Below are positions 1-64,000 of a stretch of DNA of 64,000 nt, in pieces (position 1 is the stretch's first letter; every line of letters starts with the position of its first letter). The notes beneath the pieces were generated by a model. It had not been told where the DNA came from. It made no database searches and was given only the letters and a program-made list of their open reading frames with translations. Both the position numbers and the translations under genes were made by a program. The stretch comes from Desulfobacterales bacterium (lineage in GTDB: Bacteria; Desulfobacterota; Desulfobacteria; Desulfobacterales; JAHEIW01). The stretch lies in assembly GCA_020353355.1 (NCBI GenBank), contig CP070694.1, forward strand, positions 2,447,026 through 2,511,025, read 5' to 3'.

Positions 1-158
1 TCCACGGCTAGCTTCCAATCTTCAGGATATTCATTCTCGCAGCTTCGGCGATCATTGCGTCTTGATGCTAATCTATCAAAAATAAATCGGTGTGGCCGAT
101 AATTGCAATCTAAATTGTATATCATCGGCACGACCACTTCGAGCAGGATTGGCCTCAT
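1..158 (-). CDS. hypothetical protein, N-terminal part only (gene runs off the left edge)
   Basis: Absent from the ORF track because it is open at the window edge. ATG at 158-156 is preceded by AAGGAG (173-168, 9-nt spacer). Reads MRPILLEVVVPMIYNLDCNYRPHRFIFDRLASRRNDRRSCENEYPEDWKLAV... No family recognised. Confidence 0.35.
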   Translation of the reverse strand, partial: MRPILLEVVVPMIYNLDCNYRPHRFIFDRLASRRNDRRSCENEYPEDWKLAV

Positions 159-330
159 CTATGGTTTCTCCTTAAACAGTATTCGTTAGAAAAAATCATG
201 GAAGTACAAGTAAGACTGTTTTCATTTATTTGCAAGGCCTGCCTCAAAAAAATTTCATGCATTTAAGCCGCACCAATTTTAAAGCCGGAATGGGCGATTT
301 TTTTAATTTTATCAAAATTTGCCCATTTTC

Positions 331-1344
331 TTATGCCCACACACCATCAATGTTGGCACCACATGTGGTGCAATGCCCGTTTTCCATCCTCAATTTCCCC
401 ACCTGAAATCCCCACCGCTCGATGACCATCTGCCCGCAGTTGCAGCAAAACGTATTTTCACCCTCATCACCCGGCACATTGCCGGTATAGACATATTTTA
501 GACCGACACCTAAACCAATTTCTCGAGCTATTTTAAGGGTTTCCACCGGTGTAGAGGGTCTATCGGTCAATTTATAGGTCGGGTGAAAGCGGCTGATATG
601 CCAGGGTGTTTCGGATCCCAGATCATTTCTAATGAAGGTTGCCAGCTCCTTTAGTTCAGCCCTCTCATCATTTAGCCCGGGCACAATCAAGGTGGTGACT
701 TCCACGAAAATACCAAGGGATTTCATTAATTTTAAGGTTTCCAGGACGTGTTTGCGTTTCGCCCCACAGAGCTCCTTGTAGTATTTATCGCTGAAGGCTT
801 TCAGATCCACATTGGCCGCATCCAGATACGGATTGATCATGTTGAGGGCTTCGGCAGTCATATACCCGTTGGTCACAAAAACGTTGCGGATTCCTTTCTG
901 ATGGGCAAGTTTGGCGGTATCATAGGCAAACTCAAAAAAAACGGTCGGCTCGGTATACGTATAGGAGATGCTTTGGCAGCGGCCCCTTTCAGCTCCAGCG
1001 ACCACTTCCGATGGTGCAAATGACTCTCCCATGATAGCGCCCTTGTGATCGGTTGGCATCTGGGCAATATCTGCATTCTGGCAAAACCGGCATCTGAAAT
1101 TACAGCCAACCGTAGCGATGGAATAGGATAAGGTTCCGGGGAAGAAATGAAAAAGGGGCTTTTTTTCGATGGGATCGATATGTCTGGCAATTAGTTTGCC
1201 GTATACCAGGGTCTTTAATATTTCGGAATGATTTTCCCTGACACCGCAGATCCCCCGGCGCCCGTCTTTAACAACGCATCGATGGCTGCAGAGATTGCAT
1301 TTTACTTTGTTTTCCTCAAGAGGTTCATATAGATAGGCTTCCAT
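331..1344 (-). CDS. amrS: AmmeMemoRadiSam-system-type radical SAM enzyme (PflA-like activase fold)
   Basis: ORF 331-1410. Start placed at ATG 1344 (MEAYLYEPLEENKVKCNLCSHRC...) with AAGGAG at 1360-1355. Radical-SAM motif CNFRCRFC, plus an N-terminal CNLCSHRC cluster and a C-terminal CCNCG...CTTCG cluster. Confidence 0.8.
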   Translation of the reverse strand: MEAYLYEPLEENKVKCNLCSHRCVVKDGRRGICGVRENHSEILKTLVYGKLIARHIDPIEKKPLFHFFPGTLSYSIATVGCNFRCRFCQNADIAQMPTDHKGAIMGESFAPSEVVAGAERGRCQSISYTYTEPTVFFEFAYDTAKLAHQKGIRNVFVTNGYMTAEALNMINPYLDAANVDLKAFSDKYYKELCGAKRKHVLETLKLMKSLGIFVEVTTLIVPGLNDERAELKELATFIRNDLGSETPWHISRFHPTYKLTDRPSTPVETLKIAREIGLGVGLKYVYTGNVPGDEGENTFCCNCGQMVIERWGFQVGKLRMENGHCTTCGANIDGVWA

Positions 1345-1363
1345 AATTGCTTCGCTCCTTTGA

Positions 1364-1480
1364 GGAATAATGGAATGCTGGAATATTGGAATAATGAGAC
1401 ATAAAACCAAAGAATATCATTTTTATAATAGCATAATTCCTTAAACCCATCATTCCACCATTCCATTATTCCATTTTTCC
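1364..1480. repeat. Periodic inverted-repeat element (8-nt GGAATNNN units x4 per arm, about 52-nt AT-rich spacer)
   Basis: Left arm: ggaataat/ggaatgct/ggaatatt/ggaataat (1364-1395). Right arm: atcattcc/accattcc/attattcc/atttttcc (1449-1480). The right arm is the imperfect reverse complement of the left (26/32 in register). Confidence 0.75.
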
Positions 1481-1500
1481 AACAGGGGCATTAGCCCCTC

Positions 1501-2247
1501 TTAGCCTGTGGCCGTCCCGGTGGTGTGTTTGGTTTGATACCGCATGGCCAGCGGTCTGGTTCTGAATCTGGGAATCAGGGAAATCACCATTCCGGCAAAC
1601 GCGCCGAATGGGCATCGTTGAATAATCCGGTTTTGCTCGAAGCTGTGGACGAATTGTCCGCCGGGCGAGGGCAGTTGGCAGACGGTTCGCCAGGATATCG
1701 GAACGGAGCCTAAAATACCTCGAATGATGCCTTTTAACTCCCAAACGCTGAAAAATTGGGCATGGTTATATATCGTTGGTGAAAACATCCCCTTGACACG
1801 CCGTTGGATTCCCTTGATGGCATATCGGTTCAGTACCCCAATAAAGACCCGATCTTTAGCTACCCGAAAGGCTTCTTCCAGCGCTTTTTGGGGGTCTTCA
1901 ACAAATTCCAAGGTGGTAAACAGACAGGCATAGGTAAATGAATTATCGTCAAACGGAAGATCTTCAGCATAACCCCGATATAAGTCTACACGGTTGCCAA
2001 GATTCTTAATGGCAACATCGAGCATATAGGTGGACGGATCTAATCCCGTAACCTGCAAGCCCATATCCAAAAAAGCTTGGAGGCATGCACCGATTCCGCA
2101 GCCTACATCGAGCACAGATTCCCCTCGCATGGGTTTGAGCAGATCACGCATCAGCTGTGCCTCGAGCTCAAAAACAGATCTGTTTTGTGGCTTCTGGAAC
2201 CACTGCTCTGAGGCGAGTGCCTCCTGGAAATTAAAAACGTGTCCCAT
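1501..2247 (-). CDS. class I SAM-dependent methyltransferase (type 11-like)
   Basis: 248-aa ORF. Motif I is VLDVGCGIG, followed by GLD and the acidic loop. Typical length and fold signature. Confidence 0.85.
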   Translation of the reverse strand: MGHVFNFQEALASEQWFQKPQNRSVFELEAQLMRDLLKPMRGESVLDVGCGIGACLQAFLDMGLQVTGLDPSTYMLDVAIKNLGNRVDLYRGYAEDLPFDDNSFTYACLFTTLEFVEDPQKALEEAFRVAKDRVFIGVLNRYAIKGIQRRVKGMFSPTIYNHAQFFSVWELKGIIRGILGSVPISWRTVCQLPSPGGQFVHSFEQNRIIQRCPFGAFAGMVISLIPRFRTRPLAMRYQTKHTTGTATG

Positions 2248-2300
2248 GCGAGATAATTTAAGGAATAAATCTCAGTTTATCAAGGACTAATCGGTTTGAT

Positions 2301-3854
2301 TTATTCATCGGTGGATGGAGAGACTGATTCTCCGGACGCGGGACGCTTTTTTTTAGGACTCGATCGTCTCTTTCTTTTCTTCGGCGGTTCTTCCATGCGC
2401 TTTGATGATTTAGATGCTTCCGCCCCTACCGGCTCAGGGCCAAAGCCAAAGAAAGCACCTGGAAAGGAACGCTCTCTGGCTTTTTCCGGTTTTGGGCGAT
2501 GGGCCGTTTTCTGTTTATTTTGCTTCCGTCCTTTACGCTGAGCCGATCGCCTCAGGCGGGCATTTCGTTGTGAGACGTATGGCTTGGATCGATCTTCAAC
2601 AAACCAATCATCCTCTGGCCAGACCACCGGAATCTTATAGTCTAACATCTCTTCCAGAGGTTCTAAATGAAATACATATTCTTCACACGCCAAAGACAGT
2701 GCTTTGCCCGATTTGCCTGCTCTGGCAGTGCGGCCAATACGGTGAACATAGTTTTCGGAATCTTGAGGCAGGTCATAATTCACAATGTGGCTGATATCCT
2801 CCACATGAATGCCTCTGGAGGCCACATCGGTCGCAACCAAAATCTTGATGCGGCCATTTTTAAAGCCTTCCATGAGACTGAATCGTTTGCGCTGGGGTAG
2901 ATCGCCGGTAATTCCTTCCGCAGGCCATCCATTGCCTTTTAGTTTTTGAGTCAGCCAATCAACGGCAACTTTGGTATTTACAAAAATAAGTACCCGACTC
3001 CAATCTTCTCGTTTTAGCAATCCCAAAAGCAGTGAAAGTTTTTTTTCCCGACCCACATGAAACATGACCTGATCGATACCTTCGACGGTAATCTGATCGG
3101 GAGTAACCGAGATAAACTCTGGCAGATTCATGTATTCATAGGTCAGCTCCATCACACGGTAGGAGAGAGTGGCCGAAAAAATCATCGACTGCCGTTTCTC
3201 GTAGTGCGGCAGTTTGCGCAACAAAAACCGCATATCCTTGGTGAAACCCAGATCAAAAAGACGATCGGCTTCATCAATAACTAAAATTCGAATGCCCTCG
3301 GCCTTGAAAATGCCTTGTTTCAAATAATCAATAATTCGACCGGGGGTACAAATGATGACATCGACACCATGCCTCAGGATTTCAGCCTGTCGCTGATAAT
3401 CAATTCCGCCCACGATCTGAGTCAGTCTCAGGTCGGTATGTTGCGAAAGGATCTTGGCTTCCTCGTAAATTTGACGGGACAATTCACGGGTGGGCGCAAC
3501 GATAAGGGCAGAAGGATGATCCCGCATTTGTTGAGGTAATGACAAAAGGCGGGTAAGAATGGTGACTAAAAACACTGCCGTTTTGCCCGTGCCTGTCTGA
3601 GCCTGACCGGCCACATCGCGACCGGCCAAAGACACCGGCAATGTTTGAGCCTGTATGGGGGTGCAGTAGATAAAGCCAGCGTCACCAAGACCCGAGCGCA
3701 CCTGGGGAGGTAAGTCAAACTCTTCAAACCGGGTTTCGGTTAAAAAATTGGGCGCTTGCGCCCGTTGATTCATTGTCGGATCTTGATTCCCGTTGGGTAG
3801 ATGGTCATTTTCCAATTTTTTCTTCCTACTGAAGGCCGCATCGAAGTTTGCCAT
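2301..3854 (-). CDS. DEAD-box ATP-dependent RNA helicase with basic C-terminal tail
   Basis: Motifs AQTGTGKT, PTRELS, VIDEAD, SAT and HRIGRTARAG. Lys/Arg-rich C-terminal extension. The maximal ORF extends to 3917; ATG 3854 (MANFDAAF...) is preferred. Confidence 0.9.
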   Translation of the reverse strand: MANFDAAFSRKKKLENDHLPNGNQDPTMNQRAQAPNFLTETRFEEFDLPPQVRSGLGDAGFIYCTPIQAQTLPVSLAGRDVAGQAQTGTGKTAVFLVTILTRLLSLPQQMRDHPSALIVAPTRELSRQIYEEAKILSQHTDLRLTQIVGGIDYQRQAEILRHGVDVIICTPGRIIDYLKQGIFKAEGIRILVIDEADRLFDLGFTKDMRFLLRKLPHYEKRQSMIFSATLSYRVMELTYEYMNLPEFISVTPDQITVEGIDQVMFHVGREKKLSLLLGLLKREDWSRVLIFVNTKVAVDWLTQKLKGNGWPAEGITGDLPQRKRFSLMEGFKNGRIKILVATDVASRGIHVEDISHIVNYDLPQDSENYVHRIGRTARAGKSGKALSLACEEYVFHLEPLEEMLDYKIPVVWPEDDWFVEDRSKPYVSQRNARLRRSAQRKGRKQNKQKTAHRPKPEKARERSFPGAFFGFGPEPVGAEASKSSKRMEEPPKKRKRRSSPKKKRPASGESVSPSTDE

Positions 3855-4042
3855 ACGATCACCCCAATTATACTCTGGTTTCAAGATTTTGCAAGATATC
3901 ATCATTACGGGCATCACTTATGGATTCGAGAAACTGGGAATCAGCCACTTGAAACGAGGTAAGAAATATTTATTTTTTAACACCGATATGATAAGCCGTC
4001 ATCAACTTTTCACTATTTTCAAAAAAACAACGCCTTATCGTT

Positions 4043-5284
4043 ATGAAAGATACCATGAAAGAGTTTTTTAAAGTTATCGACCTGGATCAAGTGGCTGCCT
4101 ACATCACACAATTTCCGAAAGTAGGCATTGAAACTGTCGCCTTATCGCAAACCATGGGAAGAATTCTGGCGGATGATATTATTGCCGATATTGATCTCCC
4201 TGATTTTCGACGCGCTACCATGGATGGCTTTGCGGTTCAGGGAGCATCGACCTTTGGCGCCAGTGAAGGCAATCCGGCCTATCTGACCGTCAAAGGTGCG
4301 GTCGCCATGGGAGAACTACCAACTTACTCGATCGGGCCGGGTGAAGCCGTTAGGATAGCCACCGGGGGCATGTTGCCCCAGGGAGCAGACAGTGTTGTGA
4401 TGATCGAACATACGGGTACCATTGATGAAACCACCATTGAAGCTTACCGCAGTGTTGCACCCGGACAGAATATCATCGAAAAGGGAGAAGATTATGAGCA
4501 AGGCACCATCGTGCTTTCAGCCGGCGTAAAAATTAGACCCCAGGAATCAGGTCTGCTGGCAGCCTTCGGCAAAATGCATGTAACGGTGTATAAACAGCCC
4601 GTCATCGGAATCATTTCCACCGGCGATGAGGTGGTTGCCACCGACACATTGCCCGGGCCCGGACAGATACGGGATATCAACACCTTTACATTGTCAGGCT
4701 TGGTGCAACAAAGCGGTGCAAAGCCGGTTTCATTCGGGATTGTAAAAGATAATATTGATGCTCTGGCGCAAAAATGCACTCAAGCGCTTTCCCAATGTGA
4801 TATGGTTTTGATATCCGGCGGAAGCTCAGTGGGTGCGCGTGATTTAACCATCGAGGTTCTTGGCTCCCTGAAAAATACGAAGATCCTCTTTCACGGAATT
4901 TCCATCAGCCCGGGTAAACCGACAATCCTGGCCAACGCCGCTAACAAGGCTTTCTGGGGGCTGCCCGGACATGTGGTTTCAGCGATGATTGTTTATTCAC
5001 GAGTCATCCAACCATTTGTCGAGCATATTGGTGGAACAGCCCCGCAATCTAGCATAAACCTGCGGCGTCAGGCCGTATTGAATCGCAATGTCGCTTCCGC
5101 CCAGGGTCGGGTTGATTTTATCCGCGTGCGGCTGCTAGACAAAGAAGGAATTCTCTGGGCCGAACCCATTCTCGGTAAATCAGGTCTGATCAACACCATG
5201 GTTCAGGCCGATGGACTCATTGAAATTGGAATCAACACGGAAGGATTGGAGAAGGGAACCGAAGTGGAAGTGATACCGCTGTAA
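4043..5284 (+). CDS. moeA: molybdopterin molybdotransferase MoeA
   Basis: 413 aa. MoeA N-domain (RRATMDGFAV), central MoCF-binding domain (IISTGDEV...GGSSVG) and C-terminal beta-barrel. Confidence 0.85.
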   Translation: MKDTMKEFFKVIDLDQVAAYITQFPKVGIETVALSQTMGRILADDIIADIDLPDFRRATMDGFAVQGASTFGASEGNPAYLTVKGAVAMGELPTYSIGPGEAVRIATGGMLPQGADSVVMIEHTGTIDETTIEAYRSVAPGQNIIEKGEDYEQGTIVLSAGVKIRPQESGLLAAFGKMHVTVYKQPVIGIISTGDEVVATDTLPGPGQIRDINTFTLSGLVQQSGAKPVSFGIVKDNIDALAQKCTQALSQCDMVLISGGSSVGARDLTIEVLGSLKNTKILFHGISISPGKPTILANAANKAFWGLPGHVVSAMIVYSRVIQPFVEHIGGTAPQSSINLRRQAVLNRNVASAQGRVDFIRVRLLDKEGILWAEPILGKSGLINTMVQADGLIEIGINTEGLEKGTEVEVIPL

Positions 5285-5336
5285 TCAATGATCCACAATG
5301 AATAAAAAGAAACGACTCAATATTGGTGGAAATCGT

Positions 5337-7271
5337 ATGAAAAAAGAACGTCACGTCTATCTAAAAATGAAAACTTTGGCGGAAGCCCGTAAGATCCTCT
5401 TGGATTCATTTACCTTGACCAATGTCCTGCAAACCGAGGTGCTATCTGTCCCCGAGGCGGTCGGTCGAGTTTTGGCAGAGCCGGTTTTTGCAACGGTTTC
5501 GTCACCGAATTTTCATGCGGCAGCCATGGACGGTATTGCCGTCAGAGCTGATGTGACCTTTGGCGCCAGCCAAACCGCACCGAAAGAGCTCATCATCAAT
5601 CAGAATGCATTTTATGTAAACACCGGACATGTAATGCCGGACAACACCGATGCCGTGATTATGATCGAGCACGTCAATGTGGTTGAGGATGGTCGGGTTG
5701 AAATTGAAGCACCGGTGTATCCATGGCAACATGTCCGCAAAGTCGGCGAGGACATTGTGGCCACCGAGCTGCTTTTTCCGCAAAACCATGTGATCACCCC
5801 CTATTGCGTTGGTGCGCTGCTGGCGGGGGGTGTCTTTTCCGTGCCGCTGAAGTCCAAACCTAAGATCCTGATCATTCCCACAGGATCGGAAATCGTGGAT
5901 TGGCGCCAGATCAACCCGCAAGATCTTAAGCCGGGACAGGCATTTGAAACAAATTCGTATGTGCTTGGCAAATTGGTGGAATCCGGTGGCGGAATAGCTA
6001 AACGCCACGGGATCGTCTCCGATGATATTGAAAAGATCGAACAGGCAGTGGCCACCGCCGTTGATGAAGATTATCACATCATCCTGATTATCGGGGGCTC
6101 ATCGGCCGGATCTGAAGATTATGCCAAAGATGTGATCCTCAAGCAGGGTGAGGTTCTGGTCCATGGTGTCACCATCATGCCCGGCAAACCGGTGGTTGTC
6201 GGAAGCGTGAAGCAAAAACCGGTGATTGGCATTCCCGGATATCCGGTTTCCGCCATCATTGCATTTGAACAGTTCGTCCAGCCCTTAATTGCCCAAATGC
6301 TGGGGCAGGTGGTTCCGGCCAAAAAAATCATTGACGTTGAGCCTACCCGCAAAATTGCTTCCAAGCTCGGGGTGGAGGAATTTGTAAGGGTAAAACTCGG
6401 CAAAGTCGGCCAACGGGTGGTGGCCACACCCTTGCCGCGCGGTGCGGGTTCGATAACGTCGCTCACCGAAGCAGATGGTATCATCCGCATCCCCAACCAT
6501 GTCGAAGGAATAAAGGATCACGAAACCGTGCCGGCGGAGCTTCTGCGACCCTTGTCTGCTATCCATAACACCATCGTTATCGTCGGCAGCCACGACAACA
6601 GCCTGGATGTTTTAACGGATTGTATAAAATCCAAGTATGGCCATCTGACGCTATCCTCCAGTCATGTCGGCAGTATGGGCGGGCTGATGGCGCTAAAGAA
6701 GGGCGTCTGCCATCTGGCGGGCTCCCATTTGCTCGATACCGCTGATGGGTCCTATAATGTATCGTATATCAAAAAACTGTTGCCGAATATGTCCCTAAAA
6801 CTGGTCCATCTGGTTTTGCGGGACCAAGGCTTGATGGTGAAACGCGGAAATCCCAAAAAAATCCATGGAATCGAGGATCTGCCGCGAGAAGATATAGGCT
6901 TTATCAACCGTCAAGGCGGTTCGGGAACACGCATATTGCTCGACTACAAGTTGAAGCAGCTCGGCCTAAATCCTGAAAGGATTAACGGCTATCACCATGA
7001 AGAATTTACGCACATGTCCGTGGCCGTCGCTGTGCTCAGCGGTACCGTAGATACCGGTTTGGGTATTTATGCAGCCGCAAAAGCGTTAAAACTGGATTTC
7101 ATCCCGGTTGTCACGGAACAGTATGATCTGATTATCCCCGAGGATCACTATCATTCGGAAAACATCCAAATTCTGCTGGAAACCATAAATTCGCAAACGT
7201 TCAAACAGCGCGTTGAATCTCTGGGTGGCTACAACACGCAGAGAACCGGCGAACTTATTGATATTAACTAA
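5337..7271 (+). CDS. MoeA paralogue fused to a C-terminal periplasmic-binding-protein-like (PBP-like) domain
   Basis: Start at ATG 5337 (GGTGGA 6 nt upstream). N-terminal about 420 aa are MoeA-like (AAMDGIAV, IIPTGSEI, GGSSAGSED). C-terminal about 220 aa (IVIVGSHDNSLD...GSGTRILLD...) resemble the PBP-like domain seen in archaeal and anaerobe MoeA fusions. Confidence 0.8.
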   Translation: MKKERHVYLKMKTLAEARKILLDSFTLTNVLQTEVLSVPEAVGRVLAEPVFATVSSPNFHAAAMDGIAVRADVTFGASQTAPKELIINQNAFYVNTGHVMPDNTDAVIMIEHVNVVEDGRVEIEAPVYPWQHVRKVGEDIVATELLFPQNHVITPYCVGALLAGGVFSVPLKSKPKILIIPTGSEIVDWRQINPQDLKPGQAFETNSYVLGKLVESGGGIAKRHGIVSDDIEKIEQAVATAVDEDYHIILIIGGSSAGSEDYAKDVILKQGEVLVHGVTIMPGKPVVVGSVKQKPVIGIPGYPVSAIIAFEQFVQPLIAQMLGQVVPAKKIIDVEPTRKIASKLGVEEFVRVKLGKVGQRVVATPLPRGAGSITSLTEADGIIRIPNHVEGIKDHETVPAELLRPLSAIHNTIVIVGSHDNSLDVLTDCIKSKYGHLTLSSSHVGSMGGLMALKKGVCHLAGSHLLDTADGSYNVSYIKKLLPNMSLKLVHLVLRDQGLMVKRGNPKKIHGIEDLPREDIGFINRQGGSGTRILLDYKLKQLGLNPERINGYHHEEFTHMSVAVAVLSGTVDTGLGIYAAAKALKLDFIPVVTEQYDLIIPEDHYHSENIQILLETINSQTFKQRVESLGGYNTQRTGELIDIN

Positions 7272-7464
7272 AAGCTATCTCAAAAATGGCCATCCTTTCA
7301 TTTGTCTGGGCCGATAATTATCCCCCGAGGGTGTTTGCATCCATTTTCTTTGTTCCTTGTCGTCATAGATGCAATTGCATGGCTGCCGATATTTTGAAAA
7401 CAGCCAATTATATTTTCGCTCCAAACAACAGAATTCTCAGCCGCTTATCTTGCAGCACCAGCAA

Positions 7465-7492
7465 TTGACAACCAATATTCTTGCATTACATT
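7465..7492 (+). promoter_or_regulatory. candidate sigma-70 promoter of dnaJ
   Basis: TTGACA (7465-7470), 16 nt, TACATT (7487-7492), about 90 nt upstream of the dnaJ ATG. Pattern match only. Confidence 0.3.
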
Positions 7493-7581
7493 AAAAAAAA
7501 TATTTTAATAGATAGAGAGGGATAGTCTTTTTCTAAAACCACCATACGCCACAGAGAGCTACGACAACTTCGCAAAAGCAT

Positions 7582-8694
7582 ATGAGTACCAAACGGGATT
7601 ACTACGAAATTCTGAATGTAACTAGAAATGCCACGGAAGATGAATTGAAGGCATCTTACCGCAAACTGGCGTTGAAATACCATCCGGACAGAAATCCCGG
7701 GGATAAGCAAGCCGAGGAAAAATTTAAGGAAGCGGCTGAGGCCTACGAAGTGCTGCGCGATTCTGAGAAACGCGGGATATATGACCGCTTTGGCCATCAA
7801 GGTCTAGAAGGAACCGGATTCTCAGGTTTTGGTGGGTTTGACGATATTTTCTCAAGTTTTAGTGACATTTTTGAGGATTTCTTTGGATTCGGCACCCGCA
7901 GGCGCTCCCGATCTAGAGCCCAAAGGGGTGCAGATCTCCGCTATGACTTGTCCCTTACCTTCATGCAAGCTGCCTTTGGAACCGAAGCTGAAATCGAAAT
8001 CGAAAAGATGGAACTCTGCCCGGAATGTAATGGCAGCGGCAGTGAACCGGGCACGCAGCCCGAGACCTGCAGTTATTGCGGGGGAATGGGGCAGGTTTCC
8101 AGAAGTCAGGGATTTTTTACCGTCCGAACGACCTGCCCGACCTGTCGTGGCAACGGCCAAACCATACCCCACCCCTGTGCGAAGTGCCGTGGAACCGGTC
8201 ACGTGATGGTTAACAAAACCGTTTCGGTCAAAATTCCCGCCGGAGTTGATAACGGCTCGCGGCTGCGTTTAAACAGTGAAGGAGAGACCGGTACCTACGG
8301 AGGCCCCCCCGGAGACCTTTATGTATTTATTCACGTTGAGCCCCATGAATTCTTCACGCGCAAAGACAATGACGTGATCTGTAGGGTGCCGATATCGTTT
8401 ATTCAGGCCACCCTTGGCGATAAAATAACGGTGCCTACGCTAAATGGAAATAAGAACCTGGAAATCCCCAAAGGTACCCAGCCCGGAGACATATTCTATT
8501 TTCACGGCGAAGGCATTCCTTCCCTAAGAAATGGCAAACGGGGAGACCAGATCATCCAAGTTGATCTTCGAACACCCACCAACATCAGTAAAAAGCAGGA
8601 GGCACTGCTAAGAGAATTTGCGGACCTCGAATCGAAAAAGTTGTCCACTAAATTAAAAAATATTCTCAAGGGTGGTGTGCCCGATACGGCCTGA
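7582..8694 (+). CDS. dnaJ: molecular chaperone DnaJ
   Basis: J domain with HPD ([10 protein letters not shown]). G/F-rich linker. Four CxxCxGxG zinc-finger repeats ([32 protein letters not shown]). C-terminal substrate-binding domains. Confidence 0.95.
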
Positions 8695-8720
8695 TAGTCT
8701 GTAGAATTAACGTTTTTATT

Positions 8721-8806
8721 ATTCTATAATTCTTAGGATTCTAGGAAAATTCGAAATTCTAATCTCGAAATTGTTTCGAATTTCTTGCTTCGGATTTCAA
8801 GCTTTT
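8721..8806. repeat. Heptad-periodic dyad element in the dnaJ-queD spacer
   Basis: 7-nt phasing: attctat/aattctt/aggattc/taggaaa/attcgaa/attctaa/tctcgaa then attgttt/cgaattt/cttgctt/cggattt/caagctt. The GAAATTC-type units on the left are mirrored by GAATTTC-type units on the right around position 8772. Pairing between arms is imperfect. Confidence 0.5.
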
Positions 8807-8819
8807 TAGGCTTGTAGTT

Positions 8820-9191
8820 ATGTACGAATTGAAAGTGACAACCCATTTTGCGGCGGCGCATCAACTCACCATGGTCGGTGAAAAATGTGAAAATCTACAT
8901 GGCCACAATTGGAAAATAGAGGTTTATGTAACCGGAGAAAAGTTAGATCAGGCTGGTGTATTGGTGGATTTTGGCGTGATCAAAAAACAGGTCGCAGAAA
9001 TTATGTCAACGCTAGACCATCGGTATTTAAACGATCTCGAGTTTTTCCAATACAACCCGCCCTCCTCTGAAAACATCGCCTATTTTGTCGCCCAGCAGCT
9101 GCAAAAAAAAATCGACAATTCAGCTGTACATCTCAGCCGGGTCAGCGCCTGGGAATCGGATAATGCCTGCGCGACCTACATCGTGGAGTAA
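8820..9191 (+). CDS. queD: 6-carboxy-5,6,7,8-tetrahydropterin synthase QueD
   Basis: 123 aa. CENLHGHNWKIEV (Cys plus HGH zinc and catalytic motif). Size and C-terminal WES...A pattern are typical of QueD/PTPS-I. Confidence 0.9.
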   Translation: MYELKVTTHFAAAHQLTMVGEKCENLHGHNWKIEVYVTGEKLDQAGVLVDFGVIKKQVAEIMSTLDHRYLNDLEFFQYNPPSSENIAYFVAQQLQKKIDNSAVHLSRVSAWESDNACATYIVE

Positions 9192-9215
9192 TGGAATCCT
9201 GCAGTATCTGAAACC

Positions 9216-9776
9216 TTAAATAAGGGTTTTATACCGCTCCATCAAATCATCCCGCGTTATGATACTCGACACCACTTCGACATGTTTTCGAATATTATCC
9301 AATCCCCCTTCTTGCCGATCAACCAACACAACGGCCGTGACAACCTCTAAGCCTTCAGAACGCGCCCGCTCAATGGCTTTGATGGTAGAACCACCGGTGG
9401 TGGCCACATCATCAACGATGGCAACGCGCTGGCCGGCGTGAACCTCACCTTCAATCCATTTCACGATACCATGGTCCTTCTGGTTTTTTCGAATGGAGAA
9501 CGCATCAATGGGCTGGCCATTTAATTCAGATGCAAAGGCAGTGGCCACCGCCAGCGGATCCGCGCCAAATGTAAGGCCTCCGATGCCGTTGACGTGGTAA
9601 TCCTTTATCCGGTTAAAAATCAGATGACCAACCAGGTACATTCCCCGGGCGTTAAGGGTCGTCGGTTTACAGTTGACATAAAATTGGCTCATCTGCCCGG
9701 AGACCAGCTTAAATATTGGCTCATCACTGAATTGAAACGATTTGCGGCAGAGCATCTCAATTAGCTCTTCTTTCAT
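9216..9776 (-). CDS. pyrE: orotate phosphoribosyltransferase
   Basis: 186 aa. PRPP-binding loop [13 protein letters not shown]. Type I PRTase layout. Confidence 0.9.
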
Positions 9777-10042
9777 GGGGTGACTCCCTGATCAGGTTTA
9801 AAAAGCCAACAAAACGATCCTGATCTGCCAAGAAACTGTTGATTTAAACCCATGTATTCGATATAAGAAAGCCTCCACTAAATTGGAAGAAGCCTGATTA
9901 ACGGGATACAGTGGAGGCTTGAGCAAGAAATACCGGCGAGGGCATTCCTTGAACTCAACCAACCCATATCAGCAAAAAAAACGCGGGTCAATCCATAATC
10001 CCCGGGCTGAATAATTCATGCGACGGTGAACGATAAACGTTT

Positions 10043-11386
10043 ATGATGATTTCTACTTATTTCCGGCGATGTATTTTTTCTGTATGCTTCCTGACGGTGT
10101 GGTTATTTCCATTTTGGTCAGCTGCTGAAAATGCAAAAAAACCGCTAAGCCTCGAAGAAGCCATTCAGCTGGCGATTAGAGCCAACCTGGCGATGAAGCA
10201 ATCGCGTGAAGAGGTGAGCGCAGCGCAGGCAAACAAAAATATCAGCCGCTCCAATTTTTTACCCACCCTCAGTGCAAGGTATTCTTATACGCACCGAGAT
10301 AAGGAACAAACTCAAGAATTGACCGGCACGCCGTTTGATGTTGTCGTGCGTCCCCAGGACGAGTATGCCTTTGTGACCTCATTTAAGCAACCCATATTTT
10401 CAGGGTTTGCGTTGATAAACCAGTACAGAATTGCCAGCCTGGGGCTGGATGCCGCCGAAATCAGGGCAAAACTTACCCGTCACGATGTCATTCTGGATGC
10501 AAAAAATGCGTATTACACCGTCCTGAAAGCCCAAAAGTTACTGGAGGTGGCTAACCAAACAGTCGACCAAATCACGGCTCGTAAAGAGGTGTCTGAAAAC
10601 TTCTATCAAGTGGGGATGAGCCCTTTAAATGACCTGCTGCAAGCCCAAGTCGAACTGGCAAATGCCAAGCAGGGTCTCATTGTCGCTCAAAACAATCTGG
10701 AAATTGCCAAAGCGCAATTGAATCTGGTGCTCCGCCGACCTGTGAACCAGACCGTAGATGTGGAGGACCTGGTCGACTATACACCCTTTGAACACGATAT
10801 TGACTATTGTCTTTCCCAGGCAAATCAAAACCGTCTTGAGATTTATGTAGCCAACCTGGAGGTTGAAATTGCCGGAAAAGAGGTGGATCTGGCGCAAAAG
10901 GATTATTATCCTTCCATTGATCTGACCGGAACCATCACCCAGCTTGGCGATGATTGGGAGGTGCATGGTGGCGAGGGAATCAGTGATTCGTATAGTTGGA
11001 ATGTACAGGCAACGGCCACGTGGGATTTTTGGGAATGGGGCAGAACAACTTATGGTATTAAGGAAAAATTAAGCCGCCTTTCCCAATCGAAATATCGCCG
11101 CTCACAAGTCCTTGATAACATTAATCTTGAGGTGAAGGAGGCTTATCTCAGAACCAAAGAATCTGAAAAAAATATTACCACCATCGAAAAGGCCATTGAG
11201 CAGGCGAAAGAAAACTATCGAATAACAGATGAGCGCTATAAGGAACAGGTAGCCACGTCCACCGACTTGCTGACCGCCCAAGTTCTGCTGACTCAGACGA
11301 TGACCAATTATTTCACGGCATTATATGATTTCAAAATAGCAAAAGCGACCTTGTTTCGGGCTATGGGACAGGAAGTTATGGAATGA
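10043..11386 (+). CDS. tolC: TolC-family outer-membrane channel protein
   Basis: Signal peptide (MMISTYFRRCIFSVCFLTVWLFPFWSAAEN). Two internally repeated OEP halves rich in LxxA/Q coiled segments. The stop overlaps the ftsE start (ATGA at 11383-11386). Confidence 0.85.
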   Translation: MMISTYFRRCIFSVCFLTVWLFPFWSAAENAKKPLSLEEAIQLAIRANLAMKQSREEVSAAQANKNISRSNFLPTLSARYSYTHRDKEQTQELTGTPFDVVVRPQDEYAFVTSFKQPIFSGFALINQYRIASLGLDAAEIRAKLTRHDVILDAKNAYYTVLKAQKLLEVANQTVDQITARKEVSENFYQVGMSPLNDLLQAQVELANAKQGLIVAQNNLEIAKAQLNLVLRRPVNQTVDVEDLVDYTPFEHDIDYCLSQANQNRLEIYVANLEVEIAGKEVDLAQKDYYPSIDLTGTITQLGDDWEVHGGEGISDSYSWNVQATATWDFWEWGRTTYGIKEKLSRLSQSKYRRSQVLDNINLEVKEAYLRTKESEKNITTIEKAIEQAKENYRITDERYKEQVATSTDLLTAQVLLTQTMTNYFTALYDFKIAKATLFRAMGQEVME

Positions 11387-12099
11387 TTGACGGCAATGGG
11401 AAAAGCTCCATCATCCGGATGTTTCATGTCCACCAAAATTACGGAGCCAAAAGAGCACTGATTGATATTACCCTGGATATTGCCAAAAATGAATTTGTTT
11501 TTATCAGCGGTCCCAGTGGCGCCGGGAAAACCACCCTGTTAAAACTGTTTTATTTGGCCGAATCGGTGTCCGAAGGGCAGATTTTGATCGATGGCATAAA
11601 TCTTTCCCGAATCCCTTTCAAACGCATTCCCTTCTTACGTCGAAAGTTCGGCATCATATTCCAAGATTACAAACTCATACCGACGCGCAACATATTTGAT
11701 AATGTCGCTTTAGTTTTGGAGGCCGCCGGCAAAAAACGGCGATTGATACAAAAAAAGGTCCGCAGTGTGCTAAGGCTCGTGGGCATGGAGGATCGCCAGA
11801 ATGTTCTTCCAGCGAGTCTTTCGGGGGGTGAGCAACAGCGAGTGGCTGTGGCCAGGGCAATTATTGGCGATCCGCAGGTCATCCTGGCCGACGAACCCAC
11901 TGGCAGTCTGGATAGCGAGGCTGCCAAGATTATCATGGACTTGCTCAAAGGTGTGCACATTCGCGGTGCCACGGTAATTATCGCGACCCACGACAAAGAG
12001 CTCATTCGTACAACTGGCGGTCGGGTTTTATTTTTGAAACAAGGACGTCTGGAAGGCTCCGCATTTGTAGAAAAGCATTATGATGGCGCTATTTATTAG
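11383..12099 (+). CDS. ftsE: cell-division ABC ATPase FtsE
   Basis: Walker A GPSGAGKTT, signature LSGGEQQRV, Walker B ILADEPTG. Immediately followed by ftsX. Confidence 0.85.
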   Translation: MIDGNGKSSIIRMFHVHQNYGAKRALIDITLDIAKNEFVFISGPSGAGKTTLLKLFYLAESVSEGQILIDGINLSRIPFKRIPFLRRKFGIIFQDYKLIPTRNIFDNVALVLEAAGKKRRLIQKKVRSVLRLVGMEDRQNVLPASLSGGEQQRVAVARAIIGDPQVILADEPTGSLDSEAAKIIMDLLKGVHIRGATVIIATHDKELIRTTGGRVLFLKQGRLEGSAFVEKHYDGAIY

Positions 12100-12961
12100 A
12101 CGGGCAATCGAAGATACCCTCAGAAACAGGCTTTTAAATATTATCACGATTATCACCATATCCCTTTCGATCCTTATCGTTAGTGCATTTATTCTTTTTT
12201 TTATCAACACCGCCGAATTCATAAACATTTGGAAAGATGGCATCCCGGTGATGGTATATCTAAAGCCGGGGGTCGATACGGCTGAATTGTCCGACATCAA
12301 ACGAAATATCCAGACAATTTCTGCGGCACAATATATTCGATATATTTCAAAGCAAGACGCACTGAACTCCCTCAAGGCTCAGATGAAGCGGCAATCTTCT
12401 CTGTTCGAGAATCTATCAGAAAACCCCTTGCCGGATGCGTTTGAAATACGAATCATGCTACCTGGACACAACTGGCAAAAAATGGAATCATTTGCAGCTC
12501 AAATCGAATCGCTTGATCAGGTTGAAGAGGTTGAATACGGTCAAAAATGGCTGGAGCGCTTTATTCATCTTATTGAGCTTTTCCGATTTGCCGGATATGC
12601 ACTGGGGGGTATCTTTTTTATGGCTACCGTTTTTATTGTGACCAATACCATTCGTCTGGTGATCTATTCCAGAAGTGAAGAGGTAGAAATCATGCGTCTG
12701 GTGGGCGCTACAGACCGATTTATAAAGATCCCCTTCTACATTCAAAGCATGTTTCAATGCGCATTTGGGGCCCTCATTGGACTGGCGGCATTATTTATCT
12801 CATTTCTATTTCTGACGTCCAACGTGGAGCAAGGCCTTTTCTCCGGCTTTTTTCAGATTCGGTTCATTCCCATGAGGATTCTATTGACCATTGTCTTTTG
12901 CAGTATGCTGGTGGGCTGGTTGGGTTGTTATCTATCGTTAAAGCAATATTTAAAAGCATAA
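12080..12961 (+). CDS. ftsX: cell-division permease-like protein FtsX
   Basis: 293 aa. One N-terminal TM helix, a periplasmic domain, then three C-terminal TM helices. Overlaps ftsE by 20 nt. Confidence 0.8.
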   Translation: MMALFIRRAIEDTLRNRLLNIITIITISLSILIVSAFILFFINTAEFINIWKDGIPVMVYLKPGVDTAELSDIKRNIQTISAAQYIRYISKQDALNSLKAQMKRQSSLFENLSENPLPDAFEIRIMLPGHNWQKMESFAAQIESLDQVEEVEYGQKWLERFIHLIELFRFAGYALGGIFFMATVFIVTNTIRLVIYSRSEEVEIMRLVGATDRFIKIPFYIQSMFQCAFGALIGLAALFISFLFLTSNVEQGLFSGFFQIRFIPMRILLTIVFCSMLVGWLGCYLSLKQYLKA

Positions 12962-13066
12962 AGCGTGATACAAGCGTGTTTAATGGCCATAAAAGCGCTT
13001 AGAAGGACCTTGGGTTTCGCCCCGTCAGCGCTATGCTTTTTTTGTGTGGGAGTAATTGAAAAGATG

Positions 13067-13154
13067 AACGTCGAACATCGAACGTCCAACATCGAATGTT
13101 GAATGAAGAAACAGACATATGATCTGGGAGAGAGGCTGTTCGATGTTGGACGTT
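13067..13154. repeat. Heptad-periodic inverted-repeat element in the ftsX-envC spacer
   Basis: Units aacgtcg/aacatcg/aacgtcc/aacatcg/aatgttg/aatgaag (13067-13108). A perfect 16-bp inverted repeat: aacgtccaacatcgaa (13081-13096) and ttcgatgttggacgtt (13139-13154), separated by a 42-nt spacer. Confidence 0.85.
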
Positions 13155-13269
13155 TATCTTTCAAACCAATTTCGTATGGCATAAATGAAACTTGTGAATG
13201 TTTACAAAATAATTTAGCACCTATGGGGCTTTGCCCCGCTGGGTTGTAGAAACTCAAAGACGTTTACCT

Positions 13270-14718
13270 ATGGTTTGGGCCTGCAATTCCAAATACATTG
13301 CCGTCGCAATGATTCTGCTGGGAATCGGTTTGTCAACATATGAGTGCACCGATCCGGCATTGGGTGCCAAGGTATACGACACCGCAATAGTCATGGTGGA
13401 TAACCTGGAGGTCACATCCGAACCCGGGGAGCATGGTTTTTTGCAAAAACGACTTCCGAAAGGCACTCAGGTCAAAATTATCAAACGACACCGGCAGTGG
13501 CTGCAAATCCTTCATGGTGGAGAAGTTGGTTTTATTCGCGATGATACTGATCTGGTAAAAATAATGCCCCACACAGAAATTCGAAGGAAAATAGACAAAA
13601 ACCTGCAACCCAGTGACACTGAACGCCAAATCGAAGAATTAAAAAAGCGTGCCGACGACCTCGGTCGCAAAATCGAAAAGGGTGAATCGAAGGTCCAGCA
13701 ATATTCCCAAGCAGAAGCAGACATAATTCAGCATTTAAATGAGGTTGATTTCGCTCTCAATCAATCAACAATGCGGCTTTCTGCCCTAACGTCCGAAATG
13801 GCGGCTCTGGATGAAAAGATTGCCACGGCGACAAAAACCTCGACAGAGTTGGGCAAGCAAATAAAAGAAAATGAAAACTATGTCGCCCGGCGACTGGTGG
13901 CCTTATACAAATTAGATCGCATTGGACAAATCCATATATTAGCCTCGGCGGCAACGATGCATGAACTTCTGCAACGCAAAGAAGCCCTTGAGCGCATTCT
14001 GGCGCATGATGCCGGCATCCGGCAAAATTTAATAGATAATCAACTCAAACTCAAGGCAGTCTTGGCTGAACTCGAAACGCATCAAACCGAGAAACGCATG
14101 CTATTAAAGACGGTGAACAACCAACTCAATCGGATTTCAGAAGAACGATCAAAACGCGAGAGATTACTGGCCCGGATACGTGATCAAAAATCCCTGGAAT
14201 TGGCGTCGTTGGAATCCATGAAACAATCTGCAACGCAACTGGATCAGAAAATACAGACGTTAAACAAACAATTAAATTCAACATCTGATCTAATAAAATA
14301 TTCAGAAAAGCCGATCACGGCTTATAAAGGCTTGCTTAAAATGCCGGTTAAAGGTAAAATTATTAATTTGTTCGGGTCTTATAAAAATGAGACATTTAAT
14401 GTGATAAACTTCCGCAATGGTATTGATATTGCTGCCGAAAAAGGCGAACCGGTGCGGGCGGTATACGCCGGCAAAATTGTTTATGCCAGGTGGTTTAAAG
14501 GCTATGGAAACATGATTATTATTGATCACGGAACAAACTATTACACCCTATATGCCCATCTAGAAGAAATTTTTAAAACCACCGGTGATCGGGTAGAAAC
14601 CGGGGAGGTTATCGCCACGGTCGGAGAGACAGGCTCGATGTCAGGTCCAAAACTTCATTTTGAAGTCCGTCATCACGGCACGCCTCAGGATCCATTGAAT
14701 TGGCTGAACAGGGGGTAA
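13270..14718 (+). CDS. envC: EnvC-like murein hydrolase activator (SH3-like N-domain, coiled coil, degenerate LytM/M23 domain)
   Basis: ATG 13270. TM/signal segment, long Q/E/K/L-rich coiled coil, and a C-terminal LytM domain (GYGNMIIIDHG, YAHL, GPKLHFEVRHHG). The first metal-ligand motif reads RNGID instead of HxGxD, as in non-catalytic EnvC-type activators. Confidence 0.8.
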   Translation: MVWACNSKYIAVAMILLGIGLSTYECTDPALGAKVYDTAIVMVDNLEVTSEPGEHGFLQKRLPKGTQVKIIKRHRQWLQILHGGEVGFIRDDTDLVKIMPHTEIRRKIDKNLQPSDTERQIEELKKRADDLGRKIEKGESKVQQYSQAEADIIQHLNEVDFALNQSTMRLSALTSEMAALDEKIATATKTSTELGKQIKENENYVARRLVALYKLDRIGQIHILASAATMHELLQRKEALERILAHDAGIRQNLIDNQLKLKAVLAELETHQTEKRMLLKTVNNQLNRISEERSKRERLLARIRDQKSLELASLESMKQSATQLDQKIQTLNKQLNSTSDLIKYSEKPITAYKGLLKMPVKGKIINLFGSYKNETFNVINFRNGIDIAAEKGEPVRAVYAGKIVYARWFKGYGNMIIIDHGTNYYTLYAHLEEIFKTTGDRVETGEVIATVGETGSMSGPKLHFEVRHHGTPQDPLNWLNRG

Positions 14719-14791
14719 TCCCGCATTTGCGAATTTTTCGAAACAGCGCGTTTTGCTGAAATTATTCACGTAAACCAGAAGGAGTAACTTA

Positions 14792-16138
14792 ATGATCCTA
14801 AAGAAAAACCAACATACAAAGCTATGGTTGTTGATGGTAGCCGCAGTGATCCTCTGGACAATCGGAACCGGCTTCTTTTATGATCTCTCCGCGACCAGTG
14901 AAGAAACCTATGAGGGACTAAAAGTCTTTTCCGATGTGATTGAGTTGATCGAAAAGGAATATGTCGATGAAGTAAATTCCAAAGAACTTATCCAAAACGC
15001 CATTCAGGGGATGGTGCAAAGTCTTGATCCCCATTCATCTTTGCTCCCACCGGAAGCGTTTGAAGATTTACAAATCGATACCAAAGGAAAATTCACCGGA
15101 ATCGGGATTCATATTACGATGCAAAATGGCTTCGTCACCGTAATTTCACCGATCGAAGATACGCCCGCGCATAAAGCAGGCATAAAGGCACAGGATAAAA
15201 TTATCAAAGTCGACGGTAAGCCGACCAAGGATTTACGACAGGCCGTAGACATGATGCGGGGTCCAAAAGGCACACAAGTCGTGGTCACTATCCTGCGCGA
15301 AGGGGTTAAAGATCCAATCGATTTCGAATTGATCCGAGACGTCATTCCCATCGTCAGCGTTAAGTCCATCGTTTTGAAAGCCGGTTACGGATATATTCGT
15401 GTGTCTCAATTCGCTGGCAATACAACCACCGAGCTTGACAAAGCATTAATTAGTATGGAATCCCGGGAGGTCCCTATAAAAGGGCTTATTTTGGACCTTC
15501 GCGACAATGGCGGCGGGTTACTTAATCAGGCTATTCAAGTCGCCGATATTTTTCTGGAAGATGGTAAAATCTTGACCATTGAGGGACGAAACAAGAAAAA
15601 TACGAAAGTGTACCAGGCGACCCCGAATACGGTGAAGCGGAGCTATCCAATGGTGGTGTTAATCAACGGCGGAAGTGCCAGCGCATCTGAAATCGTTGCC
15701 GGCGCTCTTCAGGATCAAAAACGCGCGCTGATCCTTGGAACCACGTCTTTCGGCAAAGGCTCTGTTCAGACCGTGGAAACGTTGCGCGACGGTTCGGGTC
15801 TCAAATTAACCATTGCCAGATACTATACGCCCAGCGGCCGATCCATTCAGGCCAAAGGAATCGAACCAGACATTGTGCTCAAACATCGGCGCATTGATAT
15901 GTCAGAGCTCAAAGAAGACGAGGGACTCGTTAAAGAAAAAGATTTGGAAAACCACCTAGAGGCTGGACCGGATAAAGGCGGCGATCAAGAGGACAGCCCT
16001 GATGAGAGTTCCAGAATGCAAGATGCGAGACTCAGAGTTGGCCCGCTGAAAGCCCAGGTGCTTCAATCCGACAATCAAATCATGCATGCACTGGAGATCT
16101 TAACGAGTTATGAAATTTTCAAGAGCTTCAACAGGTAG
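14792..16138 (+). CDS. ctpA: carboxy-terminal processing protease (S41, PDZ-containing)
   Basis: AGGAG RBS. N-terminal TM helix, PDZ region (GIGIHITMQNG...KAGIKAQDKIIKVDG), S41 catalytic motifs GGSASASEI and TSFGKGSVQ. Confidence 0.9.
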   Translation: MILKKNQHTKLWLLMVAAVILWTIGTGFFYDLSATSEETYEGLKVFSDVIELIEKEYVDEVNSKELIQNAIQGMVQSLDPHSSLLPPEAFEDLQIDTKGKFTGIGIHITMQNGFVTVISPIEDTPAHKAGIKAQDKIIKVDGKPTKDLRQAVDMMRGPKGTQVVVTILREGVKDPIDFELIRDVIPIVSVKSIVLKAGYGYIRVSQFAGNTTTELDKALISMESREVPIKGLILDLRDNGGGLLNQAIQVADIFLEDGKILTIEGRNKKNTKVYQATPNTVKRSYPMVVLINGGSASASEIVAGALQDQKRALILGTTSFGKGSVQTVETLRDGSGLKLTIARYYTPSGRSIQAKGIEPDIVLKHRRIDMSELKEDEGLVKEKDLENHLEAGPDKGGDQEDSPDESSRMQDARLRVGPLKAQVLQSDNQIMHALEILTSYEIFKSFNR

Positions 16139-16218
16139 AAAAAATATCAGTGTACACTTGGATCTATTCGAATGCGACTGATCGATGAATCAGGTTAACT
16201 TTTGAAAAAACGTTGTGA

Positions 16219-17196
16219 ATGGCCAAACGAAAACCCCAGCAAAAAAATAAAAAATCAAAAAAATATCGCAAAAACCTTTCAATCCGAATATCTCTTTTAA
16301 AGGCTTTGGCTGGCTTATCCATCCTGGTTATTGTGGTGGCCATCATCGGCATAATTGCTCATTATGTAATGCCTCCCAAACAACCATCCACGCCGATGCC
16401 ACCTAAAAAGACCCTGGCCATCAAGAAACCTTCAGAACCCCAAAGCCCACCATTTGAAATTTACCCGACGGAAAAGGTTCCGGTTGAACGTCCCATACCG
16501 AAACCCGAAACGCCCGCGGAAACTAAATTACCGAAGGTCGCCATCATTATTGACGATTTAGGCTATGATAAAAAAATAGCCGAAAAGTTTCTTGAGCTCG
16601 ATGCCGTCTTAACGTTTTCGGTTCTACCCTACAGTCCCTTTCAAAAAAAAATCGCTCGCAGGGCACTGGATAAAGGTCTTGAAGTGATGCTGCATTTGCC
16701 CATGGAGCCGCTGGAGTATCCGGCAGTCGACCCCGGCCCGGGCACCCTATTGGCTTCGATGTCCCCCGACGAACTGATCCTTCAGCTTGAAAAGAATTTA
16801 GATACTCTGCCGGCGATCAAAGGTGTCAACAACCATATGGGCTCCAAATTGACAGCTGAGTCAACCCAGCTCTACCAGATTTTTTCTGTCCTGAAAAAAA
16901 GAGGGCTTTTTTTCATCGACAGCCGGACAACTGCCAAAACGGTTTGCAAACCATCTGCAAAACTATTTAAGATTCCGTTCGCACAGCGGGATGTATTTTT
17001 AGATCATCGGCAAGATCCGGAGTTTATTCGAATGCAAATCAGAGATCTGATTGAGATTGCCAAGCGTCATGGTGTCGCCATTGGCATCGCTCACCCGCAT
17101 ATGTCAACCTATAGCATATTAAAAGAAATGCTGCCGGATCTGCAACAGAAAGTTCACTTGGTGCCGGCTTCAGAGATTGTCCAGGTGCTCGACTAA
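16219..17196 (+). CDS. divergent polysaccharide deacetylase family protein (YibQ-like)
   Basis: Basic N-terminus, one TM helix and a Pro-rich linker, then VAIIIDDLGYD...HLPMEP...NNHMGS, typical of the YibQ family. The envC-yibQ neighbourhood is the same as in E. coli. Confidence 0.8.
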   Translation: MAKRKPQQKNKKSKKYRKNLSIRISLLKALAGLSILVIVVAIIGIIAHYVMPPKQPSTPMPPKKTLAIKKPSEPQSPPFEIYPTEKVPVERPIPKPETPAETKLPKVAIIIDDLGYDKKIAEKFLELDAVLTFSVLPYSPFQKKIARRALDKGLEVMLHLPMEPLEYPAVDPGPGTLLASMSPDELILQLEKNLDTLPAIKGVNNHMGSKLTAESTQLYQIFSVLKKRGLFFIDSRTTAKTVCKPSAKLFKIPFAQRDVFLDHRQDPEFIRMQIRDLIEIAKRHGVAIGIAHPHMSTYSILKEMLPDLQQKVHLVPASEIVQVLD

Positions 17197-17308
17197 ATTC
17201 AGGCTAACCGGATGCGATCGTGAAATGGGCTTGCGATAATTTAGTGGATGCAATCGGCAGCTGCGAGGGGGGAGCCTTGAAATTCACTATCGCAAACATC
17301 ATCCTTGC

Positions 17309-17337
17309 TTGACACAGGCGACTTACTTTTCTATCCT
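17309..17337 (+). promoter_or_regulatory. candidate sigma-70 promoter of the histidine kinase gene
   Basis: TTGACA (17309-17314), 17 nt, TATCCT (17332-17337). Pattern match only. Confidence 0.3.
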
Positions 17338-17449
17338 TAGCTTAGCAAAATTCATTATTTTTTTTGAAGTTTGGCTCAACATGAAAAATTTATCAGTACC
17401 CATCCGCTGGACTCAAGCACCGATCGAAAACTTTTTTATGCGATGAGAT

Positions 17450-20338
17450 ATGAGCGATCAACAACCCCTATACAACAGCAGGATAACTCGCACCTATCTT
17501 CAGTACCTGCGTAAAAATTATCCTGATATCACTATCGATGCGCTCCTGGAAAAAGCGGGGATAGCCAATTATGAAATTGAAGATCCGGGGCACTGGTTTA
17601 CACAGGAGCAGGTTGATCGCTTTCATGAAACCTTGATCATCGAAACCGGTGATGCCGATATTGCCAGAAAAGCAGGTCGCTTTGCGGGATCCTCTGAAGG
17701 GGTAGAGGGCGCCGCGAAGCAAATGGTAATGGGCTTAATGAGTCCGACAGCAACGTATCTGCTGGTGGAGAAACTCTATGCCATCATGAGCCGCGGCGCC
17801 ATTGTTAGGGCCAAGAAATTGGGACCGGATAAAGTGGAAATTGTTTCCATGCCCAAAACGGGGGTCGCGGAAAAAGCGTATCAGTGTCAAAACAGAACCG
17901 GATTTTTTGAGTCTCTGGCAAAGTGGTTTACGGATAAATATGCAACGGTGGAACATCCGGAGTGTTTCCACAGGGGTGATGAATTCTGCCGTTATATCGT
18001 TGCCTGGGAAAAAACGCCCGCGCTCATCTGGAAACGAATTCGCAACTATTTAATGCTCGGCGCTGTGTTGGCCTTTCTGGTTCTACTGCCCCTGGTGTCC
18101 TTAAAAACATGGGGAATAATTTTTCTGTTGAGTACCTTTTTCCTTGGAATTCTATCCCAGTATGCCAGCCATCTTGAAAATCAAGAATTAACCAGAACCA
18201 TTGAAACCCAAAAGGCAGCCGCTGAAGAAAATTTAGTCGAAAGCAATATTCGCTACAACAATGCTTTGCTTATTCAGGAAATCGGCCAGGTGGCCTCAAA
18301 AATTTTGGCCGTTGATGAGCTGATGAGAAATGTGGCCAGCGTTATGGAAAAGCGTCTGGATTTTGATCGCGGCATGATTATGCTGGCTGATAGGGACAGA
18401 GCCCGTCTAAATTACATGGCGGGTTATGGTCATACAAAGGAGCAAGAAGAATTTTTAAAACAAACTGCGTTTAACCTGGATAATCCTGAATCCAGGGGAC
18501 TGTTTGTTCTGGCAATGCGAGAGCGCAAACCATTTCTGATTGATAACATAAATGAAATTGAAAACACGCTTTCGGAAAAAAGTCTGACCTTTGCAAAACG
18601 AATGGGAAGTCGATCCCTGATCTGTGTCCCGATTATATATGAAAAGGAATCTCTGGGCATTTTGGCAGTGGATAACAGTAAATCCAAAATGCCCTTGAAA
18701 CAAAGTGACATGAGTTTGTTGATGGGAGTGGCGTCTCAGTTAGCCATCAGTATTACCAACGCCATGTCATTTAAAAAACTCCAGCAAAGTGAGACCAAAT
18801 ATCGCGAACTGATTGAAACCGCCAATAGTATTATCCTGCGGATGGACGCCGAGGCAAATATCACGTTTTCCAATGAATTTGCCCAAAGATTTCTGGGTTA
18901 TACTGAAGAAGAAATGCTTGGCAGAAATGCCGCGCGCATAATTTTCCAGGACAGCGTGTCCACTCAACAAGGGTTTAATCAACTCATCAATTCAATGCGA
19001 CGAAATCCTGAAATTTCGGTGGTCAGTGAAAATGAGACCTCACGTCGAAACGGCGAAAAAGTATGGATCGCATGGGCCTACAAGCCGATCTTTGACGATG
19101 AGGGAAAATTTCGTGAAATCCTGTGTATTGGCAATGATATTACGGAGCTTAGACGAGCGGACCGAGAAAAAAAGGACTTACAGGCGCAACTTCAACGCGC
19201 ACAAAAAATGGAGGCCATCGGAACCCTGGCCGGTGGAGTGGCCCATGACCTGAACAATATCTTGTCCGGTATCGTCAGCTATCCCGATCTCCTGTTGATA
19301 GATCTGCCGCAGGAAAGCCCTTTGTGCAAGCCGATTTTAACCATCCAGAAGTCCGGAGAAAAAGCAGCAGCAATTGTTCAAGATCTATTAACTCTCGCCC
19401 GCAGAGGTGTGGCAGCCACAGAAGTCGTCAATTTAAACAGTATCATAATGGAATATCTGCTTAGCCCCGAGCATGCAAAATTAGAATTAAACCATCCCAA
19501 CGTAAAATTGGAGCGCCATCTAGATCCCAACCTGTTAAACATTTTAGGATCTCCGGTGCATTTATCAAAAACAATAATGAACTTAATATCCAATGCAGCT
19601 GAGGCCATGCCGGATGGGGGAAAAATCGTCATCACAACCGAAAACAGGCATGAAGACATACCCAAGAACGGTTTTGATGAGATTGATGCGGGAGATTATG
19701 CCACCGTGATAATAAAGGATACCGGAATTGGTATATCGCAGGAAGATCTCGAGCGAATTTTTGAGCCGTTTTACACGAAAAAATCCATGGGTAGAAGTGG
19801 AACCGGGCTTGGCATGGCAGTTGTCTGGGGAACGGTAAAAGATCACAGAGGGTTTATTGATATAAAAAGCAAAGAAGGAAAAGGAACCACGATTACGCTG
19901 TATATTCCGGTGACACGCCAAGCGTTTACCAAGGAAGTCGATCTTGTGTCATTGGAAAGTCTAAAAGGCCATGGAGAATCCATTTTGATCGTCGATGATG
20001 TCAAAGAACAACGCGAGATCGCATCCGAAATCCTCGAAAAACTGGGATATACGGTCAATACCGTCTCAAGTGGTGAAGAAGCCGTAAGCTATCTGCATGA
20101 GAGTTCAGCGGATCTGATGGTTCTGGATATGATAATGGATCCGGGAATTGATGGCCTGGAAACCTACCAAAAAGTCCTCGAAATAAAACCAAGCCAAAAA
20201 GCAATCATTGCGAGCGGGTATTCTGAATCAATACGGGTTAAAGAGGCGCAACGGTTAGGTGCAGGTGCCTATGTAAAAAAGCCCTATTTACTGGAAAAAT
20301 TTGGTCGAGCAGTTCGAGCTGAGCTAGATAAATCGTAA
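17450..20338 (+). CDS. hybrid sensor histidine kinase (V4R-like N-domain, 2 TM, GAF, PAS, HisKA, HATPase_c, receiver)
   Basis: H-box GGVAHDLNNILSGI. N/G boxes (NLISNAAEAM, DTGIGI, GTGLGMAVV). Receiver ILIVDDV...DLMVLDMIMP-like...KKP. The N-terminal 190 aa end in ECFHRGDEFCRYIV, which resembles the Cys pair of V4R domains. Confidence 0.9.
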   Translation: MSDQQPLYNSRITRTYLQYLRKNYPDITIDALLEKAGIANYEIEDPGHWFTQEQVDRFHETLIIETGDADIARKAGRFAGSSEGVEGAAKQMVMGLMSPTATYLLVEKLYAIMSRGAIVRAKKLGPDKVEIVSMPKTGVAEKAYQCQNRTGFFESLAKWFTDKYATVEHPECFHRGDEFCRYIVAWEKTPALIWKRIRNYLMLGAVLAFLVLLPLVSLKTWGIIFLLSTFFLGILSQYASHLENQELTRTIETQKAAAEENLVESNIRYNNALLIQEIGQVASKILAVDELMRNVASVMEKRLDFDRGMIMLADRDRARLNYMAGYGHTKEQEEFLKQTAFNLDNPESRGLFVLAMRERKPFLIDNINEIENTLSEKSLTFAKRMGSRSLICVPIIYEKESLGILAVDNSKSKMPLKQSDMSLLMGVASQLAISITNAMSFKKLQQSETKYRELIETANSIILRMDAEANITFSNEFAQRFLGYTEEEMLGRNAARIIFQDSVSTQQGFNQLINSMRRNPEISVVSENETSRRNGEKVWIAWAYKPIFDDEGKFREILCIGNDITELRRADREKKDLQAQLQRAQKMEAIGTLAGGVAHDLNNILSGIVSYPDLLLIDLPQESPLCKPILTIQKSGEKAAAIVQDLLTLARRGVAATEVVNLNSIIMEYLLSPEHAKLELNHPNVKLERHLDPNLLNILGSPVHLSKTIMNLISNAAEAMPDGGKIVITTENRHEDIPKNGFDEIDAGDYATVIIKDTGIGISQEDLERIFEPFYTKKSMGRSGTGLGMAVVWGTVKDHRGFIDIKSKEGKGTTITLYIPVTRQAFTKEVDLVSLESLKGHGESILIVDDVKEQREIASEILEKLGYTVNTVSSGEEAVSYLHESSADLMVLDMIMDPGIDGLETYQKVLEIKPSQKAIIASGYSESIRVKEAQRLGAGAYVKKPYLLEKFGRAVRAELDKS

Positions 20339-20372
20339 ATTCCAAGCATCAAATCTCATCGTTCTTTTTGCT

Positions 20373-20522
20373 GGTTTCGGGTGTCGTTTCTCTGGTTTCA
20401 GGTGTCGGGTGTCAGGTGTCAGTAACACAAGCGCTGAAACCCGCAACGCGAGACTCGTAACGCGTAACCCTGACCCCTGACACCCGACACCTACTCATTA
20501 CTGAAACCTGACACCTGAAACC
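20373..20522. repeat. 150-bp heptad-periodic composite palindrome (GGTGTCR / YGACACC units)
   Basis: Left arm: ggtttcg/ggtgtcg/tttctct/ggtttca/ggtgtcg/ggtgtca/ggtgtca. Right arm: ctgaccc/ctgacac/ccgacac/ctactca/ttactga/aacctga/cacctga/aacc. Region 20394-20422 matches the reverse complement of 20470-20492 at 22/23 positions. Central spacer is 47 nt. Confidence 0.85.
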
Positions 20523-20618
20523 TTGTTCATTGGGATTTGCTATTTAGAACTTCCAATAGTCCAGCACTCCGCTTGGTTCCAGCCGGACAGATCCAGCTAC
20601 TATGGAAAGGATATAAAT

Positions 20619-22697
20619 ATGACGAATAAGGTTAGTTGGTTTAAAACCCACTGCGCTCGAATGGATCATGGTGGCTGTGCCATCCAAGTGGGTGTCAAAG
20701 ATAATAAGATTGTCAGAATCAAAGGTGATCCGGACGGGTTTTTGAACCGGGGCTATATTTGTCCCAAAGGAATCGCATCAGCACAACGTCTCACACATCC
20801 GTTACGACTCAAACACCCGCTAAAAAGAAAAGGTGCGCGGGGAGAAGGCCAATGGCAAACAATTCCTTGGGATGAGGCTATCGCTCATATCAGTGAAAAA
20901 CTTCAACTTGTAAAAGACCGCATTGGGGCAAAGGGTGTCGCATTCTGCCAGGGTATGCCAAAAGGACTGGAACATTTTGTGCTGATCCGCCTCGCCAACG
21001 TGTTTGGATCTCCCAATGTGGTTGTCATCCAGGATGTCTGTCATGCACCTCGTGAAATCAGCGGACTCCATACCTGCGGATTCTATCCCGTTGCAGATTT
21101 TCATCATCAAAGTAAGCTGGCAATGCTGTGGGCCAGCAATCCAACCAGCACCAACGAGGAAGGTCAAATCTGCAGCTTATTACTCAAACAAATCAAGCGG
21201 GGAACCGAATTCATCGTCATTGATCCACGGCACACGGAATTGGCTGCCAAAGCCGATTACTGGTTACAAATTCGCCCCGGAACGGATCATGCACTGGCTC
21301 TGGCCTTTTTAAATGTAATTATCAGCGAAAAACGCTTTGATGAAGATTTTGTTAACCATTGGACCTACGGATTTGACGAACTGGCCGAGCATGTAAACCA
21401 GTACCCTCCGGAGAAAATGTCTCAGGTCACCTGGATTCCGGCTGATAAAATCAGGGAAAGCGCCAGACGCTATGCCGCCGCCCGCCCTGCGAAAATCGTT
21501 TGGGGAAACCCCCTTGAACAAAACATACATACCTTTGACACACTGCGCGCACTAATCTGCCTGATGGCGATTTGTGGAAATCTAGATGTTCCTGGCGGCA
21601 ACATTCATGCCAATGATCCCCGAATTCTGGGACTGGGTAAATTCGTCAGAGCCGACCTACTGCCGTCCAAGCGAACAGAAATGATTCATGCCCATCACGG
21701 CACTATCCCTAAAATGATGACGGTCCCGCCGGCGTTTTTCAGAAAAGCCATCCTTAGCGGGGAGCCCTATCCGGTTCAGGCGGCATATATCCAGTGTGCG
21801 AATCCATTGCTCGCTTACGCCGATAGCCGTCAGACGCATGAAGCAATGATGAAGCTCGATTTTTTGGCCGTATCCGACATTTTCATGACACCCACGGCGG
21901 CGTTGGCAGACATTGTGTTGCCGGCTGCCACCCAGTTTGAGTTTAATGATATCGGCCATTACGGGCTGGGACATGGATACATTCTGGCACGCCCCAAAAT
22001 CGTGGAGCCACCTGACGAATGTTGGCCTGATATTAAGATTCTAAACGAACTGGGCAAGTCGCTCACGTCTTCAGAACTTTGGTATGACACCTATGAAGGA
22101 CTTTTAGACGCCGTGGTGGCACCCGCCGAAATCAACTATAACCAATTTGCGATATGCGGCTATTTAAAGGCAGACGATCAATTTAGAAAATACGAAGCTT
22201 CGGGATTTGCGACAAAAACCGGCAAAGTCGAGTTGTCCCTAAGCCAGGCGGATAAATTTCATTTAGCGCCACTGCCTAGCTATGACGGGCTGCCGGAGTC
22301 GGAGGACCCTGAATATCCATTGATTCTAACAAGCGCCAAGAGTGCATATTTTCTGCATTCGTCGTATCGATGGCTGGAAAAACTGAGAGCAAAACAGCCA
22401 CGACCACAGACGTTGATCCACCCGCAAACAGCTGCCGAACATGGTATTGGAGAAAATGATGAAATCATTATCGAGACCCGTTCGGGACACATTACCCAAT
22501 TTGCCCGCGTGACGGATAAGGTACACCCGAAAGTCATCTATGCGGCTTATGGATGGTGGTTTCCGGAAGGGAAAATAGAAGATCTGTATGGATGGGAAAA
22601 ATCAAATTTCAACATGCTGACGTCAACCGCTAAATTGGGGCCCGAGTTCGGAACTCCCAATCTTAAAGGGATCAATTGTATAGTTCGGCGAAAATAG
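20619..22697 (+). CDS. cytoplasmic molybdopterin/tungstopterin oxidoreductase (MopB/DMSO-reductase superfamily), substrate unknown
   Basis: Start at ATG 20619 (GGAAAGG upstream); the ORF-track extension back to 20523 lies inside the palindrome. MopB domains throughout, with a C-terminal molydopterin-dinucleotide-binding barrel (GENDEIIIETRSGHI). No twin-arginine signal. N-terminal Cys pattern is C-x7-C-x27-C. Confidence 0.85.
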   Translation: MTNKVSWFKTHCARMDHGGCAIQVGVKDNKIVRIKGDPDGFLNRGYICPKGIASAQRLTHPLRLKHPLKRKGARGEGQWQTIPWDEAIAHISEKLQLVKDRIGAKGVAFCQGMPKGLEHFVLIRLANVFGSPNVVVIQDVCHAPREISGLHTCGFYPVADFHHQSKLAMLWASNPTSTNEEGQICSLLLKQIKRGTEFIVIDPRHTELAAKADYWLQIRPGTDHALALAFLNVIISEKRFDEDFVNHWTYGFDELAEHVNQYPPEKMSQVTWIPADKIRESARRYAAARPAKIVWGNPLEQNIHTFDTLRALICLMAICGNLDVPGGNIHANDPRILGLGKFVRADLLPSKRTEMIHAHHGTIPKMMTVPPAFFRKAILSGEPYPVQAAYIQCANPLLAYADSRQTHEAMMKLDFLAVSDIFMTPTAALADIVLPAATQFEFNDIGHYGLGHGYILARPKIVEPPDECWPDIKILNELGKSLTSSELWYDTYEGLLDAVVAPAEINYNQFAICGYLKADDQFRKYEASGFATKTGKVELSLSQADKFHLAPLPSYDGLPESEDPEYPLILTSAKSAYFLHSSYRWLEKLRAKQPRPQTLIHPQTAAEHGIGENDEIIIETRSGHITQFARVTDKVHPKVIYAAYGWWFPEGKIEDLYGWEKSNFNMLTSTAKLGPEFGTPNLKGINCIVRRK

Positions 22698-22733
22698 GCT
22701 CACAAAAAACCAAAGGGTTATTTGGGGTAACCC

Positions 22734-23387
22734 CTAAGTTGCTCGAAGCATCTTATATAACGAAGCCGGGTAAAGAAATGTAAATTCATAGCGGGCAAAG
22801 CTCAGTACGTCTTTGTCGTGAATTTTAACAGGTTTTTTGTCCAGGCGTATCCCGTTCACCAAAGTACCATTGGTTGAGCCCAGATCCTTGAGGTAAAACG
22901 ATCCATTATCGACATGAATGACCGCGTGCTTTTTCGAAATGGCAAAATCAGGCATGATCATATCGTTTCCATCAACACGTCCGATGGTAAAAGAGCGACT
23001 AGAAGTGGTTGAATATTCACCCTTTACCAATGGATAAATTGCGTGCCGAAGCGCTTCAGAAGCAGATGATGCACCGGGATTGGTATTGCTGGGTTCAAAA
23101 ATTTGGGTTCGATTCATTTCATTGCTGGAGTTTCCTTCCTGATTCGAAATTCTCCCGGCTTGGATGGCAGAACCGGCGAGCACCGGCTGTTGCAATAATC
23201 GCGCGAATGCGTCTTTATCCTTTTCTTCGACGATTTTGCGCAAGCTCACCAAGCCGATTCGACCCGATGCGCTTAACATTTTGGCGATATCACCAGAGGG
23301 AGATGAAGCAGCGGTTTTTTGTGAGGAATCTGTGCTGCCTTCGTCAGATTTCAATTTCTTCAACCGGGAAAATGTCTTGCGCAGCAT
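22734..23387 (-). CDS. FHA-domain protein with disordered Ser-rich N-terminal half
   Basis: ATG 23387 is preceded by AAGGAGGG. C-terminal FHA signature FTIGRVDGNDMIM...ISKKHAVI...DLGSTNGTLVNG. Confidence 0.8.
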   Translation of the reverse strand: MLRKTFSRLKKLKSDEGSTDSSQKTAASSPSGDIAKMLSASGRIGLVSLRKIVEEKDKDAFARLLQQPVLAGSAIQAGRISNQEGNSSNEMNRTQIFEPSNTNPGASSASEALRHAIYPLVKGEYSTTSSRSFTIGRVDGNDMIMPDFAISKKHAVIHVDNGSFYLKDLGSTNGTLVNGIRLDKKPVKIHDKDVLSFARYEFTFLYPASLYKMLRAT

Positions 23388-23470
23388 TTTTCCCTCCTTG
23401 ATCAAAATTGATTTATTTTAAGTTATTACAATGTATTATCCCAGAAAACCCCCAGATTGTCAAGATTTGA

Positions 23471-23499
23471 TTGACTCGGCATTCGGAGCCTTATATGAT
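23471..23499 (+). promoter_or_regulatory. candidate sigma-70 promoter (sRNA or pgpH leader)
   Basis: TTGACT (23471-23476), 17 nt, TATGAT (23494-23499). Near-consensus. Confidence 0.45.
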
Positions 23500-23505
23500 A
23501 AGCGC

Positions 23506-23610
23506 TTGCAAACAAATTTAGTGCATTTTGTGGCAATAAATTTTCATTGAAACGAATGCCTAAAATTTTCCCCGGTATATTTGGGGAAAATTTTATTTAG
23601 GCGTGCCTTA
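23506..23610 (+). ncRNA. candidate about 100-nt small RNA or terminator-containing 5' leader of pgpH
   Basis: Bounded by the promoter above and an intrinsic-terminator-like hairpin: aaaattttcccc (23572-23583), 9-nt loop, ggggaaaatttt (23593-23604), then ATTT. Only a 14-codon ORF lies inside. Confidence 0.25.
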
Positions 23611-23663
23611 TCCGGATACCTTAGTACTTCGTACTTATAAACCGAAGGACTTAGGGTGCAGCC

Positions 23664-25907
23664 ATGATAAGAATATTTCTCAACATTACCCTCATTTTAG
23701 TGACTTTTTTTGCGTGTTATTTTGTGGATATTTATCTCCTTTTTCGGCCCCCGCAAGCAAAAAACGCCTCCTTCATTACCTTCCGGGCTCACCAGGCCTT
23801 CACCTATGATCAGAGGAAAGCTCTCAGTATAAATCGCAAAAAAGCTCACTTAAACTACGTGCCTGTTTTTCGGTATATTCCTGAACATGTTGAAGAATCA
23901 CGGAAAAAATTGAACGAATTAATCAACGAGTTTACCGTCTACCGGGCGGTAAAAGGAAGAGGCTCGGAAAACCTGGTTGTATATCTCAAAGAGCAGTTGG
24001 GCGTACAGGTGTCAAACCCGGAAGTCATCAGATTGCTAAAATACCGCGACCTAAAACAACTTCTCGATGGCATCCAGACCATCCAGGAATCAATCCTTCA
24101 GAACAAAATTTTAGAAGGTACCGAAAACCTGGAAGGTAAGAAAACCGTCGAAATCCTGAGTCCGAGCTCGAGTGAACCTGCGGTATTCTCTATCGGTAAT
24201 ATTACAACGCTGGACAAAGCTCGCTTTTCCATGCAAACCAAAATACATCAACTCTTCTGGCAGGTGGACAAAAAAATTCTGGATCCGATGGTTCAGATAT
24301 CTATTGCCACTCTGGTGCCCAATTTGGCCTATGACCAGCGTGTCAATGAGAATCGATTGGAAAAACTCGACCAGCAATTTCCCACCAAAACTATTAAATT
24401 TAAGCCTGGTGATGTTCTGGTGGCCGCCAGTAAGGTGATGCCAGAAGAAGATGTGCGCTTACTCACGAGCTATCGCAAGCAAATAAGCAACCAAATATAT
24501 CAAGATGCGCTTTGGATTTTATTTACGATCCTGTTTATGGTGGTTTTTTTTAATTTATTCATTTCAAATGTCGTTGCCGGTAGATCTTATACAGAACCGC
24601 CGTGCCACATTCTGCTGTCGTTGTTGATCATCCATATTATCATTTTGAAAGCATGCCTGATTTTCACACCATTTCCGATCTACTTTTTACCATTCAGTTT
24701 GCTTCCCTTGCTGGTGATATCGTTAAATCATGGAAGAATTATTGCCATTGGCACGACAGTGGTAGCCGCCATGTTGGCCAGCCTTTTTTGCGGCCATACC
24801 TTTGAAATCATTTTGTATTTCATATTTGGCGGGCTGACAGCGGCCCTGGTAGCCTCCCGCATACGAAAACGTTGGATGATCCTGGTTCCAGCGCTGCTGG
24901 TAGGTCTTATTAACGTCACCAGTGTCATAGCGTTTACCATTGACTGGCAAGCGACGGTTTTGCAAATTGAGGGTTTGCCGAACATTGGAATGAATATCTT
25001 TGGCAAGGTTTTCGAGGCCTTGATGATAGAAAATATCAGTTGGGCCTTTGTCGGTGGCATTGCCGCCGGCCCTCTGGCGCTGTTACTTTTACCGTTGCTT
25101 GAAGTGAGTTGGCAAACAGCGTCAACCTTTAAACTCAATCGATATACGGATCTACAACGCCCACTTCTGAAAAAGCTTCTGCATGAGGCCCGTGGCACCT
25201 ATCAGCATGCCATGATGGTGGCCTACTTGGCACAATCTGCCGGAGAGGCTATCGGGGCCAACACCCTTTTGCTGAGAATCGGTGCATATTATCACGATAT
25301 TGGAAAAATGAAGAATCCCGGTTACTTTATCGAAAACCAGTTTAATGGCGAGAACCCTCATGATATCTTGGATCCTGAGGAAAGCGCCAACATCATCATA
25401 GATCATGTCAGGTATGGTATGAAAATGGGCCAGGAATCTGGATTACCAAAGGTGGTGACCGACTTGATTTTACAGCATCACGGTACCCATTTGATTGAAT
25501 ATTTCTATAATTTAGCAACCAAAGCCAATCTGAGCGTATCGATTCAAGAGGATGATTTTCGATATCCGGGACCCAAGCCTCAGAGTATTGAAGCGGCTAT
25601 TTTAATGATCGCCGATGCCGTCGAGGCTGCTTCGCGCTCTTTAAAGGATCCGACCCGTACAAAATTTGAAAAAATGGTACGTCTCATCCTGGTTAAACGT
25701 ATCGTTGACGGTCAGTTTAGCGAATGTGATTTGAGGACTCGTGATCTTGAAAAAATTGTGCAGAGCTTGGTCGATTCGCTAGAAGCATCCTTTCACTCCC
25801 GCATACGCTATCCCTGGCAATCAACAGCGAAGCCTCCCAAAAAGGGAAGCTGGAGAATTGGTGGAACAGGCGCAAAGGAAAAGAAGGATCGCGCATTCCG
25901 ACTTTAA
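23664..25907 (+). CDS. pgpH: 7TM-receptor/HD-domain phosphodiesterase, PgpH (YqfF) family (cyclic-di-AMP phosphodiesterase type)
   Basis: N-terminal extracytoplasmic domain, seven TM helices, C-terminal HD domain (QHAMMVA...YYHDIGK...QHHGT...ADAVEAASR). Confidence 0.85.
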   Translation: MIRIFLNITLILVTFFACYFVDIYLLFRPPQAKNASFITFRAHQAFTYDQRKALSINRKKAHLNYVPVFRYIPEHVEESRKKLNELINEFTVYRAVKGRGSENLVVYLKEQLGVQVSNPEVIRLLKYRDLKQLLDGIQTIQESILQNKILEGTENLEGKKTVEILSPSSSEPAVFSIGNITTLDKARFSMQTKIHQLFWQVDKKILDPMVQISIATLVPNLAYDQRVNENRLEKLDQQFPTKTIKFKPGDVLVAASKVMPEEDVRLLTSYRKQISNQIYQDALWILFTILFMVVFFNLFISNVVAGRSYTEPPCHILLSLLIIHIIILKACLIFTPFPIYFLPFSLLPLLVISLNHGRIIAIGTTVVAAMLASLFCGHTFEIILYFIFGGLTAALVASRIRKRWMILVPALLVGLINVTSVIAFTIDWQATVLQIEGLPNIGMNIFGKVFEALMIENISWAFVGGIAAGPLALLLLPLLEVSWQTASTFKLNRYTDLQRPLLKKLLHEARGTYQHAMMVAYLAQSAGEAIGANTLLLRIGAYYHDIGKMKNPGYFIENQFNGENPHDILDPEESANIIIDHVRYGMKMGQESGLPKVVTDLILQHHGTHLIEYFYNLATKANLSVSIQEDDFRYPGPKPQSIEAAILMIADAVEAASRSLKDPTRTKFEKMVRLILVKRIVDGQFSECDLRTRDLEKIVQSLVDSLEASFHSRIRYPWQSTAKPPKKGSWRIGGTGAKEKKDRAFRL

Positions 25908-25922
25908 CCAAAGGAAATCAAT

Positions 25923-27044
25923 ATGGCACGGAGTCTGATGGAAGGCAATGAAGCCATTGCCCGTGGAGCAGTGGCTGCCGGTTGCCGTTTTTTTGCAGGG
26001 TATCCCATTACGCCGGCAACAACCATTTATAACAATATGCTGAACCTGTTGCCTCCCTTAGGCGGCATTGTGCTTCAGGGGGAAGACGAAATTGCATCCA
26101 TCGGATTTTGTTTAGGAGCGTCGATGGCCGGCATGAAAGTCATGACGGCAACATCCGGACCGGGGATCAGCCTATACAGTGAACATATATCATTTGCCAT
26201 TGGAAGTGAAATTCCGATAGTGATTATCGATGTCCAACGTTTGGGACCGTCCACCGGATCGGCCACCCGCGGAGCCGATGGTGATATAAATTTCCTTCGC
26301 TGGGGCAACAGTGGGGGGATGCCGGTCATTGTTTTGGCACCGGTTGACATTAAAGATTGCATTCGCTTGACGATGCATGCCTTCAATTTGGCTGAGAAAT
26401 TTCGTTGCCCGGTATTCATAGCTTCCAACAAAGAGATTGCCATGACCAGAGAAAGCATTGACGTTGATGCGCTGGACCTGCCAGATCAAATCGAGCGATG
26501 TTCGCCGCCTGCCGGCAAACCGTATTTTCCGTTTCAGGTCACTGAAGGGCAACATGTTCCAGGTTTTCTTCCCATTGGCGGGAAGGTGCTGGTGCGCCAG
26601 ACATCATCGACACACGGGCAAAATGGGTACATCACCACCGACCATGGAGAAATCGCCCGGATTCTGAACCGATTACAGTTTAAATTGGAGTCGGCCATCG
26701 ATCAATTTTCATTTTACGATCTTTTACCGGCACAAGGCTCTGATACGCTTATTATTGCTTATGGTGTCACGGCACGTGCTGCAAAAGCGGTGTATAAGGA
26801 ATTCAACCAACACGGGGTACCGATATCATTGTTAATTTTAAAAACGCTCTGGCCGATACCGGCCAATACAATCCGCAAGGCTGTTCGAAAAATGAAACGG
26901 GTGCTGGTGTTGGAAATGAACCTGGGTCAATATGTCCATGAAATCGAACGCCTTCTGCCTGATATTTCCCTCGATTTTTACGGCCAGATGAACGGCCAGC
27001 TCATTACCCCGGCTAAAATCAAAGAGAGGCTAGCAATTGGATAG
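25923..27044 (+). CDS. korA: 2-oxoacid:ferredoxin oxidoreductase subunit alpha
   Basis: 373 aa. GNEAIARGAVAAGCRFFAGYPITPAT and TSGPGISL, characteristic of the KorA/PorA family. Confidence 0.85.
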   Translation: MARSLMEGNEAIARGAVAAGCRFFAGYPITPATTIYNNMLNLLPPLGGIVLQGEDEIASIGFCLGASMAGMKVMTATSGPGISLYSEHISFAIGSEIPIVIIDVQRLGPSTGSATRGADGDINFLRWGNSGGMPVIVLAPVDIKDCIRLTMHAFNLAEKFRCPVFIASNKEIAMTRESIDVDALDLPDQIERCSPPAGKPYFPFQVTEGQHVPGFLPIGGKVLVRQTSSTHGQNGYITTDHGEIARILNRLQFKLESAIDQFSFYDLLPAQGSDTLIIAYGVTARAAKAVYKEFNQHGVPISLLILKTLWPIPANTIRKAVRKMKRVLVLEMNLGQYVHEIERLLPDISLDFYGQMNGQLITPAKIKERLAIG

Positions 27045-28335
27045 TCTGCTAAATGATCAAAGACCACCGGTATTTTGCCCGGGATGTTCGCATGAACGCA
27101 TCACCCACACGCTGGATAAAGCACTTCAAAAAATGGGGCGTGGCGGTAATCAGGTTGTCATTGTCAGCGATATCGGATGTTCGGGTCTTTTCGACACATT
27201 TTTTCACACCCATGCCTTTCATGGCTTGCACGGTCGGGCGCTGACATATGCCACCGGACTAAAAATGGCGCAACCCGATTTAACGGTTGTGGTAACCATG
27301 GGTGACGGTGGCCAAGGCATTGGGGGTGCGCACCTCTTGGCCGCGTGCCGTCGCAACCTGAATTTAACCCTGCTTATTTTGAACAATTTTAATTTCGGTA
27401 TGACCGGCGGCCAATTTTCAGCCACAACCCCAACCGCAGCCCAGGTCGGATCCGGTTTTCTCAATCAGCTCGAGCGTCCTTTGAACATCTGTCAGGTAGC
27501 ACGCTCGGCCGGAGCCCCGTATGTTGCCTGCTATTCCGCCTTTCAACAGGATCTGGCGGATAAAATCCAACGGGCAATAGAATTTGAAGGATTTTCGGTT
27601 ATTGATATTTGGGGAGTTTGTCCGGGACGCTACAGCAAAAAAAACCGCCTGACGCCCAAGCTGATCGATGAAGCCCTGTCAGAGGTGCCCTGTCAAGAGG
27701 GTATCGTTTCGGAAAATGTACGTCACGAATACAGCCAGCATTATCAAAAACTCGCAAAGGACCAAAAACCCGCATCACCGCCACTGCACATTGAAACCAC
27801 ATGTGATCCCCCGCAACCCGATCGCCAGGAGGTCCTCCTCCTGGGCAGCGCCGGCCAACGCATTATCACCGCAGGAGAAATTATGTGTCTTGCCGGTCTA
27901 TCTGCGGGGTTGCACACCACTCAAAAAAATGAATACAATATTACGGTATTGCGAGGACCGTCGATCAGTGAAATGATTTTGTCTCCGGAAGAAATTGACT
28001 TTACCGGCATAGACGATCCATCGGTAATCGTGGCCCTCAGTCAGGAAGGTGTTGAACGACGCAAAGAGCTGTTTGCACATCTGGATACGGGTACCACTGT
28101 CATTCAGGTCGACGGCGTTCAACTCCCCTCAACCAGAGCCCGTGTCCGGGCGATGGATCTAAAATCCTGGGGGATCAGGAAGAACAATTGGGCCCTAGCC
28201 GCATTAGGGGTTTTGGCCAAAATGAATTTGGTCATTAACCTGGATATGCTGAAATCTGCTCTGAAAGTAAGATTTACGGGCAAAAACCTTGAAGAATCTC
28301 TTTTGCTTGTCGACCAAATAAAAATTAGTCTGTGA
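27037..28335 (+). CDS. korB: 2-oxoacid:ferredoxin oxidoreductase subunit beta fused to a gamma-type domain
   Basis: N-terminal TPP-binding part (FCPGCSH, DIGCS, GDGGQGIGGAHLL, NNFNFGMTGGQ). C-terminal about 165 aa (LLLGSAGQRIITAGEIM...VIVALSQEG) resemble the POR/KOR gamma subunit. Overlaps korA by 8 nt. Confidence 0.8.
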   Translation: MDSLLNDQRPPVFCPGCSHERITHTLDKALQKMGRGGNQVVIVSDIGCSGLFDTFFHTHAFHGLHGRALTYATGLKMAQPDLTVVVTMGDGGQGIGGAHLLAACRRNLNLTLLILNNFNFGMTGGQFSATTPTAAQVGSGFLNQLERPLNICQVARSAGAPYVACYSAFQQDLADKIQRAIEFEGFSVIDIWGVCPGRYSKKNRLTPKLIDEALSEVPCQEGIVSENVRHEYSQHYQKLAKDQKPASPPLHIETTCDPPQPDRQEVLLLGSAGQRIITAGEIMCLAGLSAGLHTTQKNEYNITVLRGPSISEMILSPEEIDFTGIDDPSVIVALSQEGVERRKELFAHLDTGTTVIQVDGVQLPSTRARVRAMDLKSWGIRKNNWALAALGVLAKMNLVINLDMLKSALKVRFTGKNLEESLLLVDQIKISL

Positions 28336-28347
28336 TGGACTCAATCT

Positions 28348-29544
28348 CTAGGTGATAACCTTACAGACATCAAATTGGCTGTCATCGTAAACAAAGCACT
28401 GGGAGGTTGTCGGCCGACAACGTTCGAAGGCCAGCTGAAACCGTTTCTCAAGCAATCTCAGAAAACGAGAAGTGGCTTTGGGCGACAAGACGCACCTCAG
28501 CCAGGCAGTTGCTCCGCCGAAGCGCGAGATGCATTCATGCTGATTAAACGCCGCTAGCCCGGCCTTTCTCGCAGCACGCCAATAATAGGCAAAGGTTGTT
28601 ATAATCAATAGCATGCCGGCACCCCGGGCTAAAGAAATCCGCGGGGCCGGCAGAGACTCAATAAACGGTCGAAACTCCGGCGCCAGCCGCAGCGCCCGCA
28701 ACACTAATTGCGAACGCACATCCCGAATGCGCTGCTCCCGCTGAGCGCCCTCCAATCCCGGCAAATCGGGATGATAGAAGATACCGCGTTCGTAATCTTT
28801 TTCCAAATCACGCGTAATGTTGGCCAACTGAATAACTTCGCCGACAACAGCACACAAACGCAGGCGTTCGGCCCCGATCTCCGTAGACAGTCCCTGATCC
28901 AAGCGCTGCATTTCCTCTGCAAAAAGAATAGGTGTCCCAAGGACATGCCAGCAATAACGGGAGAGTTGTCCGGGAGATTTCAAAGCGCCGCCTTGCTCGG
29001 CAAACACCCGGCTCGACCAAATCATTCCCTCCCCCATGCGCCGCACAAGTCGCCGAATTGCATCCTGGTGTTGGGGCTGTAATTTGTTGAACGTGCAATC
29101 GATCAGTTCGGCACGATTGACCAGTAATATGTGAGTGCTTTCGCGCGGATCGGCAGTCAGGGAAGGGTTAATCGCGGGAGCGGGCTGCAGCGCCTTGCCA
29201 TCCGCAAATCGCTCGATAAATACCTGCAGTGCCCGTTCTTTTTCAGCCATGGTGGGCAACAGATCCTCATAGGTATCCAGCATGCGGCAATAAAGATAAG
29301 CTACCGCCAACGCTCGCCGCATACGCACCGGAAGAAACACAATACTGAGCGAAAAGGTTCGGGCCGCATGCGGCAAAATATGCCATAGAAACCGTTCAGG
29401 GTCCTTTATGGCCTGTAATTTCGAAAGGGGCGGCTGTCGGCGGTCAGCCAATAAATTAGCAAGTATCGGACCAAACAAAAGCCTATCTCCCGGGTAAATT
29501 CCAGCTTGATAAATGCTCGCCTTATCAGATAACAAAAGGCCCAC
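28348..29544 (-). CDS. squalene/phytoene synthase family protein, eukaryote-type squalene-synthase-like
   Basis: ARTFSLSI...YLYCRMLDTYED (first Asp-rich motif) and LANITRDLEKDYERG (second motif). Hydrophobic C-proximal segment. The maximal ORF starts with GTG 29544, which abuts the SD sequence; TTG 29535 (9 nt after AAGGAG) is more plausible. Confidence 0.7.
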   Translation of the reverse strand: MGLLLSDKASIYQAGIYPGDRLLFGPILANLLADRRQPPLSKLQAIKDPERFLWHILPHAARTFSLSIVFLPVRMRRALAVAYLYCRMLDTYEDLLPTMAEKERALQVFIERFADGKALQPAPAINPSLTADPRESTHILLVNRAELIDCTFNKLQPQHQDAIRRLVRRMGEGMIWSSRVFAEQGGALKSPGQLSRYCWHVLGTPILFAEEMQRLDQGLSTEIGAERLRLCAVVGEVIQLANITRDLEKDYERGIFYHPDLPGLEGAQREQRIRDVRSQLVLRALRLAPEFRPFIESLPAPRISLARGAGMLLIITTFAYYWRAARKAGLAAFNQHECISRFGGATAWLRCVLSPKATSRFLRLLEKRFQLAFERCRPTTSQCFVYDDSQFDVCKVIT

Positions 29545-29568
29545 TCCTTAATGTGAGATGGGCCTTTT
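29534..29568 (-). terminator. hairpin downstream of the biotin-carrier gene, overlapping the start of the squalene-synthase-like gene
   Basis: aaaaggccca (29534-29543), 15-nt loop, tgggcctttt (29559-29568). On the minus strand it is followed by TTTTGTT. The loop contains the AAGGAG of the downstream gene. Confidence 0.4.
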
Positions 29569-29614
29569 ATTATCCATTAAATTATGAATTAACGCAATAC
29601 TGTCAATTGGGGTT

Positions 29615-29830
29615 TTATTCTAACACCATGAGCACCTGATTGGTGGACACCTTATCGTCGACCTTCACCTTGATTTCTTTCACTACACCGCCCTCCGGCG
29701 AAGGAATCGCATTTTCCATTTTCATAGCTTCTAAAATTAGCACCTCTTGATATTCCAAAACCTCATCTCCCACATTTACCAGGATATTGATGATGGTGCC
29801 GGGCATCGGTGCCAGTATTTCCTTGGTCAT
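29615..29830 (-). CDS. biotin carboxyl-carrier (biotinyl domain only) protein
   Basis: 71 aa with the biotinylation motif EAMKMEN. Stand-alone biotinyl/lipoyl-attachment fold. Confidence 0.85.
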   Translation of the reverse strand: MTKEILAPMPGTIINILVNVGDEVLEYQEVLILEAMKMENAIPSPEGGVVKEIKVKVDDKVSTNQVLMVLE

Positions 29831-30153
29831 TCTTACCTTCCTCCCTTCGGTATGCTAATCAACTTTTTTCTCTACAGTTGCACAAAGCAATCGGTTGTAA
29901 TTGAGTCGTTTGATACTTGAAGCAAAAATGAATGTCAAGATTAAAGCGTGCTTATTTTCATTAACGCTCAATAAAAATTATTTAAGGCTCTATCTGTGCT
30001 TCATCCTTGACGTGTCATCCGCTTTCGTATAAGGACCAATAAAAAAATAACGGCTAAGCGCAAATTTATGGTTTATCGGTTAATGTGGCCTCAATTTAAC
30101 TTGCAGACCACAAAACACGGCTTTTTATACTACCTAAAAGGCGGAGGAAAAAT

Positions 30154-31887
30154 ATGAGACCCTACTTTGAAAAAATGAAGGAATTTGGCACGGAAATCAA
30201 AGCCGGCCAGATTAAAAGCACTGCGGCCAATGTTGATAAAATAAAGGACGTAGAGACCCGGGTTGATGAGGCGGTGGAAAAAGTTAAAAATGCTGGCTTA
30301 CCAGCCGAAAAAATAAATGCCCGCGGGCAGCTCACCGTATGGCAGCGTCTGGATTATCTGGTTGATCCCGGTACGTGGTGTCCTTTGCACACCTTGTATA
30401 ACCCGATCAATAATGTTGAAGGCACCAATAATGTGATTGACGGTTTGGGTAAGATTTCCGGGAAATGGGCGGTAATTATTGGCTTTGACAATAAAGTGTT
30501 TGCCGGCGCATGGCTTCCCGGTCAGGCTGAAAATGTGCTCAGATGTACCAACCTTGCCAAGCGGTTAAATATCCCCCTGGTGTGGCTGGTCAATTGCAGT
30601 GGCGTAAAATTAACCGAACAAGAAAAATTTTATGCCGATCGCCGCGGTTCGGGAACTACCTTTTTCAGGCATGCGGAGCTGGAACAGGCCGGAATTCCGG
30701 TATTGACCGGAATTTACGGCACCAATCCTGCAGGAGGAGGGTACCAGGGTATCAGCCCAACTATTCTATTTGCCCACAAAGATTGCAATATCGCAGTCGG
30801 CGGTGGCGGCATTTTAAGTGGCATGTCACCCAAGGGTTTTTTCGATCTCGATGGGGCGGAACAGCTTATTGCCGCAGCCAAACAGTATAAAGTCGAACCG
30901 CCGGGAAGCACTAAAATTCACTACGATGAAACCGGATTTTTTCGGTATGTTTTCGAAACAGAGGAAGAAGTTTTGGATGGGCTCAAAGATTACATGCAGG
31001 ACATGCCGGGCTATAACCCCAAATTTTTCCGCGTGGCCCAACCGAAAGATCCCCGCTTGCCGGCCGAAGATCTCTATCGGCTGGTTCCGTTCAATCAAAA
31101 ACAAATGTATAACTTTGACGAAGTGCTGTCTCGCTTGGTAGACGGCAGCGAACATATGGAATATCGGCCGGATTACGGTCCCGAGGTGTATACCGGCCTG
31201 GTTAAAATGGACGGTTTTCTGGTGGGAGTCATCGGCAACCGGCAGGGGTTTTTTGGTGAAGATTATCCTGAGTATGCACCGTATCCGGGAATAGGCGGCA
31301 AACTGTATCGTCAGGGGTTGATCAAAATGAACGAATTTGTGGTCCACTGCGGCCGCGACCGGGTACCGATCATCTGGTTCCAAGACACCAGCGGTATTGA
31401 TGTCGGCGACATCGCCGAAAAAGCTGAGTTGCTGGGATTGGGCCAGGCGTTGATTTATTCGATTCAGCAAACCGACGTTCCCATGATGCTGGTCGTCCTG
31501 CGCAAAGGAACCGCGGCTGCCCATTACATCATGGGCGGGCCCACTGCCAATCGGCACAACGCTTTCACCCTGGGCACCGCCACCACCGAAATATATGTGA
31601 TGCATGGCGAAACCGCCGCCGCCGCCAGTTTTTCTCGCAGGCTGGTAAAAGAAAAAGATGCCGGCAGACCGCTCGAGCCGGTGATCGAAGAAATGAACAA
31701 ACTGGTCAAGGAATATAACGATTACTCCAGACCGGTTTATTGTGCCCAGCATGGCTTGGTGGATGAAGTTGCTAAAATGACCGCAATTCGCACGTACCTG
31801 GTGGCATTTGCCGGCGCGGCTTACCAAAACCCCAAATCCATCTGTCCCCAGCATCAGATGATGCTGCCGCGCATCATCAAGGGCTAA
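30154..31887 (+). CDS. gcdA: glutaconyl-CoA decarboxylase alpha subunit-type carboxyltransferase
   Basis: 577 aa. VDPGTWCPLHTLYNP, NCSGVKL, GIYGTNPAGGGY, KLYRQGLIKMNEFV and YQNPKSICPQHQMMLPR closely follow the GcdA sequences as I recall them. GGAGG RBS. Confidence 0.85.
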   Translation: MRPYFEKMKEFGTEIKAGQIKSTAANVDKIKDVETRVDEAVEKVKNAGLPAEKINARGQLTVWQRLDYLVDPGTWCPLHTLYNPINNVEGTNNVIDGLGKISGKWAVIIGFDNKVFAGAWLPGQAENVLRCTNLAKRLNIPLVWLVNCSGVKLTEQEKFYADRRGSGTTFFRHAELEQAGIPVLTGIYGTNPAGGGYQGISPTILFAHKDCNIAVGGGGILSGMSPKGFFDLDGAEQLIAAAKQYKVEPPGSTKIHYDETGFFRYVFETEEEVLDGLKDYMQDMPGYNPKFFRVAQPKDPRLPAEDLYRLVPFNQKQMYNFDEVLSRLVDGSEHMEYRPDYGPEVYTGLVKMDGFLVGVIGNRQGFFGEDYPEYAPYPGIGGKLYRQGLIKMNEFVVHCGRDRVPIIWFQDTSGIDVGDIAEKAELLGLGQALIYSIQQTDVPMMLVVLRKGTAAAHYIMGGPTANRHNAFTLGTATTEIYVMHGETAAAASFSRRLVKEKDAGRPLEPVIEEMNKLVKEYNDYSRPVYCAQHGLVDEVAKMTAIRTYLVAFAGAAYQNPKSICPQHQMMLPRIIKG

Positions 31888-31893
31888 ACCAAT

Positions 31894-31931
31894 GATTGAA
31901 TATTTTTGATTGAATATTGAATATTCAATAG
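31894..31931. repeat. TTGAATATT direct repeats ending in a perfect 14-bp palindrome
   Basis: gattgaatattttt / gattgaatattgaa / tattcaatag. ATTGAATATTCAAT (31916-31929) is a perfect palindrome. It lies between the gcdA stop and the M23 peptidase start. Confidence 0.6.
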
Positions 31932-31982
31932 TAAATTCCGGCTTGTCCTGATTAGGGATTGCCCTAAAATTTTAGGTGCTCC

Positions 31983-32924
31983 ATGAAATCGTCGAGAATA
32001 AAAATATTCGCCTTAGCGACGACGACGTGGATCATGTTGAGCGGCCTCTCGACAGCAGGTGATGGTATTCAATCACATCTTCCCAACCAAGCAGCCACCA
32101 TCACGTTATCTAGCGATGCACCCGTTAATGGGAGTACCTTATTGCTGGAAATAGATACCCCAAAGGTTTCCCCACCACTGATGAACCTTCAAATACAATT
32201 TGATAACCAATCCATCCCGCTGCTTCAGCATCCGATTCGACCGGATAACGCTTTTTTTGGGATGGTTGCCATACCCCTGCAGGCAAAATTGGGTCCGAGC
32301 ATGCTGACGGTAGCCTGGGAGGATTCAAACGGCAAGCATAAACACAGCATTGCATTTCGGATCATCGCCGGAAGTTATCTTACAGATAGGCTCAGCGTTG
32401 ACCCTGGAAAAGTGGATCTGAGTAAAACAGATCTTGCCAGAGTAAAACGTGAAAAAAAAGAAATTAACCGCATCTATGCCAGTGGCAGCATGCAGAGGCT
32501 CTGGCAGGGTCTCTTTCAGCTGCCGGTAAATTCTATGGTGACCAGTGCCTTCGGCAATAAGCGCACGTTTAACGGGCAATTAAGAAGTTACCACAATGGT
32601 GTAGACTTTAGAGCACCGGTGGGGCAACCTGTATTCGCCGCCAATTCGGGGATTGTTAAATTGGCTAAAAATTTATTCTTTTCCGGAAACTTGATTATTG
32701 TGGACCATGGCACCGGTGTTTTCAGCAACTATGCCCACCTGAGCCGAATCAATGTCGAGCCCGGCCAGCACATCGAAAAAGGACAGCCGCTTGGGTTGTC
32801 CGGTGCAACCGGCAGGGTCAACGGCCCTCACCTGCATTGGGGCGTCAAGCTCAACGGTACTTACATCGATCCGCTGCAGTTTGCTGATGTCATTGCCGCC
32901 CTGGTTGGAACAGAAGCGGGATGA
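31983..32924 (+). CDS. M23 family metallopeptidase (intact catalytic motifs)
   Basis: Signal peptide. YHNGVDFRAP (HxxxD) and GPHLHWGV (HxH) are both present. Confidence 0.85.
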   Translation: MKSSRIKIFALATTTWIMLSGLSTAGDGIQSHLPNQAATITLSSDAPVNGSTLLLEIDTPKVSPPLMNLQIQFDNQSIPLLQHPIRPDNAFFGMVAIPLQAKLGPSMLTVAWEDSNGKHKHSIAFRIIAGSYLTDRLSVDPGKVDLSKTDLARVKREKKEINRIYASGSMQRLWQGLFQLPVNSMVTSAFGNKRTFNGQLRSYHNGVDFRAPVGQPVFAANSGIVKLAKNLFFSGNLIIVDHGTGVFSNYAHLSRINVEPGQHIEKGQPLGLSGATGRVNGPHLHWGVKLNGTYIDPLQFADVIAALVGTEAG

Positions 32925-32973
32925 ATTATGATCCCCAAATGGCCCTCTCGTAGAATCTCATCATTTTTTTGTT

Positions 32974-33002
32974 GACAGTCCGTCGGCTTTTCTTTATATG
33001 CC
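32974..33002 (+). promoter_or_regulatory. candidate sigma-70 promoter of the HD-GYP gene
   Basis: TTGACA (32974-32979), 17 nt, TATATG (32997-33002). Confidence 0.35.
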
Positions 33003-33030
33003 TCGCTTTCAATTCAAATAATCAATTTTA

Positions 33031-33819
33031 ATGAATAGGGGAATCCATTTCGTGGTGAACACAACCCATTTTTATTTCACAAAAAAAGCAAATTATTTAT
33101 CCCAATATGGTCACCGGCCTTATAATATTCATCCAGGCAGTCGGGAGCCATATCTGTCTGCTGATAAAGCATTGGTCCTGGCGACCCTTGCGTTTATTCT
33201 GGGTCTCAAAGATCCGTATACCGAAGGCCATGTTCGTCGGGTTGCCGTTTATGCCGGTCGTTTGGCGGCAAGGCTTGGACTGCATCCGGATGAGGTTAAT
33301 GATATTAGGCTCGGAGGGCTGCTGCATGACGTCGGGAAAATCGGTCTAAGCGACCGAATCTTCCGTCATAAGGAAGTCAGCTTATCTAAGCAGATGACCG
33401 CCGAAGTTCGCCGACATCCCTATATTGGAAGGGCCATCCTTAAACAGTTTAAATTTCCCCCGCACGTTCTGGATTATGTACTTTACCACCATGAACGGAT
33501 TGATGGTAGCGGGTATCCCTGCGGTCTTAAAGCCGATCAAATACCACTAGGCGCCAAAATCATTAGTGTGGCGGACTGCTTTGATGCGATTGTGACGGAC
33601 AGACCTTATCAAAAAGGCAAAGGGTTGACTGAGGCCCTGGCAACCCTGGAGCATCTGAGCGGTAAATTTCTCTGCCCAGATATTGTCGACATCTTTTCTG
33701 CTGAGATTCTGGCGCATGGCAAAATCGGAGCGCTGCCCAAAAAGCATTATGCACTGCGCCTCAGCCTGGATACGAAAGATCATCAATTTGGCCGAAAAAA
33801 CACAACATGCGAACATTAA
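33031..33819 (+). CDS. HD-GYP domain protein (cyclic-di-GMP phosphodiesterase type), no receiver domain
   Basis: HVRRVAVYA, GGLLHDVGKIG, HHERIDGSGYP. Confidence 0.85.
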   Translation: MNRGIHFVVNTTHFYFTKKANYLSQYGHRPYNIHPGSREPYLSADKALVLATLAFILGLKDPYTEGHVRRVAVYAGRLAARLGLHPDEVNDIRLGGLLHDVGKIGLSDRIFRHKEVSLSKQMTAEVRRHPYIGRAILKQFKFPPHVLDYVLYHHERIDGSGYPCGLKADQIPLGAKIISVADCFDAIVTDRPYQKGKGLTEALATLEHLSGKFLCPDIVDIFSAEILAHGKIGALPKKHYALRLSLDTKDHQFGRKNTTCEH

Positions 33820-34966
33820 GATTATCTTCGCACTGACCCTCATCCATTTTATAGGAGATTTTTATAGTTCGTTTATCATCCCGCTTTTGCCGCTTTTCGT
33901 TAATAAGTTTTCCCTGAGCTTGGCCCAGGCCGGTTTGATCACGGGGTTGAGTCGGTTCCTGGCGTTTGTTGTCCAACCTCCGGTTGGATATATGGCCGAC
34001 CGATATCGCACCCGCAGCTTCGCGTTAGGCGGACCGCTGCTGGTAACTGTCTTTATTTCCCTTACCGGAGTCGCACCCGAATTCTGGATATTGATAATAT
34101 TTACATGTCTTGGATCTATTGGTTCGTCCATGTTTCACCCTACGGCAGCCGGAATGGTCGAACCCTATGCGGGCAGGAATTTCGGCTTTGCCATGGCCAT
34201 ATTTGGCATGGGCGGCACCCTGGCGTTCGGAGTCGGACCCTTGTTCATCAGCTGGTTTGCAGGGACTTATGGCCTTCGCGCAACACCTTTCGCAATGATA
34301 ATAGGGTTCGCGGTAATAATTTATCTTTACCGAACAGTGCCGGTACCCGAAGTCCAAGGCATTAAACACCATGGTCTATTTCAATCGATCAAGGAAGTCT
34401 TCGGGCCGGTTTGGATTCCAATCGTCTTCATCTGGTTGGTGATGACCCTGCGGGCCTATGTCAGCCAGTCTTTTCTGACCTATTTGCCGTTGCTTTATTC
34501 TCAAAAAGGCTTTTCGCTGCTATCCATCGGCACCTTAGTTTCGCTGTTTACGGTAGCCGGTGCACTCAGCGGACTTTTCGCCGGCCATTTGTCCGATAGA
34601 GTTGGCTTTAAACCCGTTTTCATCGGCGCTCATCTGTTGACAACCCCCAGCATGTTTTTATTGTTGTATCTTCCGGGAAATTGGATTTATCCAAGTGTTT
34701 TTCTCACCGGTTTCTTCGTTCTGGCAACACTTCCTTTGGGTGTAGCGCTGGCACAAAGAATGGCACCCCAGGGAAAATCAATGGCTTCAAGCTTAATGAT
34801 GGGCCTGGCCTATGGCGCAGGGGGTTTGCTAACGCCGCTGACCGGAAAATTGGCAGACATGTTTTCGATTCGACCGGTGCTGACTACCCTAGCGTTGATC
34901 CCGATCCTGAGCATCAGCCTCATATACTACCTTTTCAAGCATTATGCGGTTTCGGTTTCACGCTAG
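33749..34966 (+). CDS. MFS transporter, Fsr (fosmidomycin-resistance)-like
   Basis: 12 predicted TM helices. N-terminal LIHFIGDFYSSFIIPLLP motif is typical of the Fsr subfamily. Start is uncertain (ATG 33749 or TTG 33788; the track ORF starts at 33683). Overlaps the end of the HD-GYP gene. Confidence 0.7.
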   Translation: MHCASAWIRKIINLAEKTQHANIKIIFALTLIHFIGDFYSSFIIPLLPLFVNKFSLSLAQAGLITGLSRFLAFVVQPPVGYMADRYRTRSFALGGPLLVTVFISLTGVAPEFWILIIFTCLGSIGSSMFHPTAAGMVEPYAGRNFGFAMAIFGMGGTLAFGVGPLFISWFAGTYGLRATPFAMIIGFAVIIYLYRTVPVPEVQGIKHHGLFQSIKEVFGPVWIPIVFIWLVMTLRAYVSQSFLTYLPLLYSQKGFSLLSIGTLVSLFTVAGALSGLFAGHLSDRVGFKPVFIGAHLLTTPSMFLLLYLPGNWIYPSVFLTGFFVLATLPLGVALAQRMAPQGKSMASSLMMGLAYGAGGLLTPLTGKLADMFSIRPVLTTLALIPILSISLIYYLFKHYAVSVSR

Positions 34967-34989
34967 CGCATTTTATTTCGAAAAATTTA

Positions 34990-36354
34990 TCAGAATCGTG
35001 TTGCCGGGAATTTGGCGGGATATGCTTTATAATAATGGGAGCCTTGCCAGCTTTTCTTGAGTGCCTTGTTGAATCGATAGGACGCATAGAAATTTATTGG
35101 CTTTTTTAAACTGAATAAGGACTTGAACATCCTGTACTGATTCCATGGAAAAGAGTATAGGCGCTGTTTAACATAATTATCGCCGATATAAATCGTATCG
35201 GGATTCACTCCTTCAGGTTTGCGGACCACGTAAGACAGGCGATACTTCGCCCAATCATCAGGAAATTTTCGATAAAGCAGACGGTCCTCCTTTTCCATTT
35301 GCTCCATAAATTCGGTTCCAGGCAAGGGGGTGAGAATGGATAGCTGGACCACATCAATGCCGGAATGGATTAAAAAGGATGCCAATTCTTTATAATAGGC
35401 AGGCGACTCATGATCGTTTCCGATGATAAACGCGCCGATGACCCCGATTCCATATTTGTGAAATGCATCGACGACGTTCTTATAATTCTCTACCCCTATC
35501 TTCAGGTTCACCCCTTTTTTCATGTCCATTAAATTCGACTCACTAATCGTTTCAAAACCAATAAAGGCAAACATGCACCCTGCCTCGGCAGCCAGCTTGA
35601 GCACGTGCTCTTCATTGGCAGAATCAATAGATGTTTGCATCCACCATTTTTTGTTGAGGCCCAGCGTAAGCATGCCCTCAAATATGTCAGCCGCTCTGCG
35701 TTTACTTTCGCGACTGTATCCGATTAGATTATCATCTAAAAAAAATAAATACTCACTGCTTATATCTTGCAACTCATCCAGGACATCGTTGGCAGTTCGT
35801 TGACGGAATTGTTTTCCTAAATATTTTGAGACTGAACAGAAATTGCAATCAAACGGACAGCCTCGCGAAGTTTGGATGGAATGAAAGAGATATCTTTGAT
35901 TCAATAAATCACGTCTCGGTTTGATGCTGCTTTGAGATAGGTCTATCCAAGGGCCGCGATATTTGTCGGACAAGCAGTTATTTTCGAAATCCGCTATTAC
36001 GTTTCTCCAGATACCCTCAGCTTCGCCGATGACCACCGTATCGGCATATTGCAGCACTTCATCGGGCAACATCGATGCGTGTATTCCTCCAATTACGACC
36101 TTTATATTCCGCTGACGATATGTCTGGGCGATTTCATATGCGCGGTTAATGTTGCTGGTGAACGCGGAAATGCCAACCAAATCGGCTTCTTCGTATTCAG
36201 ACCGGTCAAAATTTTCATCTATTAATTTCACCTCCCAATTGGATGGCGTCACCGCAGCAACATAAGCCAGGCCTAATGGTGGGATCGTGGAAAATTTGCT
36301 CAACAGATAGCCACTGACCTGACCGACGGGATTTATTAAAAGAAGTTTCTTCAT
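34990..36354 (-). CDS. B12-binding-domain radical SAM protein
   Basis: Start at ATG 36354 (MKKLLLINP...). N-terminal cobalamin-binding Rossmann part (LVGISAFTSN...VVIGGIH). Radical-SAM cluster motif CPFDCNFC. Confidence 0.85.
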   Translation of the reverse strand: MKKLLLINPVGQVSGYLLSKFSTIPPLGLAYVAAVTPSNWEVKLIDENFDRSEYEEADLVGISAFTSNINRAYEIAQTYRQRNIKVVIGGIHASMLPDEVLQYADTVVIGEAEGIWRNVIADFENNCLSDKYRGPWIDLSQSSIKPRRDLLNQRYLFHSIQTSRGCPFDCNFCSVSKYLGKQFRQRTANDVLDELQDISSEYLFFLDDNLIGYSRESKRRAADIFEGMLTLGLNKKWWMQTSIDSANEEHVLKLAAEAGCMFAFIGFETISESNLMDMKKGVNLKIGVENYKNVVDAFHKYGIGVIGAFIIGNDHESPAYYKELASFLIHSGIDVVQLSILTPLPGTEFMEQMEKEDRLLYRKFPDDWAKYRLSYVVRKPEGVNPDTIYIGDNYVKQRLYSFPWNQYRMFKSLFSLKKPINFYASYRFNKALKKSWQGSHYYKAYPAKFPATRF

Positions 36355-36468
36355 TTCATATAAGATCCTGATTTCTGAAGAAAAGCTATAGACGAAATAT
36401 GAAAATAGCAAGAAGTTTTTTCCCGCAATGATTCCCCTGGCAAAATCATATGATCCTCAAATCCGCAA

Positions 36469-37770
36469 TCAATACGGCTGCTCTTCCTTTTGACATACTG
36501 CTTGATAATCAAAACGTAATGCCAAAATCAAACCTATCCATATTGCACAGATACTAATGGTAAACCAACTTAATTGGGCGACGCTGATCGTAAATGGCAA
36601 CCACTGGGTAAAAAGCAAAATTAACACGGACCCCGAAACCTTAAAAATTCGGTATCCAAACATATCAATCCACGCTTTAGCCTGATATATGATGATGGGA
36701 TCAACAGGGATATACAGCAGTTCCTTTGAAGCGCGATTAATGGAATATGATAAACCGCGGTCGCTGATCTTGATGGCGCAACCAAAAAACAGGGTTGATT
36801 GAAATAAAAAACACCAGGAGAAAAGGCTGATCATTAATGGCTGGGCCAGCAACCCACCGATCGCACCGAAAAACCGGTGAATGCAGGGGGTAATAAGCAA
36901 ATTTATACCTATGGAAATCAGACCCATTACACTGAAAAACAATGACAAAAACGCCGTCCGTGCTTCCCTTTCCGGATAGAATTTTTCAACCGTATTTAAA
37001 TATTGATAATCGATTAAAGGCGAAACCAGTTGGGCCAGCATTAAAATCGCTGCGATCAGCAATAAATATCGGCTGTGCCCCAAAATTCGCCAACCCCCCT
37101 TGGTCGCTGTTTTTAGATGAACGAAGTGTTCAACTTCACAATAGATTCCGGCACGCCCCATGAACCAGGTTAAGATAAAGATCAAAAAGAGGGTAGCTGC
37201 CGCCGTTATCATAAGATCCGGTGTCTGCAAGGCTGTGCGCTGGATTAATAATGCCGAAAACCCACCGCCGGTCACACCGCCGACCAGACCACCCGTTCCC
37301 ACAAGGCCGTACCAGGACTTGCCTTCCTGGGTCGTATAAACAGAGTTGGTCAAACTCCAGAATTGCTCAATCAATACAACACTAAAGATATCTACAAATA
37401 CATAAAAACATATGGGTATGGCCGGCCCGGGGAGATTAAACAACAAGCGAAACACAATCAACAAAGCGCTGGATACCAGAGATGTCCCCAGCACCACGTG
37501 AAGCCTGCTGTAACGTTCAACCCATCGATGATAATAGGAAATAAACACAACCATGGTCACGGCAGTGATAATCCATACATAAGGTAATCTGGCGGCACCC
37601 ACATCCTCAATAAATAGAGAGCGGCTGGCCGGTTTCAATTGATACAATGCCATCGTAATCAGAAAAAAATTGACAAATAAAAAAACTGCTCGAATACCCA
37701 GCTGTCGCAGCGCAACGTATTTTTCTTTACATTTTGCGATGATGTCCAGTTTTGAAGTTTCCACTTGCAA
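36469..37770 (-). CDS. multi-pass membrane transporter, TLC/Npt (ATP:ADP antiporter-like) or MFS-related
   Basis: About 11-12 TM helices. N-terminal FLFVNFFLITMALYQLKPASRSLF resembles the TLC-family LKxxRDxL signature. Assignment is by resemblance only. Confidence 0.5.
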   Translation of the reverse strand: MQVETSKLDIIAKCKEKYVALRQLGIRAVFLFVNFFLITMALYQLKPASRSLFIEDVGAARLPYVWIITAVTMVVFISYYHRWVERYSRLHVVLGTSLVSSALLIVFRLLFNLPGPAIPICFYVFVDIFSVVLIEQFWSLTNSVYTTQEGKSWYGLVGTGGLVGGVTGGGFSALLIQRTALQTPDLMITAAATLFLIFILTWFMGRAGIYCEVEHFVHLKTATKGGWRILGHSRYLLLIAAILMLAQLVSPLIDYQYLNTVEKFYPEREARTAFLSLFFSVMGLISIGINLLITPCIHRFFGAIGGLLAQPLMISLFSWCFLFQSTLFFGCAIKISDRGLSYSINRASKELLYIPVDPIIIYQAKAWIDMFGYRIFKVSGSVLILLFTQWLPFTISVAQLSWFTISICAIWIGLILALRFDYQAVCQKEEQPY

Positions 37771-37800
37771 TCTCTTTCATTATTAGTAATAATTCTTATT

Positions 37801-38688
37801 ATGAATTTTAAAATTCAATTCATTGCATGCCTTATCCTGGGCATGCTGTTCGCAATTCCGGTGGATGCTCAGCAGCAAACTCCGTCGTTAGGCGAAGACT
37901 GCGATCCTGTTTTGCAAAAAGGCCTGGTGGGCTCCCTGAATTTCCTGAAATTAGACAGCGCGGCGGATCGAAAGAATCTCAGCGTTGTCGTCGTCGATAT
38001 TACCGATCCCTTTTCCCCGCGCATGGCCTATGTCAATCCCAATGAGATGATGTATGCTGCCAGTCTGCCGAAGATTGCCATATTACTGGGAGCATTTGAT
38101 CGCATCTCCAAAGGGGAAATGAACCTTGATGACGCAATGTTGGACAAACTTAAAAAAATGATTCGCAATTCGTCCAATGAGGCGGCCACCGAAATTCTAA
38201 ATCTCGTCGGAAAAGAATACGTGAACGAACTGTTGCAATCACCTCGCTATCGCCTGTATGACCTGGAAAAAAATGGCGGTATCTGGGTCGGCAAGGAATA
38301 TGATAAATCACCGGCCTATGATCGCGATCCATTGCATAATCTATCCCATGGCGCTACTGCCCTTCAAGTCGCCCGCTTCTATTATTTGCTGGAAACTGGC
38401 CAGCTGGTTTCCCCGGAACTCAGTCAATTGATGAAATCAATCTTAGGTCAACCCGCCATTGAACATAAGTTTGTCAAAGGACTTAAAAAAGTTCATCCCA
38501 AATCCCGCATTTACCGCAAATCCGGAACCTGGAAGCAGTATCATTCGGACAGTGCCATTATCGAACATGATGGCCGTCGCTATATCGCCGTGGCCCTGGC
38601 CAAAAGTCCCCATGGTGAAAAATGGCTCACGCAGTTAATTGTGGCGCTGGATAAACTCGTATGTGCACCTGCCTCTACTGTGCAATAG
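37801..38688 (+). CDS. exported class A beta-lactamase-fold serine hydrolase
   Basis: ATG 37801 (MNFKIQFIACLILGMLFAIPVDAQQ signal). SxxK = ASLPK, SxN = SSNEA, KxG = KSGT. Confidence 0.7.
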   Translation: MNFKIQFIACLILGMLFAIPVDAQQQTPSLGEDCDPVLQKGLVGSLNFLKLDSAADRKNLSVVVVDITDPFSPRMAYVNPNEMMYAASLPKIAILLGAFDRISKGEMNLDDAMLDKLKKMIRNSSNEAATEILNLVGKEYVNELLQSPRYRLYDLEKNGGIWVGKEYDKSPAYDRDPLHNLSHGATALQVARFYYLLETGQLVSPELSQLMKSILGQPAIEHKFVKGLKKVHPKSRIYRKSGTWKQYHSDSAIIEHDGRRYIAVALAKSPHGEKWLTQLIVALDKLVCAPASTVQ

Positions 38689-39958
38689 ATCTCCTGTTTT
38701 TATGATAATTTTCGATCAATCGATGCAAGCGTGTCGCCAGCGTCTGATGAACCACCGCTGAATTTTTACGCAAGACATTCGACATTACTGCCACCATGTA
38801 ATATAGTTTTCTTTCTGCCGCCGGTGATTCAATAATGGCCACCGAATTCAGCATGTTCACTTCATTGCCATGGTATTTCCGGCATTTAAAATCGGGTTCG
38901 GCTTTGCACTTATACAATGAGCCGGATTTAAAATAAACGGCGGCATTTCCCAGGGCCGGCGCGGAGGCATACCGAATTCGACCCTGGGTCATGTAAATCA
39001 GCCGCTTAATTTCGCGGCTTGAAAAAGTATCCACGAGTTTTCCTTGTTCCAGTTTTATTAAAAAGCGCAACAACGCCCGCGAATTGGCATAGCTGGTGGT
39101 TCCCGGTATACGTTTTTTTCCCTTCCAGGTAAAAAACGACCCTTGACGAAGCTGCGCAATATCCAGGCCACTGCGAGTTACCGGACCCTGTAAAGCACTG
39201 GATAAAAGAACCGCAAGCTCCTGCTTGGGCGTTTCGCTCAAAAATGCCTCCGCCACTTCAGCACTAATCGGATAGGCTTTGCCAAATTTGACCATCAGCA
39301 CAAGCTCCCGCATAACCATGCTGGCGGCCGCATTCGAACTGGCAGACAGCATCCAGTCAAGATAGGTCCACAAACTGGCCTGATCACCGACCTGGATCGG
39401 ACGGTACCAGATTTTTTCGCTGTCCAAGGTCCAGAAAGGCACTATGTGATGATCGGATTGGATGAACTCATCAGCGGTAACGGCCGTATGTCGCAATACC
39501 TTTATGCGCGCTGCTATATCTTCAGGATAAATATCAGCCAGGGTCTGGAAGACTGCCAGAGCCACAATTATTTTGCCGACACTGCCCGGATTGGCGAGGG
39601 CATCACCGCGATGCTCGGCATAAAGCGGCTGCTCGGGATTGGACAAATCTAGCAGCGCCACCCCGTAACGATCGGATTCAGCCCCTAAAAGATTTTTAAT
39701 TTTCGTCGTAAACTCCGGATCCGGGTCAGGAATCTTGAAATCAGGTCGGCCCAACAACCGCACATCGACCTGATCATTGCGCAGCAGCGCGCCGGCATAC
39801 AGACGGATGCCGCGCACTTTGCCTTCCTGGGCCAAACGGAACCCCTCCAATCGCAAAATACCGGTATATGCAAAGCCATCCAATGGATAGCACCAGCCGT
39901 AGGACACTCCCAGCAACCAAAAAATGAGAACACCAAATTGTGAAAGAAGCAGTTTCAT
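38675..39958 (-). CDS. exported beta-lactamase-fold serine hydrolase (divergent paralogue)
   Basis: ATG 39958 (MKLLLSQFGVLIFWLLGVSYG signal). SxxK = GSVGK, SxN = SSNAA, KxG = KSGS. Its start overlaps the stop of the upstream gene (39960-39962). Confidence 0.6.
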   Translation of the reverse strand: MKLLLSQFGVLIFWLLGVSYGWCYPLDGFAYTGILRLEGFRLAQEGKVRGIRLYAGALLRNDQVDVRLLGRPDFKIPDPDPEFTTKIKNLLGAESDRYGVALLDLSNPEQPLYAEHRGDALANPGSVGKIIVALAVFQTLADIYPEDIAARIKVLRHTAVTADEFIQSDHHIVPFWTLDSEKIWYRPIQVGDQASLWTYLDWMLSASSNAAASMVMRELVLMVKFGKAYPISAEVAEAFLSETPKQELAVLLSSALQGPVTRSGLDIAQLRQGSFFTWKGKKRIPGTTSYANSRALLRFLIKLEQGKLVDTFSSREIKRLIYMTQGRIRYASAPALGNAAVYFKSGSLYKCKAEPDFKCRKYHGNEVNMLNSVAIIESPAAERKLYYMVAVMSNVLRKNSAVVHQTLATRLHRLIENYHKNRRSIAQ

Positions 39959-39959
39959 A

Positions 39960-42878
39960 TCACTCTCCGGGAATTTTATCCAGATTAATGCGAAGGACAT
40001 GATTTTCGTTTAATTCTTGATCGAGGCGGTTTAAAAACAGGTTTTGACGCGCCCGGGGACTGTCCAGAAACGGTCGAATTTGAAAAAGCAACAATTGATT
40101 CTGGAAAAAACCAAATTCGATATCCGCCGGCACCGGACGACCGTCTGCGTCCAGCAATTTGGGGAACCGCATGGGAACGGATTTCGCAAATTTTATTAAA
40201 TCGGTAATCTCGCCGGATGATAATATCGCTTCGCTGCCACTTGCCGGGACCTTTTTCACACCACCTGTGGCCAATAAAATACGTTTGCTTGGCTCAGTGG
40301 CATGCGCCATCAATCGAACGCGGCCGGTTTCTCGATGAACTCGCAATTCCTCCGCCGCCTGACCCGAAACCGCACCGCCGACCCCCTCATTGACGGCAAT
40401 CGTGAGCCAATCCATTTGTCCGCTGTCCACATCTGCGGTAACCATCACTCCGGATTTGTCGGCGGGTATGCTTTTTTGGAGCAGCACGGAAACATATAGA
40501 TGCTGCGGATTCTCCATATACGCCTGGCGCCACTGATACGCGCGTTCGGTAAAGGCAGAGGCCCATACCCGGCTGATCGCCTTCAGCACATTTTCAAAAC
40601 CGACCACATTGGCTACCGTGAGGTTGAGCCCGGCACCGGTAAATCCCGGAAGATCTTCCACATTGGTGTCGCTGCGCACGAAAACCCCATATGTCCCGTC
40701 CGCGCCAAAGGTGGCTTGCATGGCTCCACGCAGGCGATCACGAAACGCCGGACCGGGATCGGCATTTACAATCCATTGTTGTAGTTGCGTTAAAAACTGG
40801 CGGATGGCGAGTTTTTGCTCGCCGGGGGTATTGCTTAAACTCCGGATCATCGTATAGCGTTCCAGCATCCAGCTAAACACGGTGGGGCCGTCGGGCGCAA
40901 TTGGCTGATCCAGTAGTTCCCGATACACACCAAAGGGGATAACCAATCCATCGGCAACCGCCGCCGGAAAATGATGTTTAAGCTCGCCAAGATTGGCCGC
41001 CTTGGGTCCGGCGACGCGTCCGGAATCATTTGCCCTTAAATCTTGGAGTGCAATAAAACTTTGATGGTGAAGATCCAGCTTATTGAGATCCGGGCGTATC
41101 AGAACCCGTTGAGGTGTTTTTCCGTCGAAGAAAATGGTGTCCCACTGGGGGCCATCATCAACGAGTTGAACAATACCCCCGGGACTTACTGCCAACACGA
41201 CGTTTTGCCCGATGTGGGAGCTGAATTGCGGCAGCAGTTTTTTATCCACAGCAGCGTTGGGGATACCCAGATTGCGGGCCAATAACTGGACATGTGAAAG
41301 CATATTTCCCTGACCGGCTGTGATGATACCGGCCACCGGCGGCAGATCCTCAGTGGTTGCCGGTAAAACATAGATACCGTTGCGATCAAATTTTGCACGG
41401 TGTTCTCCCGTCCGCGCAACCCGCAGAACACCTCGGGCAAGCCCGGCATTCAGACCGCGCAGACCGGAAGACACCTTCTGTCCGAACAACGTCGTGTGAA
41501 TGCCTAATTTAATATTGACATCGGCCATCAGGCTATCGAGAACGGCGGCATAGAAAAGCAACAGGCTGCCGCGCAATCGATCGTGGATGTAACGGCTTGC
41601 AATGGGATCAAGCTCGGTCAAGCGGGCGACCGCTTGCGAAAAATGAAATCGAACCGTTCGGTCCGCCCATCCGGGCACCAGTGCAGCATAATCTAATTCC
41701 GTCTTATAATCGATTAACACCGCTCCTGTCTGCGTGCTGCGGTCAAAACTATCTGTTAAGGCGTTCCACTGTCTTTGGGAAAGAATTCCGATACCGTAAA
41801 GTGCGGCAGCAGTTTCCTTTAACCAGGCGATCCGTTGACGGCGGGTGGCCTGTTCAAGTTTTTCCAGAAGATCATTTGCGCTGCGAAACACCTCGTCTTC
41901 CAGAGTCAAGCTGACATTCAACGCCGCAAGCTTTTGGTGGGCGCTGCCCAAGTTCGAGAAGTTGTCACGAAGTGCTGCCAATAGACGGCAAGCAGCGGCA
42001 AAACGTATCCAGGGGGTATTTTCTTTTGACAATTGACCGGCACGCTGATTGAGCAATCGGACCAACGTGCTATCGCTAACCTGCTTGGATAATGAGCGCA
42101 ACTCAGATCGAAGCTCTGCGGGATTGAACACCTTTTCAATGATGATTGCCAAATGTTCATATTCCCCTGACAAATCAACCCGTCCTTTTTGGGCGGCATA
42201 GGTTCGCACCCGCGCGGCATCGCCTAATTCCGGTTTGACATGGATCTTAATCCGGAGGGGTTCGAAATTGGTGTCATGCTCGGCAAATGCCAGGGACAAT
42301 TGTCTCATCTCACTAATCGGTGCACCGCTGCGCCCATGGGGAAATAATTTTACGGCCTCTCGCAAAACCAGATATTTATCTCCCCACGGCGGTTCCGCAG
42401 CAAGGACGAGCAAAAGACTGCGGCCGCTGCGGCTTTCATCTTCGGCTTGCAGTGCACCCCGGTAAAACCGGGCGTTGCGGAATATCCATCCGTCATCCGC
42501 CCCAATCAGAAACTGTTCCACAATCATCTGCTTTACCATATCGGGATGCTCGGGATTCTGTAATAACTCTTGAGGGTCAATATCCGCAAATACATTGGCG
42601 ACGTAATAGCCATTTGCCCGCAGGGTCTTGACCCGATCGGTCCATTCACCGTGTTGCACACCTCCGCCGTGATCTTTACAGGCATACTCTGTGGGAGGTA
42701 GAATCGTGCCGTCATTGCAAAACCAGCGGATATGTTTAAACGGGCCTCGCGCCGACATCTTCATTTCTGCAACCCAACTGCGCAAGTTGCTTTCATCAGG
42801 CAAGGTTGTCGTCGCGGACGCTGCCACCGGGAGCAAGCTAACAAAAATTGATAAAATGACGTGTGCCAATGGTTTCAT
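39960..42878 (-). CDS. exported PEP-synthase/rifampin-phosphotransferase-superfamily protein with permuted domain order (unknown N-domain, swivel-His domain, ATP-grasp PPDK_N domain)
   Basis: Signal peptide MKPLAHVILSIFVSLLPVAASA/TT. PEP-utilizer mobile domain around PVAGIITAGQGNMLSHVQLLARNLGIPNAAV. C-terminal PPDK_N-type ATP-grasp (GPKAANLGEL, VFVRSDTNVEDLPGFTGAGL, WASAFTERAYQWR, SGVMVTAD, EFGFFQNQLLLFQIRP). Confidence 0.75.
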   Translation of the reverse strand: MKPLAHVILSIFVSLLPVAASATTTLPDESNLRSWVAEMKMSARGPFKHIRWFCNDGTILPPTEYACKDHGGGVQHGEWTDRVKTLRANGYYVANVFADIDPQELLQNPEHPDMVKQMIVEQFLIGADDGWIFRNARFYRGALQAEDESRSGRSLLLVLAAEPPWGDKYLVLREAVKLFPHGRSGAPISEMRQLSLAFAEHDTNFEPLRIKIHVKPELGDAARVRTYAAQKGRVDLSGEYEHLAIIIEKVFNPAELRSELRSLSKQVSDSTLVRLLNQRAGQLSKENTPWIRFAAACRLLAALRDNFSNLGSAHQKLAALNVSLTLEDEVFRSANDLLEKLEQATRRQRIAWLKETAAALYGIGILSQRQWNALTDSFDRSTQTGAVLIDYKTELDYAALVPGWADRTVRFHFSQAVARLTELDPIASRYIHDRLRGSLLLFYAAVLDSLMADVNIKLGIHTTLFGQKVSSGLRGLNAGLARGVLRVARTGEHRAKFDRNGIYVLPATTEDLPPVAGIITAGQGNMLSHVQLLARNLGIPNAAVDKKLLPQFSSHIGQNVVLAVSPGGIVQLVDDGPQWDTIFFDGKTPQRVLIRPDLNKLDLHHQSFIALQDLRANDSGRVAGPKAANLGELKHHFPAAVADGLVIPFGVYRELLDQPIAPDGPTVFSWMLERYTMIRSLSNTPGEQKLAIRQFLTQLQQWIVNADPGPAFRDRLRGAMQATFGADGTYGVFVRSDTNVEDLPGFTGAGLNLTVANVVGFENVLKAISRVWASAFTERAYQWRQAYMENPQHLYVSVLLQKSIPADKSGVMVTADVDSGQMDWLTIAVNEGVGGAVSGQAAEELRVHRETGRVRLMAHATEPSKRILLATGGVKKVPASGSEAILSSGEITDLIKFAKSVPMRFPKLLDADGRPVPADIEFGFFQNQLLLFQIRPFLDSPRARQNLFLNRLDQELNENHVLRINLDKIPGE

Positions 42879-43148
42879 TTTCGCAAGTTCTTAGCATTCA
42901 TCACGAGCAACGCGTTAACGTGTGAACCTCTGGTTTAATTGCCGATCAATTTATTTTCATACTATAGGCACGATTTTAAATTTGGCCACCACCTAAATAA
43001 AATGCCCGCTTGTCCTGAAATGCCTCACTGCCAATGGTTGAGAATGATCCAGATATTACCGCAATTGCCGGATTTGAAAAAAACGTTTTAGCCATCGAAC
43101 AACAATTGCAGCAGCTCAAAGAAGGCGCTCGGGGATAAGATGCAAAAT

Positions 43149-44666
43149 CTATCGGCGTGCACAGGAGATTGCATAACCTCCGGTGAGCGCTTTGCTGAAT
43201 TGCAAAAAATGGGTAATGCAATCGGGAATTTCGTCAGCATGATGCGTTACAAAGAGTATATGGGTTTGGCTATGGCGGGCGATAAAATCGATTAAATCCA
43301 AAATCATTTTTCGGTTGGTGCGATCCAATCCCTGACAGGGTTCATCCAAAATCAGCAGCAACGGCAATTTGACCATGGCTCGAGCCAATAACACCAGACG
43401 TTGCTCGCCATAGGACAGCTGATTAAAAAGAGTATCTGCTTTGTCCGTCAGGTGAATAAAGTCCATCCATTTGCGGGCTAACTCCCGCTGGGCTGAGTTG
43501 CTTTGGCGATACAGTCCCACCGAGTCAAAAAACCCCGATATGACAACATCCAGAGCCTTTATCGACTTGCGATAGCGAATCTGAAATTCAGACGAAATCA
43601 GGCCGATCCGTTGTTTAATCTCCCCAACACTTTCCCCGGTGCCTTTCCGTCTGCCAAACAAAAAAATATCATTGGCGTAAGCTTGCAGGTTTTCTCCGAC
43701 AATCAGATTAAGCAAGGTGGTTTTGCCGGCTCCATTTGGCCCAATAATGGCCCAGTTCTCGCCGGATTTCATCTTCCAGCTCAGATGATCAAGGATGACA
43801 GCATTCTGATATTTAACTGTTGCATTTTTCATTTCCACCAGTACATTAGGTGGTTTCCATGTGTTGCCATCATCTGGATATTTTTGAATTGGGAACTCAT
43901 CTTCATCAAATAGATTGTCAGGATACAAACGCTGAATCTGATCAGCGCTCAGTGTATCTTCTCGCTTTCCCTGAAAAAATACCTCACCATTTTTTAATCC
44001 CATGATATGGGAAATAGGCGCTAAAATATCCGCGAGGCGATGGGTCACTAAAATGATTTGTCTATCCTGCGCCATCAGGTGATTGATCATATCTGCCAGC
44101 TTGGATCGGGAAGCAACATCAAGCCCATCAAACGGTTCGTCCAGGATGAGAAGCTGTGGAGATTTTACCAGAGCTTGGGCAATCAGTATTTTTCGCATCT
44201 CGCCGGTGGATAAAAATCGAATGCCTCTATCCATCACATCATCAAGACCGAGTTGCGCGATGATGGCATCCAATTGTTGACCAGGGATATCTAAATTTGG
44301 AAGGGCTTCGCAAATTACTTCACGCGCGGTGGTAATATCGTTTAGCTTTCCGCTAAAATAACGAGATGCATCCCGGTTTTTTTCGCGCGCGATCAGGCGC
44401 TGATGACGTTCAAAGGATACATAACATATCCGGTCTTTAAGTAACTCAGCACCATGATAGGCGATTTTTCCCCGAACAACCGGAAGTTCACCGACAATCG
44501 CACGCACCAGTGAAGACTTCCCGGCCCCATTGGGCCCGATGATCGCCCAGTGCTGGTGTCTTTTGATAACCCAATTGGTATTGGCTAAAATAAATTTGTC
44601 CCGCACCCTGATGGTGACGCCGTCGAGGGTAATAATAGCTTGATTGTCAACGTTAGCCTGGTTCAT
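43149..44666 (-). CDS. tandem-NBD ABC ATPase without permease, ModF-like
   Basis: Two ABC cassettes: GPNGAGKSS...LSTGEMRK...LILDEP and GPNGAGKTT...LSYGEQR...LILDEPCQGLD. Confidence 0.8.
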   Translation of the reverse strand: MNQANVDNQAIITLDGVTIRVRDKFILANTNWVIKRHQHWAIIGPNGAGKSSLVRAIVGELPVVRGKIAYHGAELLKDRICYVSFERHQRLIAREKNRDASRYFSGKLNDITTAREVICEALPNLDIPGQQLDAIIAQLGLDDVMDRGIRFLSTGEMRKILIAQALVKSPQLLILDEPFDGLDVASRSKLADMINHLMAQDRQIILVTHRLADILAPISHIMGLKNGEVFFQGKREDTLSADQIQRLYPDNLFDEDEFPIQKYPDDGNTWKPPNVLVEMKNATVKYQNAVILDHLSWKMKSGENWAIIGPNGAGKTTLLNLIVGENLQAYANDIFLFGRRKGTGESVGEIKQRIGLISSEFQIRYRKSIKALDVVISGFFDSVGLYRQSNSAQRELARKWMDFIHLTDKADTLFNQLSYGEQRLVLLARAMVKLPLLLILDEPCQGLDRTNRKMILDLIDFIARHSQTHILFVTHHADEIPDCITHFLQFSKALTGGYAISCARR

Positions 44667-44700
44667 GGACTCCAGTTTATAACTTTCATGTTGCCCGTGA

Positions 44701-44748
44701 TATTAGTGGTATTAGATGAACGGGTATCGCGGGTATCCGGGTATAATT
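44701..44748. repeat. GGTAT(Y) direct-repeat array upstream of the ModF-like gene
   Basis: tattagtggtattag...gggtatcgc gggtatcc gggtataatt. Three GGGTATM copies at 44722, 44731 and 44739 (9- and 8-nt spacing), plus two upstream TATTAG copies. Confidence 0.6.
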
Positions 44749-44829
44749 CAAAAAATTAACCAAACAACAGGAAGATATCAAAAACGCCATTTGGGCATCG
44801 CAGAAATAACAATTATGGCGCGACACGGA

Positions 44830-44854
44830 TTTCGGGTTTTTTTTCAACCCGAAA
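44830..44854 (-). terminator. hairpin immediately downstream of the BKACE gene
   Basis: tttcgggtt (44830-44838), 7-nt loop, aacccgaaa (44846-44854). 9-bp stem, 5 nt after the stop codon. No clean U-tract on the minus strand. Confidence 0.35.
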
Positions 44855-44858
44855 CGCG

Positions 44859-45782
44859 TCAAAATTTTACTTTATCCAATCCTTTCAGATTGAGAATTTC
44901 ACGGGCTTCATCCGGTGTGGCCGGCTCGATGCCGTGCTCTCTTGCAATCCGAATAATCTTCTCTACCTGCTGGGCATTGCTTTCCGCCATGCGACCTTTT
45001 TCCAGATAAAGATTATCTTCAAGTCCAACTCGGGTGTGCCCCCCCATCAACAGCGACGCATTGCACATCCTGAATTGGTGCCTCCCAGCAGCACAAACCG
45101 ACCACTGAAAATTATCTCCGATAAGTTCTCTTGCAGAGTTATATAAAAATAAAAGATTGTTCATCGTGGCCTGCATCCCGCCCAAGATACCGAGAACAAA
45201 CTGCAAATAGACGGGCGCGTTGACATAACCGCGGGAGATTAAAAAGGCAACATTGTTGAGCATGCCCGCATCGTAGACTTCAAATTCCGGCTTTGTGTTT
45301 TGCTCGGCGAAATATTGGCTGAATTCCTTGAGCGTCTTAAACGTGTTGGGAAAGATAAAATCTTCGCTCATACCCAGATATTGCGGCTCCCAATCGTATT
45401 TGAATTCTTTGATTTTATCCAGAACCGGAAAAAGCGCAAAGTTCATAGACCCCGCATTCAACGACGCCAGCTCCGGACTATAGGCGTTGACCACCGCCAC
45501 CCGTTGCTCGGTGGTTTGCCCAAAACCGCCACCGGTGGTGGTACAAACCACCACGTTGCACCTGCTCTTGATCTTCGACAGAACGTCACCAAACAAATTA
45601 ACGTCTGCCGTAGGTTGACCGGTTTGTGGGTTGCGTACATGGATGTGCACCACGGCTGCCCCGGCGTCACAGGCCCGTTGCGCCTCATCGGCGATTTCAT
45701 CCGGTGTTATGGGTAAACTTGACGACATGGTGGGCGTATGAATACTGCCCGTGATAGCCGCAGTCACAATAAATTTGCTCAT
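44859..45782 (-). CDS. 3-keto-5-aminohexanoate cleavage enzyme family (BKACE/DUF849) protein
   Basis: MSKFIVTAAITGSIHTPTMSSSLPITPDEIADEA...AGAAVVHIHVRNP. TIM-barrel BKACE signature over the full length. Confidence 0.9.
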   Translation of the reverse strand: MSKFIVTAAITGSIHTPTMSSSLPITPDEIADEAQRACDAGAAVVHIHVRNPQTGQPTADVNLFGDVLSKIKSRCNVVVCTTTGGGFGQTTEQRVAVVNAYSPELASLNAGSMNFALFPVLDKIKEFKYDWEPQYLGMSEDFIFPNTFKTLKEFSQYFAEQNTKPEFEVYDAGMLNNVAFLISRGYVNAPVYLQFVLGILGGMQATMNNLLFLYNSARELIGDNFQWSVCAAGRHQFRMCNASLLMGGHTRVGLEDNLYLEKGRMAESNAQQVEKIIRIAREHGIEPATPDEAREILNLKGLDKVKF

Positions 45783-45840
45783 TTTTCGCTCCTATTTTTA
45801 GATATTGTTAGAGATAAAACATCTTTTAAGACCACTAAAA

Positions 45841-46011
45841 CTAGGATTCATCAACAATCGCCACCGGTCTGGTCCAGCCTGCACTGGCACCCTTGATCTT
45901 GATCGGAAAACAGCAAACCGTAAAACCATAAGGCATACCAATCGCCGATAGGTTCGCCATTTTTTCCATATGGCAGTATCCGATTTCGATACCGGCAAAA
46001 TGCGCCTCCCA
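45841..46011 (-). pseudogene. C-terminal remnant of a putative cyclase/arylformamidase-family gene
   Basis: The minus-strand frame ending at TAG 45843-45841 reads WEAHFAGIEIGYCHMEKMANLSAIGMPYGFTVCCFPIKIKGASAGWTRPVAIVDES. This resembles the conserved C-terminus of cyclase-family proteins (GI.I.E...NL..L....F....P.KI.G..G.P.R..AI). Upstream is AT-rich non-coding DNA. Confidence 0.4.
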
Positions 46012-46198
46012 TAATTACTCCTTTCGGTTTCTAGATCTAAAAACCAGCATGACCATGTGATGATGGAAAATTTTTGTCAACTTTTTTTTTGGAAATGGAA
46101 TAGCCAATAACCTATCTAAAAAAGGATGTTTTTGACCTAAATCAAAGATTTTACTTTAATAGAGGTTTATAGAGTAAATAAAATTTTGACGAGATAAG

Positions 46199-47311
46199 AT
46201 GATCAGATTAATAAAACATTGGTCCGAAACTGCTTCAACCAGCACCCAGTTGTATCGCAGAATTGTACAATATATCTTTCTGGGAATCACCCTGCTGATC
46301 GGTATAAAGTTCACTATTTTTGTAAATCATTTGGAAAGCGGTATTCAACCAACCGTCTCCCGTCCACCCGCTATTGAAGCCTTTTTACCGATCAGCTCCT
46401 TAATCAGCCTCAAATACTGGCTGGTCACCGGTGTCTTCAATCGCATTCATCCCTCCGGCTTAATTATTTTAATCATCATATTATCCACCGCAATGTTACT
46501 GAAAAGAGGATTTTGCAGCTGGGTATGTCCATTTGGCCTACTGACTGAATATCTCAATAAAGTACACCGATGGCTATTTCGAAAGCATATTAAAATACCC
46601 CGCGGGTTGGATTATCCATTAAGAAGCTTGAAATATTTGCTGCTTTCCTTTTTTCTGTGGGCAATCATGATAAAAATGAATGCGATATCCCTCGAATATT
46701 TCATTTATAGTCCTTACAATATGGTTGCCGACATCAAGATGTTGTACTTTTTTGAAAACATCTCTGCATTTGCATTCTGGATTCTTTCGGCCATATTTGT
46801 GCTTTCCATTCTGATTCGCAATTTCTGGTGCCGCTATCTGTGTCCCTACGGTGCCCTTCTGGGAGTCCTGAGTTTGTTGAGCGTATTCAAAATTCATCGA
46901 AACGATTACAGCTGCACCCGATGCCGACAATGTACCCGCATTTGTCCGGTAGACATAAAGGTTCACGAGACCTCTTGCGTCATTTCTGACGAGTGTCATG
47001 CCTGTTTGAAATGTGTAGCCGTTTGCCCGGAAAAAGACACCCTTTACATATCCGCTTTTAAACGAAACGGAATTGTCAAGCCTTGGGTTTATGCAGCAAC
47101 AATCTGTCTGCTTTTTCTGGGGGGTTCGATGTTGGGAAGAATAACAGGCTACTGGCAGACCGGTATTTCAACCAGTGAATATCTCTTCCACATCAGACAC
47201 CTCAGCCTCCCGCTTTACCAACACAGCCGCGGACAGATTCCAGCCTACAATAAAGAAGCCTGGCTTCGGATGATGGAAGAAATAAGAGGGACTGAAAGGG
47301 ATCTGGGATAG
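46199..47311 (+). CDS. membrane polyferredoxin, NapH/MauN/YccM-like 4Fe-4S protein
   Basis: Several TM helices with CSWVCPFG and CRYLCPYG motifs, plus two ferredoxin motifs CTRCRQCTRICP and CHACLKCVAVCP. Confidence 0.75.
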   Translation: MIRLIKHWSETASTSTQLYRRIVQYIFLGITLLIGIKFTIFVNHLESGIQPTVSRPPAIEAFLPISSLISLKYWLVTGVFNRIHPSGLIILIIILSTAMLLKRGFCSWVCPFGLLTEYLNKVHRWLFRKHIKIPRGLDYPLRSLKYLLLSFFLWAIMIKMNAISLEYFIYSPYNMVADIKMLYFFENISAFAFWILSAIFVLSILIRNFWCRYLCPYGALLGVLSLLSVFKIHRNDYSCTRCRQCTRICPVDIKVHETSCVISDECHACLKCVAVCPEKDTLYISAFKRNGIVKPWVYAATICLLFLGGSMLGRITGYWQTGISTSEYLFHIRHLSLPLYQHSRGQIPAYNKEAWLRMMEEIRGTERDLG

Positions 47312-47337
47312 GCGGCTCATGGAGCCGCCTATTTTTA
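47308..47337 (+). terminator. intrinsic terminator (possibly bidirectional) between the napH-like and mscK-like genes
   Basis: ataggcggctc (47308-47318), atg loop, gagccgcctat (47322-47332), then TTTTT. 11-bp GC-rich stem. Confidence 0.75.
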
Positions 47338-47376
47338 ACAAATTTGACATCCATAGTGGTTTTGATTCAAGCTGTT

Positions 47377-50300
47377 TTATTGCGCTTTCGTAACCCCGTC
47401 TGTTTTGAGGGGTTGTGGAGGCTCGGCCACCACGCGTACCTCCAGCGGTCCGGTTGCATCCAGATGCACATCGCGCTGGGGAAAGGCAATCGTTACCCCC
47501 GCTTCTTTGAATGCGTTATCAATGGTAACGTTCAATTTATGCAGCATGGGGTACCAGTTCTCAATTCCGTTAATATATACCCGCAGTTCAAAGTCCAGAC
47601 TGTTGTCTCCAAAGCCCTTGAAGACGGCATCCGGCGCGGGTTCGGAGAGAACGTGCGGGTTTTTGCGGGCGGCCTGCAAGAGCAGTTCTTCGGCCAATTT
47701 GGTATCGGAGCCGTAAGCGATTCCAACCGGTATCCGAATCCGGATATACTTATCCGAAAGCGACCAGTTGATCAGCCGGCCGACAACAAACTCTTTGTTG
47801 GGGACGATCAACTCCTTGCGATCCCAGTCGACGACCGTCGTCGCCCGGATACGGATACGCGATACGGTTCCGCTGATGTCGCCGATCGTGACGGTATCAC
47901 CGACTCTGAACGGCCGTTCGAACAGGACGATCAATCCGCAGATAAAGTTCGCCACAATTTCCTGCAATCCGAAACCGAGGCCGACACCCAGAGCCGCAAT
48001 CAGCCACTGCAAACTTGCCCATTTGATGCCGATTGTATTGAAAACAATTATGATACCTATCGCTGTGATCGTGTATCGGCAGACGGTTGAGTAGGCGTAT
48101 CGTGCCCCGGGATCCATCGGCAAACGATTCAACAATATCACTTCCAGCAGGCCCGGCAGGTTGCGGCTGGCAATAATCGTTGTCACGGCCACAATGACTG
48201 CCATGAAGATGTTGGCCAGGGTGATGGGAACCGTTTTTGCAACTCCGTCCACCACCGTACTGTAACTCCAGAATTGGATATCCTGCAGGATGCCGAAGGC
48301 TGGAAACACAGGCTCCCAGATGGCCCAGATTCCTGCCAGCGCCAAGATGAACACAACCAGTTTCAAAAGCTTACGGGTTTGTTCATCAATCTGACTCATT
48401 TCGACGATGGTTTCCATCTGCGATGAGCGAGTGCCGCCGCCGGGATCTATGGCGGCTTCCGCGCGTGAGGTCGATTCTTGATGCAAGTTTTGATTTGCGA
48501 AAGCTTTCTTTAAAGCAATCCTGCGGCGCGCCAGTACCAGCATCCGCCGCATCAGATCGTTGAAGACTATCAAAACAAAAAAAAGCCCTATGGTATTGCG
48601 GGTGAGGTTGCGTATTTCGATGGCCGAATAAAAATAACCGATCACCGCCAGACAGAAAATAAAGAGCGGTAGAAGGATGGCCAGAGGATACCAAACGTAT
48701 CGCAGACGGCACAGCCAGCTTTGGGGCTGTTTTTCAATCAATACGGATGTGATGCCGCCCCTGAATCTCAGGGTGCGCGCTGCGAATGTGGATAGGGCCA
48801 GGGTCTGAATCATGAGGGCTAATTTAGCGAGCGCATCGCTGTATTCAAATTCAGGTACTGTTTCCATCGCCCCTATGAAAAAGGAGGTCACCGTTGAGAT
48901 CGGGATAAACCAGCCCAGATTGCGCTTGATGATCCGGCGGGCTGACTCCGGCCATTGGAAGTGTGCCTGGGCCAGACCGTATTTTCGGCAGATATTGTAG
49001 AACAGGACTAAAAAGATAAGGATACGGGTAGCATAGATTAGGCCGCCGGCAATGCCGGCGCTGAACGGGTATGCCGGACGCAGATTTGTCAATTGAATTG
49101 CCGGAAATGCCAGTAGAAACGGCCAGACAGCGGCCAGCACCACCGTCAGTCCCAGGGCTTTAATCGTCAGCAGAAAGGAATCCTCCACCTGCTGCTCGAC
49201 GCATTCAGCGATATCCTTCAGTTTTCTGCGGGCCCACCTGCGACTGACGATCAGAAACAGACCGATCAGCAAGCCGATGATCCAGATGGCGGTCTTCTGA
49301 CGGAATGACCGGTCCACATCCTTCAATAATTGGTTCCAGGAAGCCGGTTCGAAAAACCATCCCAGGGAGACTTTCAGCTTCTGGATGTCGCCGATACCGA
49401 CCGGCTTGGAGCTGCGAATCCAGAGTAGGTGGCGATCGAGCAATTCACCGAAATCCTCGGCAGTGTTGACCAGTTTCTGTTCGGTAAATTCAATATCCTG
49501 TATCAATTTGAAGATCCGGTCGTAGCCGGATGTCAATTTTTGGATGATATCGAGGCGATTGGCTACCAATTGCTGAATTTTCAAATCAAGTGGCCTGCGG
49601 TCGACATCCGAGAGAAAGCTGACGGAAGCGATCACACGATCTGCGAGGGCCTTGGGGTCGGAAAGTTCTCGCAGCAACGGACCCAGCTCGATCTGTCTCT
49701 CGCTGATTTCGCTCATTCTGATCTGACGGGCATCGGAATCCGCAAAATACTGATCGGCATTGGGCAGGTTCAGACGCTGTGTGCGCAGCGCCAATCCAAT
49801 CGCCTCGGTCAGCACGGCGGATTCAACTCTCTTTTTAGCCGTTTCAAATTCCTCTTCCAGGGCCTTCAGACGGGATTGATAATCTTCATATTTTCCTGCC
49901 AGTACGGTTTCTTCCTGGGTAATTTTTTCCAGCTCGGCACTCAGTTCAATGTTGATGTCAAATTGGTCCTGGACAATCTTGGGCAGCAGGGGAGCCTTGA
50001 CGATGGCGTCCTGGGCGTCCTCCCGTGCCTGAGCGGCTTCCTGCTGGCGGCGTTTCTGAACATCTGCCTGCCAGCTTTTCAACATTTTTTCGCGGCTTTC
50101 CACCGCTTTCTGGGCGATATCTCGCTCCGTGCTGAACAATTCGACAAGCAGATTATGGCTGCGCTGTCGCAGCTCGTTCAATTTGATTTCGGCTGTTAAT
50201 TTTTCCCGCTCGGACCTGAGGCTTAGCACCTTGGAATGATTAAGTATATCTGTCTCGGCCGCTCCGGATGTTGTTTCCAGCTCAGTTTGTATGTCTTTGA

Positions 50301-50844
50301 TCCGGCTGGTAGCGGTCGCAAGCTGTTCGGGTGCTTGATTGATGATGGCCTTCTCTGCCGTCAGGCGGTCACTCCATTCTCTTAGCCTGGTTTGAGCCGT
50401 CGCGAGTTCGGCTTCTTTCTGGCGAACTCGCTGTTCGAGATTTAACGTGCTCATTTGCTGCGCGCGTGCCTCGACTTTTTCAGGCGCCGTGAACGGCTTT
50501 TTCAGCTCGACCTGCGAGATTTTCAACCGCTCGGGGGCTGTCTGGATGAGCTGTGAAAGTTCGTTTGCCTTTTTGTTGATGTTGTCGGCCAGCTCTAAGT
50601 ACTTAATCGCCTGGTCAATATATTTCAGACTGTCGTTTTTAACCGAAGCATCGATATCCGTCATACTTTCGATCGCTATGCGCCTGGATTTTAGCTCTTC
50701 AATGCTTATGGCTGGGGATGGGGCTGTCGTTGATGGGGGGGTTGCGGTCTGCTGGGCCTGAATCGGCGGCGGTAAAATCACCGGCAGCAGATATAGCGAA
50801 CTAATGATAAACAAACCGACAAGTTTTTTCATGATGCTGTGCAT
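47377..50844 (-). CDS. large mechanosensitive channel, MscK/KefA (MscS superfamily)
   Basis: ATG 50844 (GGAGG 6 nt upstream). Signal peptide, about 480-aa periplasmic coiled-coil domain, about 11 TM helices, C-terminal MscS core (FERPFRVGDTVTIGDISGTV). Confidence 0.85.
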   Translation of the reverse strand: MHSIMKKLVGLFIISSLYLLPVILPPPIQAQQTATPPSTTAPSPAISIEELKSRRIAIESMTDIDASVKNDSLKYIDQAIKYLELADNINKKANELSQLIQTAPERLKISQVELKKPFTAPEKVEARAQQMSTLNLEQRVRQKEAELATAQTRLREWSDRLTAEKAIINQAPEQLATATSRIKDIQTELETTSGAAETDILNHSKVLSLRSEREKLTAEIKLNELRQRSHNLLVELFSTERDIAQKAVESREKMLKSWQADVQKRRQQEAAQAREDAQDAIVKAPLLPKIVQDQFDINIELSAELEKITQEETVLAGKYEDYQSRLKALEEEFETAKKRVESAVLTEAIGLALRTQRLNLPNADQYFADSDARQIRMSEISERQIELGPLLRELSDPKALADRVIASVSFLSDVDRRPLDLKIQQLVANRLDIIQKLTSGYDRIFKLIQDIEFTEQKLVNTAEDFGELLDRHLLWIRSSKPVGIGDIQKLKVSLGWFFEPASWNQLLKDVDRSFRQKTAIWIIGLLIGLFLIVSRRWARRKLKDIAECVEQQVEDSFLLTIKALGLTVVLAAVWPFLLAFPAIQLTNLRPAYPFSAGIAGGLIYATRILIFLVLFYNICRKYGLAQAHFQWPESARRIIKRNLGWFIPISTVTSFFIGAMETVPEFEYSDALAKLALMIQTLALSTFAARTLRFRGGITSVLIEKQPQSWLCRLRYVWYPLAILLPLFIFCLAVIGYFYSAIEIRNLTRNTIGLFFVLIVFNDLMRRMLVLARRRIALKKAFANQNLHQESTSRAEAAIDPGGGTRSSQMETIVEMSQIDEQTRKLLKLVVFILALAGIWAIWEPVFPAFGILQDIQFWSYSTVVDGVAKTVPITLANIFMAVIVAVTTIIASRNLPGLLEVILLNRLPMDPGARYAYSTVCRYTITAIGIIIVFNTIGIKWASLQWLIAALGVGLGFGLQEIVANFICGLIVLFERPFRVGDTVTIGDISGTVSRIRIRATTVVDWDRKELIVPNKEFVVGRLINWSLSDKYIRIRIPVGIAYGSDTKLAEELLLQAARKNPHVLSEPAPDAVFKGFGDNSLDFELRVYINGIENWYPMLHKLNVTIDNAFKEAGVTIAFPQRDVHLDATGPLEVRVVAEPPQPLKTDGVTKAQ

Positions 50845-50920
50845 ATCTCGCCTCCCGGGCACTGATGAGCTGACACTTGCGTGAGGTCAGGTGCTGACGG
50901 GCAAAATTTGAATGAGATAG

Positions 50921-50949
50921 ATAATAATAACAGTGAATTGTGTTGTCAA
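50921..50949 (-). promoter_or_regulatory. candidate sigma-70 promoter of the mscK-like gene
   Basis: Minus strand: TTGACA (50949-50944), 17 nt, TATTAT (50926-50921). Predicted leader is about 70 nt. Confidence 0.45.
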
Positions 50950-51320
50950 CCAAACCTCCGAAATTGCCGAATTGTAAGGAAATAATTCCACTTTAATTTC
51001 CAATTTAAAATAGGTCAGGTCAAAAAATTTCTGGGTTGTTTAAGATCATTCGGTTGCCGTTTGCTTTTTTGGAAATTTCTGGTATTCTATATCGTATGTG
51101 TTTTATCTAATTTTTTCATTGTCACGCAAACGCGATGGCGAGGGAGATCCTATAACGTTAACCTGCAGCCTTAGTGAATAGCAAGATCAAATTTTTCGAT
51201 ATCCTCCCACGATTACCTCAGGACGAACGATCCAGGGCTTAACGTTTTTAAAACGTACATAAACAGGCGGCAATCGGAACCTTCAAAATTCCGGCAATAA
51301 ATAATTTATAGGTGCCCACC

Positions 51321-52649
51321 ATGAAAAAGCAATTGTACGAAAAAATGGAATCCATGTTCCACCTCATAGAGCATCAATATCAAGACTCGCACCCGCTGGA
51401 GCTGATGCTCTGGCAGCTGGCCAGAGGCAATACCTATCATATGAGAGTCGTCGGTCTTGAAGGGATAAAACGATTTCGCAAAGAACATCCGGATTGTTCC
51501 ATAACCTTTAAGCCGAATCATCTCAGCGAAGCAGATTTCATTCTCCTGGGTCTGCTGTTCAGAGAAAACAAAATGAGAGTGGTCACCGAGGGCGGCGCAA
51601 ATCTGTTTATCGAGGATATCGATATTTTCCAAGATGTCATACCGAAAATTATCAATCATAATTTTAAACCCGGCGGTGAGTATCAGAGTATGAGCATCGC
51701 TAAATATCTGAGCAGCCGGGGCGCTTTCAAGGTGTACCGAGAACCTGTCGAAATTACTCAGGATGACGGTAGTATCGTCAAGCTCGGACAGAAAGAAATC
51801 CTTTCGTTGACCCGTGCATATCGATATCACCTCGTAAAAGAAAATGAGATGTATGTTACCTTTCCCGGTTTTTCAGAAGTTAAATCCGGCCTGCTCGATC
51901 TTTTGAAAAAAAATGGAATGAAAACCGGAAGAAGCTATACCGGGAAGGTCGACGGATTTCATCATCTGCCATTTCAAATGGATATTGAAGCGTCTTTGTA
52001 TACCGACGTTGATGTGTATATTGTCGATGTCAATATGGCGTATGAGCAGGTCATGGAAGACGAAAACTTTCGCGAAATCACGCGGCTGCATGATGCTGGG
52101 ATAAGCAAAAATGAGATATATATGCAAGACCTGGGGTATATCATTAAAGAATTCTGCAGTGATAAAAAGAAAGGAAACTTATCCATCAAATTTGGCCAAC
52201 CCCGTAAAATCGATACGTCCACACTAAAAGATGGCCTGGTGGGCAGAAAGATAAAAATTGCGGCTCATAAATATGCTGAGGAAACGTATAACCGGGTGCT
52301 TTCGATGCAACCCATATTCCCTGCCAATATTTATTTTAGTGTTTATGATGAGAACTTCAACGGCATTCCGGTACGCGTGATGAAAGAAAAAATTGATCAT
52401 ATGAGAGATTACCTCCGAACACTGACATGGGGCAATGAAAACCGGCGAGTAGATCTGTATTATATCATGGGATACAACCAGCAAATCGTTTCAGCGAATG
52501 AAATCATTAATCGGACATTTCAAAATTTCAATGCACCCGACAGACATATCACGGACATCGACGGGGATATGTTTGTGGTTTATAATAAGGATGTGGCCCA
52601 ACAATACAAAAATCACACCGCACATTTTTTCGAGGGCCTAAAAAAGTAA
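51321..52649 (+). CDS. GPAT/PlsB-like acyltransferase (HX4D family)
   Basis: ATG 51321. Acyltransferase block I NHLSEAD (HX4D), followed by a ...GGANLF... block. 442 aa, soluble. Confidence 0.65.
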   Translation: MKKQLYEKMESMFHLIEHQYQDSHPLELMLWQLARGNTYHMRVVGLEGIKRFRKEHPDCSITFKPNHLSEADFILLGLLFRENKMRVVTEGGANLFIEDIDIFQDVIPKIINHNFKPGGEYQSMSIAKYLSSRGAFKVYREPVEITQDDGSIVKLGQKEILSLTRAYRYHLVKENEMYVTFPGFSEVKSGLLDLLKKNGMKTGRSYTGKVDGFHHLPFQMDIEASLYTDVDVYIVDVNMAYEQVMEDENFREITRLHDAGISKNEIYMQDLGYIIKEFCSDKKKGNLSIKFGQPRKIDTSTLKDGLVGRKIKIAAHKYAEETYNRVLSMQPIFPANIYFSVYDENFNGIPVRVMKEKIDHMRDYLRTLTWGNENRRVDLYYIMGYNQQIVSANEIINRTFQNFNAPDRHITDIDGDMFVVYNKDVAQQYKNHTAHFFEGLKK

Positions 52650-52694
52650 AATTTCAACATCTTGTGAGATGAACAAAATCGGGTGGGAGATGCC

Positions 52695-53228
52695 TCACAT
52701 ACGGATGAAAGTAAAACTATTCACGAATTTCTCAAACGTTTTCAGATCTTTTTCAAAATATTCTATTTTTTTAGCGGTGTATCTCAGATTATAAAATATC
52801 TCACCTTTGATAAATCCATAGTAAAGGGTTTTGAAGTCCGAGCCATGTTGGTCTCTATAGGTAAATAAAATCTTAAACCCCTCCTGACCGTTGATTTTGG
52901 TTGGGGTGTTTTCGATTAACCGAAAATTAGATATATTGATATCGGAACTAATTTCATCCACAATGATACCGGCGACCTCCTGGGGCAACATGCTGCGTTT
53001 TAACTTTTTAAGGGTATGTTTGAAGGGCCTGTCAATCGGACGCTCTTGGATCAGGGCATACTGTTTATAGGCAATGTCTTTGGTAATAATAAGAAATTTA
53101 TCCGTATCCAGTTTCCTCCACCCCTCAGGAATATTGACTGAAAATGTGTAAGCGGGCTCCTCATTTTCAATTCCGTGCGTACAGCTGGCAATCAGAATAA
53201 GGAATATCCATAAAATCTTTTTCATCAT
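52695..53228 (-). CDS. lipoprotein of unknown function
   Basis: MMKKILWIFLILIASC lipobox. The ATG overlaps the stop of the M48 gene (ATGA). Confidence 0.6.
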   Translation of the reverse strand: MMKKILWIFLILIASCTHGIENEEPAYTFSVNIPEGWRKLDTDKFLIITKDIAYKQYALIQERPIDRPFKHTLKKLKRSMLPQEVAGIIVDEISSDINISNFRLIENTPTKINGQEGFKILFTYRDQHGSDFKTLYYGFIKGEIFYNLRYTAKKIEYFEKDLKTFEKFVNSFTFIRM

Positions 53229-54481
53229 CCTTCTCCGTCATTTACACATTGTTGGATATAGCCCTGGATATACGCTTTGTCTGGTGCATCAGGGGCCAAC
53301 AGCAGACAAGACTCAAAAAACCGCTTGGCCAGGGCTTTCTGGCCTTCTTTAAAATGGATCAACCCGATCGCTTTATGGGGTTCCGAATAAGATGGATCTA
53401 TGGAAATGGCCTTGTTATAATAAAATACCGCCATTTGTGCATCGTTTTCTTGCCCCCGCTGTCTCAATATTTCACCCATTAGATAGTAGGCCCGTGCATC
53501 GCCTTTTACGGCACGCAGGTATTTTTCCACGCCCTTTTGCGCCATCGCAAAACGGCCGATTCTAAGATCTAACCGGGCATTTTCCAAAATCACCGGATTT
53601 AACTTGGAAAGAAAGATTTCCGTGTTTTTGATACCGCCATGCTTGCCCTTGTACTTGGTTTCAAGCAACGCCTTGATCGTGTTCATTCGTGCAGAGACCG
53701 TCGGATGAGTTCCGAAAACATACGGTTCTTTTATTTGCTCGTATTCAATCTCTTTTTGGAGATGTTCAAAAAGTCGCAGCCCCTCATAAGGATCATAGTC
53801 CGCCATTACCACGTAGTCAAGTCCAACAATATCAGCCTCGGCTTCAAGGGCACGAGTATAGCCGGCCACCGCCACCATGGAACCGGCCGACCCCAGAAAT
53901 TGGGCGACCTCCTGAACCATGGGTAGACCGGCCAGAGTATGCTGGACCGAGGCCATGAATGCATTCTTATCCTTAATATTTCTGAAGGCTCGCAGGGCAT
54001 GTCGCTGGCTACAATGAGCCATTTCATGGGCGATGAGAGCGGCAAACTGAGCCTCGTTGTCCATGCGAGCCAGAAGGCCGGTATGGACATAAATCGTCCC
54101 GTTGGGAAAGGCAATCGCATTTAAATGGGTATCTTTTAAGACAAACACCTTAAAGGACAATTTTGCCGGTAAATCTGCTGGTTGCAGATTGCGAACAATT
54201 CGGCCCAAATAATCGGTGAGCATTGTATTCTTTAAAATGACCCCACTGGCATTGAAGGTATCCTGCCCTTTCAGCGACTCGCGCCAGATCATTTTTTCAT
54301 CTTCGCTGACGAGCAATTCTTCTTTGACGGGTACAAGCTTCGGAGCGGCACAGCCAAACGTCAAGAACAAAAGTCCCGGCAACAAGAGCAAAGACCAAAA
54401 TGCTGAACGGATAATAAATCGGGGCACGAGGTAATAGCGTTCCTTTACAATTTGTGGATTAATAATTAGATAATCGGTCAA
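53225..54481 (-). CDS. M48 family metalloprotease with C-terminal TPR repeats (BepA/YfgC-like), probable lipoprotein
   Basis: HEMAHCSQRH (HExxH). C-terminal TPR-like repeats. Lipobox LTFGC. The maximal ORF starts with TTG 54481 without an SD sequence; GTG 54427 (AAGGAA upstream) would give a standard 26-aa lipoprotein signal. Confidence 0.85.
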   Translation of the reverse strand: MTDYLIINPQIVKERYYLVPRFIIRSAFWSLLLLPGLLFLTFGCAAPKLVPVKEELLVSEDEKMIWRESLKGQDTFNASGVILKNTMLTDYLGRIVRNLQPADLPAKLSFKVFVLKDTHLNAIAFPNGTIYVHTGLLARMDNEAQFAALIAHEMAHCSQRHALRAFRNIKDKNAFMASVQHTLAGLPMVQEVAQFLGSAGSMVAVAGYTRALEAEADIVGLDYVVMADYDPYEGLRLFEHLQKEIEYEQIKEPYVFGTHPTVSARMNTIKALLETKYKGKHGGIKNTEIFLSKLNPVILENARLDLRIGRFAMAQKGVEKYLRAVKGDARAYYLMGEILRQRGQENDAQMAVFYYNKAISIDPSYSEPHKAIGLIHFKEGQKALAKRFFESCLLLAPDAPDKAYIQGYIQQCVNDGEG

Positions 54482-54608
54482 TTGGAGGCCAAACTTTAGT
54501 TGATTTTAGAAATGGCGTGGATTTTCCGGCTTTAGCGTAGAATTATCAGAACCGGGGCCTAATCGAGTGCAGAATAGGGGACCGCTGATATTGTGAAAAA
54601 TATGTCTC

Positions 54609-54630
54609 AATGTGCAAAGAAATTCACATT
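54609..54630 (+). promoter_or_regulatory. dyad AATGTG-N10-CACATT, possible enhancer (UAS) for the sigma-54 promoter
   Basis: aatgtgcaaagaaattcacatt, centred about 106 bp upstream of the -24 GG. The intervening DNA is AT-rich, including tttttatataaaaa. Confidence 0.35.
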
Positions 54631-54723
54631 ATTCAGTAAAAAACTCTTAATTTCATGAGTGGAAACCGAGGGGCTGAATATGTAACTATCTAATTTTTAT
54701 ATAAAAATAATTTTGCCCGGATG

Positions 54724-54739
54724 TGGCATGACTCTTGCT
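54724..54739 (+). promoter_or_regulatory. sigma-54 (-24/-12) promoter
   Basis: TGGCATGACTCTTGCT versus the consensus TGGCACG-N4-TTGCW: 15 of 16 defined or spaced positions match, with correct GG/GC spacing. It is 217 nt upstream of the small lipoprotein gene. Confidence 0.6.
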
Positions 54740-54955
54740 CTTATTGGTAACCTGAACCGCAAGATCATTGCTAGAATTGAATACAATCGTTAGTTTTGCT
54801 CTTTTGTTTTTGGGTAGATATTCTAAAAATTTCTTGCTCTAAACTCGTAATTGGTATATGGACTTTTAAAATACCATGATTATAGTATACCAAAGATTAA
54901 TTACTCTCGAGCATTGGGGACGGTGTTAATATAATTTTAAAAAGGAGGTAAGACG

Positions 54956-55162
54956 ATGAAAAAGTTAATTGTGTTGATTTTGCTGGCGTTACTGATTGGA
55001 GGTTGCTCTCCTGAGTTTTATAAGCACGATTCCATTTTTAAGGATTGGAGCCACTGGGGATTCAGCTGGTGGGGATACAGAAGTCCGGACGCTGAAGATG
55101 CAAGCAATTCTGCGGAAAATGGATGGTGGGGAGCTGAAATACCTTACATCCCTGCCGAATAA
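54956..55162 (+). CDS. small Trp-rich lipoprotein (68 aa)
   Basis: AAAGGAGG RBS 7 nt upstream. Signal plus lipobox LLIGGC. Mature part DWSHWGFSWWGYRS...NGWWGAEIPYIPAE contains six Trp. Confidence 0.65.
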   Translation: MKKLIVLILLALLIGGCSPEFYKHDSIFKDWSHWGFSWWGYRSPDAEDASNSAENGWWGAEIPYIPAE

Positions 55163-55286
55163 CGTCTATACCTGGAATTTAATTACCACAAAATATTTTA
55201 TTTCCGAATTACTCAGGGGATCCGTCTCCGAAACGAGTAAACCGATCTGAGTGGGTTCAATGCTTGGAATTGAAGCGTATTCAGTG

Positions 55287-55319
55287 AAAAAGGCGGTTCG
55301 TAGTGAACCGCCTTTTTTT
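55287..55319 (+). terminator. intrinsic terminator
   Basis: aggcggttc (55291-55299), gtagt loop, gaaccgcct (55305-55313), then TTTTTTT, with an A-tract before the stem. Confidence 0.85.
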
Positions 55320-55457
55320 ATGGCCAGAGATGAGCTCTACCGTGTCGTTCTTAAGTGGCAAATGGAATTATCTGCAACATATTGACAGCGAAGCCATTTG
55401 GCAATATATGTCATTTATCAAAAACCGAACACCCTTCAGACATTCGAGGTGAAAATA

Positions 55458-56336
55458 ATGCTGGCACCGCGATTGCTGATATGCATTATCCTGCTTTCCC
55501 TTCTGGGCGGTTTTCCCACCGCTTGTGCTACCCAAAAAAAACTAACCGTGGGTGCTACGGCTTCACTGTTGGAGGATATTGCCAAATCCGCTTACAAACA
55601 ATCCGATACTCGAGTTATTCGCGAAGGGATGCCGGCCTATCTGTTGCTCATGGATGGCATGGTGGAAGCCTGGCCGGATAATGAGCGACTTCTGGCTGCC
55701 GCTGCCCAGGGCTATGCCACCTTTGCATCGGCCTTCGTGGAGGTTGAGGATAAAGCCTACGCCATCGCACTGTATGAGAGGGCCAAAGATTATGCCTTGC
55801 GATCACTGCAGCAGATAGGCTTGAAAAACCCGGTATCCCAAACCTTTGAGAACTTTGAAGCCAGCCTGAACGGTTTGGGTAAGAAAGATGTCCCGTATAT
55901 GTTTTGGGCGGCTATGTGTTGGGGCAACTGGATACGGCTGAACATGGGATCCATGGAGGCCTTGGCCGAGCTGCCCCGGGTCGAATTGTTGATGAAAAGA
56001 GTGCTGGAGCTTGATGAAAAATTTTATTATGGCGGCCCCCATCTTTTTATGGGAGTATGGTATGCGTCTCGGCCCAAAATGGCAGGGGGTGACTTGAACG
56101 CGGCGCAAGCCCATTTTCTAAAGGCTATCGAACTGGGACACGGCAAATTTTTAATGGCCAACATTTATTACGCAGACCAGTACGCCAAGAAAACCTTTAA
56201 CAAGCAACTGTATATCTCAATTCTCGAGAAGGTCCTGCAAACACCGCCAGATAGCGTACCGGAGCTGACCTTGCTCAATACCGTAGCGCACAATAAAGCC
56301 AAGAAAATGATAGCTGAGGCTGATGAATATTTCTAA
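55458..56336 (+). CDS. tatT: TRAP transporter TatT-component (TPR-like lipoprotein)
   Basis: ATG 55458 (GAGGTG upstream). Lipobox LLGGFPTAC. All-helical TPR-like sequence with WAAMCWGNWI...LELDEKFYYGGPHLFMGVWY...NTVAHNKAKKM, characteristic of the TatT family. Directly precedes dctPQM. Confidence 0.75.
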   Translation: MLAPRLLICIILLSLLGGFPTACATQKKLTVGATASLLEDIAKSAYKQSDTRVIREGMPAYLLLMDGMVEAWPDNERLLAAAAQGYATFASAFVEVEDKAYAIALYERAKDYALRSLQQIGLKNPVSQTFENFEASLNGLGKKDVPYMFWAAMCWGNWIRLNMGSMEALAELPRVELLMKRVLELDEKFYYGGPHLFMGVWYASRPKMAGGDLNAAQAHFLKAIELGHGKFLMANIYYADQYAKKTFNKQLYISILEKVLQTPPDSVPELTLLNTVAHNKAKKMIAEADEYF

Positions 56337-56351
56337 AGGGGGAAAAAGCAG

Positions 56352-57380
56352 ATGAATAAACTGGTCAAGGCCAGAGCTGCCGGATGGTGTGTCGTGATCG
56401 GATGGTTTTTTCTGATAACCCCGCTTGCCGGATCACAAGAAGGCAATGTCCTCAAAATTGCCACGCTCGCTCCTGAAGGCAGCTCGTGGATTCAAACCCT
56501 GAACGCGCTCAACACCGAGATAGCAAAAAAAACAAACAACCACGTCCGCTTCAGGATATATCCGGGCGGCGTGTTGGGAGATGAAGGAGACATGCTGCGC
56601 AAGATGTATATTGGCCAAATTCACGGCGCAGCGCTCACATCATCCGGTCTGTCGTCTATATTTGAAGAAATGGATGTTTTTCAAATTCCCTTTCTTTTCC
56701 AGAAGTACCAGGAGGTGGATTATGTGATCGAAAAGATGGATGCTTTTTTCAAAAAGGGATTTAGCGACAAAGGCTATATCATGTTGGGATGGTCCGAAGG
56801 CGGATTTGTCCGCCTGATGTCAACGATCCCGGTTGACACGTTGGACAAACTGAAAAAAGCAAGGGTATGGACCTGGCCCGGTTCACCGATGACCAAAGCC
56901 ATTTTTGATGAAGCCCAGGTGGCGGGCATTCCCCTGTCTGTGCCGGATGTAATGATTGGGCTTCAAACCGGTTTGGTGGATGTCGTGTATGCGCCGCCAA
57001 GCGGAGCCATTGCCATGCAGTGGTTCACTAAGATAAAATATTGTACCGATGTTCCCCTCATCTATTTGGTCGGCGGACTCGTGCTAAAAAAAGATGTGTT
57101 TTCCAAGCTGCCAGCAAACTATCAGAGTGTATTAAGTGAAAGTTTTCAGCAGCATATGGACCAACTCAAACAGGTCATCCGCGAAGAAAACCAAGAAGCC
57201 TTAGCGGTGATGGCCAAACACGGGATAAAAATCTTAAAACCATCAGCGGATCAGGTCGACGAGTTCAAAGCGCTCTCCAATAGAGCCATGAATCATTTGG
57301 GTGAAAAAAGTTTTTCCAAAGAGGTCAGAGAAGAAGTGGAAAGACACCTAAAAGCATATCGTGGAGAGAAAAGTCAATGA
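56352..57380 (+). CDS. dctP: TRAP transporter substrate-binding protein (DctP/TatP type)
   Basis: Signal peptide. DctP-family fold motifs (LKIATLAPEGSSW..., YPGGVLGDE). Operon position. Confidence 0.85.
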   Translation: MNKLVKARAAGWCVVIGWFFLITPLAGSQEGNVLKIATLAPEGSSWIQTLNALNTEIAKKTNNHVRFRIYPGGVLGDEGDMLRKMYIGQIHGAALTSSGLSSIFEEMDVFQIPFLFQKYQEVDYVIEKMDAFFKKGFSDKGYIMLGWSEGGFVRLMSTIPVDTLDKLKKARVWTWPGSPMTKAIFDEAQVAGIPLSVPDVMIGLQTGLVDVVYAPPSGAIAMQWFTKIKYCTDVPLIYLVGGLVLKKDVFSKLPANYQSVLSESFQQHMDQLKQVIREENQEALAVMAKHGIKILKPSADQVDEFKALSNRAMNHLGEKSFSKEVREEVERHLKAYRGEKSQ

Positions 57381-57892
57381 ATCGATGGGATCGACTGGAT
57401 GATATCATCTCCCGGGTTGAAAAAATCCTTATCGTCTTTTTATTGAGCCTGATGATTGCGGTGGCTTTTTCGCAAATTATTTTGCGGAATTTTTTTGCTA
57501 CCGGTTTTTCCTGGGGAGATGTACTGGTCAGATATCTGGTCCTTTGGGTGGCATTTATCGGCGCAGCCCTGGCCACCAAAGAAGGCAAGCATATTAACAT
57601 AGAAGTGTTCTCACGCTGGGTATCCGCTAAAGGGAGAATCTACCTGAACGCAGCATCCCATTTATGTTCGTTAATTATTTGCGGCCTGCTGACCTTTGCC
57701 GCGCTAAAATTTATCCAACTCGAGGCCCAAATGGGAAGTACCACCTTTTTCAGGCTGCCGCTTTGGTTACCTGAATTAATCATCCCGATCACTTTTGGAG
57801 TAATGACCCTCCGATTCACCCTGCGCTGCGTTAAGGCATGCGCGCATAATCTCTTTCCGGATCTAGATTCGGGAAAAAATGACACGCTATGA
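57377..57892 (+). CDS. dctQ: TRAP transporter small permease
   Basis: 171 aa, four TM helices. 4-nt overlaps with the flanking genes. Confidence 0.85.
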   Translation: MNRWDRLDDIISRVEKILIVFLLSLMIAVAFSQIILRNFFATGFSWGDVLVRYLVLWVAFIGAALATKEGKHINIEVFSRWVSAKGRIYLNAASHLCSLIICGLLTFAALKFIQLEAQMGSTTFFRLPLWLPELIIPITFGVMTLRFTLRCVKACAHNLFPDLDSGKNDTL

Positions 57893-59151
57893 TCCTGCTG
57901 CTGACGGTTGTTCTAACCATTATCTTGATGTTTATCGGAGCGCCGATTTTTGTGGTGATTTCCGGCCTGGCGCTTTATTTATTTTCCGCCAATCAGATTG
58001 ACCTCTCGGCCGTCATTATTGAAATGCATCGCATGGCAACCACCCCGATTCTGGTGGCCGTCCCTCTTTTTACGTTTGCTGGATATCTCCTGTCTGAAAG
58101 CGGTGCGTCTAAAAGATTGATCCGGTTGTCCAATGCCGTTTTAGGCTGGCTGCCGGGCGGTTTATCGGTTATCGCTCTGATTACATGTGCTGTCTTCACA
58201 GCCCTCACCGGTGCCACCGGTTTGACAATCATTGCGCTGGGCGGTATCCTTCTGCCGGCCATGATGCGGGGGCGGTATCCGGAACTTTTTTCGCTCGGGC
58301 TGCTGACGACCTCCGGTACCTTGGGCCTTCTGTTTCCCCCAAGCTTGCCGCTGATTATTTATGCCATTGTGGCCAAGGTGAGAATTGATCAGCTTTTTAT
58401 TGCGGGTATTTTGCCTGGCATCCTTCTGGTCGTTTTGCTTTCGTCATTCAGTGTGATGCGATCCGTGCAGACGAAGGTGCCCAAAACCAAATTTCAATTG
58501 CGGGATCTCTTCATCGCTTTCAAAGAATCGATCTGGGAATTACCGTTGCCCATCGTGGTGCTGGGGGGCATTTACAGTGGCTACGTGGCCGTTAGCGAAG
58601 CCGCCGCGATCACTGCGGTTTATGTACTGCTGGTGGAAGTGGTCATATATCGGGATATCAAATTCAGAGAGCTGCCCGAGATCATGAAAAAAAGCATGGT
58701 TTTGGTGGGCGGGGTGCTCATCATTCTCGGGGCAGCCATGGGACTGACCAATTATTTGATTGATGCCGAAATCCCGATGCGAATGTTGGATTTTTTTGAA
58801 CTCCACATCGAAAGCCGCTTTCTTTTCCTGGTGGTACTCAATGTATTTCTGTTGATCGTGGGATGCACGATGGGGATATTCTCCGCCCTGGTGGTGGTGG
58901 TCCCGTTGCTGACGCCTATCGGCCAAGCCTATGGTATCGACCCGATTCATCTTGGGATTATCTTTCTCACCAATCTCGAGATCGGGGCCAGCCTCCCGCC
59001 CCTTGGAATCAATTTATTCATTTCCAGTATTCGATTTGAACGGCCGGTCTTGAAGTTATATACGGCCTGCCTTCCTTTTATCGCGATATTATTGCTTGGC
59101 CTTGCGATGATTACCTACTGGCCCTGGCTGAGCCTGGTGCTGATAAAATAA
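57889..59151 (+). CDS. dctM: TRAP transporter large permease
   Basis: 420 aa, about 12 TM helices. DctM-type sequence (LTGATG, LFPPSLPLIIY). Confidence 0.9.
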   Translation: MILLLTVVLTIILMFIGAPIFVVISGLALYLFSANQIDLSAVIIEMHRMATTPILVAVPLFTFAGYLLSESGASKRLIRLSNAVLGWLPGGLSVIALITCAVFTALTGATGLTIIALGGILLPAMMRGRYPELFSLGLLTTSGTLGLLFPPSLPLIIYAIVAKVRIDQLFIAGILPGILLVVLLSSFSVMRSVQTKVPKTKFQLRDLFIAFKESIWELPLPIVVLGGIYSGYVAVSEAAAITAVYVLLVEVVIYRDIKFRELPEIMKKSMVLVGGVLIILGAAMGLTNYLIDAEIPMRMLDFFELHIESRFLFLVVLNVFLLIVGCTMGIFSALVVVVPLLTPIGQAYGIDPIHLGIIFLTNLEIGASLPPLGINLFISSIRFERPVLKLYTACLPFIAILLLGLAMITYWPWLSLVLIK

Positions 59152-59285
59152 CCCTCAGACAACCGGGTCCTGTCCTTAAATGGCCTTCATGTCGGCGACA
59201 GCACTTCTTATACTTGTCTACGATGATTTATAACGCTATAGTTGCCCATTGACACGAAAGAGAGTGTTCTTAGTTTCAAAACGTT

Positions 59286-59552
59286 ATGGAAATAAACGAC
59301 AAGCAGGACAAGAAAAGCCACCCCATCAGCACCCTGTGGTGGGTTAAGCAGATTGCGTTAATAAGCATCGGGGGCTTTTACCTCTATTTCGGGGTGCATT
59401 TACTGATCGCCTCCTACCAGATGAATAATCCGTTTTCGTTTATCCTGACGTTTTTTGCCTCCAATTTTATCATTCTTATCAGCGGCGCCCTTCTGGTTGG
59501 CTTTATTTATCGGATAATTGCGGTGTTTAGGTATTTTAAAAATATTACATGA
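59286..59552 (+). CDS. small membrane protein (2-3 TM), unknown function
   Basis: 88-aa ORF with clear hydrophobic helices, located between the TRAP operon and the acyl-CoA ligase gene. No strong SD sequence. Confidence 0.45.
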   Translation: MEINDKQDKKSHPISTLWWVKQIALISIGGFYLYFGVHLLIASYQMNNPFSFILTFFASNFIILISGALLVGFIYRIIAVFRYFKNIT

Positions 59553-59572
59553 GTGATTTAAAGGAGGATTCA

Positions 59573-61219
59573 ATGGCGCAAAATAGGTTTGAAGCCGGAG
59601 TACATTATCCATATCAATTAAACATAAAAAAAATATTGAAAACCCCGCTGATTTATTCTCCGCAGCAGGAAATCGTTTACAGCGACAAACATCGCTATGA
59701 CTATAGAGACTTGAATCAGCGTATTGGCAAGCTCGCCAATGGCCTCGAACAACTGGGAACTCGAATCGGCGACACCATCGCCGTTTTTGATTACGACAGC
59801 CACCGCTATTTGGAATGCTTTTTTGCCATTCCCATGATGGGTTCGGTGCTCCAGACAGTCAACTGGAGACTGTCGGCAGATCAGATTGTGTACACCATCA
59901 ATCATGCCGGAGCGAAAACAATCATCATCAACGCCGATTTTATCTCGATCTTGGAAACCATCTGGCCCAACCTGCAAACCGTCAAACATGTTGTCGTTAT
60001 TGCTGAAAGCGGGGATAGGCCGGACACCAAGATCCCCATTGATGGCGAATATGAAAATATGCTGCATTCGGCATCAGCTGAATTTAGTTTCCCGGATCTG
60101 GATGAATACACCAAAGCCACCACCTTTTACACCACCGGCACCACCGGCAATCCCAAAGGCGTCCACTTTTCCCACCGACAGCTCATGCTCCACACCCTGG
60201 CGGTGGCAGCATTTCATGGCAGCTACCACAGCATGTGCCGCTTCAGATCAAATGACGTCTATATGCCGCTGACCCCAATGTTTCACGTTCATGCTTGGGG
60301 CTTTCCTTACGTGGCCACCTTGCTGGGTGCCAAGCAGGTTTACCCTGGGCAATATGAGCCGCAAAAAATTCTAAAGTTGATTGAATCCGAAAAGGTCACA
60401 TTTTCCCACTGCGTCCCCACAATACTGCAGATGGTGCTCAATTGCCCGGCTGTCAAACACACCGATTTATCCAATTGGAAAATCATTATCGGCGGCGCCA
60501 GATTGCCGAAAGGTCTGGCCAAAGAAGCCATGGATCTCGGTGTTGAGATTAATGCGGGCTACGGAATGTCGGAAACCTGCCCGGTCATGTGCTCGGCAGC
60601 CCCCAACGAGCATATGCTGGATTGGGAGGATGATAAATTGCTCGATGTCATTATCAAAACCGGCAAGCCGATTCCGCTGTCTGAGATCGAAGTGATGGAT
60701 GCTGACGGCAAGATCCTGCCTCATGATGGACGTTCGACCGGCGAAGTCGTCATGCGCTCACCCTGGCTGACGAAAAGCTATTTTAAGGAGCCGGAAAAGA
60801 CCGAGGAACTCTGGCGCCACGGTTGGCTGCACAGTGGTGATGTGGGCTTCATTGATGAGGCCGGATATCTGCAAATTACCGACAGAATCAAAGATGTGAT
60901 CAAAAGCGGCGGTGAATGGGTATCTTCCTTGGATCTTGAAAATTTTATGAGCCAGCATGAGGCCGTGTTGGAATCCGCAGCTATCGGTGTGCCGGATGAG
61001 AAATGGGGCGAAAGACCGCTGATGATCATCACTCTTAAGCCGCAATATCAGGGTAAGGTAAAGGAAGAGGAACTCAAGGAGTTTATGAAACAATTTGCCG
61101 TAAAAGGCAAATTGCCCAAATACGGGGTTCCCGACCGTTATGTATTGGTCGATGCGATTCCGAAAACCAGTGTGGGCAAATTAGACAAAAAAGTACTTCG
61201 CAAAGCGTATCATGAGTAA
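59573..61219 (+). CDS. AMP-dependent acyl-CoA synthetase (fatty-acid/medium-chain CoA ligase-like)
   Basis: ATG 59573 with AAAGGAGG upstream. AMP-binding motif YTTGTTGNPKGV, GYGMSET, SGDVGFIDEAGYLQITDRIKDVI, and a C-terminal ...VGKLDKK. Confidence 0.9.
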   Translation: MAQNRFEAGVHYPYQLNIKKILKTPLIYSPQQEIVYSDKHRYDYRDLNQRIGKLANGLEQLGTRIGDTIAVFDYDSHRYLECFFAIPMMGSVLQTVNWRLSADQIVYTINHAGAKTIIINADFISILETIWPNLQTVKHVVVIAESGDRPDTKIPIDGEYENMLHSASAEFSFPDLDEYTKATTFYTTGTTGNPKGVHFSHRQLMLHTLAVAAFHGSYHSMCRFRSNDVYMPLTPMFHVHAWGFPYVATLLGAKQVYPGQYEPQKILKLIESEKVTFSHCVPTILQMVLNCPAVKHTDLSNWKIIIGGARLPKGLAKEAMDLGVEINAGYGMSETCPVMCSAAPNEHMLDWEDDKLLDVIIKTGKPIPLSEIEVMDADGKILPHDGRSTGEVVMRSPWLTKSYFKEPEKTEELWRHGWLHSGDVGFIDEAGYLQITDRIKDVIKSGGEWVSSLDLENFMSQHEAVLESAAIGVPDEKWGERPLMIITLKPQYQGKVKEEELKEFMKQFAVKGKLPKYGVPDRYVLVDAIPKTSVGKLDKKVLRKAYHE

Positions 61220-61267
61220 ACTTCAAAGCCAGAATTATAAGATAATCAAATATCATGTGCTTTCCCA

Positions 61268-61338
61268 GTGGGAGCGGCTTCCAAACGCGATAAACGGTCC
61301 AACAAGCAAAACCCATCGCGGCTGGAAGCCGCTCCCAC
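61268..61338. repeat. REP-like inverted pair (GTGGGAGCGGCTTCCA...TGGAAGCCGCTCCCAC)
   Basis: Perfect 16-bp inverted repeat (61268-61283 and 61323-61338). It is extended by cgcgat/atcgcg (61286-61291 and 61315-61320) across a 2x2 internal loop. Apical loop is 23 nt. The right copy is itself a small hairpin (gcggct gga agccgc). Confidence 0.85.
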
Positions 61339-61363
61339 GATTGAAAGATAAAAGGAGGATTGT

Positions 61364-62470
61364 ATGTCGATACTATTTGAATCCGGCAAAATCAACGGGA
61401 TGAAATTATCGAACCGATTCGTCCGATCCGCCACCTGGGAAGGGATGGCAGCCGATGACGGTGGATGCACCCCCAAACTGATTGATTTGATGGCCAATTT
61501 AGCCAAAGGCGGCGTGGGATTGATTATCAGCGGTCATGCTTATGTTCAGAAGGAGGGACAGGCGGCACCAGGGCAGCTGGGTATTTATAAAGACGAACTC
61601 ATCTCTGGTTTTCAAAACATGACAGATGCCGTTCATGCAAACGGCGGTAAAATTGTGATGCAGCTTAGCCATGGAGGATTTTTTGCCTCATCCAAACTAA
61701 CCGGACAAACCCCCAAGGCACCTTCGATTGTGGAAGGCGTGGTCAAATCACCTCGAAAAGAGATGACCGCAGACGATATCCAGCAGGTTGTCATAGCCTT
61801 CGCCGAAGGAGCTACAAGAGCCAAAAAAGCCGGCTTTGATGGCGTTCAAATCCATTCGGCCCACGGATACCTTCTCAGTCAATTTCTCTCACCGGCTTTC
61901 AATCAGCGTACCGATGAGTATGGTGGTGACATCCAAAATCGAAACAGAATTCATATCGCCGTGCTTCGGGGTATCCGGCAAGCGTTGGGGGATGATGTTC
62001 CCGTCTTGATAAAAATGAATTGTCAGGATTTCATTGACAACGGCTTGAGCATCCAGGATTCGCTTCAGGCAGCCAAAATGCTGGCCGCTGAGGGGATCGA
62101 TGCCATTGAATTGAGTGGCGGTATCCTGATCAGCAAAAAATTGAGTCCCAGTCGATTAGGGATAAAATCTGAAGAGCAAGAAGCGTATTTTCAAGAAGAT
62201 GCCAAGGTATTTAAATCCCAGCTCGACGTTCCGCTAATTTTAGTGGGCGGCAATCGGTCATTTCAGGTCGCCGAACGCCTGGTGCAAGAGGGTGTCGCCG
62301 ACTATATTTCCATGAGCCGCCCGTTTATCCGGCAGCCGGATTTGATCAAGCGCTGGAAATCCGGTGATCTGAGTAAAGCCGCATGTGTATCCGATAACAT
62401 GTGTTTCGAGCCGGGGATGAAAGGCGATGGGATTTATTGCGTAACTGCGGAAAGACAAAGAAACAGATAG
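61364..62470 (+). CDS. Old-Yellow-Enzyme family NADH:flavin oxidoreductase
   Basis: AAAGGAGG RBS. HSAHGYLLSQFLSP active-site signature. 368 aa, TIM-barrel only (no C-terminal Fe-S/FAD extension). Confidence 0.9.
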   Translation: MSILFESGKINGMKLSNRFVRSATWEGMAADDGGCTPKLIDLMANLAKGGVGLIISGHAYVQKEGQAAPGQLGIYKDELISGFQNMTDAVHANGGKIVMQLSHGGFFASSKLTGQTPKAPSIVEGVVKSPRKEMTADDIQQVVIAFAEGATRAKKAGFDGVQIHSAHGYLLSQFLSPAFNQRTDEYGGDIQNRNRIHIAVLRGIRQALGDDVPVLIKMNCQDFIDNGLSIQDSLQAAKMLAAEGIDAIELSGGILISKKLSPSRLGIKSEEQEAYFQEDAKVFKSQLDVPLILVGGNRSFQVAERLVQEGVADYISMSRPFIRQPDLIKRWKSGDLSKAACVSDNMCFEPGMKGDGIYCVTAERQRNR

Positions 62471-62555
62471 TTATTTGTTATTCGTTATTGGTTAATTGCA
62501 ATTAAAATGATGGTCTCCACTTTTTCTAATAACTATTAACTGATAACTAATGACC
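62469..62555. repeat. Heptad-periodic inverted-repeat element (NGTTATT x4 / AATAACT-type x4) filling a convergent spacer
   Basis: Left arm: agttatt/tgttatt/cgttatt/ggttaat (62469-62496). Right arm: aataact/attaact/gataact/aatgacc (62528-62555). The arms are complementary at 20/28 positions. Spacer is 31 nt. Confidence 0.8.
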
Positions 62556-62556
62556 A

Positions 62557-63381
62557 TCATATGTAGGTGATCCGTGGTGGATACCGCAACGGCATACGTC
62601 GATAGTTCAGCTGGGGATGGCCGATCATCATGGCTCCGAAAGCCCGATGATTTTTAGGAAGGTTTAAGGCTTTGAACAGGGGAGCATAGTGATTGACGGC
62701 AGTATAAAAATACCCGCCCCAGCAAGCCCCTAATCCAAGGATCGGGGCAAATAATTGAAGATAGCTTAAGGCCAACGCGCAGTCCTCAGAAGCAAAATTA
62801 TAGGCTTTTTCCGCATGGGCCACGATAACATGCGGGGCACCCCTGCAGATCCGCTCTTTGCCGCCATCCCAATCAGATACGACACGAGAAAATCCTTGGG
62901 TTTCAGCAATCTCAGGTTGTTTTTTAATAACCGAATGCATCCAATCGATAACCATGCCTGCCAGCCGCTTTACTTTGATTGGATCTTCCACCACGGTCCA
63001 GTGCCAGGGCTGGTTGTTTTTCGCCGATGGTGCATAGCATGCGATCTCCAGAAGCCTTGTCAAAATATCGCGGTCAACCGGTTTATCCTGAAAATTTCGA
63101 ATCGATCGGCGTGAGCGTAAAAACTGCTCCGCTTGATCCGGGTTTATCGCAAGCTCACTTAAGATGGACGGGCACTCTTCAGAGCTAAGCCACGTGAGAC
63201 TAAACGCGCCGGTTGGGCATACCGAGACACAATGGCCGCAAGCCAGGCAATGCTCCTCAAAATCCTCAGTCGGAACTGGAACCCCCGCCGGTGATTTCAT
63301 TTGAATAATGTGAGCTGGGCATGCCATGGCACAGATGCCGTCGTTTTTGCACTTTTCGACATCTACTGAGAAAGGAGCCAC
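62557..63381 (-). CDS. nitroreductase-family flavoprotein with N-terminal 2x[4Fe-4S] ferredoxin domain
   Basis: CKNDGICAMACP and CLACGHCVSVCP motifs, followed by a nitroreductase fold (RRSIRNF..., PSAKNNQPW). Confidence 0.85.
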   Translation of the reverse strand: MAPFSVDVEKCKNDGICAMACPAHIIQMKSPAGVPVPTEDFEEHCLACGHCVSVCPTGAFSLTWLSSEECPSILSELAINPDQAEQFLRSRRSIRNFQDKPVDRDILTRLLEIACYAPSAKNNQPWHWTVVEDPIKVKRLAGMVIDWMHSVIKKQPEIAETQGFSRVVSDWDGGKERICRGAPHVIVAHAEKAYNFASEDCALALSYLQLFAPILGLGACWGGYFYTAVNHYAPLFKALNLPKNHRAFGAMMIGHPQLNYRRMPLRYPPRITYI

Positions 63382-63418
63382 AATTACCTCCTCAGAAAGC
63401 TATTTCGGGCCAATCCTC

Positions 63419-63434
63419 AAACCGATATCGGTTT
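63419..63434. promoter_or_regulatory. perfect 16-bp palindrome, candidate operator in a divergent promoter region
   Basis: AAACCGATATCGGTTT, 3 nt upstream of a TTGACA (63438-63443). Lies between the nitroreductase start (63381) and the URO-D-like start (63506). Confidence 0.45.
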
Positions 63435-63505
63435 AAATTGACACCTGCATGAATTTATCCTACTGTTTCATTTAATTAAAGATCATTCAATCTTTTTTGT
63501 ATAAA

Positions 63506-64000
63506 ATGCTATTTTCAAAAACCACCAATGAAATGTCCAGCCGTGAGCGGTTTCACGAAACCATGGCCTATGGCACCCTTGACCGCACGCCATATTTCGA
63601 GGAAGGCATCCGCAAAGAGGTCATCAAAGCATGGCGCAGACAAGGACTCCCAAGAAATGCGGATCTTTCCCGAATGTTTCCGTCCGATCTGCGGGAACGA
63701 ATGGAGGTGGATTTAAATCCACGCCCCAGTTTGAGGCGTTGGCCGACGACCATGGCTGATCTGGACACATTTCAAAAGCACTTGAATCCTTATGATAAAA
63801 AGCGTCTGCCTAAAAAATGGTCCAAACGGGTGAGTGCCTGGAGTTCGCGCGACCATGTGCTGATGCTTTATGTTCACCGGGGGTTTTTTCAAACCATGGG
63901 TGTTCGGGACTGGCGTCGTTTCAAAGAGGTCATCTATTTGCTGATAGATCATCCGGATCTCGTTCGCAGAATGATGACCATCCAGGGAGAATTTTCAGCA
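63506..64000 (+). CDS. uroporphyrinogen-decarboxylase (URO-D)-like family protein, N-terminal part (runs off the right edge)
   Basis: Not in the ORF track (open at the edge). Frame from ATG 63506 (or 63533): MLFSKTTNEMSSRERFHETMAYGTLDRTPYFEEGIRKEVIKAWRRQGLP... stays open for 165 codons to the window end. The SRER...DR.P N-terminus is typical of URO-D/MtaA-like proteins. The track ORF 63528-63716 is in a different frame. Confidence 0.5.
   Translation, partial: MLFSKTTNEMSSRERFHETMAYGTLDRTPYFEEGIRKEVIKAWRRQGLPRNADLSRMFPSDLRERMEVDLNPRPSLRRWPTTMADLDTFQKHLNPYDKKRLPKKWSKRVSAWSSRDHVLMLYVHRGFFQTMGVRDWRRFKEVIYLLIDHPDLVRRMMTIQGEFSA

Follow-up and report, generated by a model that had tools for sequence, protein, structure and literature searches.

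A tandem-array hairpin upstream of amrS in a Desulfobacterales genome is probably a miniature member of a fold-back repeat family with dispersed copies

The window, the whole 64,000-nucleotide stretch of Desulfobacterales DNA analyzed here, comes from a scaffolded MAG with 716 gaps of exactly 100 N, and the gene calls are home-made. On its minus strand a class-I methyltransferase gene (2247..1501) is followed co-directionally by amrS (TIGR04337, 363 bits; cut-off 220), and the spacer between the two holds an inverted pair of tandem arrays at 1364-1480. A gap of 20 nt separates this element from the methyltransferase stop, and 3 nt separate the end of its 3′ arm from the amrS Shine-Dalgarno sequence. 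In the order of transcription, the parts of the spacer are as follows.

1485..1498, minus strand: short GC stem-loop AGGGGC-TAAT-GCCCCT, in the gap from the methyltransferase stop (1503-1501) to the 5′ arm
1449..1480, minus strand: G-rich 5′ arm of the transcribed strand, beside the upstream stop codon, GGAAAAAT GGAATAAT GGAATGGT GGAATGAT
1396..1448, minus strand: AT-rich centre (loop) of 53 nt, the innermost part of which prolongs the arms as GGGTTTAA
1364..1395, minus strand: C-rich, G-free 3′ arm of the transcribed strand, ATTATTCC AATATTCC AGCATTCC ATTATTCC
1342..1360, minus strand: amrS ribosome-binding site AAGGAG (1360-1355) and ATG start (1344-1342), the same in the same-genus genome G001

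Read on the plus strand, 1364-1395 is ggaataat ggaatgct ggaatatt ggaataat, that is, four units of GGAATNNN, and 1449-1480 consists of four inverted units, atcattcc accattcc attattcc atttttcc. Repeat searches return arms of 33 nt with 82% complementarity, 51 nt apart, and 88% complementarity over 26 nt in a shifted register, while TRF finds period 8 at both arms. The two inverted arms of 8-nt units that a first-pass annotation had described here are therefore real by the letters, the repeat searches and TRF alike. The arm unit of the family is T-GGAAT-R-N with an 8-nt period, a six-nucleotide core TGGAAT followed by two free positions. There is no ORF in the centre, and copies of the GGAAT family do not share a conserved loop sequence. 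At two other copies of the family, GGGGC..GCCCC hairpins like the one at 1485..1498 precede the G-rich arm.

The four further loci named in that annotation also exist, although their folds are uneven (z −0.7 to −10.4), and the window holds one more array that its list did not include.

8745..8806, plus strand: compact copy of the CGAAATT/CGGATTT family (second instance), weak fold, z −0.7
13066..13156, plus strand: GAACATC-family hairpin (third instance), fold z −5.1
20373..20523, plus strand: GGTGTCA-family hairpin (fourth instance), −74.6 kcal/mol, z −10.4
31895..31935, plus strand: ATTGAAT array (31909-31930) with a short self-complementary end, absent from the earlier list
62469..62552, plus strand: GTTATTT-family pair (fifth instance) occupying a convergent spacer, fold z −2.7

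Arrays are thus present in 6 of the 42 spacers of the window (29 of the 42 being at least 60 nt long), in line with the genome-wide share of about 19%.

A scan of the whole genome, as the first-pass annotation had proposed, bore out the enrichment over shuffled DNA. Arrays with three or more copies numbered about 800 for period 7 and 174 for period 8, compared with ~50 and ~18 in dinucleotide shuffles, and 7 and 8 were the only enriched periods. Arrays of the same unit within 200 nt of each other formed inverted pairs at 133 loci versus 19 direct pairs, and a separate count by distance gave 123 inverted and 17 direct pairs below 200 nt. About 0 inverted pairs are expected by chance; the 3-13 pairs in the shuffles all came from unshuffled, N-containing blocks. 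Beyond 400 nt, inverted and direct pairs were equal in number. Placement is equally skewed, with 91-92% of arrays intergenic and most of them just past stop codons, inside or after operons. An array starts 0-11 nt past a stop codon in 115 of 499 cases and start codons are avoided by ~15 nt or more, while paired elements lie a median of 43 nt downstream of the upstream stop. Polarity follows a single rule whatever the gene context: 114 of 135 pairs, and 39 of 44 unit types, have their G-rich arm on the 5′ side, and all 17 strict GGAAT pairs are oriented 5′-GGAAT..ATTCC-3′. With tandem units in excess of chance (here 4 + 4 of 8 nt) and an intergenic position near the upstream ORF, the element belongs to the class of long simple-sequence repeats and heptamer arrays, which, as outlined in PMC4679880, Mrazek (2007) described as repeats of 5-11-nt units longer than chance.

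The first-pass annotation held that the loci share only their architecture, with unrelated units. This proved incorrect, as each of the five unit types in the window is a multi-copy sequence family genome-wide. Arrays number 105 for the GGTGTCA type, about 100 for AAATTCG/AAATCCG, 39 for GTTATTT and 25 for the GGAATAAT type, and 74 loci have threefold GGAATNNN arrays. About 50 copies of the CGAAATT family show the same succession of unit variants along ~60 nt and the same asymmetry between arms, the variant AAGCACG being kept in one arm only; solo arms and nested inserts also occur among the copies of this family. The GGAATRNT family is patchily distributed, with 26 carriers among 151 genomes from the order, and occupies many non-orthologous loci in same-genus and same-family genomes. 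Its TGGAAT core is unchanged in distant families of the order, where the same 29-mers recur as within the genome. Such families have spread by copying rather than by arising afresh at each locus. About 10-15 such families are present in the genome and all follow one design, a G-rich 5′ array, a variable centre and a complementary C-rich 3′ array. The matter shared between element centres consists only of nested pieces of other word families, and the idea of a conserved loop was dropped on this ground.

PF05635 is the 23S-rRNA-intervening-sequence protein, a four-helix bundle resembling Avd of diversity-generating retroelements (PMC10053308). The genome has seven PF05635 matches, and the three intact genes that lie away from scaffold gaps are all between inverted arrays. 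Arrays also adjoin two short remnants by eye (GATACTA-type and CGAAATT-family arms), although these failed the formal flanking test. In eight relatives, inverted arrays of the same unit flank 16 of 30 PF05635 loci, whereas the baseline is 0.7% (36 of 4899 genes); a further search added more such cases. The families that bear PF05635 are of the GGTGTCA, GAACATC, AATTYAGG, CGAAATT and GTGTTTG types, with a GGTGTCA example at G000 4477958-4478530 and GAACATC copies in G114 and G096. Another array-flanked PF05635 gene is at G000 5064556-5064921. Full-length copies of several families thus enclose a PF05635 gene, and decayed remnants of the gene are present between arms. In view of these array-flanked copies, the hairpins of the window look like ORF-less miniatures. 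For the GGAAT family itself the connection to PF05635 is by analogy, because none of 55 PF05635 loci, among them those of G022, G058 and G096, was found to have TGGAATRN arms.

The layout recalls the intervening sequences of 23S rRNA genes in Coxiella and Leptospira, in which a stem of terminal inverted repeats surrounds an S23p/PF05635 ORF and is cut by RNase III; these inserts are sporadic, are deemed selfish or formerly mobile, and their ORF decays (PMC4990558). Array-flanked full-length PF05635 copies have the same layout, and 1364-1480 has the stem-forming inverted repeats. The rRNA inserts, however, occupy helices 25 and 45 of 23S rRNA, whereas the elements here lie in mRNA spacers. Moreover, the stems of intervening sequences are not described as tandem word arrays, and 1364-1480 lacks a PF05635 ORF or remnant.

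The element resembles a MITE in its terminal inverted repeats, small size, lack of an ORF and multiple copies, but departs from one in target-site duplication and in an autonomous, transposase-encoding partner with the same ends. An alignment of ~50 copies showed no direct repeat beyond the arms, neither a transposase partner nor near-identical recent copies were seen, and PF05635, which is not a known transposase, is the only gene found between arms. An autonomous transposon with these ends was rejected, as arms 400-6400 nt apart are at the background of direct repeats, the PF05635 cases excepted. A RAYT/REPIN link was likewise set aside: none of the nine Y1_Tnp genes is flanked by word arrays, and their recognisable flanks are unrelated REPs of their own, GGGGACGTC-type or GTGGGAGCGGC-type inverted repeats. 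The elements share with REP/BIME, REPIN-RAYT and MITE families a small, non-coding, hairpin-forming, multi-copy and intergenic nature, conserved arms around a variable centre, and relative rarity in promoter-only spacers; unlike those families, their arms are tandem word arrays and not short palindromes.

Comparison of orthologous amrS spacers indicates how such an element behaves over time. In G001 the spacer is 35 nt long and retains a single unit, equal to the last unit CCATTATTCC, with GTGGGGCC alone at the place of the 1485..1498 hairpin; in G002 it is 397 nt long and unrelated. Desulfonema magnum 4be13, a cultivable relative rich in these elements, has an array of 11 units in this spacer. 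Scans of metagenomes and genomes for closer relatives gave a nearest AmrS identity of 82%. Because the G001 spacer is so short and keeps one unit, the amrS-spacer element appears dispensable and open to length change in place. The place in G001 orthologous to 8745..8806 carries AAATTCG and three GATTTTG units, and three “empty” sites, located in G001 or in the window, still hold single units of the same type. Unit numbers rise and fall in place, and across the same-genus pair array sites are mostly remodelled. For the remnant units at “empty” orthologous sites, long residence with growth and shrinkage in place fits equally well as, or better than, recent insertion. Around 20% of 154 orthologous amrS loci have some array up- or downstream and none has one inside the gene; the notion of a hotspot in the amrS spacer was discarded, 22% upstream versus 19% downstream being the base rate.

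On balance we favor a model where 1364-1480 is a miniature without an ORF, one of the many dispersed copies of a fold-back repeat family, the short hairpins having probably arisen from PF05635-bearing cassettes by internal deletion. An insert that folds on itself would be tolerated between cistrons, and this may be why such hairpins persist. In the transcript, an RNA stem of ~30 bp would bring the ribosome-binding site back beside the stop codon of the preceding gene, and by analogy with the rRNA intervening sequence this stem would be a likely substrate of RNase III. The element in the amrS spacer would then be dispensable cargo rather than a dedicated regulator of amrS. Weighing against this model are the negative results for target-site duplications, a transposase and near-identical recent copies, the merely analogical PF05635 link of the GGAAT family, and the remnant units at “empty” orthologous sites.

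Three other accounts deserve consideration, each of which we regard as unlikely to a similar degree. The first is a local origin, in which a seed of 7-8 nt would be multiplied by slippage and then copied into an inverted arm when the polymerase switches template within the strand (quasi-palindrome correction), the families being merely apparent and due to favoured seeds. Polymerase slippage is Mrazek’s idea for heptamers, as summarised in PMC4679880, and several observations agree with it: neighbouring units are more alike (1.74 differences, versus 2.28 for non-adjacent units), orthologous spacers differ in unit number, single units remain at the three “empty” sites, and relatives contain very long perfect arrays. 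Of the slippage-plus-inversion product suggested by the first-pass annotation, the part that stands is change of copy number in place, as seen in the single unit of G001 and in the likeness of neighbours; what it leaves unexplained is the dispersed families. Seeds arising locally would not be expected to share a variant order of ~60 nt and a one-arm-only variant among ~50 copies, or 29-mers found repeatedly both within this genome and across other families of the order. Identical adjacent units make up just 10.6%, a specific gene family is flanked by arms far over baseline, and templated correction predicts that arms of the same locus match better, which is not seen.

Ribbon-helix-helix proteins bind operators with periods of 7-8 bp, among them omega heptads, MetJ metboxes and ParG boxes. 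On a second account, a binding protein would explain why the unit has a fixed six-nucleotide core beside two free positions and why even distant families of the order retain that core; the arrays would then be double-stranded DNA sites for small oligomerising proteins (ribbon-helix-helix or IHF/HU), set as facing pairs with a regulatory or nucleoid-structuring role. Enrichment confined to periods 7 and 8 and the absence of a strand bias relative to transcription suit such sites, which Aklujkar et al. put forward for paired sites in Geobacter (PMC2700814). We nevertheless find this explanation improbable. Divergent, promoter-containing spacers bear arrays about half as often as others (11% versus 19-21%), arrays adjoin stop codons and sit within operons, and dozens of unit types would require dozens of proteins. 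The site is also missing in the same-genus ortholog, and the conserved asymmetries, which look non-functional, together with nested inserts and solo arms, resemble decaying mobile DNA.

On the remaining account, selection would maintain the hairpin as an RNA element in the transcript shared by the methyltransferase gene and amrS, whether as a stabiliser, an RNase III processing site, an attenuator or a translational-coupling device, and the tandem words would be incidental. Its attraction lies in the folds, which are strong both at amrS (−41.7 kcal/mol, z −5.7, on the minus, transcribed strand and −31.7 kcal/mol, z −4.8, on the plus strand) and elsewhere, down to z −10.4 at 20374-20523. The element lies between co-directional genes and ends 3 nt from the ribosome-binding site, its transcribed strand folds better by 10 kcal/mol, and like roles have been suggested for the STRR hairpins of hupS-hupL (PMC2670836). 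Genome-wide, however, this preference vanishes: over 103 co-directional pairs, sense and antisense folds are the more stable in 54 and 49 cases (p = 0.9), and a hand tally for an oriented family gives 23 sense versus 22 antisense. A structure-selected element had been one option of the first-pass annotation, which named a lack of covariation between arms as evidence against it. Compensatory covariation was not found when duplex energies of same-locus and cross-locus arm pairs were compared in six family groups; within a family, the two arms of a locus form no better duplex with each other than with arms of other loci, and a lone weak signal is accounted for by sub-family mixing. The short G001 spacer has no hairpin, and that of G002 is unrelated. 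Taken together, these results make selection for RNA structure doubtful. Its narrower forms were dropped: an intrinsic (Rho-independent) terminator for want of U-runs, since a T-run follows the 3′ arm in just 11 of 137 pairs and prediction over 1200-2400 gave no terminator-like site, and a known RNA family since Rfam 15 at gathering score had no match across the whole window.

The first-pass annotation knew of no described family with this design, but facing heptamer arrays have been published for Xanthomonas (PMC4692102), paired tandem 7-9-nt sites for Geobacter metallireducens (PMC2700814) and STRR hairpins for cyanobacteria (PMC2670836). The hairpin type has thus already been reported, and in this bacterial group it is tied to a small Avd-like gene. 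Rehm et al. (2015) described GGGAATC heptamer arrays in X. campestris and X. citri and GGGGA(C/T)T arrays in Nostoc (PMC4692102). The Xanthomonas arrays are ~90% intergenic and nearer the upstream ORF, include 70-75 facing opposite-strand pairs, and have their G-rich strand as the coding strand after ORFs and as the non-coding strand before them (PMC4692102). Like the pairs described here, they are same-unit arrays of tandem units, one per strand, with convergent G-rich strands, in intergenic DNA near the upstream ORF. Xanthomonas, though, has one unit type per genome, whereas we find 40 or more (~10-15 families), and its units form G-quadruplexes, whereas TGGAATRN holds GG only, short of a G-tract of at least 3. 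Unit number differs among Xanthomonas relatives and 83% of sites are common to both xanthomonads (PMC4692102), in contrast to the mostly remodelled sites of our same-genus pair. The link to PF05635, present here, is unreported for the Xanthomonas arrays (PMC4692102).

In Geobacter metallireducens, Aklujkar et al. (2009) listed three classes (1-3) of paired “global regulator binding sites”, tens of pairs each, intergenic and missing from the sister species; they were found by BLAST in one genome, and their reading as IHF/HU sites is a guess (PMC2700814). As here, there are 3-5 tandem 7-9-nt units per strand at variable distance, in many copies and several classes. Their units (GTTGCTYN, TCTCCGTS(Y) and MTYCTGA), by contrast, are not among the 40 commonest types of this genome, and the Geobacter study did not include the analyses of polarity and gene content made here. 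The STRR (short tandemly repeated repetitive) heptamers of filamentous cyanobacteria, as presented in PMC2670836 citing Mazel et al. (1990), are 7-bp spacer repeats that include the hupS-hupL hairpin, and for hairpins between co-transcribed genes that account gives transcript stabilisation or translational coupling as proposed roles. They are comparable as heptamer-type spacer repeats able to form hairpins between genes, but they belong to another phylum, have other units and, as described there, are mostly single arrays.

It is tempting to speculate that all of these belong to one widespread fold-back class comprising the Desulfobacterales hairpins, the Xanthomonas GGGAATC pairs, the STRR hairpins, the Geobacter sites and the ORF-bearing 23S rRNA intervening sequences, with an Avd-like PF05635 pentamer, encoded by the full-length form, recognising the arrays and with the short hairpins, that of amrS included, as miniature derivatives. 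We hold this wider proposal only tentatively. If it were true, the way in which the element is copied would have left its mark in G-rich-first polarity and in the period of 7-8 nt, for example through extension of G-rich 3′ ends at a break, from both sides, or through an RNA-mediated step. The literature handles STRR, GGGAATC and TAACTGA repeats and the Geobacter “regulator sites” as scattered curiosities. Yet arrays are present in about one-fifth of the spacers of this genome and are about as common in orthologous spacers of 154 related genomes or contigs. Arms that behave as dispersed sequence families and not as structures preserved by compensation, one polarity rule over ~40 unit types and PF05635 inside full-length copies help to make the puzzle testable. 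In annotation, these elements account for many long “empty” spacers, for MAG contig breaks and for spurious ORF extensions at stop codons.

A reading of the G-rich arm as a three-frame stop module was also dropped, the largest family, GGTGTCA, being without a stop on its G-rich strand. In the TGGAATRN units, the RN positions form stops in 55 of 95 pairs versus 37.5% expected, a mild enrichment.

Two inverted arms of 8-nt units lie between a class-I methyltransferase gene and amrS (1364-1480), laid out as follows.

Features of the spacer ahead of amrS
2247..1501, minus strand: class-I methyltransferase gene, the upstream neighbour
1498-1485: small GC hairpin between the methyltransferase stop codon and the G-rich arm
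1449-1480: arm 2, four inverted units (atcattcc, accattcc, attattcc, atttttcc)
53 nt directly after the 1364-1395 arm: AT-rich centre
1364-1395: arm 1, four 8-nt units (ggaataat, ggaatgct, ggaatatt, ggaataat)
ATG at 1344, minus strand: amrS, the downstream neighbour (TIGR04337, 363 bits against a cut-off of 220)

In the transcript, the stop codon is followed by the GC hairpin (1498-1485), the G-rich arm, the centre, the G-free arm, 3 nt and an AAGGAG ribosome-binding site. The repeat finder aligns the arms over 33 nt at 82% complementarity, or over 26 nt at 88% if shifted by one unit, and TRF calls period 8 at both; the two tools concur with the coordinates and units of the first-pass annotation. 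The minus strand of the element has a folding energy of -41.7 kcal/mol (z -5.7), the plus strand one of -31.7 kcal/mol (z -4.8). Its spacer contains no Rfam match and no site resembling a promoter or a terminator. The four further loci that had been listed, 8721, 13067, 20373 and 62469, were confirmed, and a sixth word array (a run of tandem 7-8-nt units) lies at 31909. A strong fold is seen at only three of the five annotated loci; at 8745-8806 z is -0.7. The best reading of the element is that of an ORF-less miniature from one of the clade's many fold-back element families. The first-pass annotation knew of no described family with this property; such elements are already in the literature for Xanthomonas, Geobacter and cyanobacteria, and 1364-1480 is a further member of this still unexplained kind.

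Word arrays are abundant throughout the window's own genome (G000), a 5.31-Mb MAG at 47% G+C whose "single contig" (C1) is in fact scaffolded across 716 gaps, each of exactly 100 N, and whose stated completeness is 84.7%. TRF returned 1079 rows of period 7 against about 250 in block-wise dinucleotide shuffles, and 361 of period 8 against about 170. Restricting the count to arrays of at least three copies gives 800 for period 7 (shuffles about 50) and 174 for period 8 (shuffles about 18); periods 10-11 are no more frequent in the genome than in shuffles. These arrays of at least three copies are 91-92% intergenic. Among spacers of at least 60 nt, 495 of 2586 bear arrays: 21% of those between co-directional genes, 19% of the convergent ones and just 11% of the divergent ones. 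Same-unit arrays less than 200 nt apart are inverted at 133 loci and direct at 19, and the few pairs in shuffles all come from N-containing blocks left unshuffled. A more sensitive search gives a partner to 36-50% of 922 arrays. Pairing is strictly short-range, inverted and direct arrangements being equally frequent beyond 400 nt. Separately, 27 of the 716 scaffold gaps adjoin a 7-8-nt array, which indicates that such arrays break assemblies.

The first-pass annotation described a different unit at each locus, which holds inside the window and fails genome-wide, where unit types recur as multi-copy families: GGTGTCA (105 arrays), AAATCCG and AAATTCG (54 and 47), CAGGGTT and CAGGTTT (52 and 48), GTTATTT (39), and GGAATAAT and AATTTAGG (25 each). 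Arrays of at least three GGAATNNN units occupy 74 loci. GGAAT-family copies have in common the arm plan (TGGAATRN)n then TGGGTTTA and differ in their centres; all 17 strict pairs run 5'-GGAAT...ATTCC-3', none in reverse. Window locus 8745 is a copy of the CGAAATT family, an oriented element that measures about 150-190 nt and has arms of about 60 nt. Its order of unit variants (AAATCCG AAGCACG AAATTCG AAATTCG AAACAAATTC...) is kept over about 50 copies, AAGCACG being confined to one arm; the family also has solo arms, and other small repeats are nested in some copies. Composite arms also exist, with GGTGTCA outside and AATTTAGG inside. Together, the conserved unit order, the one-arm variant, the solo arms, the nested inserts and the composite arms argue for copying from master sequences rather than independent local invention. 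The centres of word-array pairs have nothing in common except pieces of other word families.

One nested insert, a hairpin of about 40 nt (GGTTCGACNAGCTCACCACCCTGAGNNAAGTCGAAGGGCAA), sits at the identical point of CGAAATT-family arms at C1:703164, 2029846 and 3029942, a still smaller repeat inside a repeat. In TGGAATRN units, the two free positions and the preceding T make a stop codon (TAA, TAG, TGA) in 55 of 95 units genome-wide, where 37.5% would be expected; all three stops occur in the recurrent arm GGAATAATGGAATAGTGGAATGATGGAAT, and the 8-nt period puts the stops into three different reading frames.

Pairs also obey a polarity rule. The 5' arm has more G than C in 114 of 135 pairs genome-wide, or 39 to 5 by unit type, and the five exceptions are CpG-containing A-rich units of one superfamily with its own fixed polarity. 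It applies to every type of spacer (co-directional 86:17, convergent 15:2, divergent 11:1), and recurs in 154 orthologous amrS loci of other genomes. Solo arrays conform as well, being G-rich on the sense strand beside stops (118:38) and C-rich beside starts (56:22). Arrays begin 0-11 nt past a stop codon in 115 of 499 cases, overlap it in 40, and stay about 15 nt or more away from start codons. The GGGAATC repeats of Xanthomonas show the same arrangement, with 70-75 "convergent" pairs, an upstream ORF nearby, and G-rich repeats that lie on the coding strand when they follow an ORF and on the non-coding strand when they precede one (Rehm et al., PMC4692102). A candidate reason is that a G-free arm before a start codon would be without ATG, GTG, TTG or Shine-Dalgarno-like words. 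Copying by extension of G-rich 3' ends is a candidate mechanism that would likewise yield the rule.

Could these stems play a structural role as RNA, such as the terminator or attenuator that the first-pass annotation considered? Of 103 pairs lying between co-directional genes, 54 have the more stable fold on the sense strand and 49 on the antisense strand (p = 0.9), and a hand count of CGAAATT-family orientation gives 23 sense and 22 antisense. The two arms at a locus form no better a pair than arms drawn from different loci within a family: five of six family groups give no compensatory signal, and the sixth, which mixes sub-families, a weak one (p = 0.03). A T-run comes after the stem in only 11 of 137 cases. 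Thus we find no evidence for a stem kept by compensatory change or for a terminator role. As for Y1/RAYT-type transposases, word arrays flank none of nine matches in G000, whose recognisable flanking repeats are unrelated inverted repeats.

Every genome of the order searched encodes several proteins of about 330-350 aa whose N-terminal domain is a Y1 transposase. Their genes are bracketed by AAGGGGACGTC / GACGTCCCCTT inverted repeats at C1:2299745-2300743, 4560098-4561081 and 1127900-1128937, and a 153-aa RAYT-like gene (C1:888285-888746) by GTGGGAGCGGC-type REPs.

Relatives reveal that the element is dispensable. The nearest genomes have 81-82% AmrS identity. A same-genus relative (G001), syntenic over 40 kb at 70-80% nucleotide identity, has a methyltransferase-amrS spacer of just 35 nt, alignable on both sides of 1364-1480 and retaining exactly one unit, CCATTATTCC, beside the conserved ribosome-binding site. 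At the window's 8695-8819 spacer, G001 holds AAATTCG and three GATTTTG units; at 9174-9248 it has a full AATTTAGG pair against only TAATGGAATCC in the window; at 20339-20618 the two genomes carry hairpins of different families. Another relative (G002) has an unrelated 397-nt spacer ahead of amrS, where in a second genus an orthologous solo array of four units has been kept. Sites can thus long hold one family while unit number and pairing change. Adjacent units are less divergent than distant ones (1.74 vs 2.28 differences), and only 10.6% of adjacent units are identical. The GGAATRNT family occupies many non-orthologous loci in same-family genomes and is patchy across the order, with copies in 26 of 151 genomes, some 29-mers being identical.

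At the 20339-20618 site, the G001 hairpin has the CGAAATT-family arm plan with every CG replaced (TTGGTGCTTGGAATTTGGAATTT vs TTCGTGCTTCGAATTTCGGATTT), which suggests a concerted change of the whole family or a sub-family. The amrS spacer is no special hotspot: across the 154 loci, arrays occur upstream in 22%, downstream in 19% and never inside the gene. Long solo arrays fill it up to the start codon in Desulfonema magnum 4be13 (L027), L038 and the Olavius symbiont Delta 3 (L053), as GAATTGA x11, AAGCTGA x9 and GCCAACGG x8.

Other families carry a gene between their arms. PF05635 has seven matches in G000, and all three intact genes not abutting scaffold gaps lie between inverted word arrays, G-rich arm 5'.

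Intact array-flanked PF05635 genes of G000
C1:5064556-5064921 (with arrays, 5064462-5065070)
C1:2073123-2073491 (with arrays, 2073092-2073627)
C1:4478004-4478495 (with arrays, 4477958-4478530), GGTGTCA-family arms, the same as at window locus 20373

Two short remnants of the gene failed the formal flanking test, with GATACTA-type arrays (3797223) and CGAAATT-family arms (697902) alongside by eye. In eight other genomes, arrays stand on both sides of 17 of 30 PF05635 loci, inverted with the same unit at 16, and 18 further loci add six or seven cases. By the same criteria, only 36 of 4899 G000 genes are flanked; among genes of at most 600 nt it is 7 of 1873, three of them PF05635 genes. Gene-bearing copies have GGTGTCA, GAACATC, AATTYAGG, CGAAATT or GTGTTTG types; none of the PF05635 loci examined has TGGAATRN arms, the family of 1364-1480.

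PF05635 corresponds to S23p, the protein known from 23S-rRNA intervening sequences. These sequences are stem-loops made of terminal inverted repeats; RNase III excises them, and they are suspected to be mobile-element remnants (PMC4990558). The protein is similar to Avd from diversity-generating retroelements (PMC10053308). We infer that the short hairpins derive from gene-bearing cassettes, that they are tolerated because such an insert folds on itself, and that their stems are probably RNase III-sensitive.

The three array-flanked G000 genes encode 121-163 aa, and the inverted heptamer arrays around them reach 11 units; one gene is closely followed by a second, direct array. In two related genomes (G058 and G022; L221-L223, L226), 9-nt word arrays flank PF05635 genes (TAAAGTGCC, AAATGCCTA / ATTTTAGGC), so word length is not restricted to 7-8.

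Follow-up and report, generated by a model that had tools for sequence, protein, structure and literature searches.

The locus and its genes

The window analysed here is a stretch of 64,000 nucleotides from a Desulfobacterales bacterium. It harbors four neighbouring genes, which code for a large dikinase-type protein (hereafter the dikinase), two serine hydrolases of the beta-lactamase fold and a transporter of the TLC/NTT family. All evidence presented is computational. The features are as follows, with positions in the window:

36469..37770, minus strand: TLC/NTT-family inner-membrane transporter, 433 aa, head-to-head with hydrolase 2 (PF03219, 64.9 bits, cut-off 21)
37765..38688, plus strand: hydrolase 2, predicted exported beta-lactamase-fold serine hydrolase, 295-307 aa (PF13354, 74 bits)
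38675..39958, minus strand: hydrolase 1, predicted exported beta-lactamase-fold serine hydrolase, 427 aa (PF13354, 30.6 bits, cut-off 22)
39960..41006, minus strand: ATP-grasp (PPDK_N) nucleotide-binding domain of the dikinase and stop codon, residues 625-972 (PF01326, Foldseek, invariant residues)
41007..41123, minus strand: flexible linker of the dikinase, residues 586-624 (AF2 pLDDT <50)
41124..41495, minus strand: phospho-histidine swivel domain of the dikinase, residues 462-585 (near-cut-off PF00391 match, invariant motif)
41292-41294, minus strand: catalytic His529 of the swivel domain (invariance, alignment to PEP synthase and GWD)
41496..42812, minus strand: N-terminal domain of unknown function of the dikinase, residues 23-461, presumed substrate site (AF2 model, invariant residues)
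42813..42878, minus strand: predicted Sec-type signal peptide, residues 1-22 of the dikinase, with cleavage predicted at ASA|TT (sole hydrophobic segment, conserved layout)

The dikinase gene (39960-42878, minus strand) is present as the initial annotation had described it and encodes 972 aa, arranged from N- to C-terminus as a Sec signal peptide, a helical domain of about 440 aa, a His-swivel domain and an ATP-grasp domain. The reported abutment of its stop codon on the start of a hydrolase gene is equally real: a single base separates the TGA (39962-39960) from the ATG of hydrolase 1 at 39958, which is preceded by a GGAG 6 nt upstream. Hydrolase 2 is convergent with hydrolase 1, overlaps it by 14 nt and starts at a TTG (37765) or, more likely, at an ATG (37801). 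The transporter gene lies two genes away from the dikinase.

Conservation of the four-gene module

Gene neighbourhoods were compared at 82 loci, 80 of them from species-representative genomes, in Desulfobacterota, Gammaproteobacteria, Nitrospirota, Myxococcota, Opitutales and Spirochaetales. Among the dikinase loci with room, hydrolase 1 occurs in 65/69 (directly downstream in 59), hydrolase 2 in 46/55 and a TLC-like gene in 43/55, the other 12/55 having no TLC-like gene within 7 kb. The reverse test, seeded with the transporter, recovered the dikinase in 29/29 loci with room and hydrolase 2 in 61/61 loci. The set of dikinase, hydrolase 1, hydrolase 2 and TLC transporter is conserved over six or more phyla or classes; its synteny across phyla extends to at least 586 species genomes. 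No fifth conserved gene was found; the flanking genes vary among loci. At eight loci, a class B/C acid-phosphatase lipoprotein lies directly beside the module.

The pairing of the dikinase with hydrolase 1, on which the initial annotation had staked its interpretation, is therefore maintained in other genomes, and the linkage to beta-lactamase-fold serine hydrolases is tight. The proposed module of two or three genes has to be enlarged to four by the TLC/NTT transporter at 36469-37770. A literature search retrieved no published description of such a four-gene system, in agreement with the previous statement that none of this composition was known.

Predicted export of the dikinase

Hydrophobicity in the dikinase is confined to a single segment, the N-terminus MKPLAHVILSIFVSLLPVAASA|TT. 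In 55/55 aligned close homologues, a positive n-region is followed by a hydrophobic core that varies and by an AxA-like site, and this layout recurs in most of 89 distant full-length representatives; in both sets the arrangement is kept with changing sequence. In the close homologues, the conserved mature sequence LPD..LRSWV..MK..RGPF..IRWFC.DG begins right behind the signal-peptide site. The only conserved cysteines of the protein, C54 and C67, come as a pair that is invariant among close homologues and present in 88/89 distant representatives, which fits an oxidising compartment. Both the Sec signal and the cysteine pair had been noticed before and have held up in the homologues.

Signal peptides were called by our own reading of n-, h- and c-regions. 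On this basis, the dikinase is predicted to be exported by Sec to the periplasm, with a signal peptide that looks cleavable and conserved. Such a reading of regions leaves some space for a cytoplasmic protein, in which the hydrophobic N-terminus would be an uncleaved anchor, a concern raised by the initial annotation, or an artefact of the start codon, and cytoplasmic ATP would be used. We consider this very improbable. A positive n-region ahead of a hydrophobic core leads to an N-in, C-out topology by the positive-inside rule, the AxA-like sites are conserved with mature-sequence conservation starting immediately behind them, and there is no alternative conserved start further downstream in the dikinase. 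Furthermore, the partners conserved together with the dikinase belong to exported types of protein, and the cysteine pair argues in the same direction.

Catalytic domains of the dikinase

The swivel domain matches PF00391 weakly (21-22.6 bits), just under the cut-off of 23.1, but its phospho-His motif T520-G522-G524-N525-S528-H529 is invariant among close homologues and lines up with the region around the catalytic His in PEP synthases and in glucan,water dikinase (GWD). The C-terminal PPDK_N domain is complete, as had been stated: PF01326 matches residues 623-943 with an E-value of 2e-29 over profile positions 4-315 of 328. All nucleotide- and Mg-binding residues of the ATP-grasp domain are conserved, K626, R735, E741, D742, D919, E921, Q933 and R935 being invariant among close homologues. 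The catalytic motifs are kept in 81-88 of the 89 distant representatives, at only 28-50% identity.

These data support a catalytically intact dikinase-type enzyme that is predicted to be exported. A non-enzymatic periplasmic binding or scaffold protein of dikinase ancestry, offered earlier as an alternative, has in its favour that the periplasm is normally said to lack ATP and that pseudoenzymes are common. Its probability appears close to negligible: each catalytic residue tested is invariant among close homologues, the distant representatives retain the motifs, and a nucleotide transporter is co-conserved with the dikinase. A pseudoenzyme would not be expected to keep its active-site residues under such purifying selection.

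The N-terminal domain, presumed to be the substrate site, consists in the AF2 model of a small beta element with C54/C67 and a GGGxQHG motif, followed by about 24 helices (pLDDT about 85-90 across residues 150-460). Arg, His, Asp and Glu are prominent among its invariant residues. The domain comprises 611 representative clusters, the full-length members of which measure about 920-1050 aa and mostly 945-1010 aa. It has no match in Pfam and no sequence-profile match in the PDB, and the best Foldseek hit there has an E-value of 0.3. As no relative of the domain is detectable, any substrate of the dikinase is a guess.

Relation to known dikinases

The dikinases GWD1 and PWD (glucan,water and phosphoglucan,water dikinase) occur in plants, algae and some bacteria; GWD is located in the ATP-containing plastid stroma and is paired with phosphoglucan phosphatases. 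BLAST aligns our dikinase with Arabidopsis GWD1 in a single collinear stretch that begins in the His domain and reaches into the ATP domain (E 1e-9), and hhalign of the dikinase family against GWD is collinear across both domains (99% probability, E 9e-18, 410 columns). In potato GWD1, an all-helical central domain of 444 aa precedes the His domain and then the ATP domain, and the dikinase resembles this enzyme in the all-helical domain of about 440 aa directly joined to the His domain, the linker and the C-terminal PPDK_N domain (PMC13553574). The order of substrate, His and ATP domain is already known from plant GWD. The initial annotation had regarded it as an undescribed circular permutation of the rifampin phosphotransferase (RPH) layout, a claim of novelty that does not survive this comparison. 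The swivel mechanism and the stoichiometry, in which ATP yields AMP, Pi and phosphorylated substrate, are probably the same as in GWD.

It could be supposed that the dikinase is a strict bacterial GWD-type glycan dikinase. It would then phosphorylate a periplasmic or extracellular glycan, such as an osmoregulated glucan, an exopolysaccharide or the glycan strand of peptidoglycan, and alter its solubility or turnover, with the hydrolases loosely coupled. Domain order and sizes match the GWD catalytic core, and the accessory phosphatase present at some loci is reminiscent of GWD with its phosphoglucan phosphatase partner. Nevertheless, we regard this as quite unlikely. The dikinase carries no CBM45, CBM20 or other carbohydrate-binding module and fails the Pfam model GWD1_pHisD (PF22973), on which real GWDs score 118-177 bits. 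No homology was detected between its N-terminal domain and that portion of the GWD central domain which was available for comparison (last ~200 residues, 0.9% probability), and no conserved glycoside hydrolase was found near the module. The dikinase further differs from the stromal GWD by its export signal peptide and by being partnered with serine hydrolases and a nucleotide transporter rather than with amylases and phosphoglucan phosphatases.

With RPH and PEP synthase/PPDK, the dikinase shares a homologous ATP-grasp domain (phmmer E 1e-13 to 1e-15; Foldseek against the RPH ATP domain 5hv6 E 3e-12, TM 0.83) and the swivel-domain motif with the catalytic His. These enzymes are cytoplasmic and differ in domain order, which is ATP, His and PEP barrel in PEP synthase/PPDK and ATP, substrate domain and His in RPH. 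The dikinase lacks the PEP-utilizers_C barrel and stays far below the cut-offs of the equivalog models for PEP synthase (113 bits vs 598) and RPH (82.8 bits vs 999).

The two serine hydrolases

Both hydrolases exceed the cut-off of Pfam Beta-lactamase2 (PF13354) and carry signal peptides, which for hydrolase 1 were recognised in 24/27 orthologues; signal peptides are conserved on all three soluble proteins of the module. The motifs SVGK, SSN and KSG of hydrolase 1 are kept in at least 94% of 56 orthologues, and SLPK, SSN and KSG of hydrolase 2 in at least 95% of 45. An exported SxxK/SxN/KSG hydrolase beside the dikinase, as postulated earlier, agrees with these results. The second hydrolase, previously named a class-A-like paralogue, likewise belongs to the exported Beta-lactamase2 proteins, but the two are not close paralogues: pairwise BLAST gave nothing significant, and they have only the superfamily in common. 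Hydrolase 1 (427 aa) is also about 130 aa longer than hydrolase 2 (294-aa mature-length). Class A beta-lactamases and low-molecular-weight penicillin-binding proteins (PBPs) of the PBP-A type share the Pfam match, the motifs and the signal peptides with both proteins. In contrast to them, neither hydrolase matches any NCBIfam model, including those for beta-lactamases, PBPs and resistance, and PDB searches including profiles gave no significant match for either, the best for hydrolase 2 being PBP-A TLL2115 (E 0.07). We know of no link between serine beta-lactamase-fold enzymes and phosphorylated substrates.

The initial annotation had considered an antibiotic-like substrate. In such a periplasmic inactivation of xenobiotics, a small molecule coming in would be phosphorylated by the dikinase in the manner of RPH, the hydrolases would cleave this or related compounds, and the part of the transporter would be to provide ATP or to expel the product. 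The fact that RPH has the structurally closest ATP domain, the intact SxxK/SxN/KxG motifs of the Beta-lactamase2 partners and the small-molecule kinases within the dikinase superfamily (RPH, HpeI) speak for it. The proposal appears unlikely, however, given the low score on the RPH model, the lack of any match to NCBIfam resistance models and an N-terminal domain without similarity to the rifampin-binding domain in Foldseek. In addition, this domain has no copy in 72,556 plasmids and no mobile-element context, and the chromosomal synteny of the four genes across phyla points to a housekeeping role in the envelope. Taken as a whole, the earlier interpretation is retained for an exported, intact dikinase linked to hydrolases, but not for the novelty of the domain order, the gene number or the antibiotic idea.

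The TLC/NTT transporter

TLC/NTT proteins form a family of ATP/ADP translocases. To our knowledge, the classic ATP/ADP exchangers do not carry AMP, the product of the dikinase, and outward transport is reportedly inferred so far only for one ATP-providing endosymbiont. The transporter of the module resembles Rickettsia Tlc1, Chlamydia Npt1 and plastid NTT1 in passing the Pfam TLC cut-off and in its MFS-like body of 10-12 helices, at least 10 hydrophobic segments being present. In the PDB it matches nothing but ADP,ATP carrier protein 1 from two sources (profile E 1.7e-20 and 3.8e-14). It differs from these carriers as a very divergent member (TIGR00769, 47 bits, cut-off 387) found in free-living bacteria and by its proposed outward operation to the periplasm. 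Two different TLC subfamilies occupy the transporter slot in different lineages. The gene had been overlooked in the initial annotation and bears directly on the paradox of an ATP-dependent enzyme in a compartment without ATP. Periplasmic ATP could leak via porins, which counts against a delivery of ATP.

Characterised NTTs all import nucleotides, into parasites or plastids, acting as importers or as exchangers that serve uptake, and the role of NTTs in free-living bacteria is an acknowledged unknown (PMC5381601). The module might accordingly serve uptake and salvage external nucleotides or organophosphates, with the dikinase working towards NTP synthesis or with another donor, or with its phosphorylated product being taken up. 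The reversibility of some dikinase reactions (PPDK), the nucleotidase-type periplasmic acid phosphatase flanking the module at eight loci and the hosts, mostly sediment bacteria, speak for this. We nevertheless judge it improbable, because no periplasmic high-energy phosphate donor is known to drive ATP synthesis, the two serine hydrolases are left without a role, and the residues of the ATP-grasp domain are the ones found in dikinases that consume ATP.

Proposed mechanism

Our tentative reading, to which we assign somewhat less than an even chance, is that a periplasmic dikinase, supplied with ATP by a dedicated exchanger, phosphorylates an envelope substrate that is also processed by the two hydrolases. 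In detail, Sec would export the 972-aa dikinase, its C-terminal ATP-grasp domain would bind ATP, and phosphate would pass to His529 of the swivel domain. The swivel would carry it to a substrate held by the N-terminal helical domain, yielding phosphorylated substrate, AMP and Pi, a logic and domain order corresponding to GWD. The neighbouring TLC/NTT exchanger would deliver ATP to the periplasm and take up AMP or ADP, with or without Pi; that it works outward and that ATP is its cargo are both inferred. For the two exported SxxK serine enzymes, acyl-hydrolases or transferases, the substrate of the dikinase is envisaged as well, on which they would act before or after phosphorylation. Most likely, this substrate would be an envelope polymer or a peptide-bearing compound. 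Free-living Gram-negative bacteria, the module suggests, may provide their periplasm with ATP deliberately.

A functional analogy, drawn from established knowledge, is provided by peptidoglycan O-acetylation through PatA/PatB/Ape1, in which a membrane protein delivers an activated group through the inner membrane, a periplasmic transferase modifies an envelope polymer with it, and processing is left to a serine hydrolase. These proteins have no sequence relationship with the module, which would transfer phosphate from ATP instead of acetyl.

Organization of the gene module

The dikinase gene is accompanied by two serine hydrolase genes and a transporter gene, located in the window as follows.

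39960-42878 (-), dikinase, 972 aa
38675-39958 (-), 427-aa serine hydrolase
37765-38688 (+), 307-aa serine hydrolase
36469-37770 (-), polytopic TLC/NTT transporter, 433 aa, head-to-head with the 307-aa gene

One base lies between the TGA stop codon of the dikinase gene (39962-39960) and the start codon (ATG, 39958) of the next gene, in agreement with the initial annotation, in which stop and start were described as abutting. A GGAG sequence is located 6 nt 5′ of this ATG, and the source gene calls for dikinase and hydrolase overlap by 4 nt in two other genomes. The 427-aa and 307-aa genes are convergent with a 14-nt overlap at their 3′ ends (38675-38688). The 307-aa gene and the transporter gene are divergent, with starts at most about 30 nt apart, or overlapping if a TTG start is assumed (37765-37801). 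Thus, shared or overlapping control regions are implied by the convergent overlap and the close divergent starts. This arrangement around the 307-aa gene recurs in other loci.

Conservation of the module

The dikinase was searched for in one genome per species with the closer alignment (A1) as query and was detected in at least 586 species genomes. Its hosts include Desulfobacterales, Gammaproteobacteria (Halieaceae, Ectothiorhodospiraceae, Methylococcaceae), Nitrospirota, Myxococcota, Opitutales and Spirochaetales. The neighborhoods of 82 dikinase loci were analyzed, with counts taken over the loci with room. The pairing of dikinase and hydrolase put forward in the initial annotation holds across genomes: the 427-aa hydrolase gene is found in 65 of 69 loci and lies directly downstream on the same strand in 59. 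The 307-aa hydrolase gene is present in 46 of 55 loci and a TLC-like gene in 43 of 55. The two- or three-gene module suggested initially was therefore correct in the linkage to the hydrolase and incomplete in its composition, as the transporter had not been mentioned.

Among the loci that have a TLC-like gene, 28 carry a close orthologue of the window transporter, and the remaining ones carry a second, divergent TLC subfamily in opposite orientation. Members of the second subfamily show 22-31% identity to the window transporter, are usually encoded on the opposite strand and are found in many Gammaproteobacteria, Myxococcota, Opitutales and some delta lineages. Of nine members compared, seven match the TLC model of Pfam, and six of these pass its cut-off.

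Genes of the second TLC subfamily (homologous locus:positions)
L044:12890-15082
L046:10931-12340
L055:12291-13673
L062:297-1685
L065:10917-12377
L071:12300-13700
L077:12151-14160

A reverse test was performed as a metagenome scan seeded with the window transporter. Among the recovered loci with room, the 307-aa gene is adjacent in 61 of 61; the count is 29 of 29 for the dikinase gene and 28 of 29 for the 427-aa gene. Since these loci carry orthologues with 58-82% identity, their independence is limited. No fifth conserved gene emerged when 99 flanking ORFs were clustered all against all and their Pfam matches counted, and the genes flanking the module vary between loci. We have little doubt that the four module genes are functionally linked.

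Domain architecture of the dikinase

The AlphaFold2 model of the dikinase (mean pLDDT 75.5) comprises four regions.

To residue 460, small beta element and, after it, about 24 helices (N-domain)
462-585, beta-rich His domain
586-624, disordered linker
After the linker, ATP-grasp domain

The ATP-grasp domain previously assigned to the C-terminus was recovered by Pfam, with PF01326 (PPDK_N) matching residues 623-943 (E 2e-29). In a Foldseek search it matched the ATP domain of rifampin phosphotransferase (RPH; 5hv6, E 3e-12, TM 0.83), with further matches to PEP synthase (2ols) and HpeI (9goj). The swivel domain with a phospho-His motif is likewise supported by the invariant motif G-N-x-L-S-H529, which aligns with the His motifs of PEP synthase and of glucan,water dikinase (GWD); PF00391 (PEP-utilizers) reaches 21-22.6 bits on residues 506-540, just below its cut-off of 23.1.

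Residues 23-461, initially described as an unrecognised domain, retain this status insofar as they gave no Pfam match and, as a sequence profile, no match in the PDB. Foldseek with this domain alone against the PDB yielded a best E of 0.3 and TM below 0.2, on a moderate model (pLDDT 67.8). What is new is its placement as a helical domain in a GWD-like domain order. The family comprises 611 clusters at 50% identity. It is almost confined to proteins of about 920-1050 aa, most of them 945-1010 aa long, and the dikinase architecture is therefore fixed. With about 440 aa and no known relative, the N-domain represents a large structural family. A polar or anionic ligand is suggested by the Arg, His, Asp and Glu residues that are invariant in it. 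The N-domain was not found on any plasmid in PLSDB.

Comparison with known dikinases

PEP synthase and PPDK have the order ATP domain, His domain and C-terminal PEP/pyruvate-binding TIM barrel. In the window dikinase, the order of ATP and His domains is reversed and the barrel is missing (no match to PF02896, PEP-utilizers_C); the PEP synthase equivalog models reach only 113 bits (cut-off 598) and 108.7 bits (cut-off 739.75). On these results it is not an enzyme of this type, despite the shared catalytic domains. RPH has the order ATP domain, rifampin-binding domain, His domain, whereas the His domain precedes the ATP domain here. An assignment to RPH was rejected on this order and on the score of model NF041857 (82.8 bits, cut-off 999), the likeness of the ATP domains notwithstanding. 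Furthermore, Foldseek detected no similarity of the N-domain to the rifampin-binding domain.

The initial annotation had interpreted the domain order as a novel circular permutation of the RPH layout. This order is, however, already known from GWD. Potato GWD1 consists of two CBM45 modules, an all-helical central domain (483-926), a His domain (931-1050) joined to it by a 4-residue loop, and an ATP domain (1069-1387) (PMC13553574). GWD and the window dikinase have the order substrate domain, His domain, C-terminal ATP domain in common. In BLASTP, the dikinase and the C-terminal region of Arabidopsis GWD1 gave a single collinear alignment running from the His into the ATP domain (E 1e-9), and hhalign of the dikinase family against GWD covered 410 columns at query positions 483-944 (99% probability, E 9e-18).

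Membership in the GWD family itself was rejected. GWD carries CBM45 or CBM20 starch-binding modules, whereas residues 23-461 of the dikinase show no such Pfam match, and PF22973 (GWD1_pHisD), which scores 118-177 bits on real GWDs, did not match the dikinase at E up to 1. An hhalign comparison of the N-domain with the GWD alignment, which covers only the last approximately 200 residues of the central domain, gave 0.9% probability. With the order shared and these features lacking, the dikinase is, on sequence comparison, a separate family with GWD architecture, and by analogy it probably shares the GWD mechanism. It is best filed among the His-swivel dikinases as an enzyme with GWD-like order, a new substrate domain and predicted export.

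GWD is usually regarded as a plant and algal enzyme. Four recovered GWD homologues (P0334, P0338, P0353, P0356) with 46-49% identity to the Arabidopsis GWD1 C-terminus and a GWD1_pHisD domain stem from bacterial MAGs labelled Nitrospirales, Gemmataceae and Planctomycetes.

Conservation of catalytic residues

In a 55-member dikinase alignment, T520, G522, G524, N525, S528 and H529 are invariant around the His motif, as are K626, R735, S736, D737, E741, D742, K808, S809, G810, D919, E921, Q933 and R935 in the ATP-grasp domain. From the alignments and established knowledge, we equate them with the positions at which PEP synthase and PPDK bind nucleotide and Mg and carry the phospho-His. Of 89 distant representatives, 81-88 retain the motifs. 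This conservation indicates that the dikinase is under selection to remain catalytic, and the enzyme is likely to be active. A non-enzymatic binding protein derived from a dikinase had been offered initially as an alternative; it is contradicted by the invariant catalytic residues, the persistence of the motifs and the structural match of the ATP-grasp domain to 5hv6, and is unlikely.

Predicted export of the dikinase

The sole hydrophobic segment of the dikinase is its N-terminus. All of 120 homologues with 60-99% identity show a charged n-region, a hydrophobic core of 12-15 residues and an AxA-like site. The core varies freely in sequence, and the site is followed by a highly conserved mature start (LPD..LRSWV..MK..RGPF..IRWFC.DG). 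The same layout is found in nearly all of 89 full-length representatives with only 28-50% identity. Since this pattern is the behavior of a cleaved Sec signal peptide, export is predicted and appears very probable. The Sec signal noted initially has thus gained support from close and distant homologues, the export itself being a prediction. The Cys pair reported in the N-domain (C54/C67) also proved to be a family feature, being invariant in the dikinase alignment and present in 88 of the 89 distant members; the window protein contains a single further Cys.

The two serine hydrolases

Both hydrolases carry signal peptides and match PF13354 (Beta-lactamase2; cut-off 22) with 30.6 bits for the 427-aa and 74 bits for the 307-aa protein. 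For both, at least 94% of the orthologues retain SxxK, SSN and KSG. The second hydrolase had been described as an exported class-A-like paralogue, of which the Beta-lactamase2 hydrolase with predicted export stands, but no similarity between the two proteins was detectable. Neither protein matched any NCBIfam model, those for beta-lactamases and PBPs included, and searches against the PDB, profiles included, gave no significant match. As partners of penicillin-binding type, they point weakly to peptide-bearing envelope material. In one orthologue of the 427-aa hydrolase (L068:9838-11145), a lipobox (LLAAGC) replaces the plain signal peptide, so this hydrolase may be membrane-tethered in some lineages.

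The TLC/NTT transporter

The transporter matches PF03219 (TLC) with 64.9 bits (cut-off 21) and has at least ten hydrophobic segments, in keeping with a multi-helix, MFS-like body. Its sole relatives in the PDB are structures of ADP,ATP carrier protein 1 from two sources, 9j3n (profile E 1.7e-20) and 9j3j (3.8e-14). TIGR00769 was not reached (47 bits against 387). Judged by these scores, it is a very distant TLC member.

To our knowledge, TLC/NTT is the only transporter family known for ATP exchange across bacterial-type membranes. Classic exchangers of ATP and ADP are not known to carry AMP. NTTs occur widely among free-living bacteria, including 33 deltaproteobacterial and 45 gammaproteobacterial sequences; nearly all that have been characterised fall into a single clade of parasite and plastid origin, and the characterised NTTs import nucleotides (Major et al. 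2017, PMC5381601). The mitochondrial carrier has been named the sole known ATP exporter (2026 preprint). The role of NTT/TLC proteins in free-living bacteria is an open question in the literature (PMC5381601), for which the module would offer a concrete hypothesis.

Proposed function of the module

In the proposed mechanism, the transporter would supply the periplasm with ATP and take back the spent nucleotide, the dikinase would phosphorylate a substrate bound by the N-domain, and this substrate would also be the target of the two serine acyl-enzymes. GWD suggests, by analogy, that phosphorylation may open a polymer to the hydrolases or mark it for them. Textbook envelope biology knows no ATP in the periplasm, and every energy-requiring periplasmic step known to us consequently depends on the inner membrane or on pre-activated lipid-linked donors for its energy. 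An exported ATP-grasp enzyme had thus appeared paradoxical in the initial annotation; the paradox is kept, and ATP from the co-conserved TLC transporter is proposed as its answer.

Periplasmic ATP supply is the most economical reading of three soluble proteins predicted to be exported, a dikinase kept catalytic and a co-travelling TLC protein. Several points count against it: the transporter is a very distant TLC member, the characterised NTTs are importers, AMP is not a known substrate of the classic exchangers, and about one fifth of the loci lack a transporter within 7 kb. From the sequence data, we consider it an even matter whether the transporter supplies ATP to the periplasm. The overall scenario of a transporter-fed periplasmic dikinase and hydrolases sharing its substrate is put forward tentatively. 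The most far-reaching reading, that free-living diderms of several phyla export ATP to the periplasm through an NTT/TLC exchanger for a GWD-like dikinase phosphorylating an envelope component that is processed by two PBP/beta-lactamase-fold enzymes, is conceivable but rather doubtful.

If true, an exported dikinase with its own nucleotide transporter would be a directly testable exception to the ATP-free periplasm. It would provide the first case of ATP-driven enzymology with a dedicated nucleotide supply in this bacterial compartment and would give an NTT clade of free-living bacteria its first assigned function. Should the substrate be a wall or envelope polymer, the 'phosphorylate to remodel' logic known from starch would be extended to bacterial envelopes. 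The initial annotation was aware of no described system of this composition, and full-text literature searches likewise gave no account of the module, of exported PPDK_N proteins ('PEP/pyruvate-binding') or of a periplasmic ATP-dependent kinase. The whole system would have no described counterpart if the ATP-supply reading holds.

Genes flanking the module

Rfam detected no riboswitch or other ligand-hinting RNA in the whole window, a promoter and terminator scan did not exceed shuffled sequence in its number of sites, and PADLOC returned no defence-system match. The only recurring neighbor is a class B/C acid-phosphatase lipoprotein (HAD-IIIB, PF03767, E 1e-39 for L030, with lipobox), which is found directly beside the module in 8 of 82 loci from two phyla (Desulfobacteraceae and Gammaproteobacteria) and at three positions.

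Acid phosphatase genes beside the module (homologous locus:positions)
L025:13599-14465
L027:13545-14402
L030:438-1490
L034:520-1383
L050:15788-16720
L064:14287-15120
L066:7125-7937
L080:8117-8998

This class consists of nucleotidases of the periplasm or the outer membrane, and the flanking phosphatase may relate to the turnover of AMP or of a phospho-product.

Further genes are located on both sides of the module in the window.

30154-34966, genes for a carboxyl transferase, a cell-wall M23 peptidase, an HD/HDOD protein and an MFS transporter
34990-36411 (-), B12-binding radical SAM protein, adjoining the transporter
43149-44666 (-), protein of 505 aa with two ABC ATPase domains, lacking a membrane domain, upstream of the dikinase
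44859-45782 (-), beta-keto acid cleavage enzyme (BKACE), upstream of the dikinase
47377-50862 (-), 1161-aa MscK-like mechanosensitive channel

L001, L002 and a JGI contig also show parts of the first gene set beside the module, and the radical SAM protein has a homologue at the same place only in L006 and L010. The ABC-ATPase/BKACE pair is also found upstream in L001 and L038 (Desulfobacterales), and BKACE also in L012; the pair is missing in other phyla and thus probably reflects lineage synteny. The channel, with a signal peptide, a coiled-coil periplasmic domain and an MscS core, looks ordinary.
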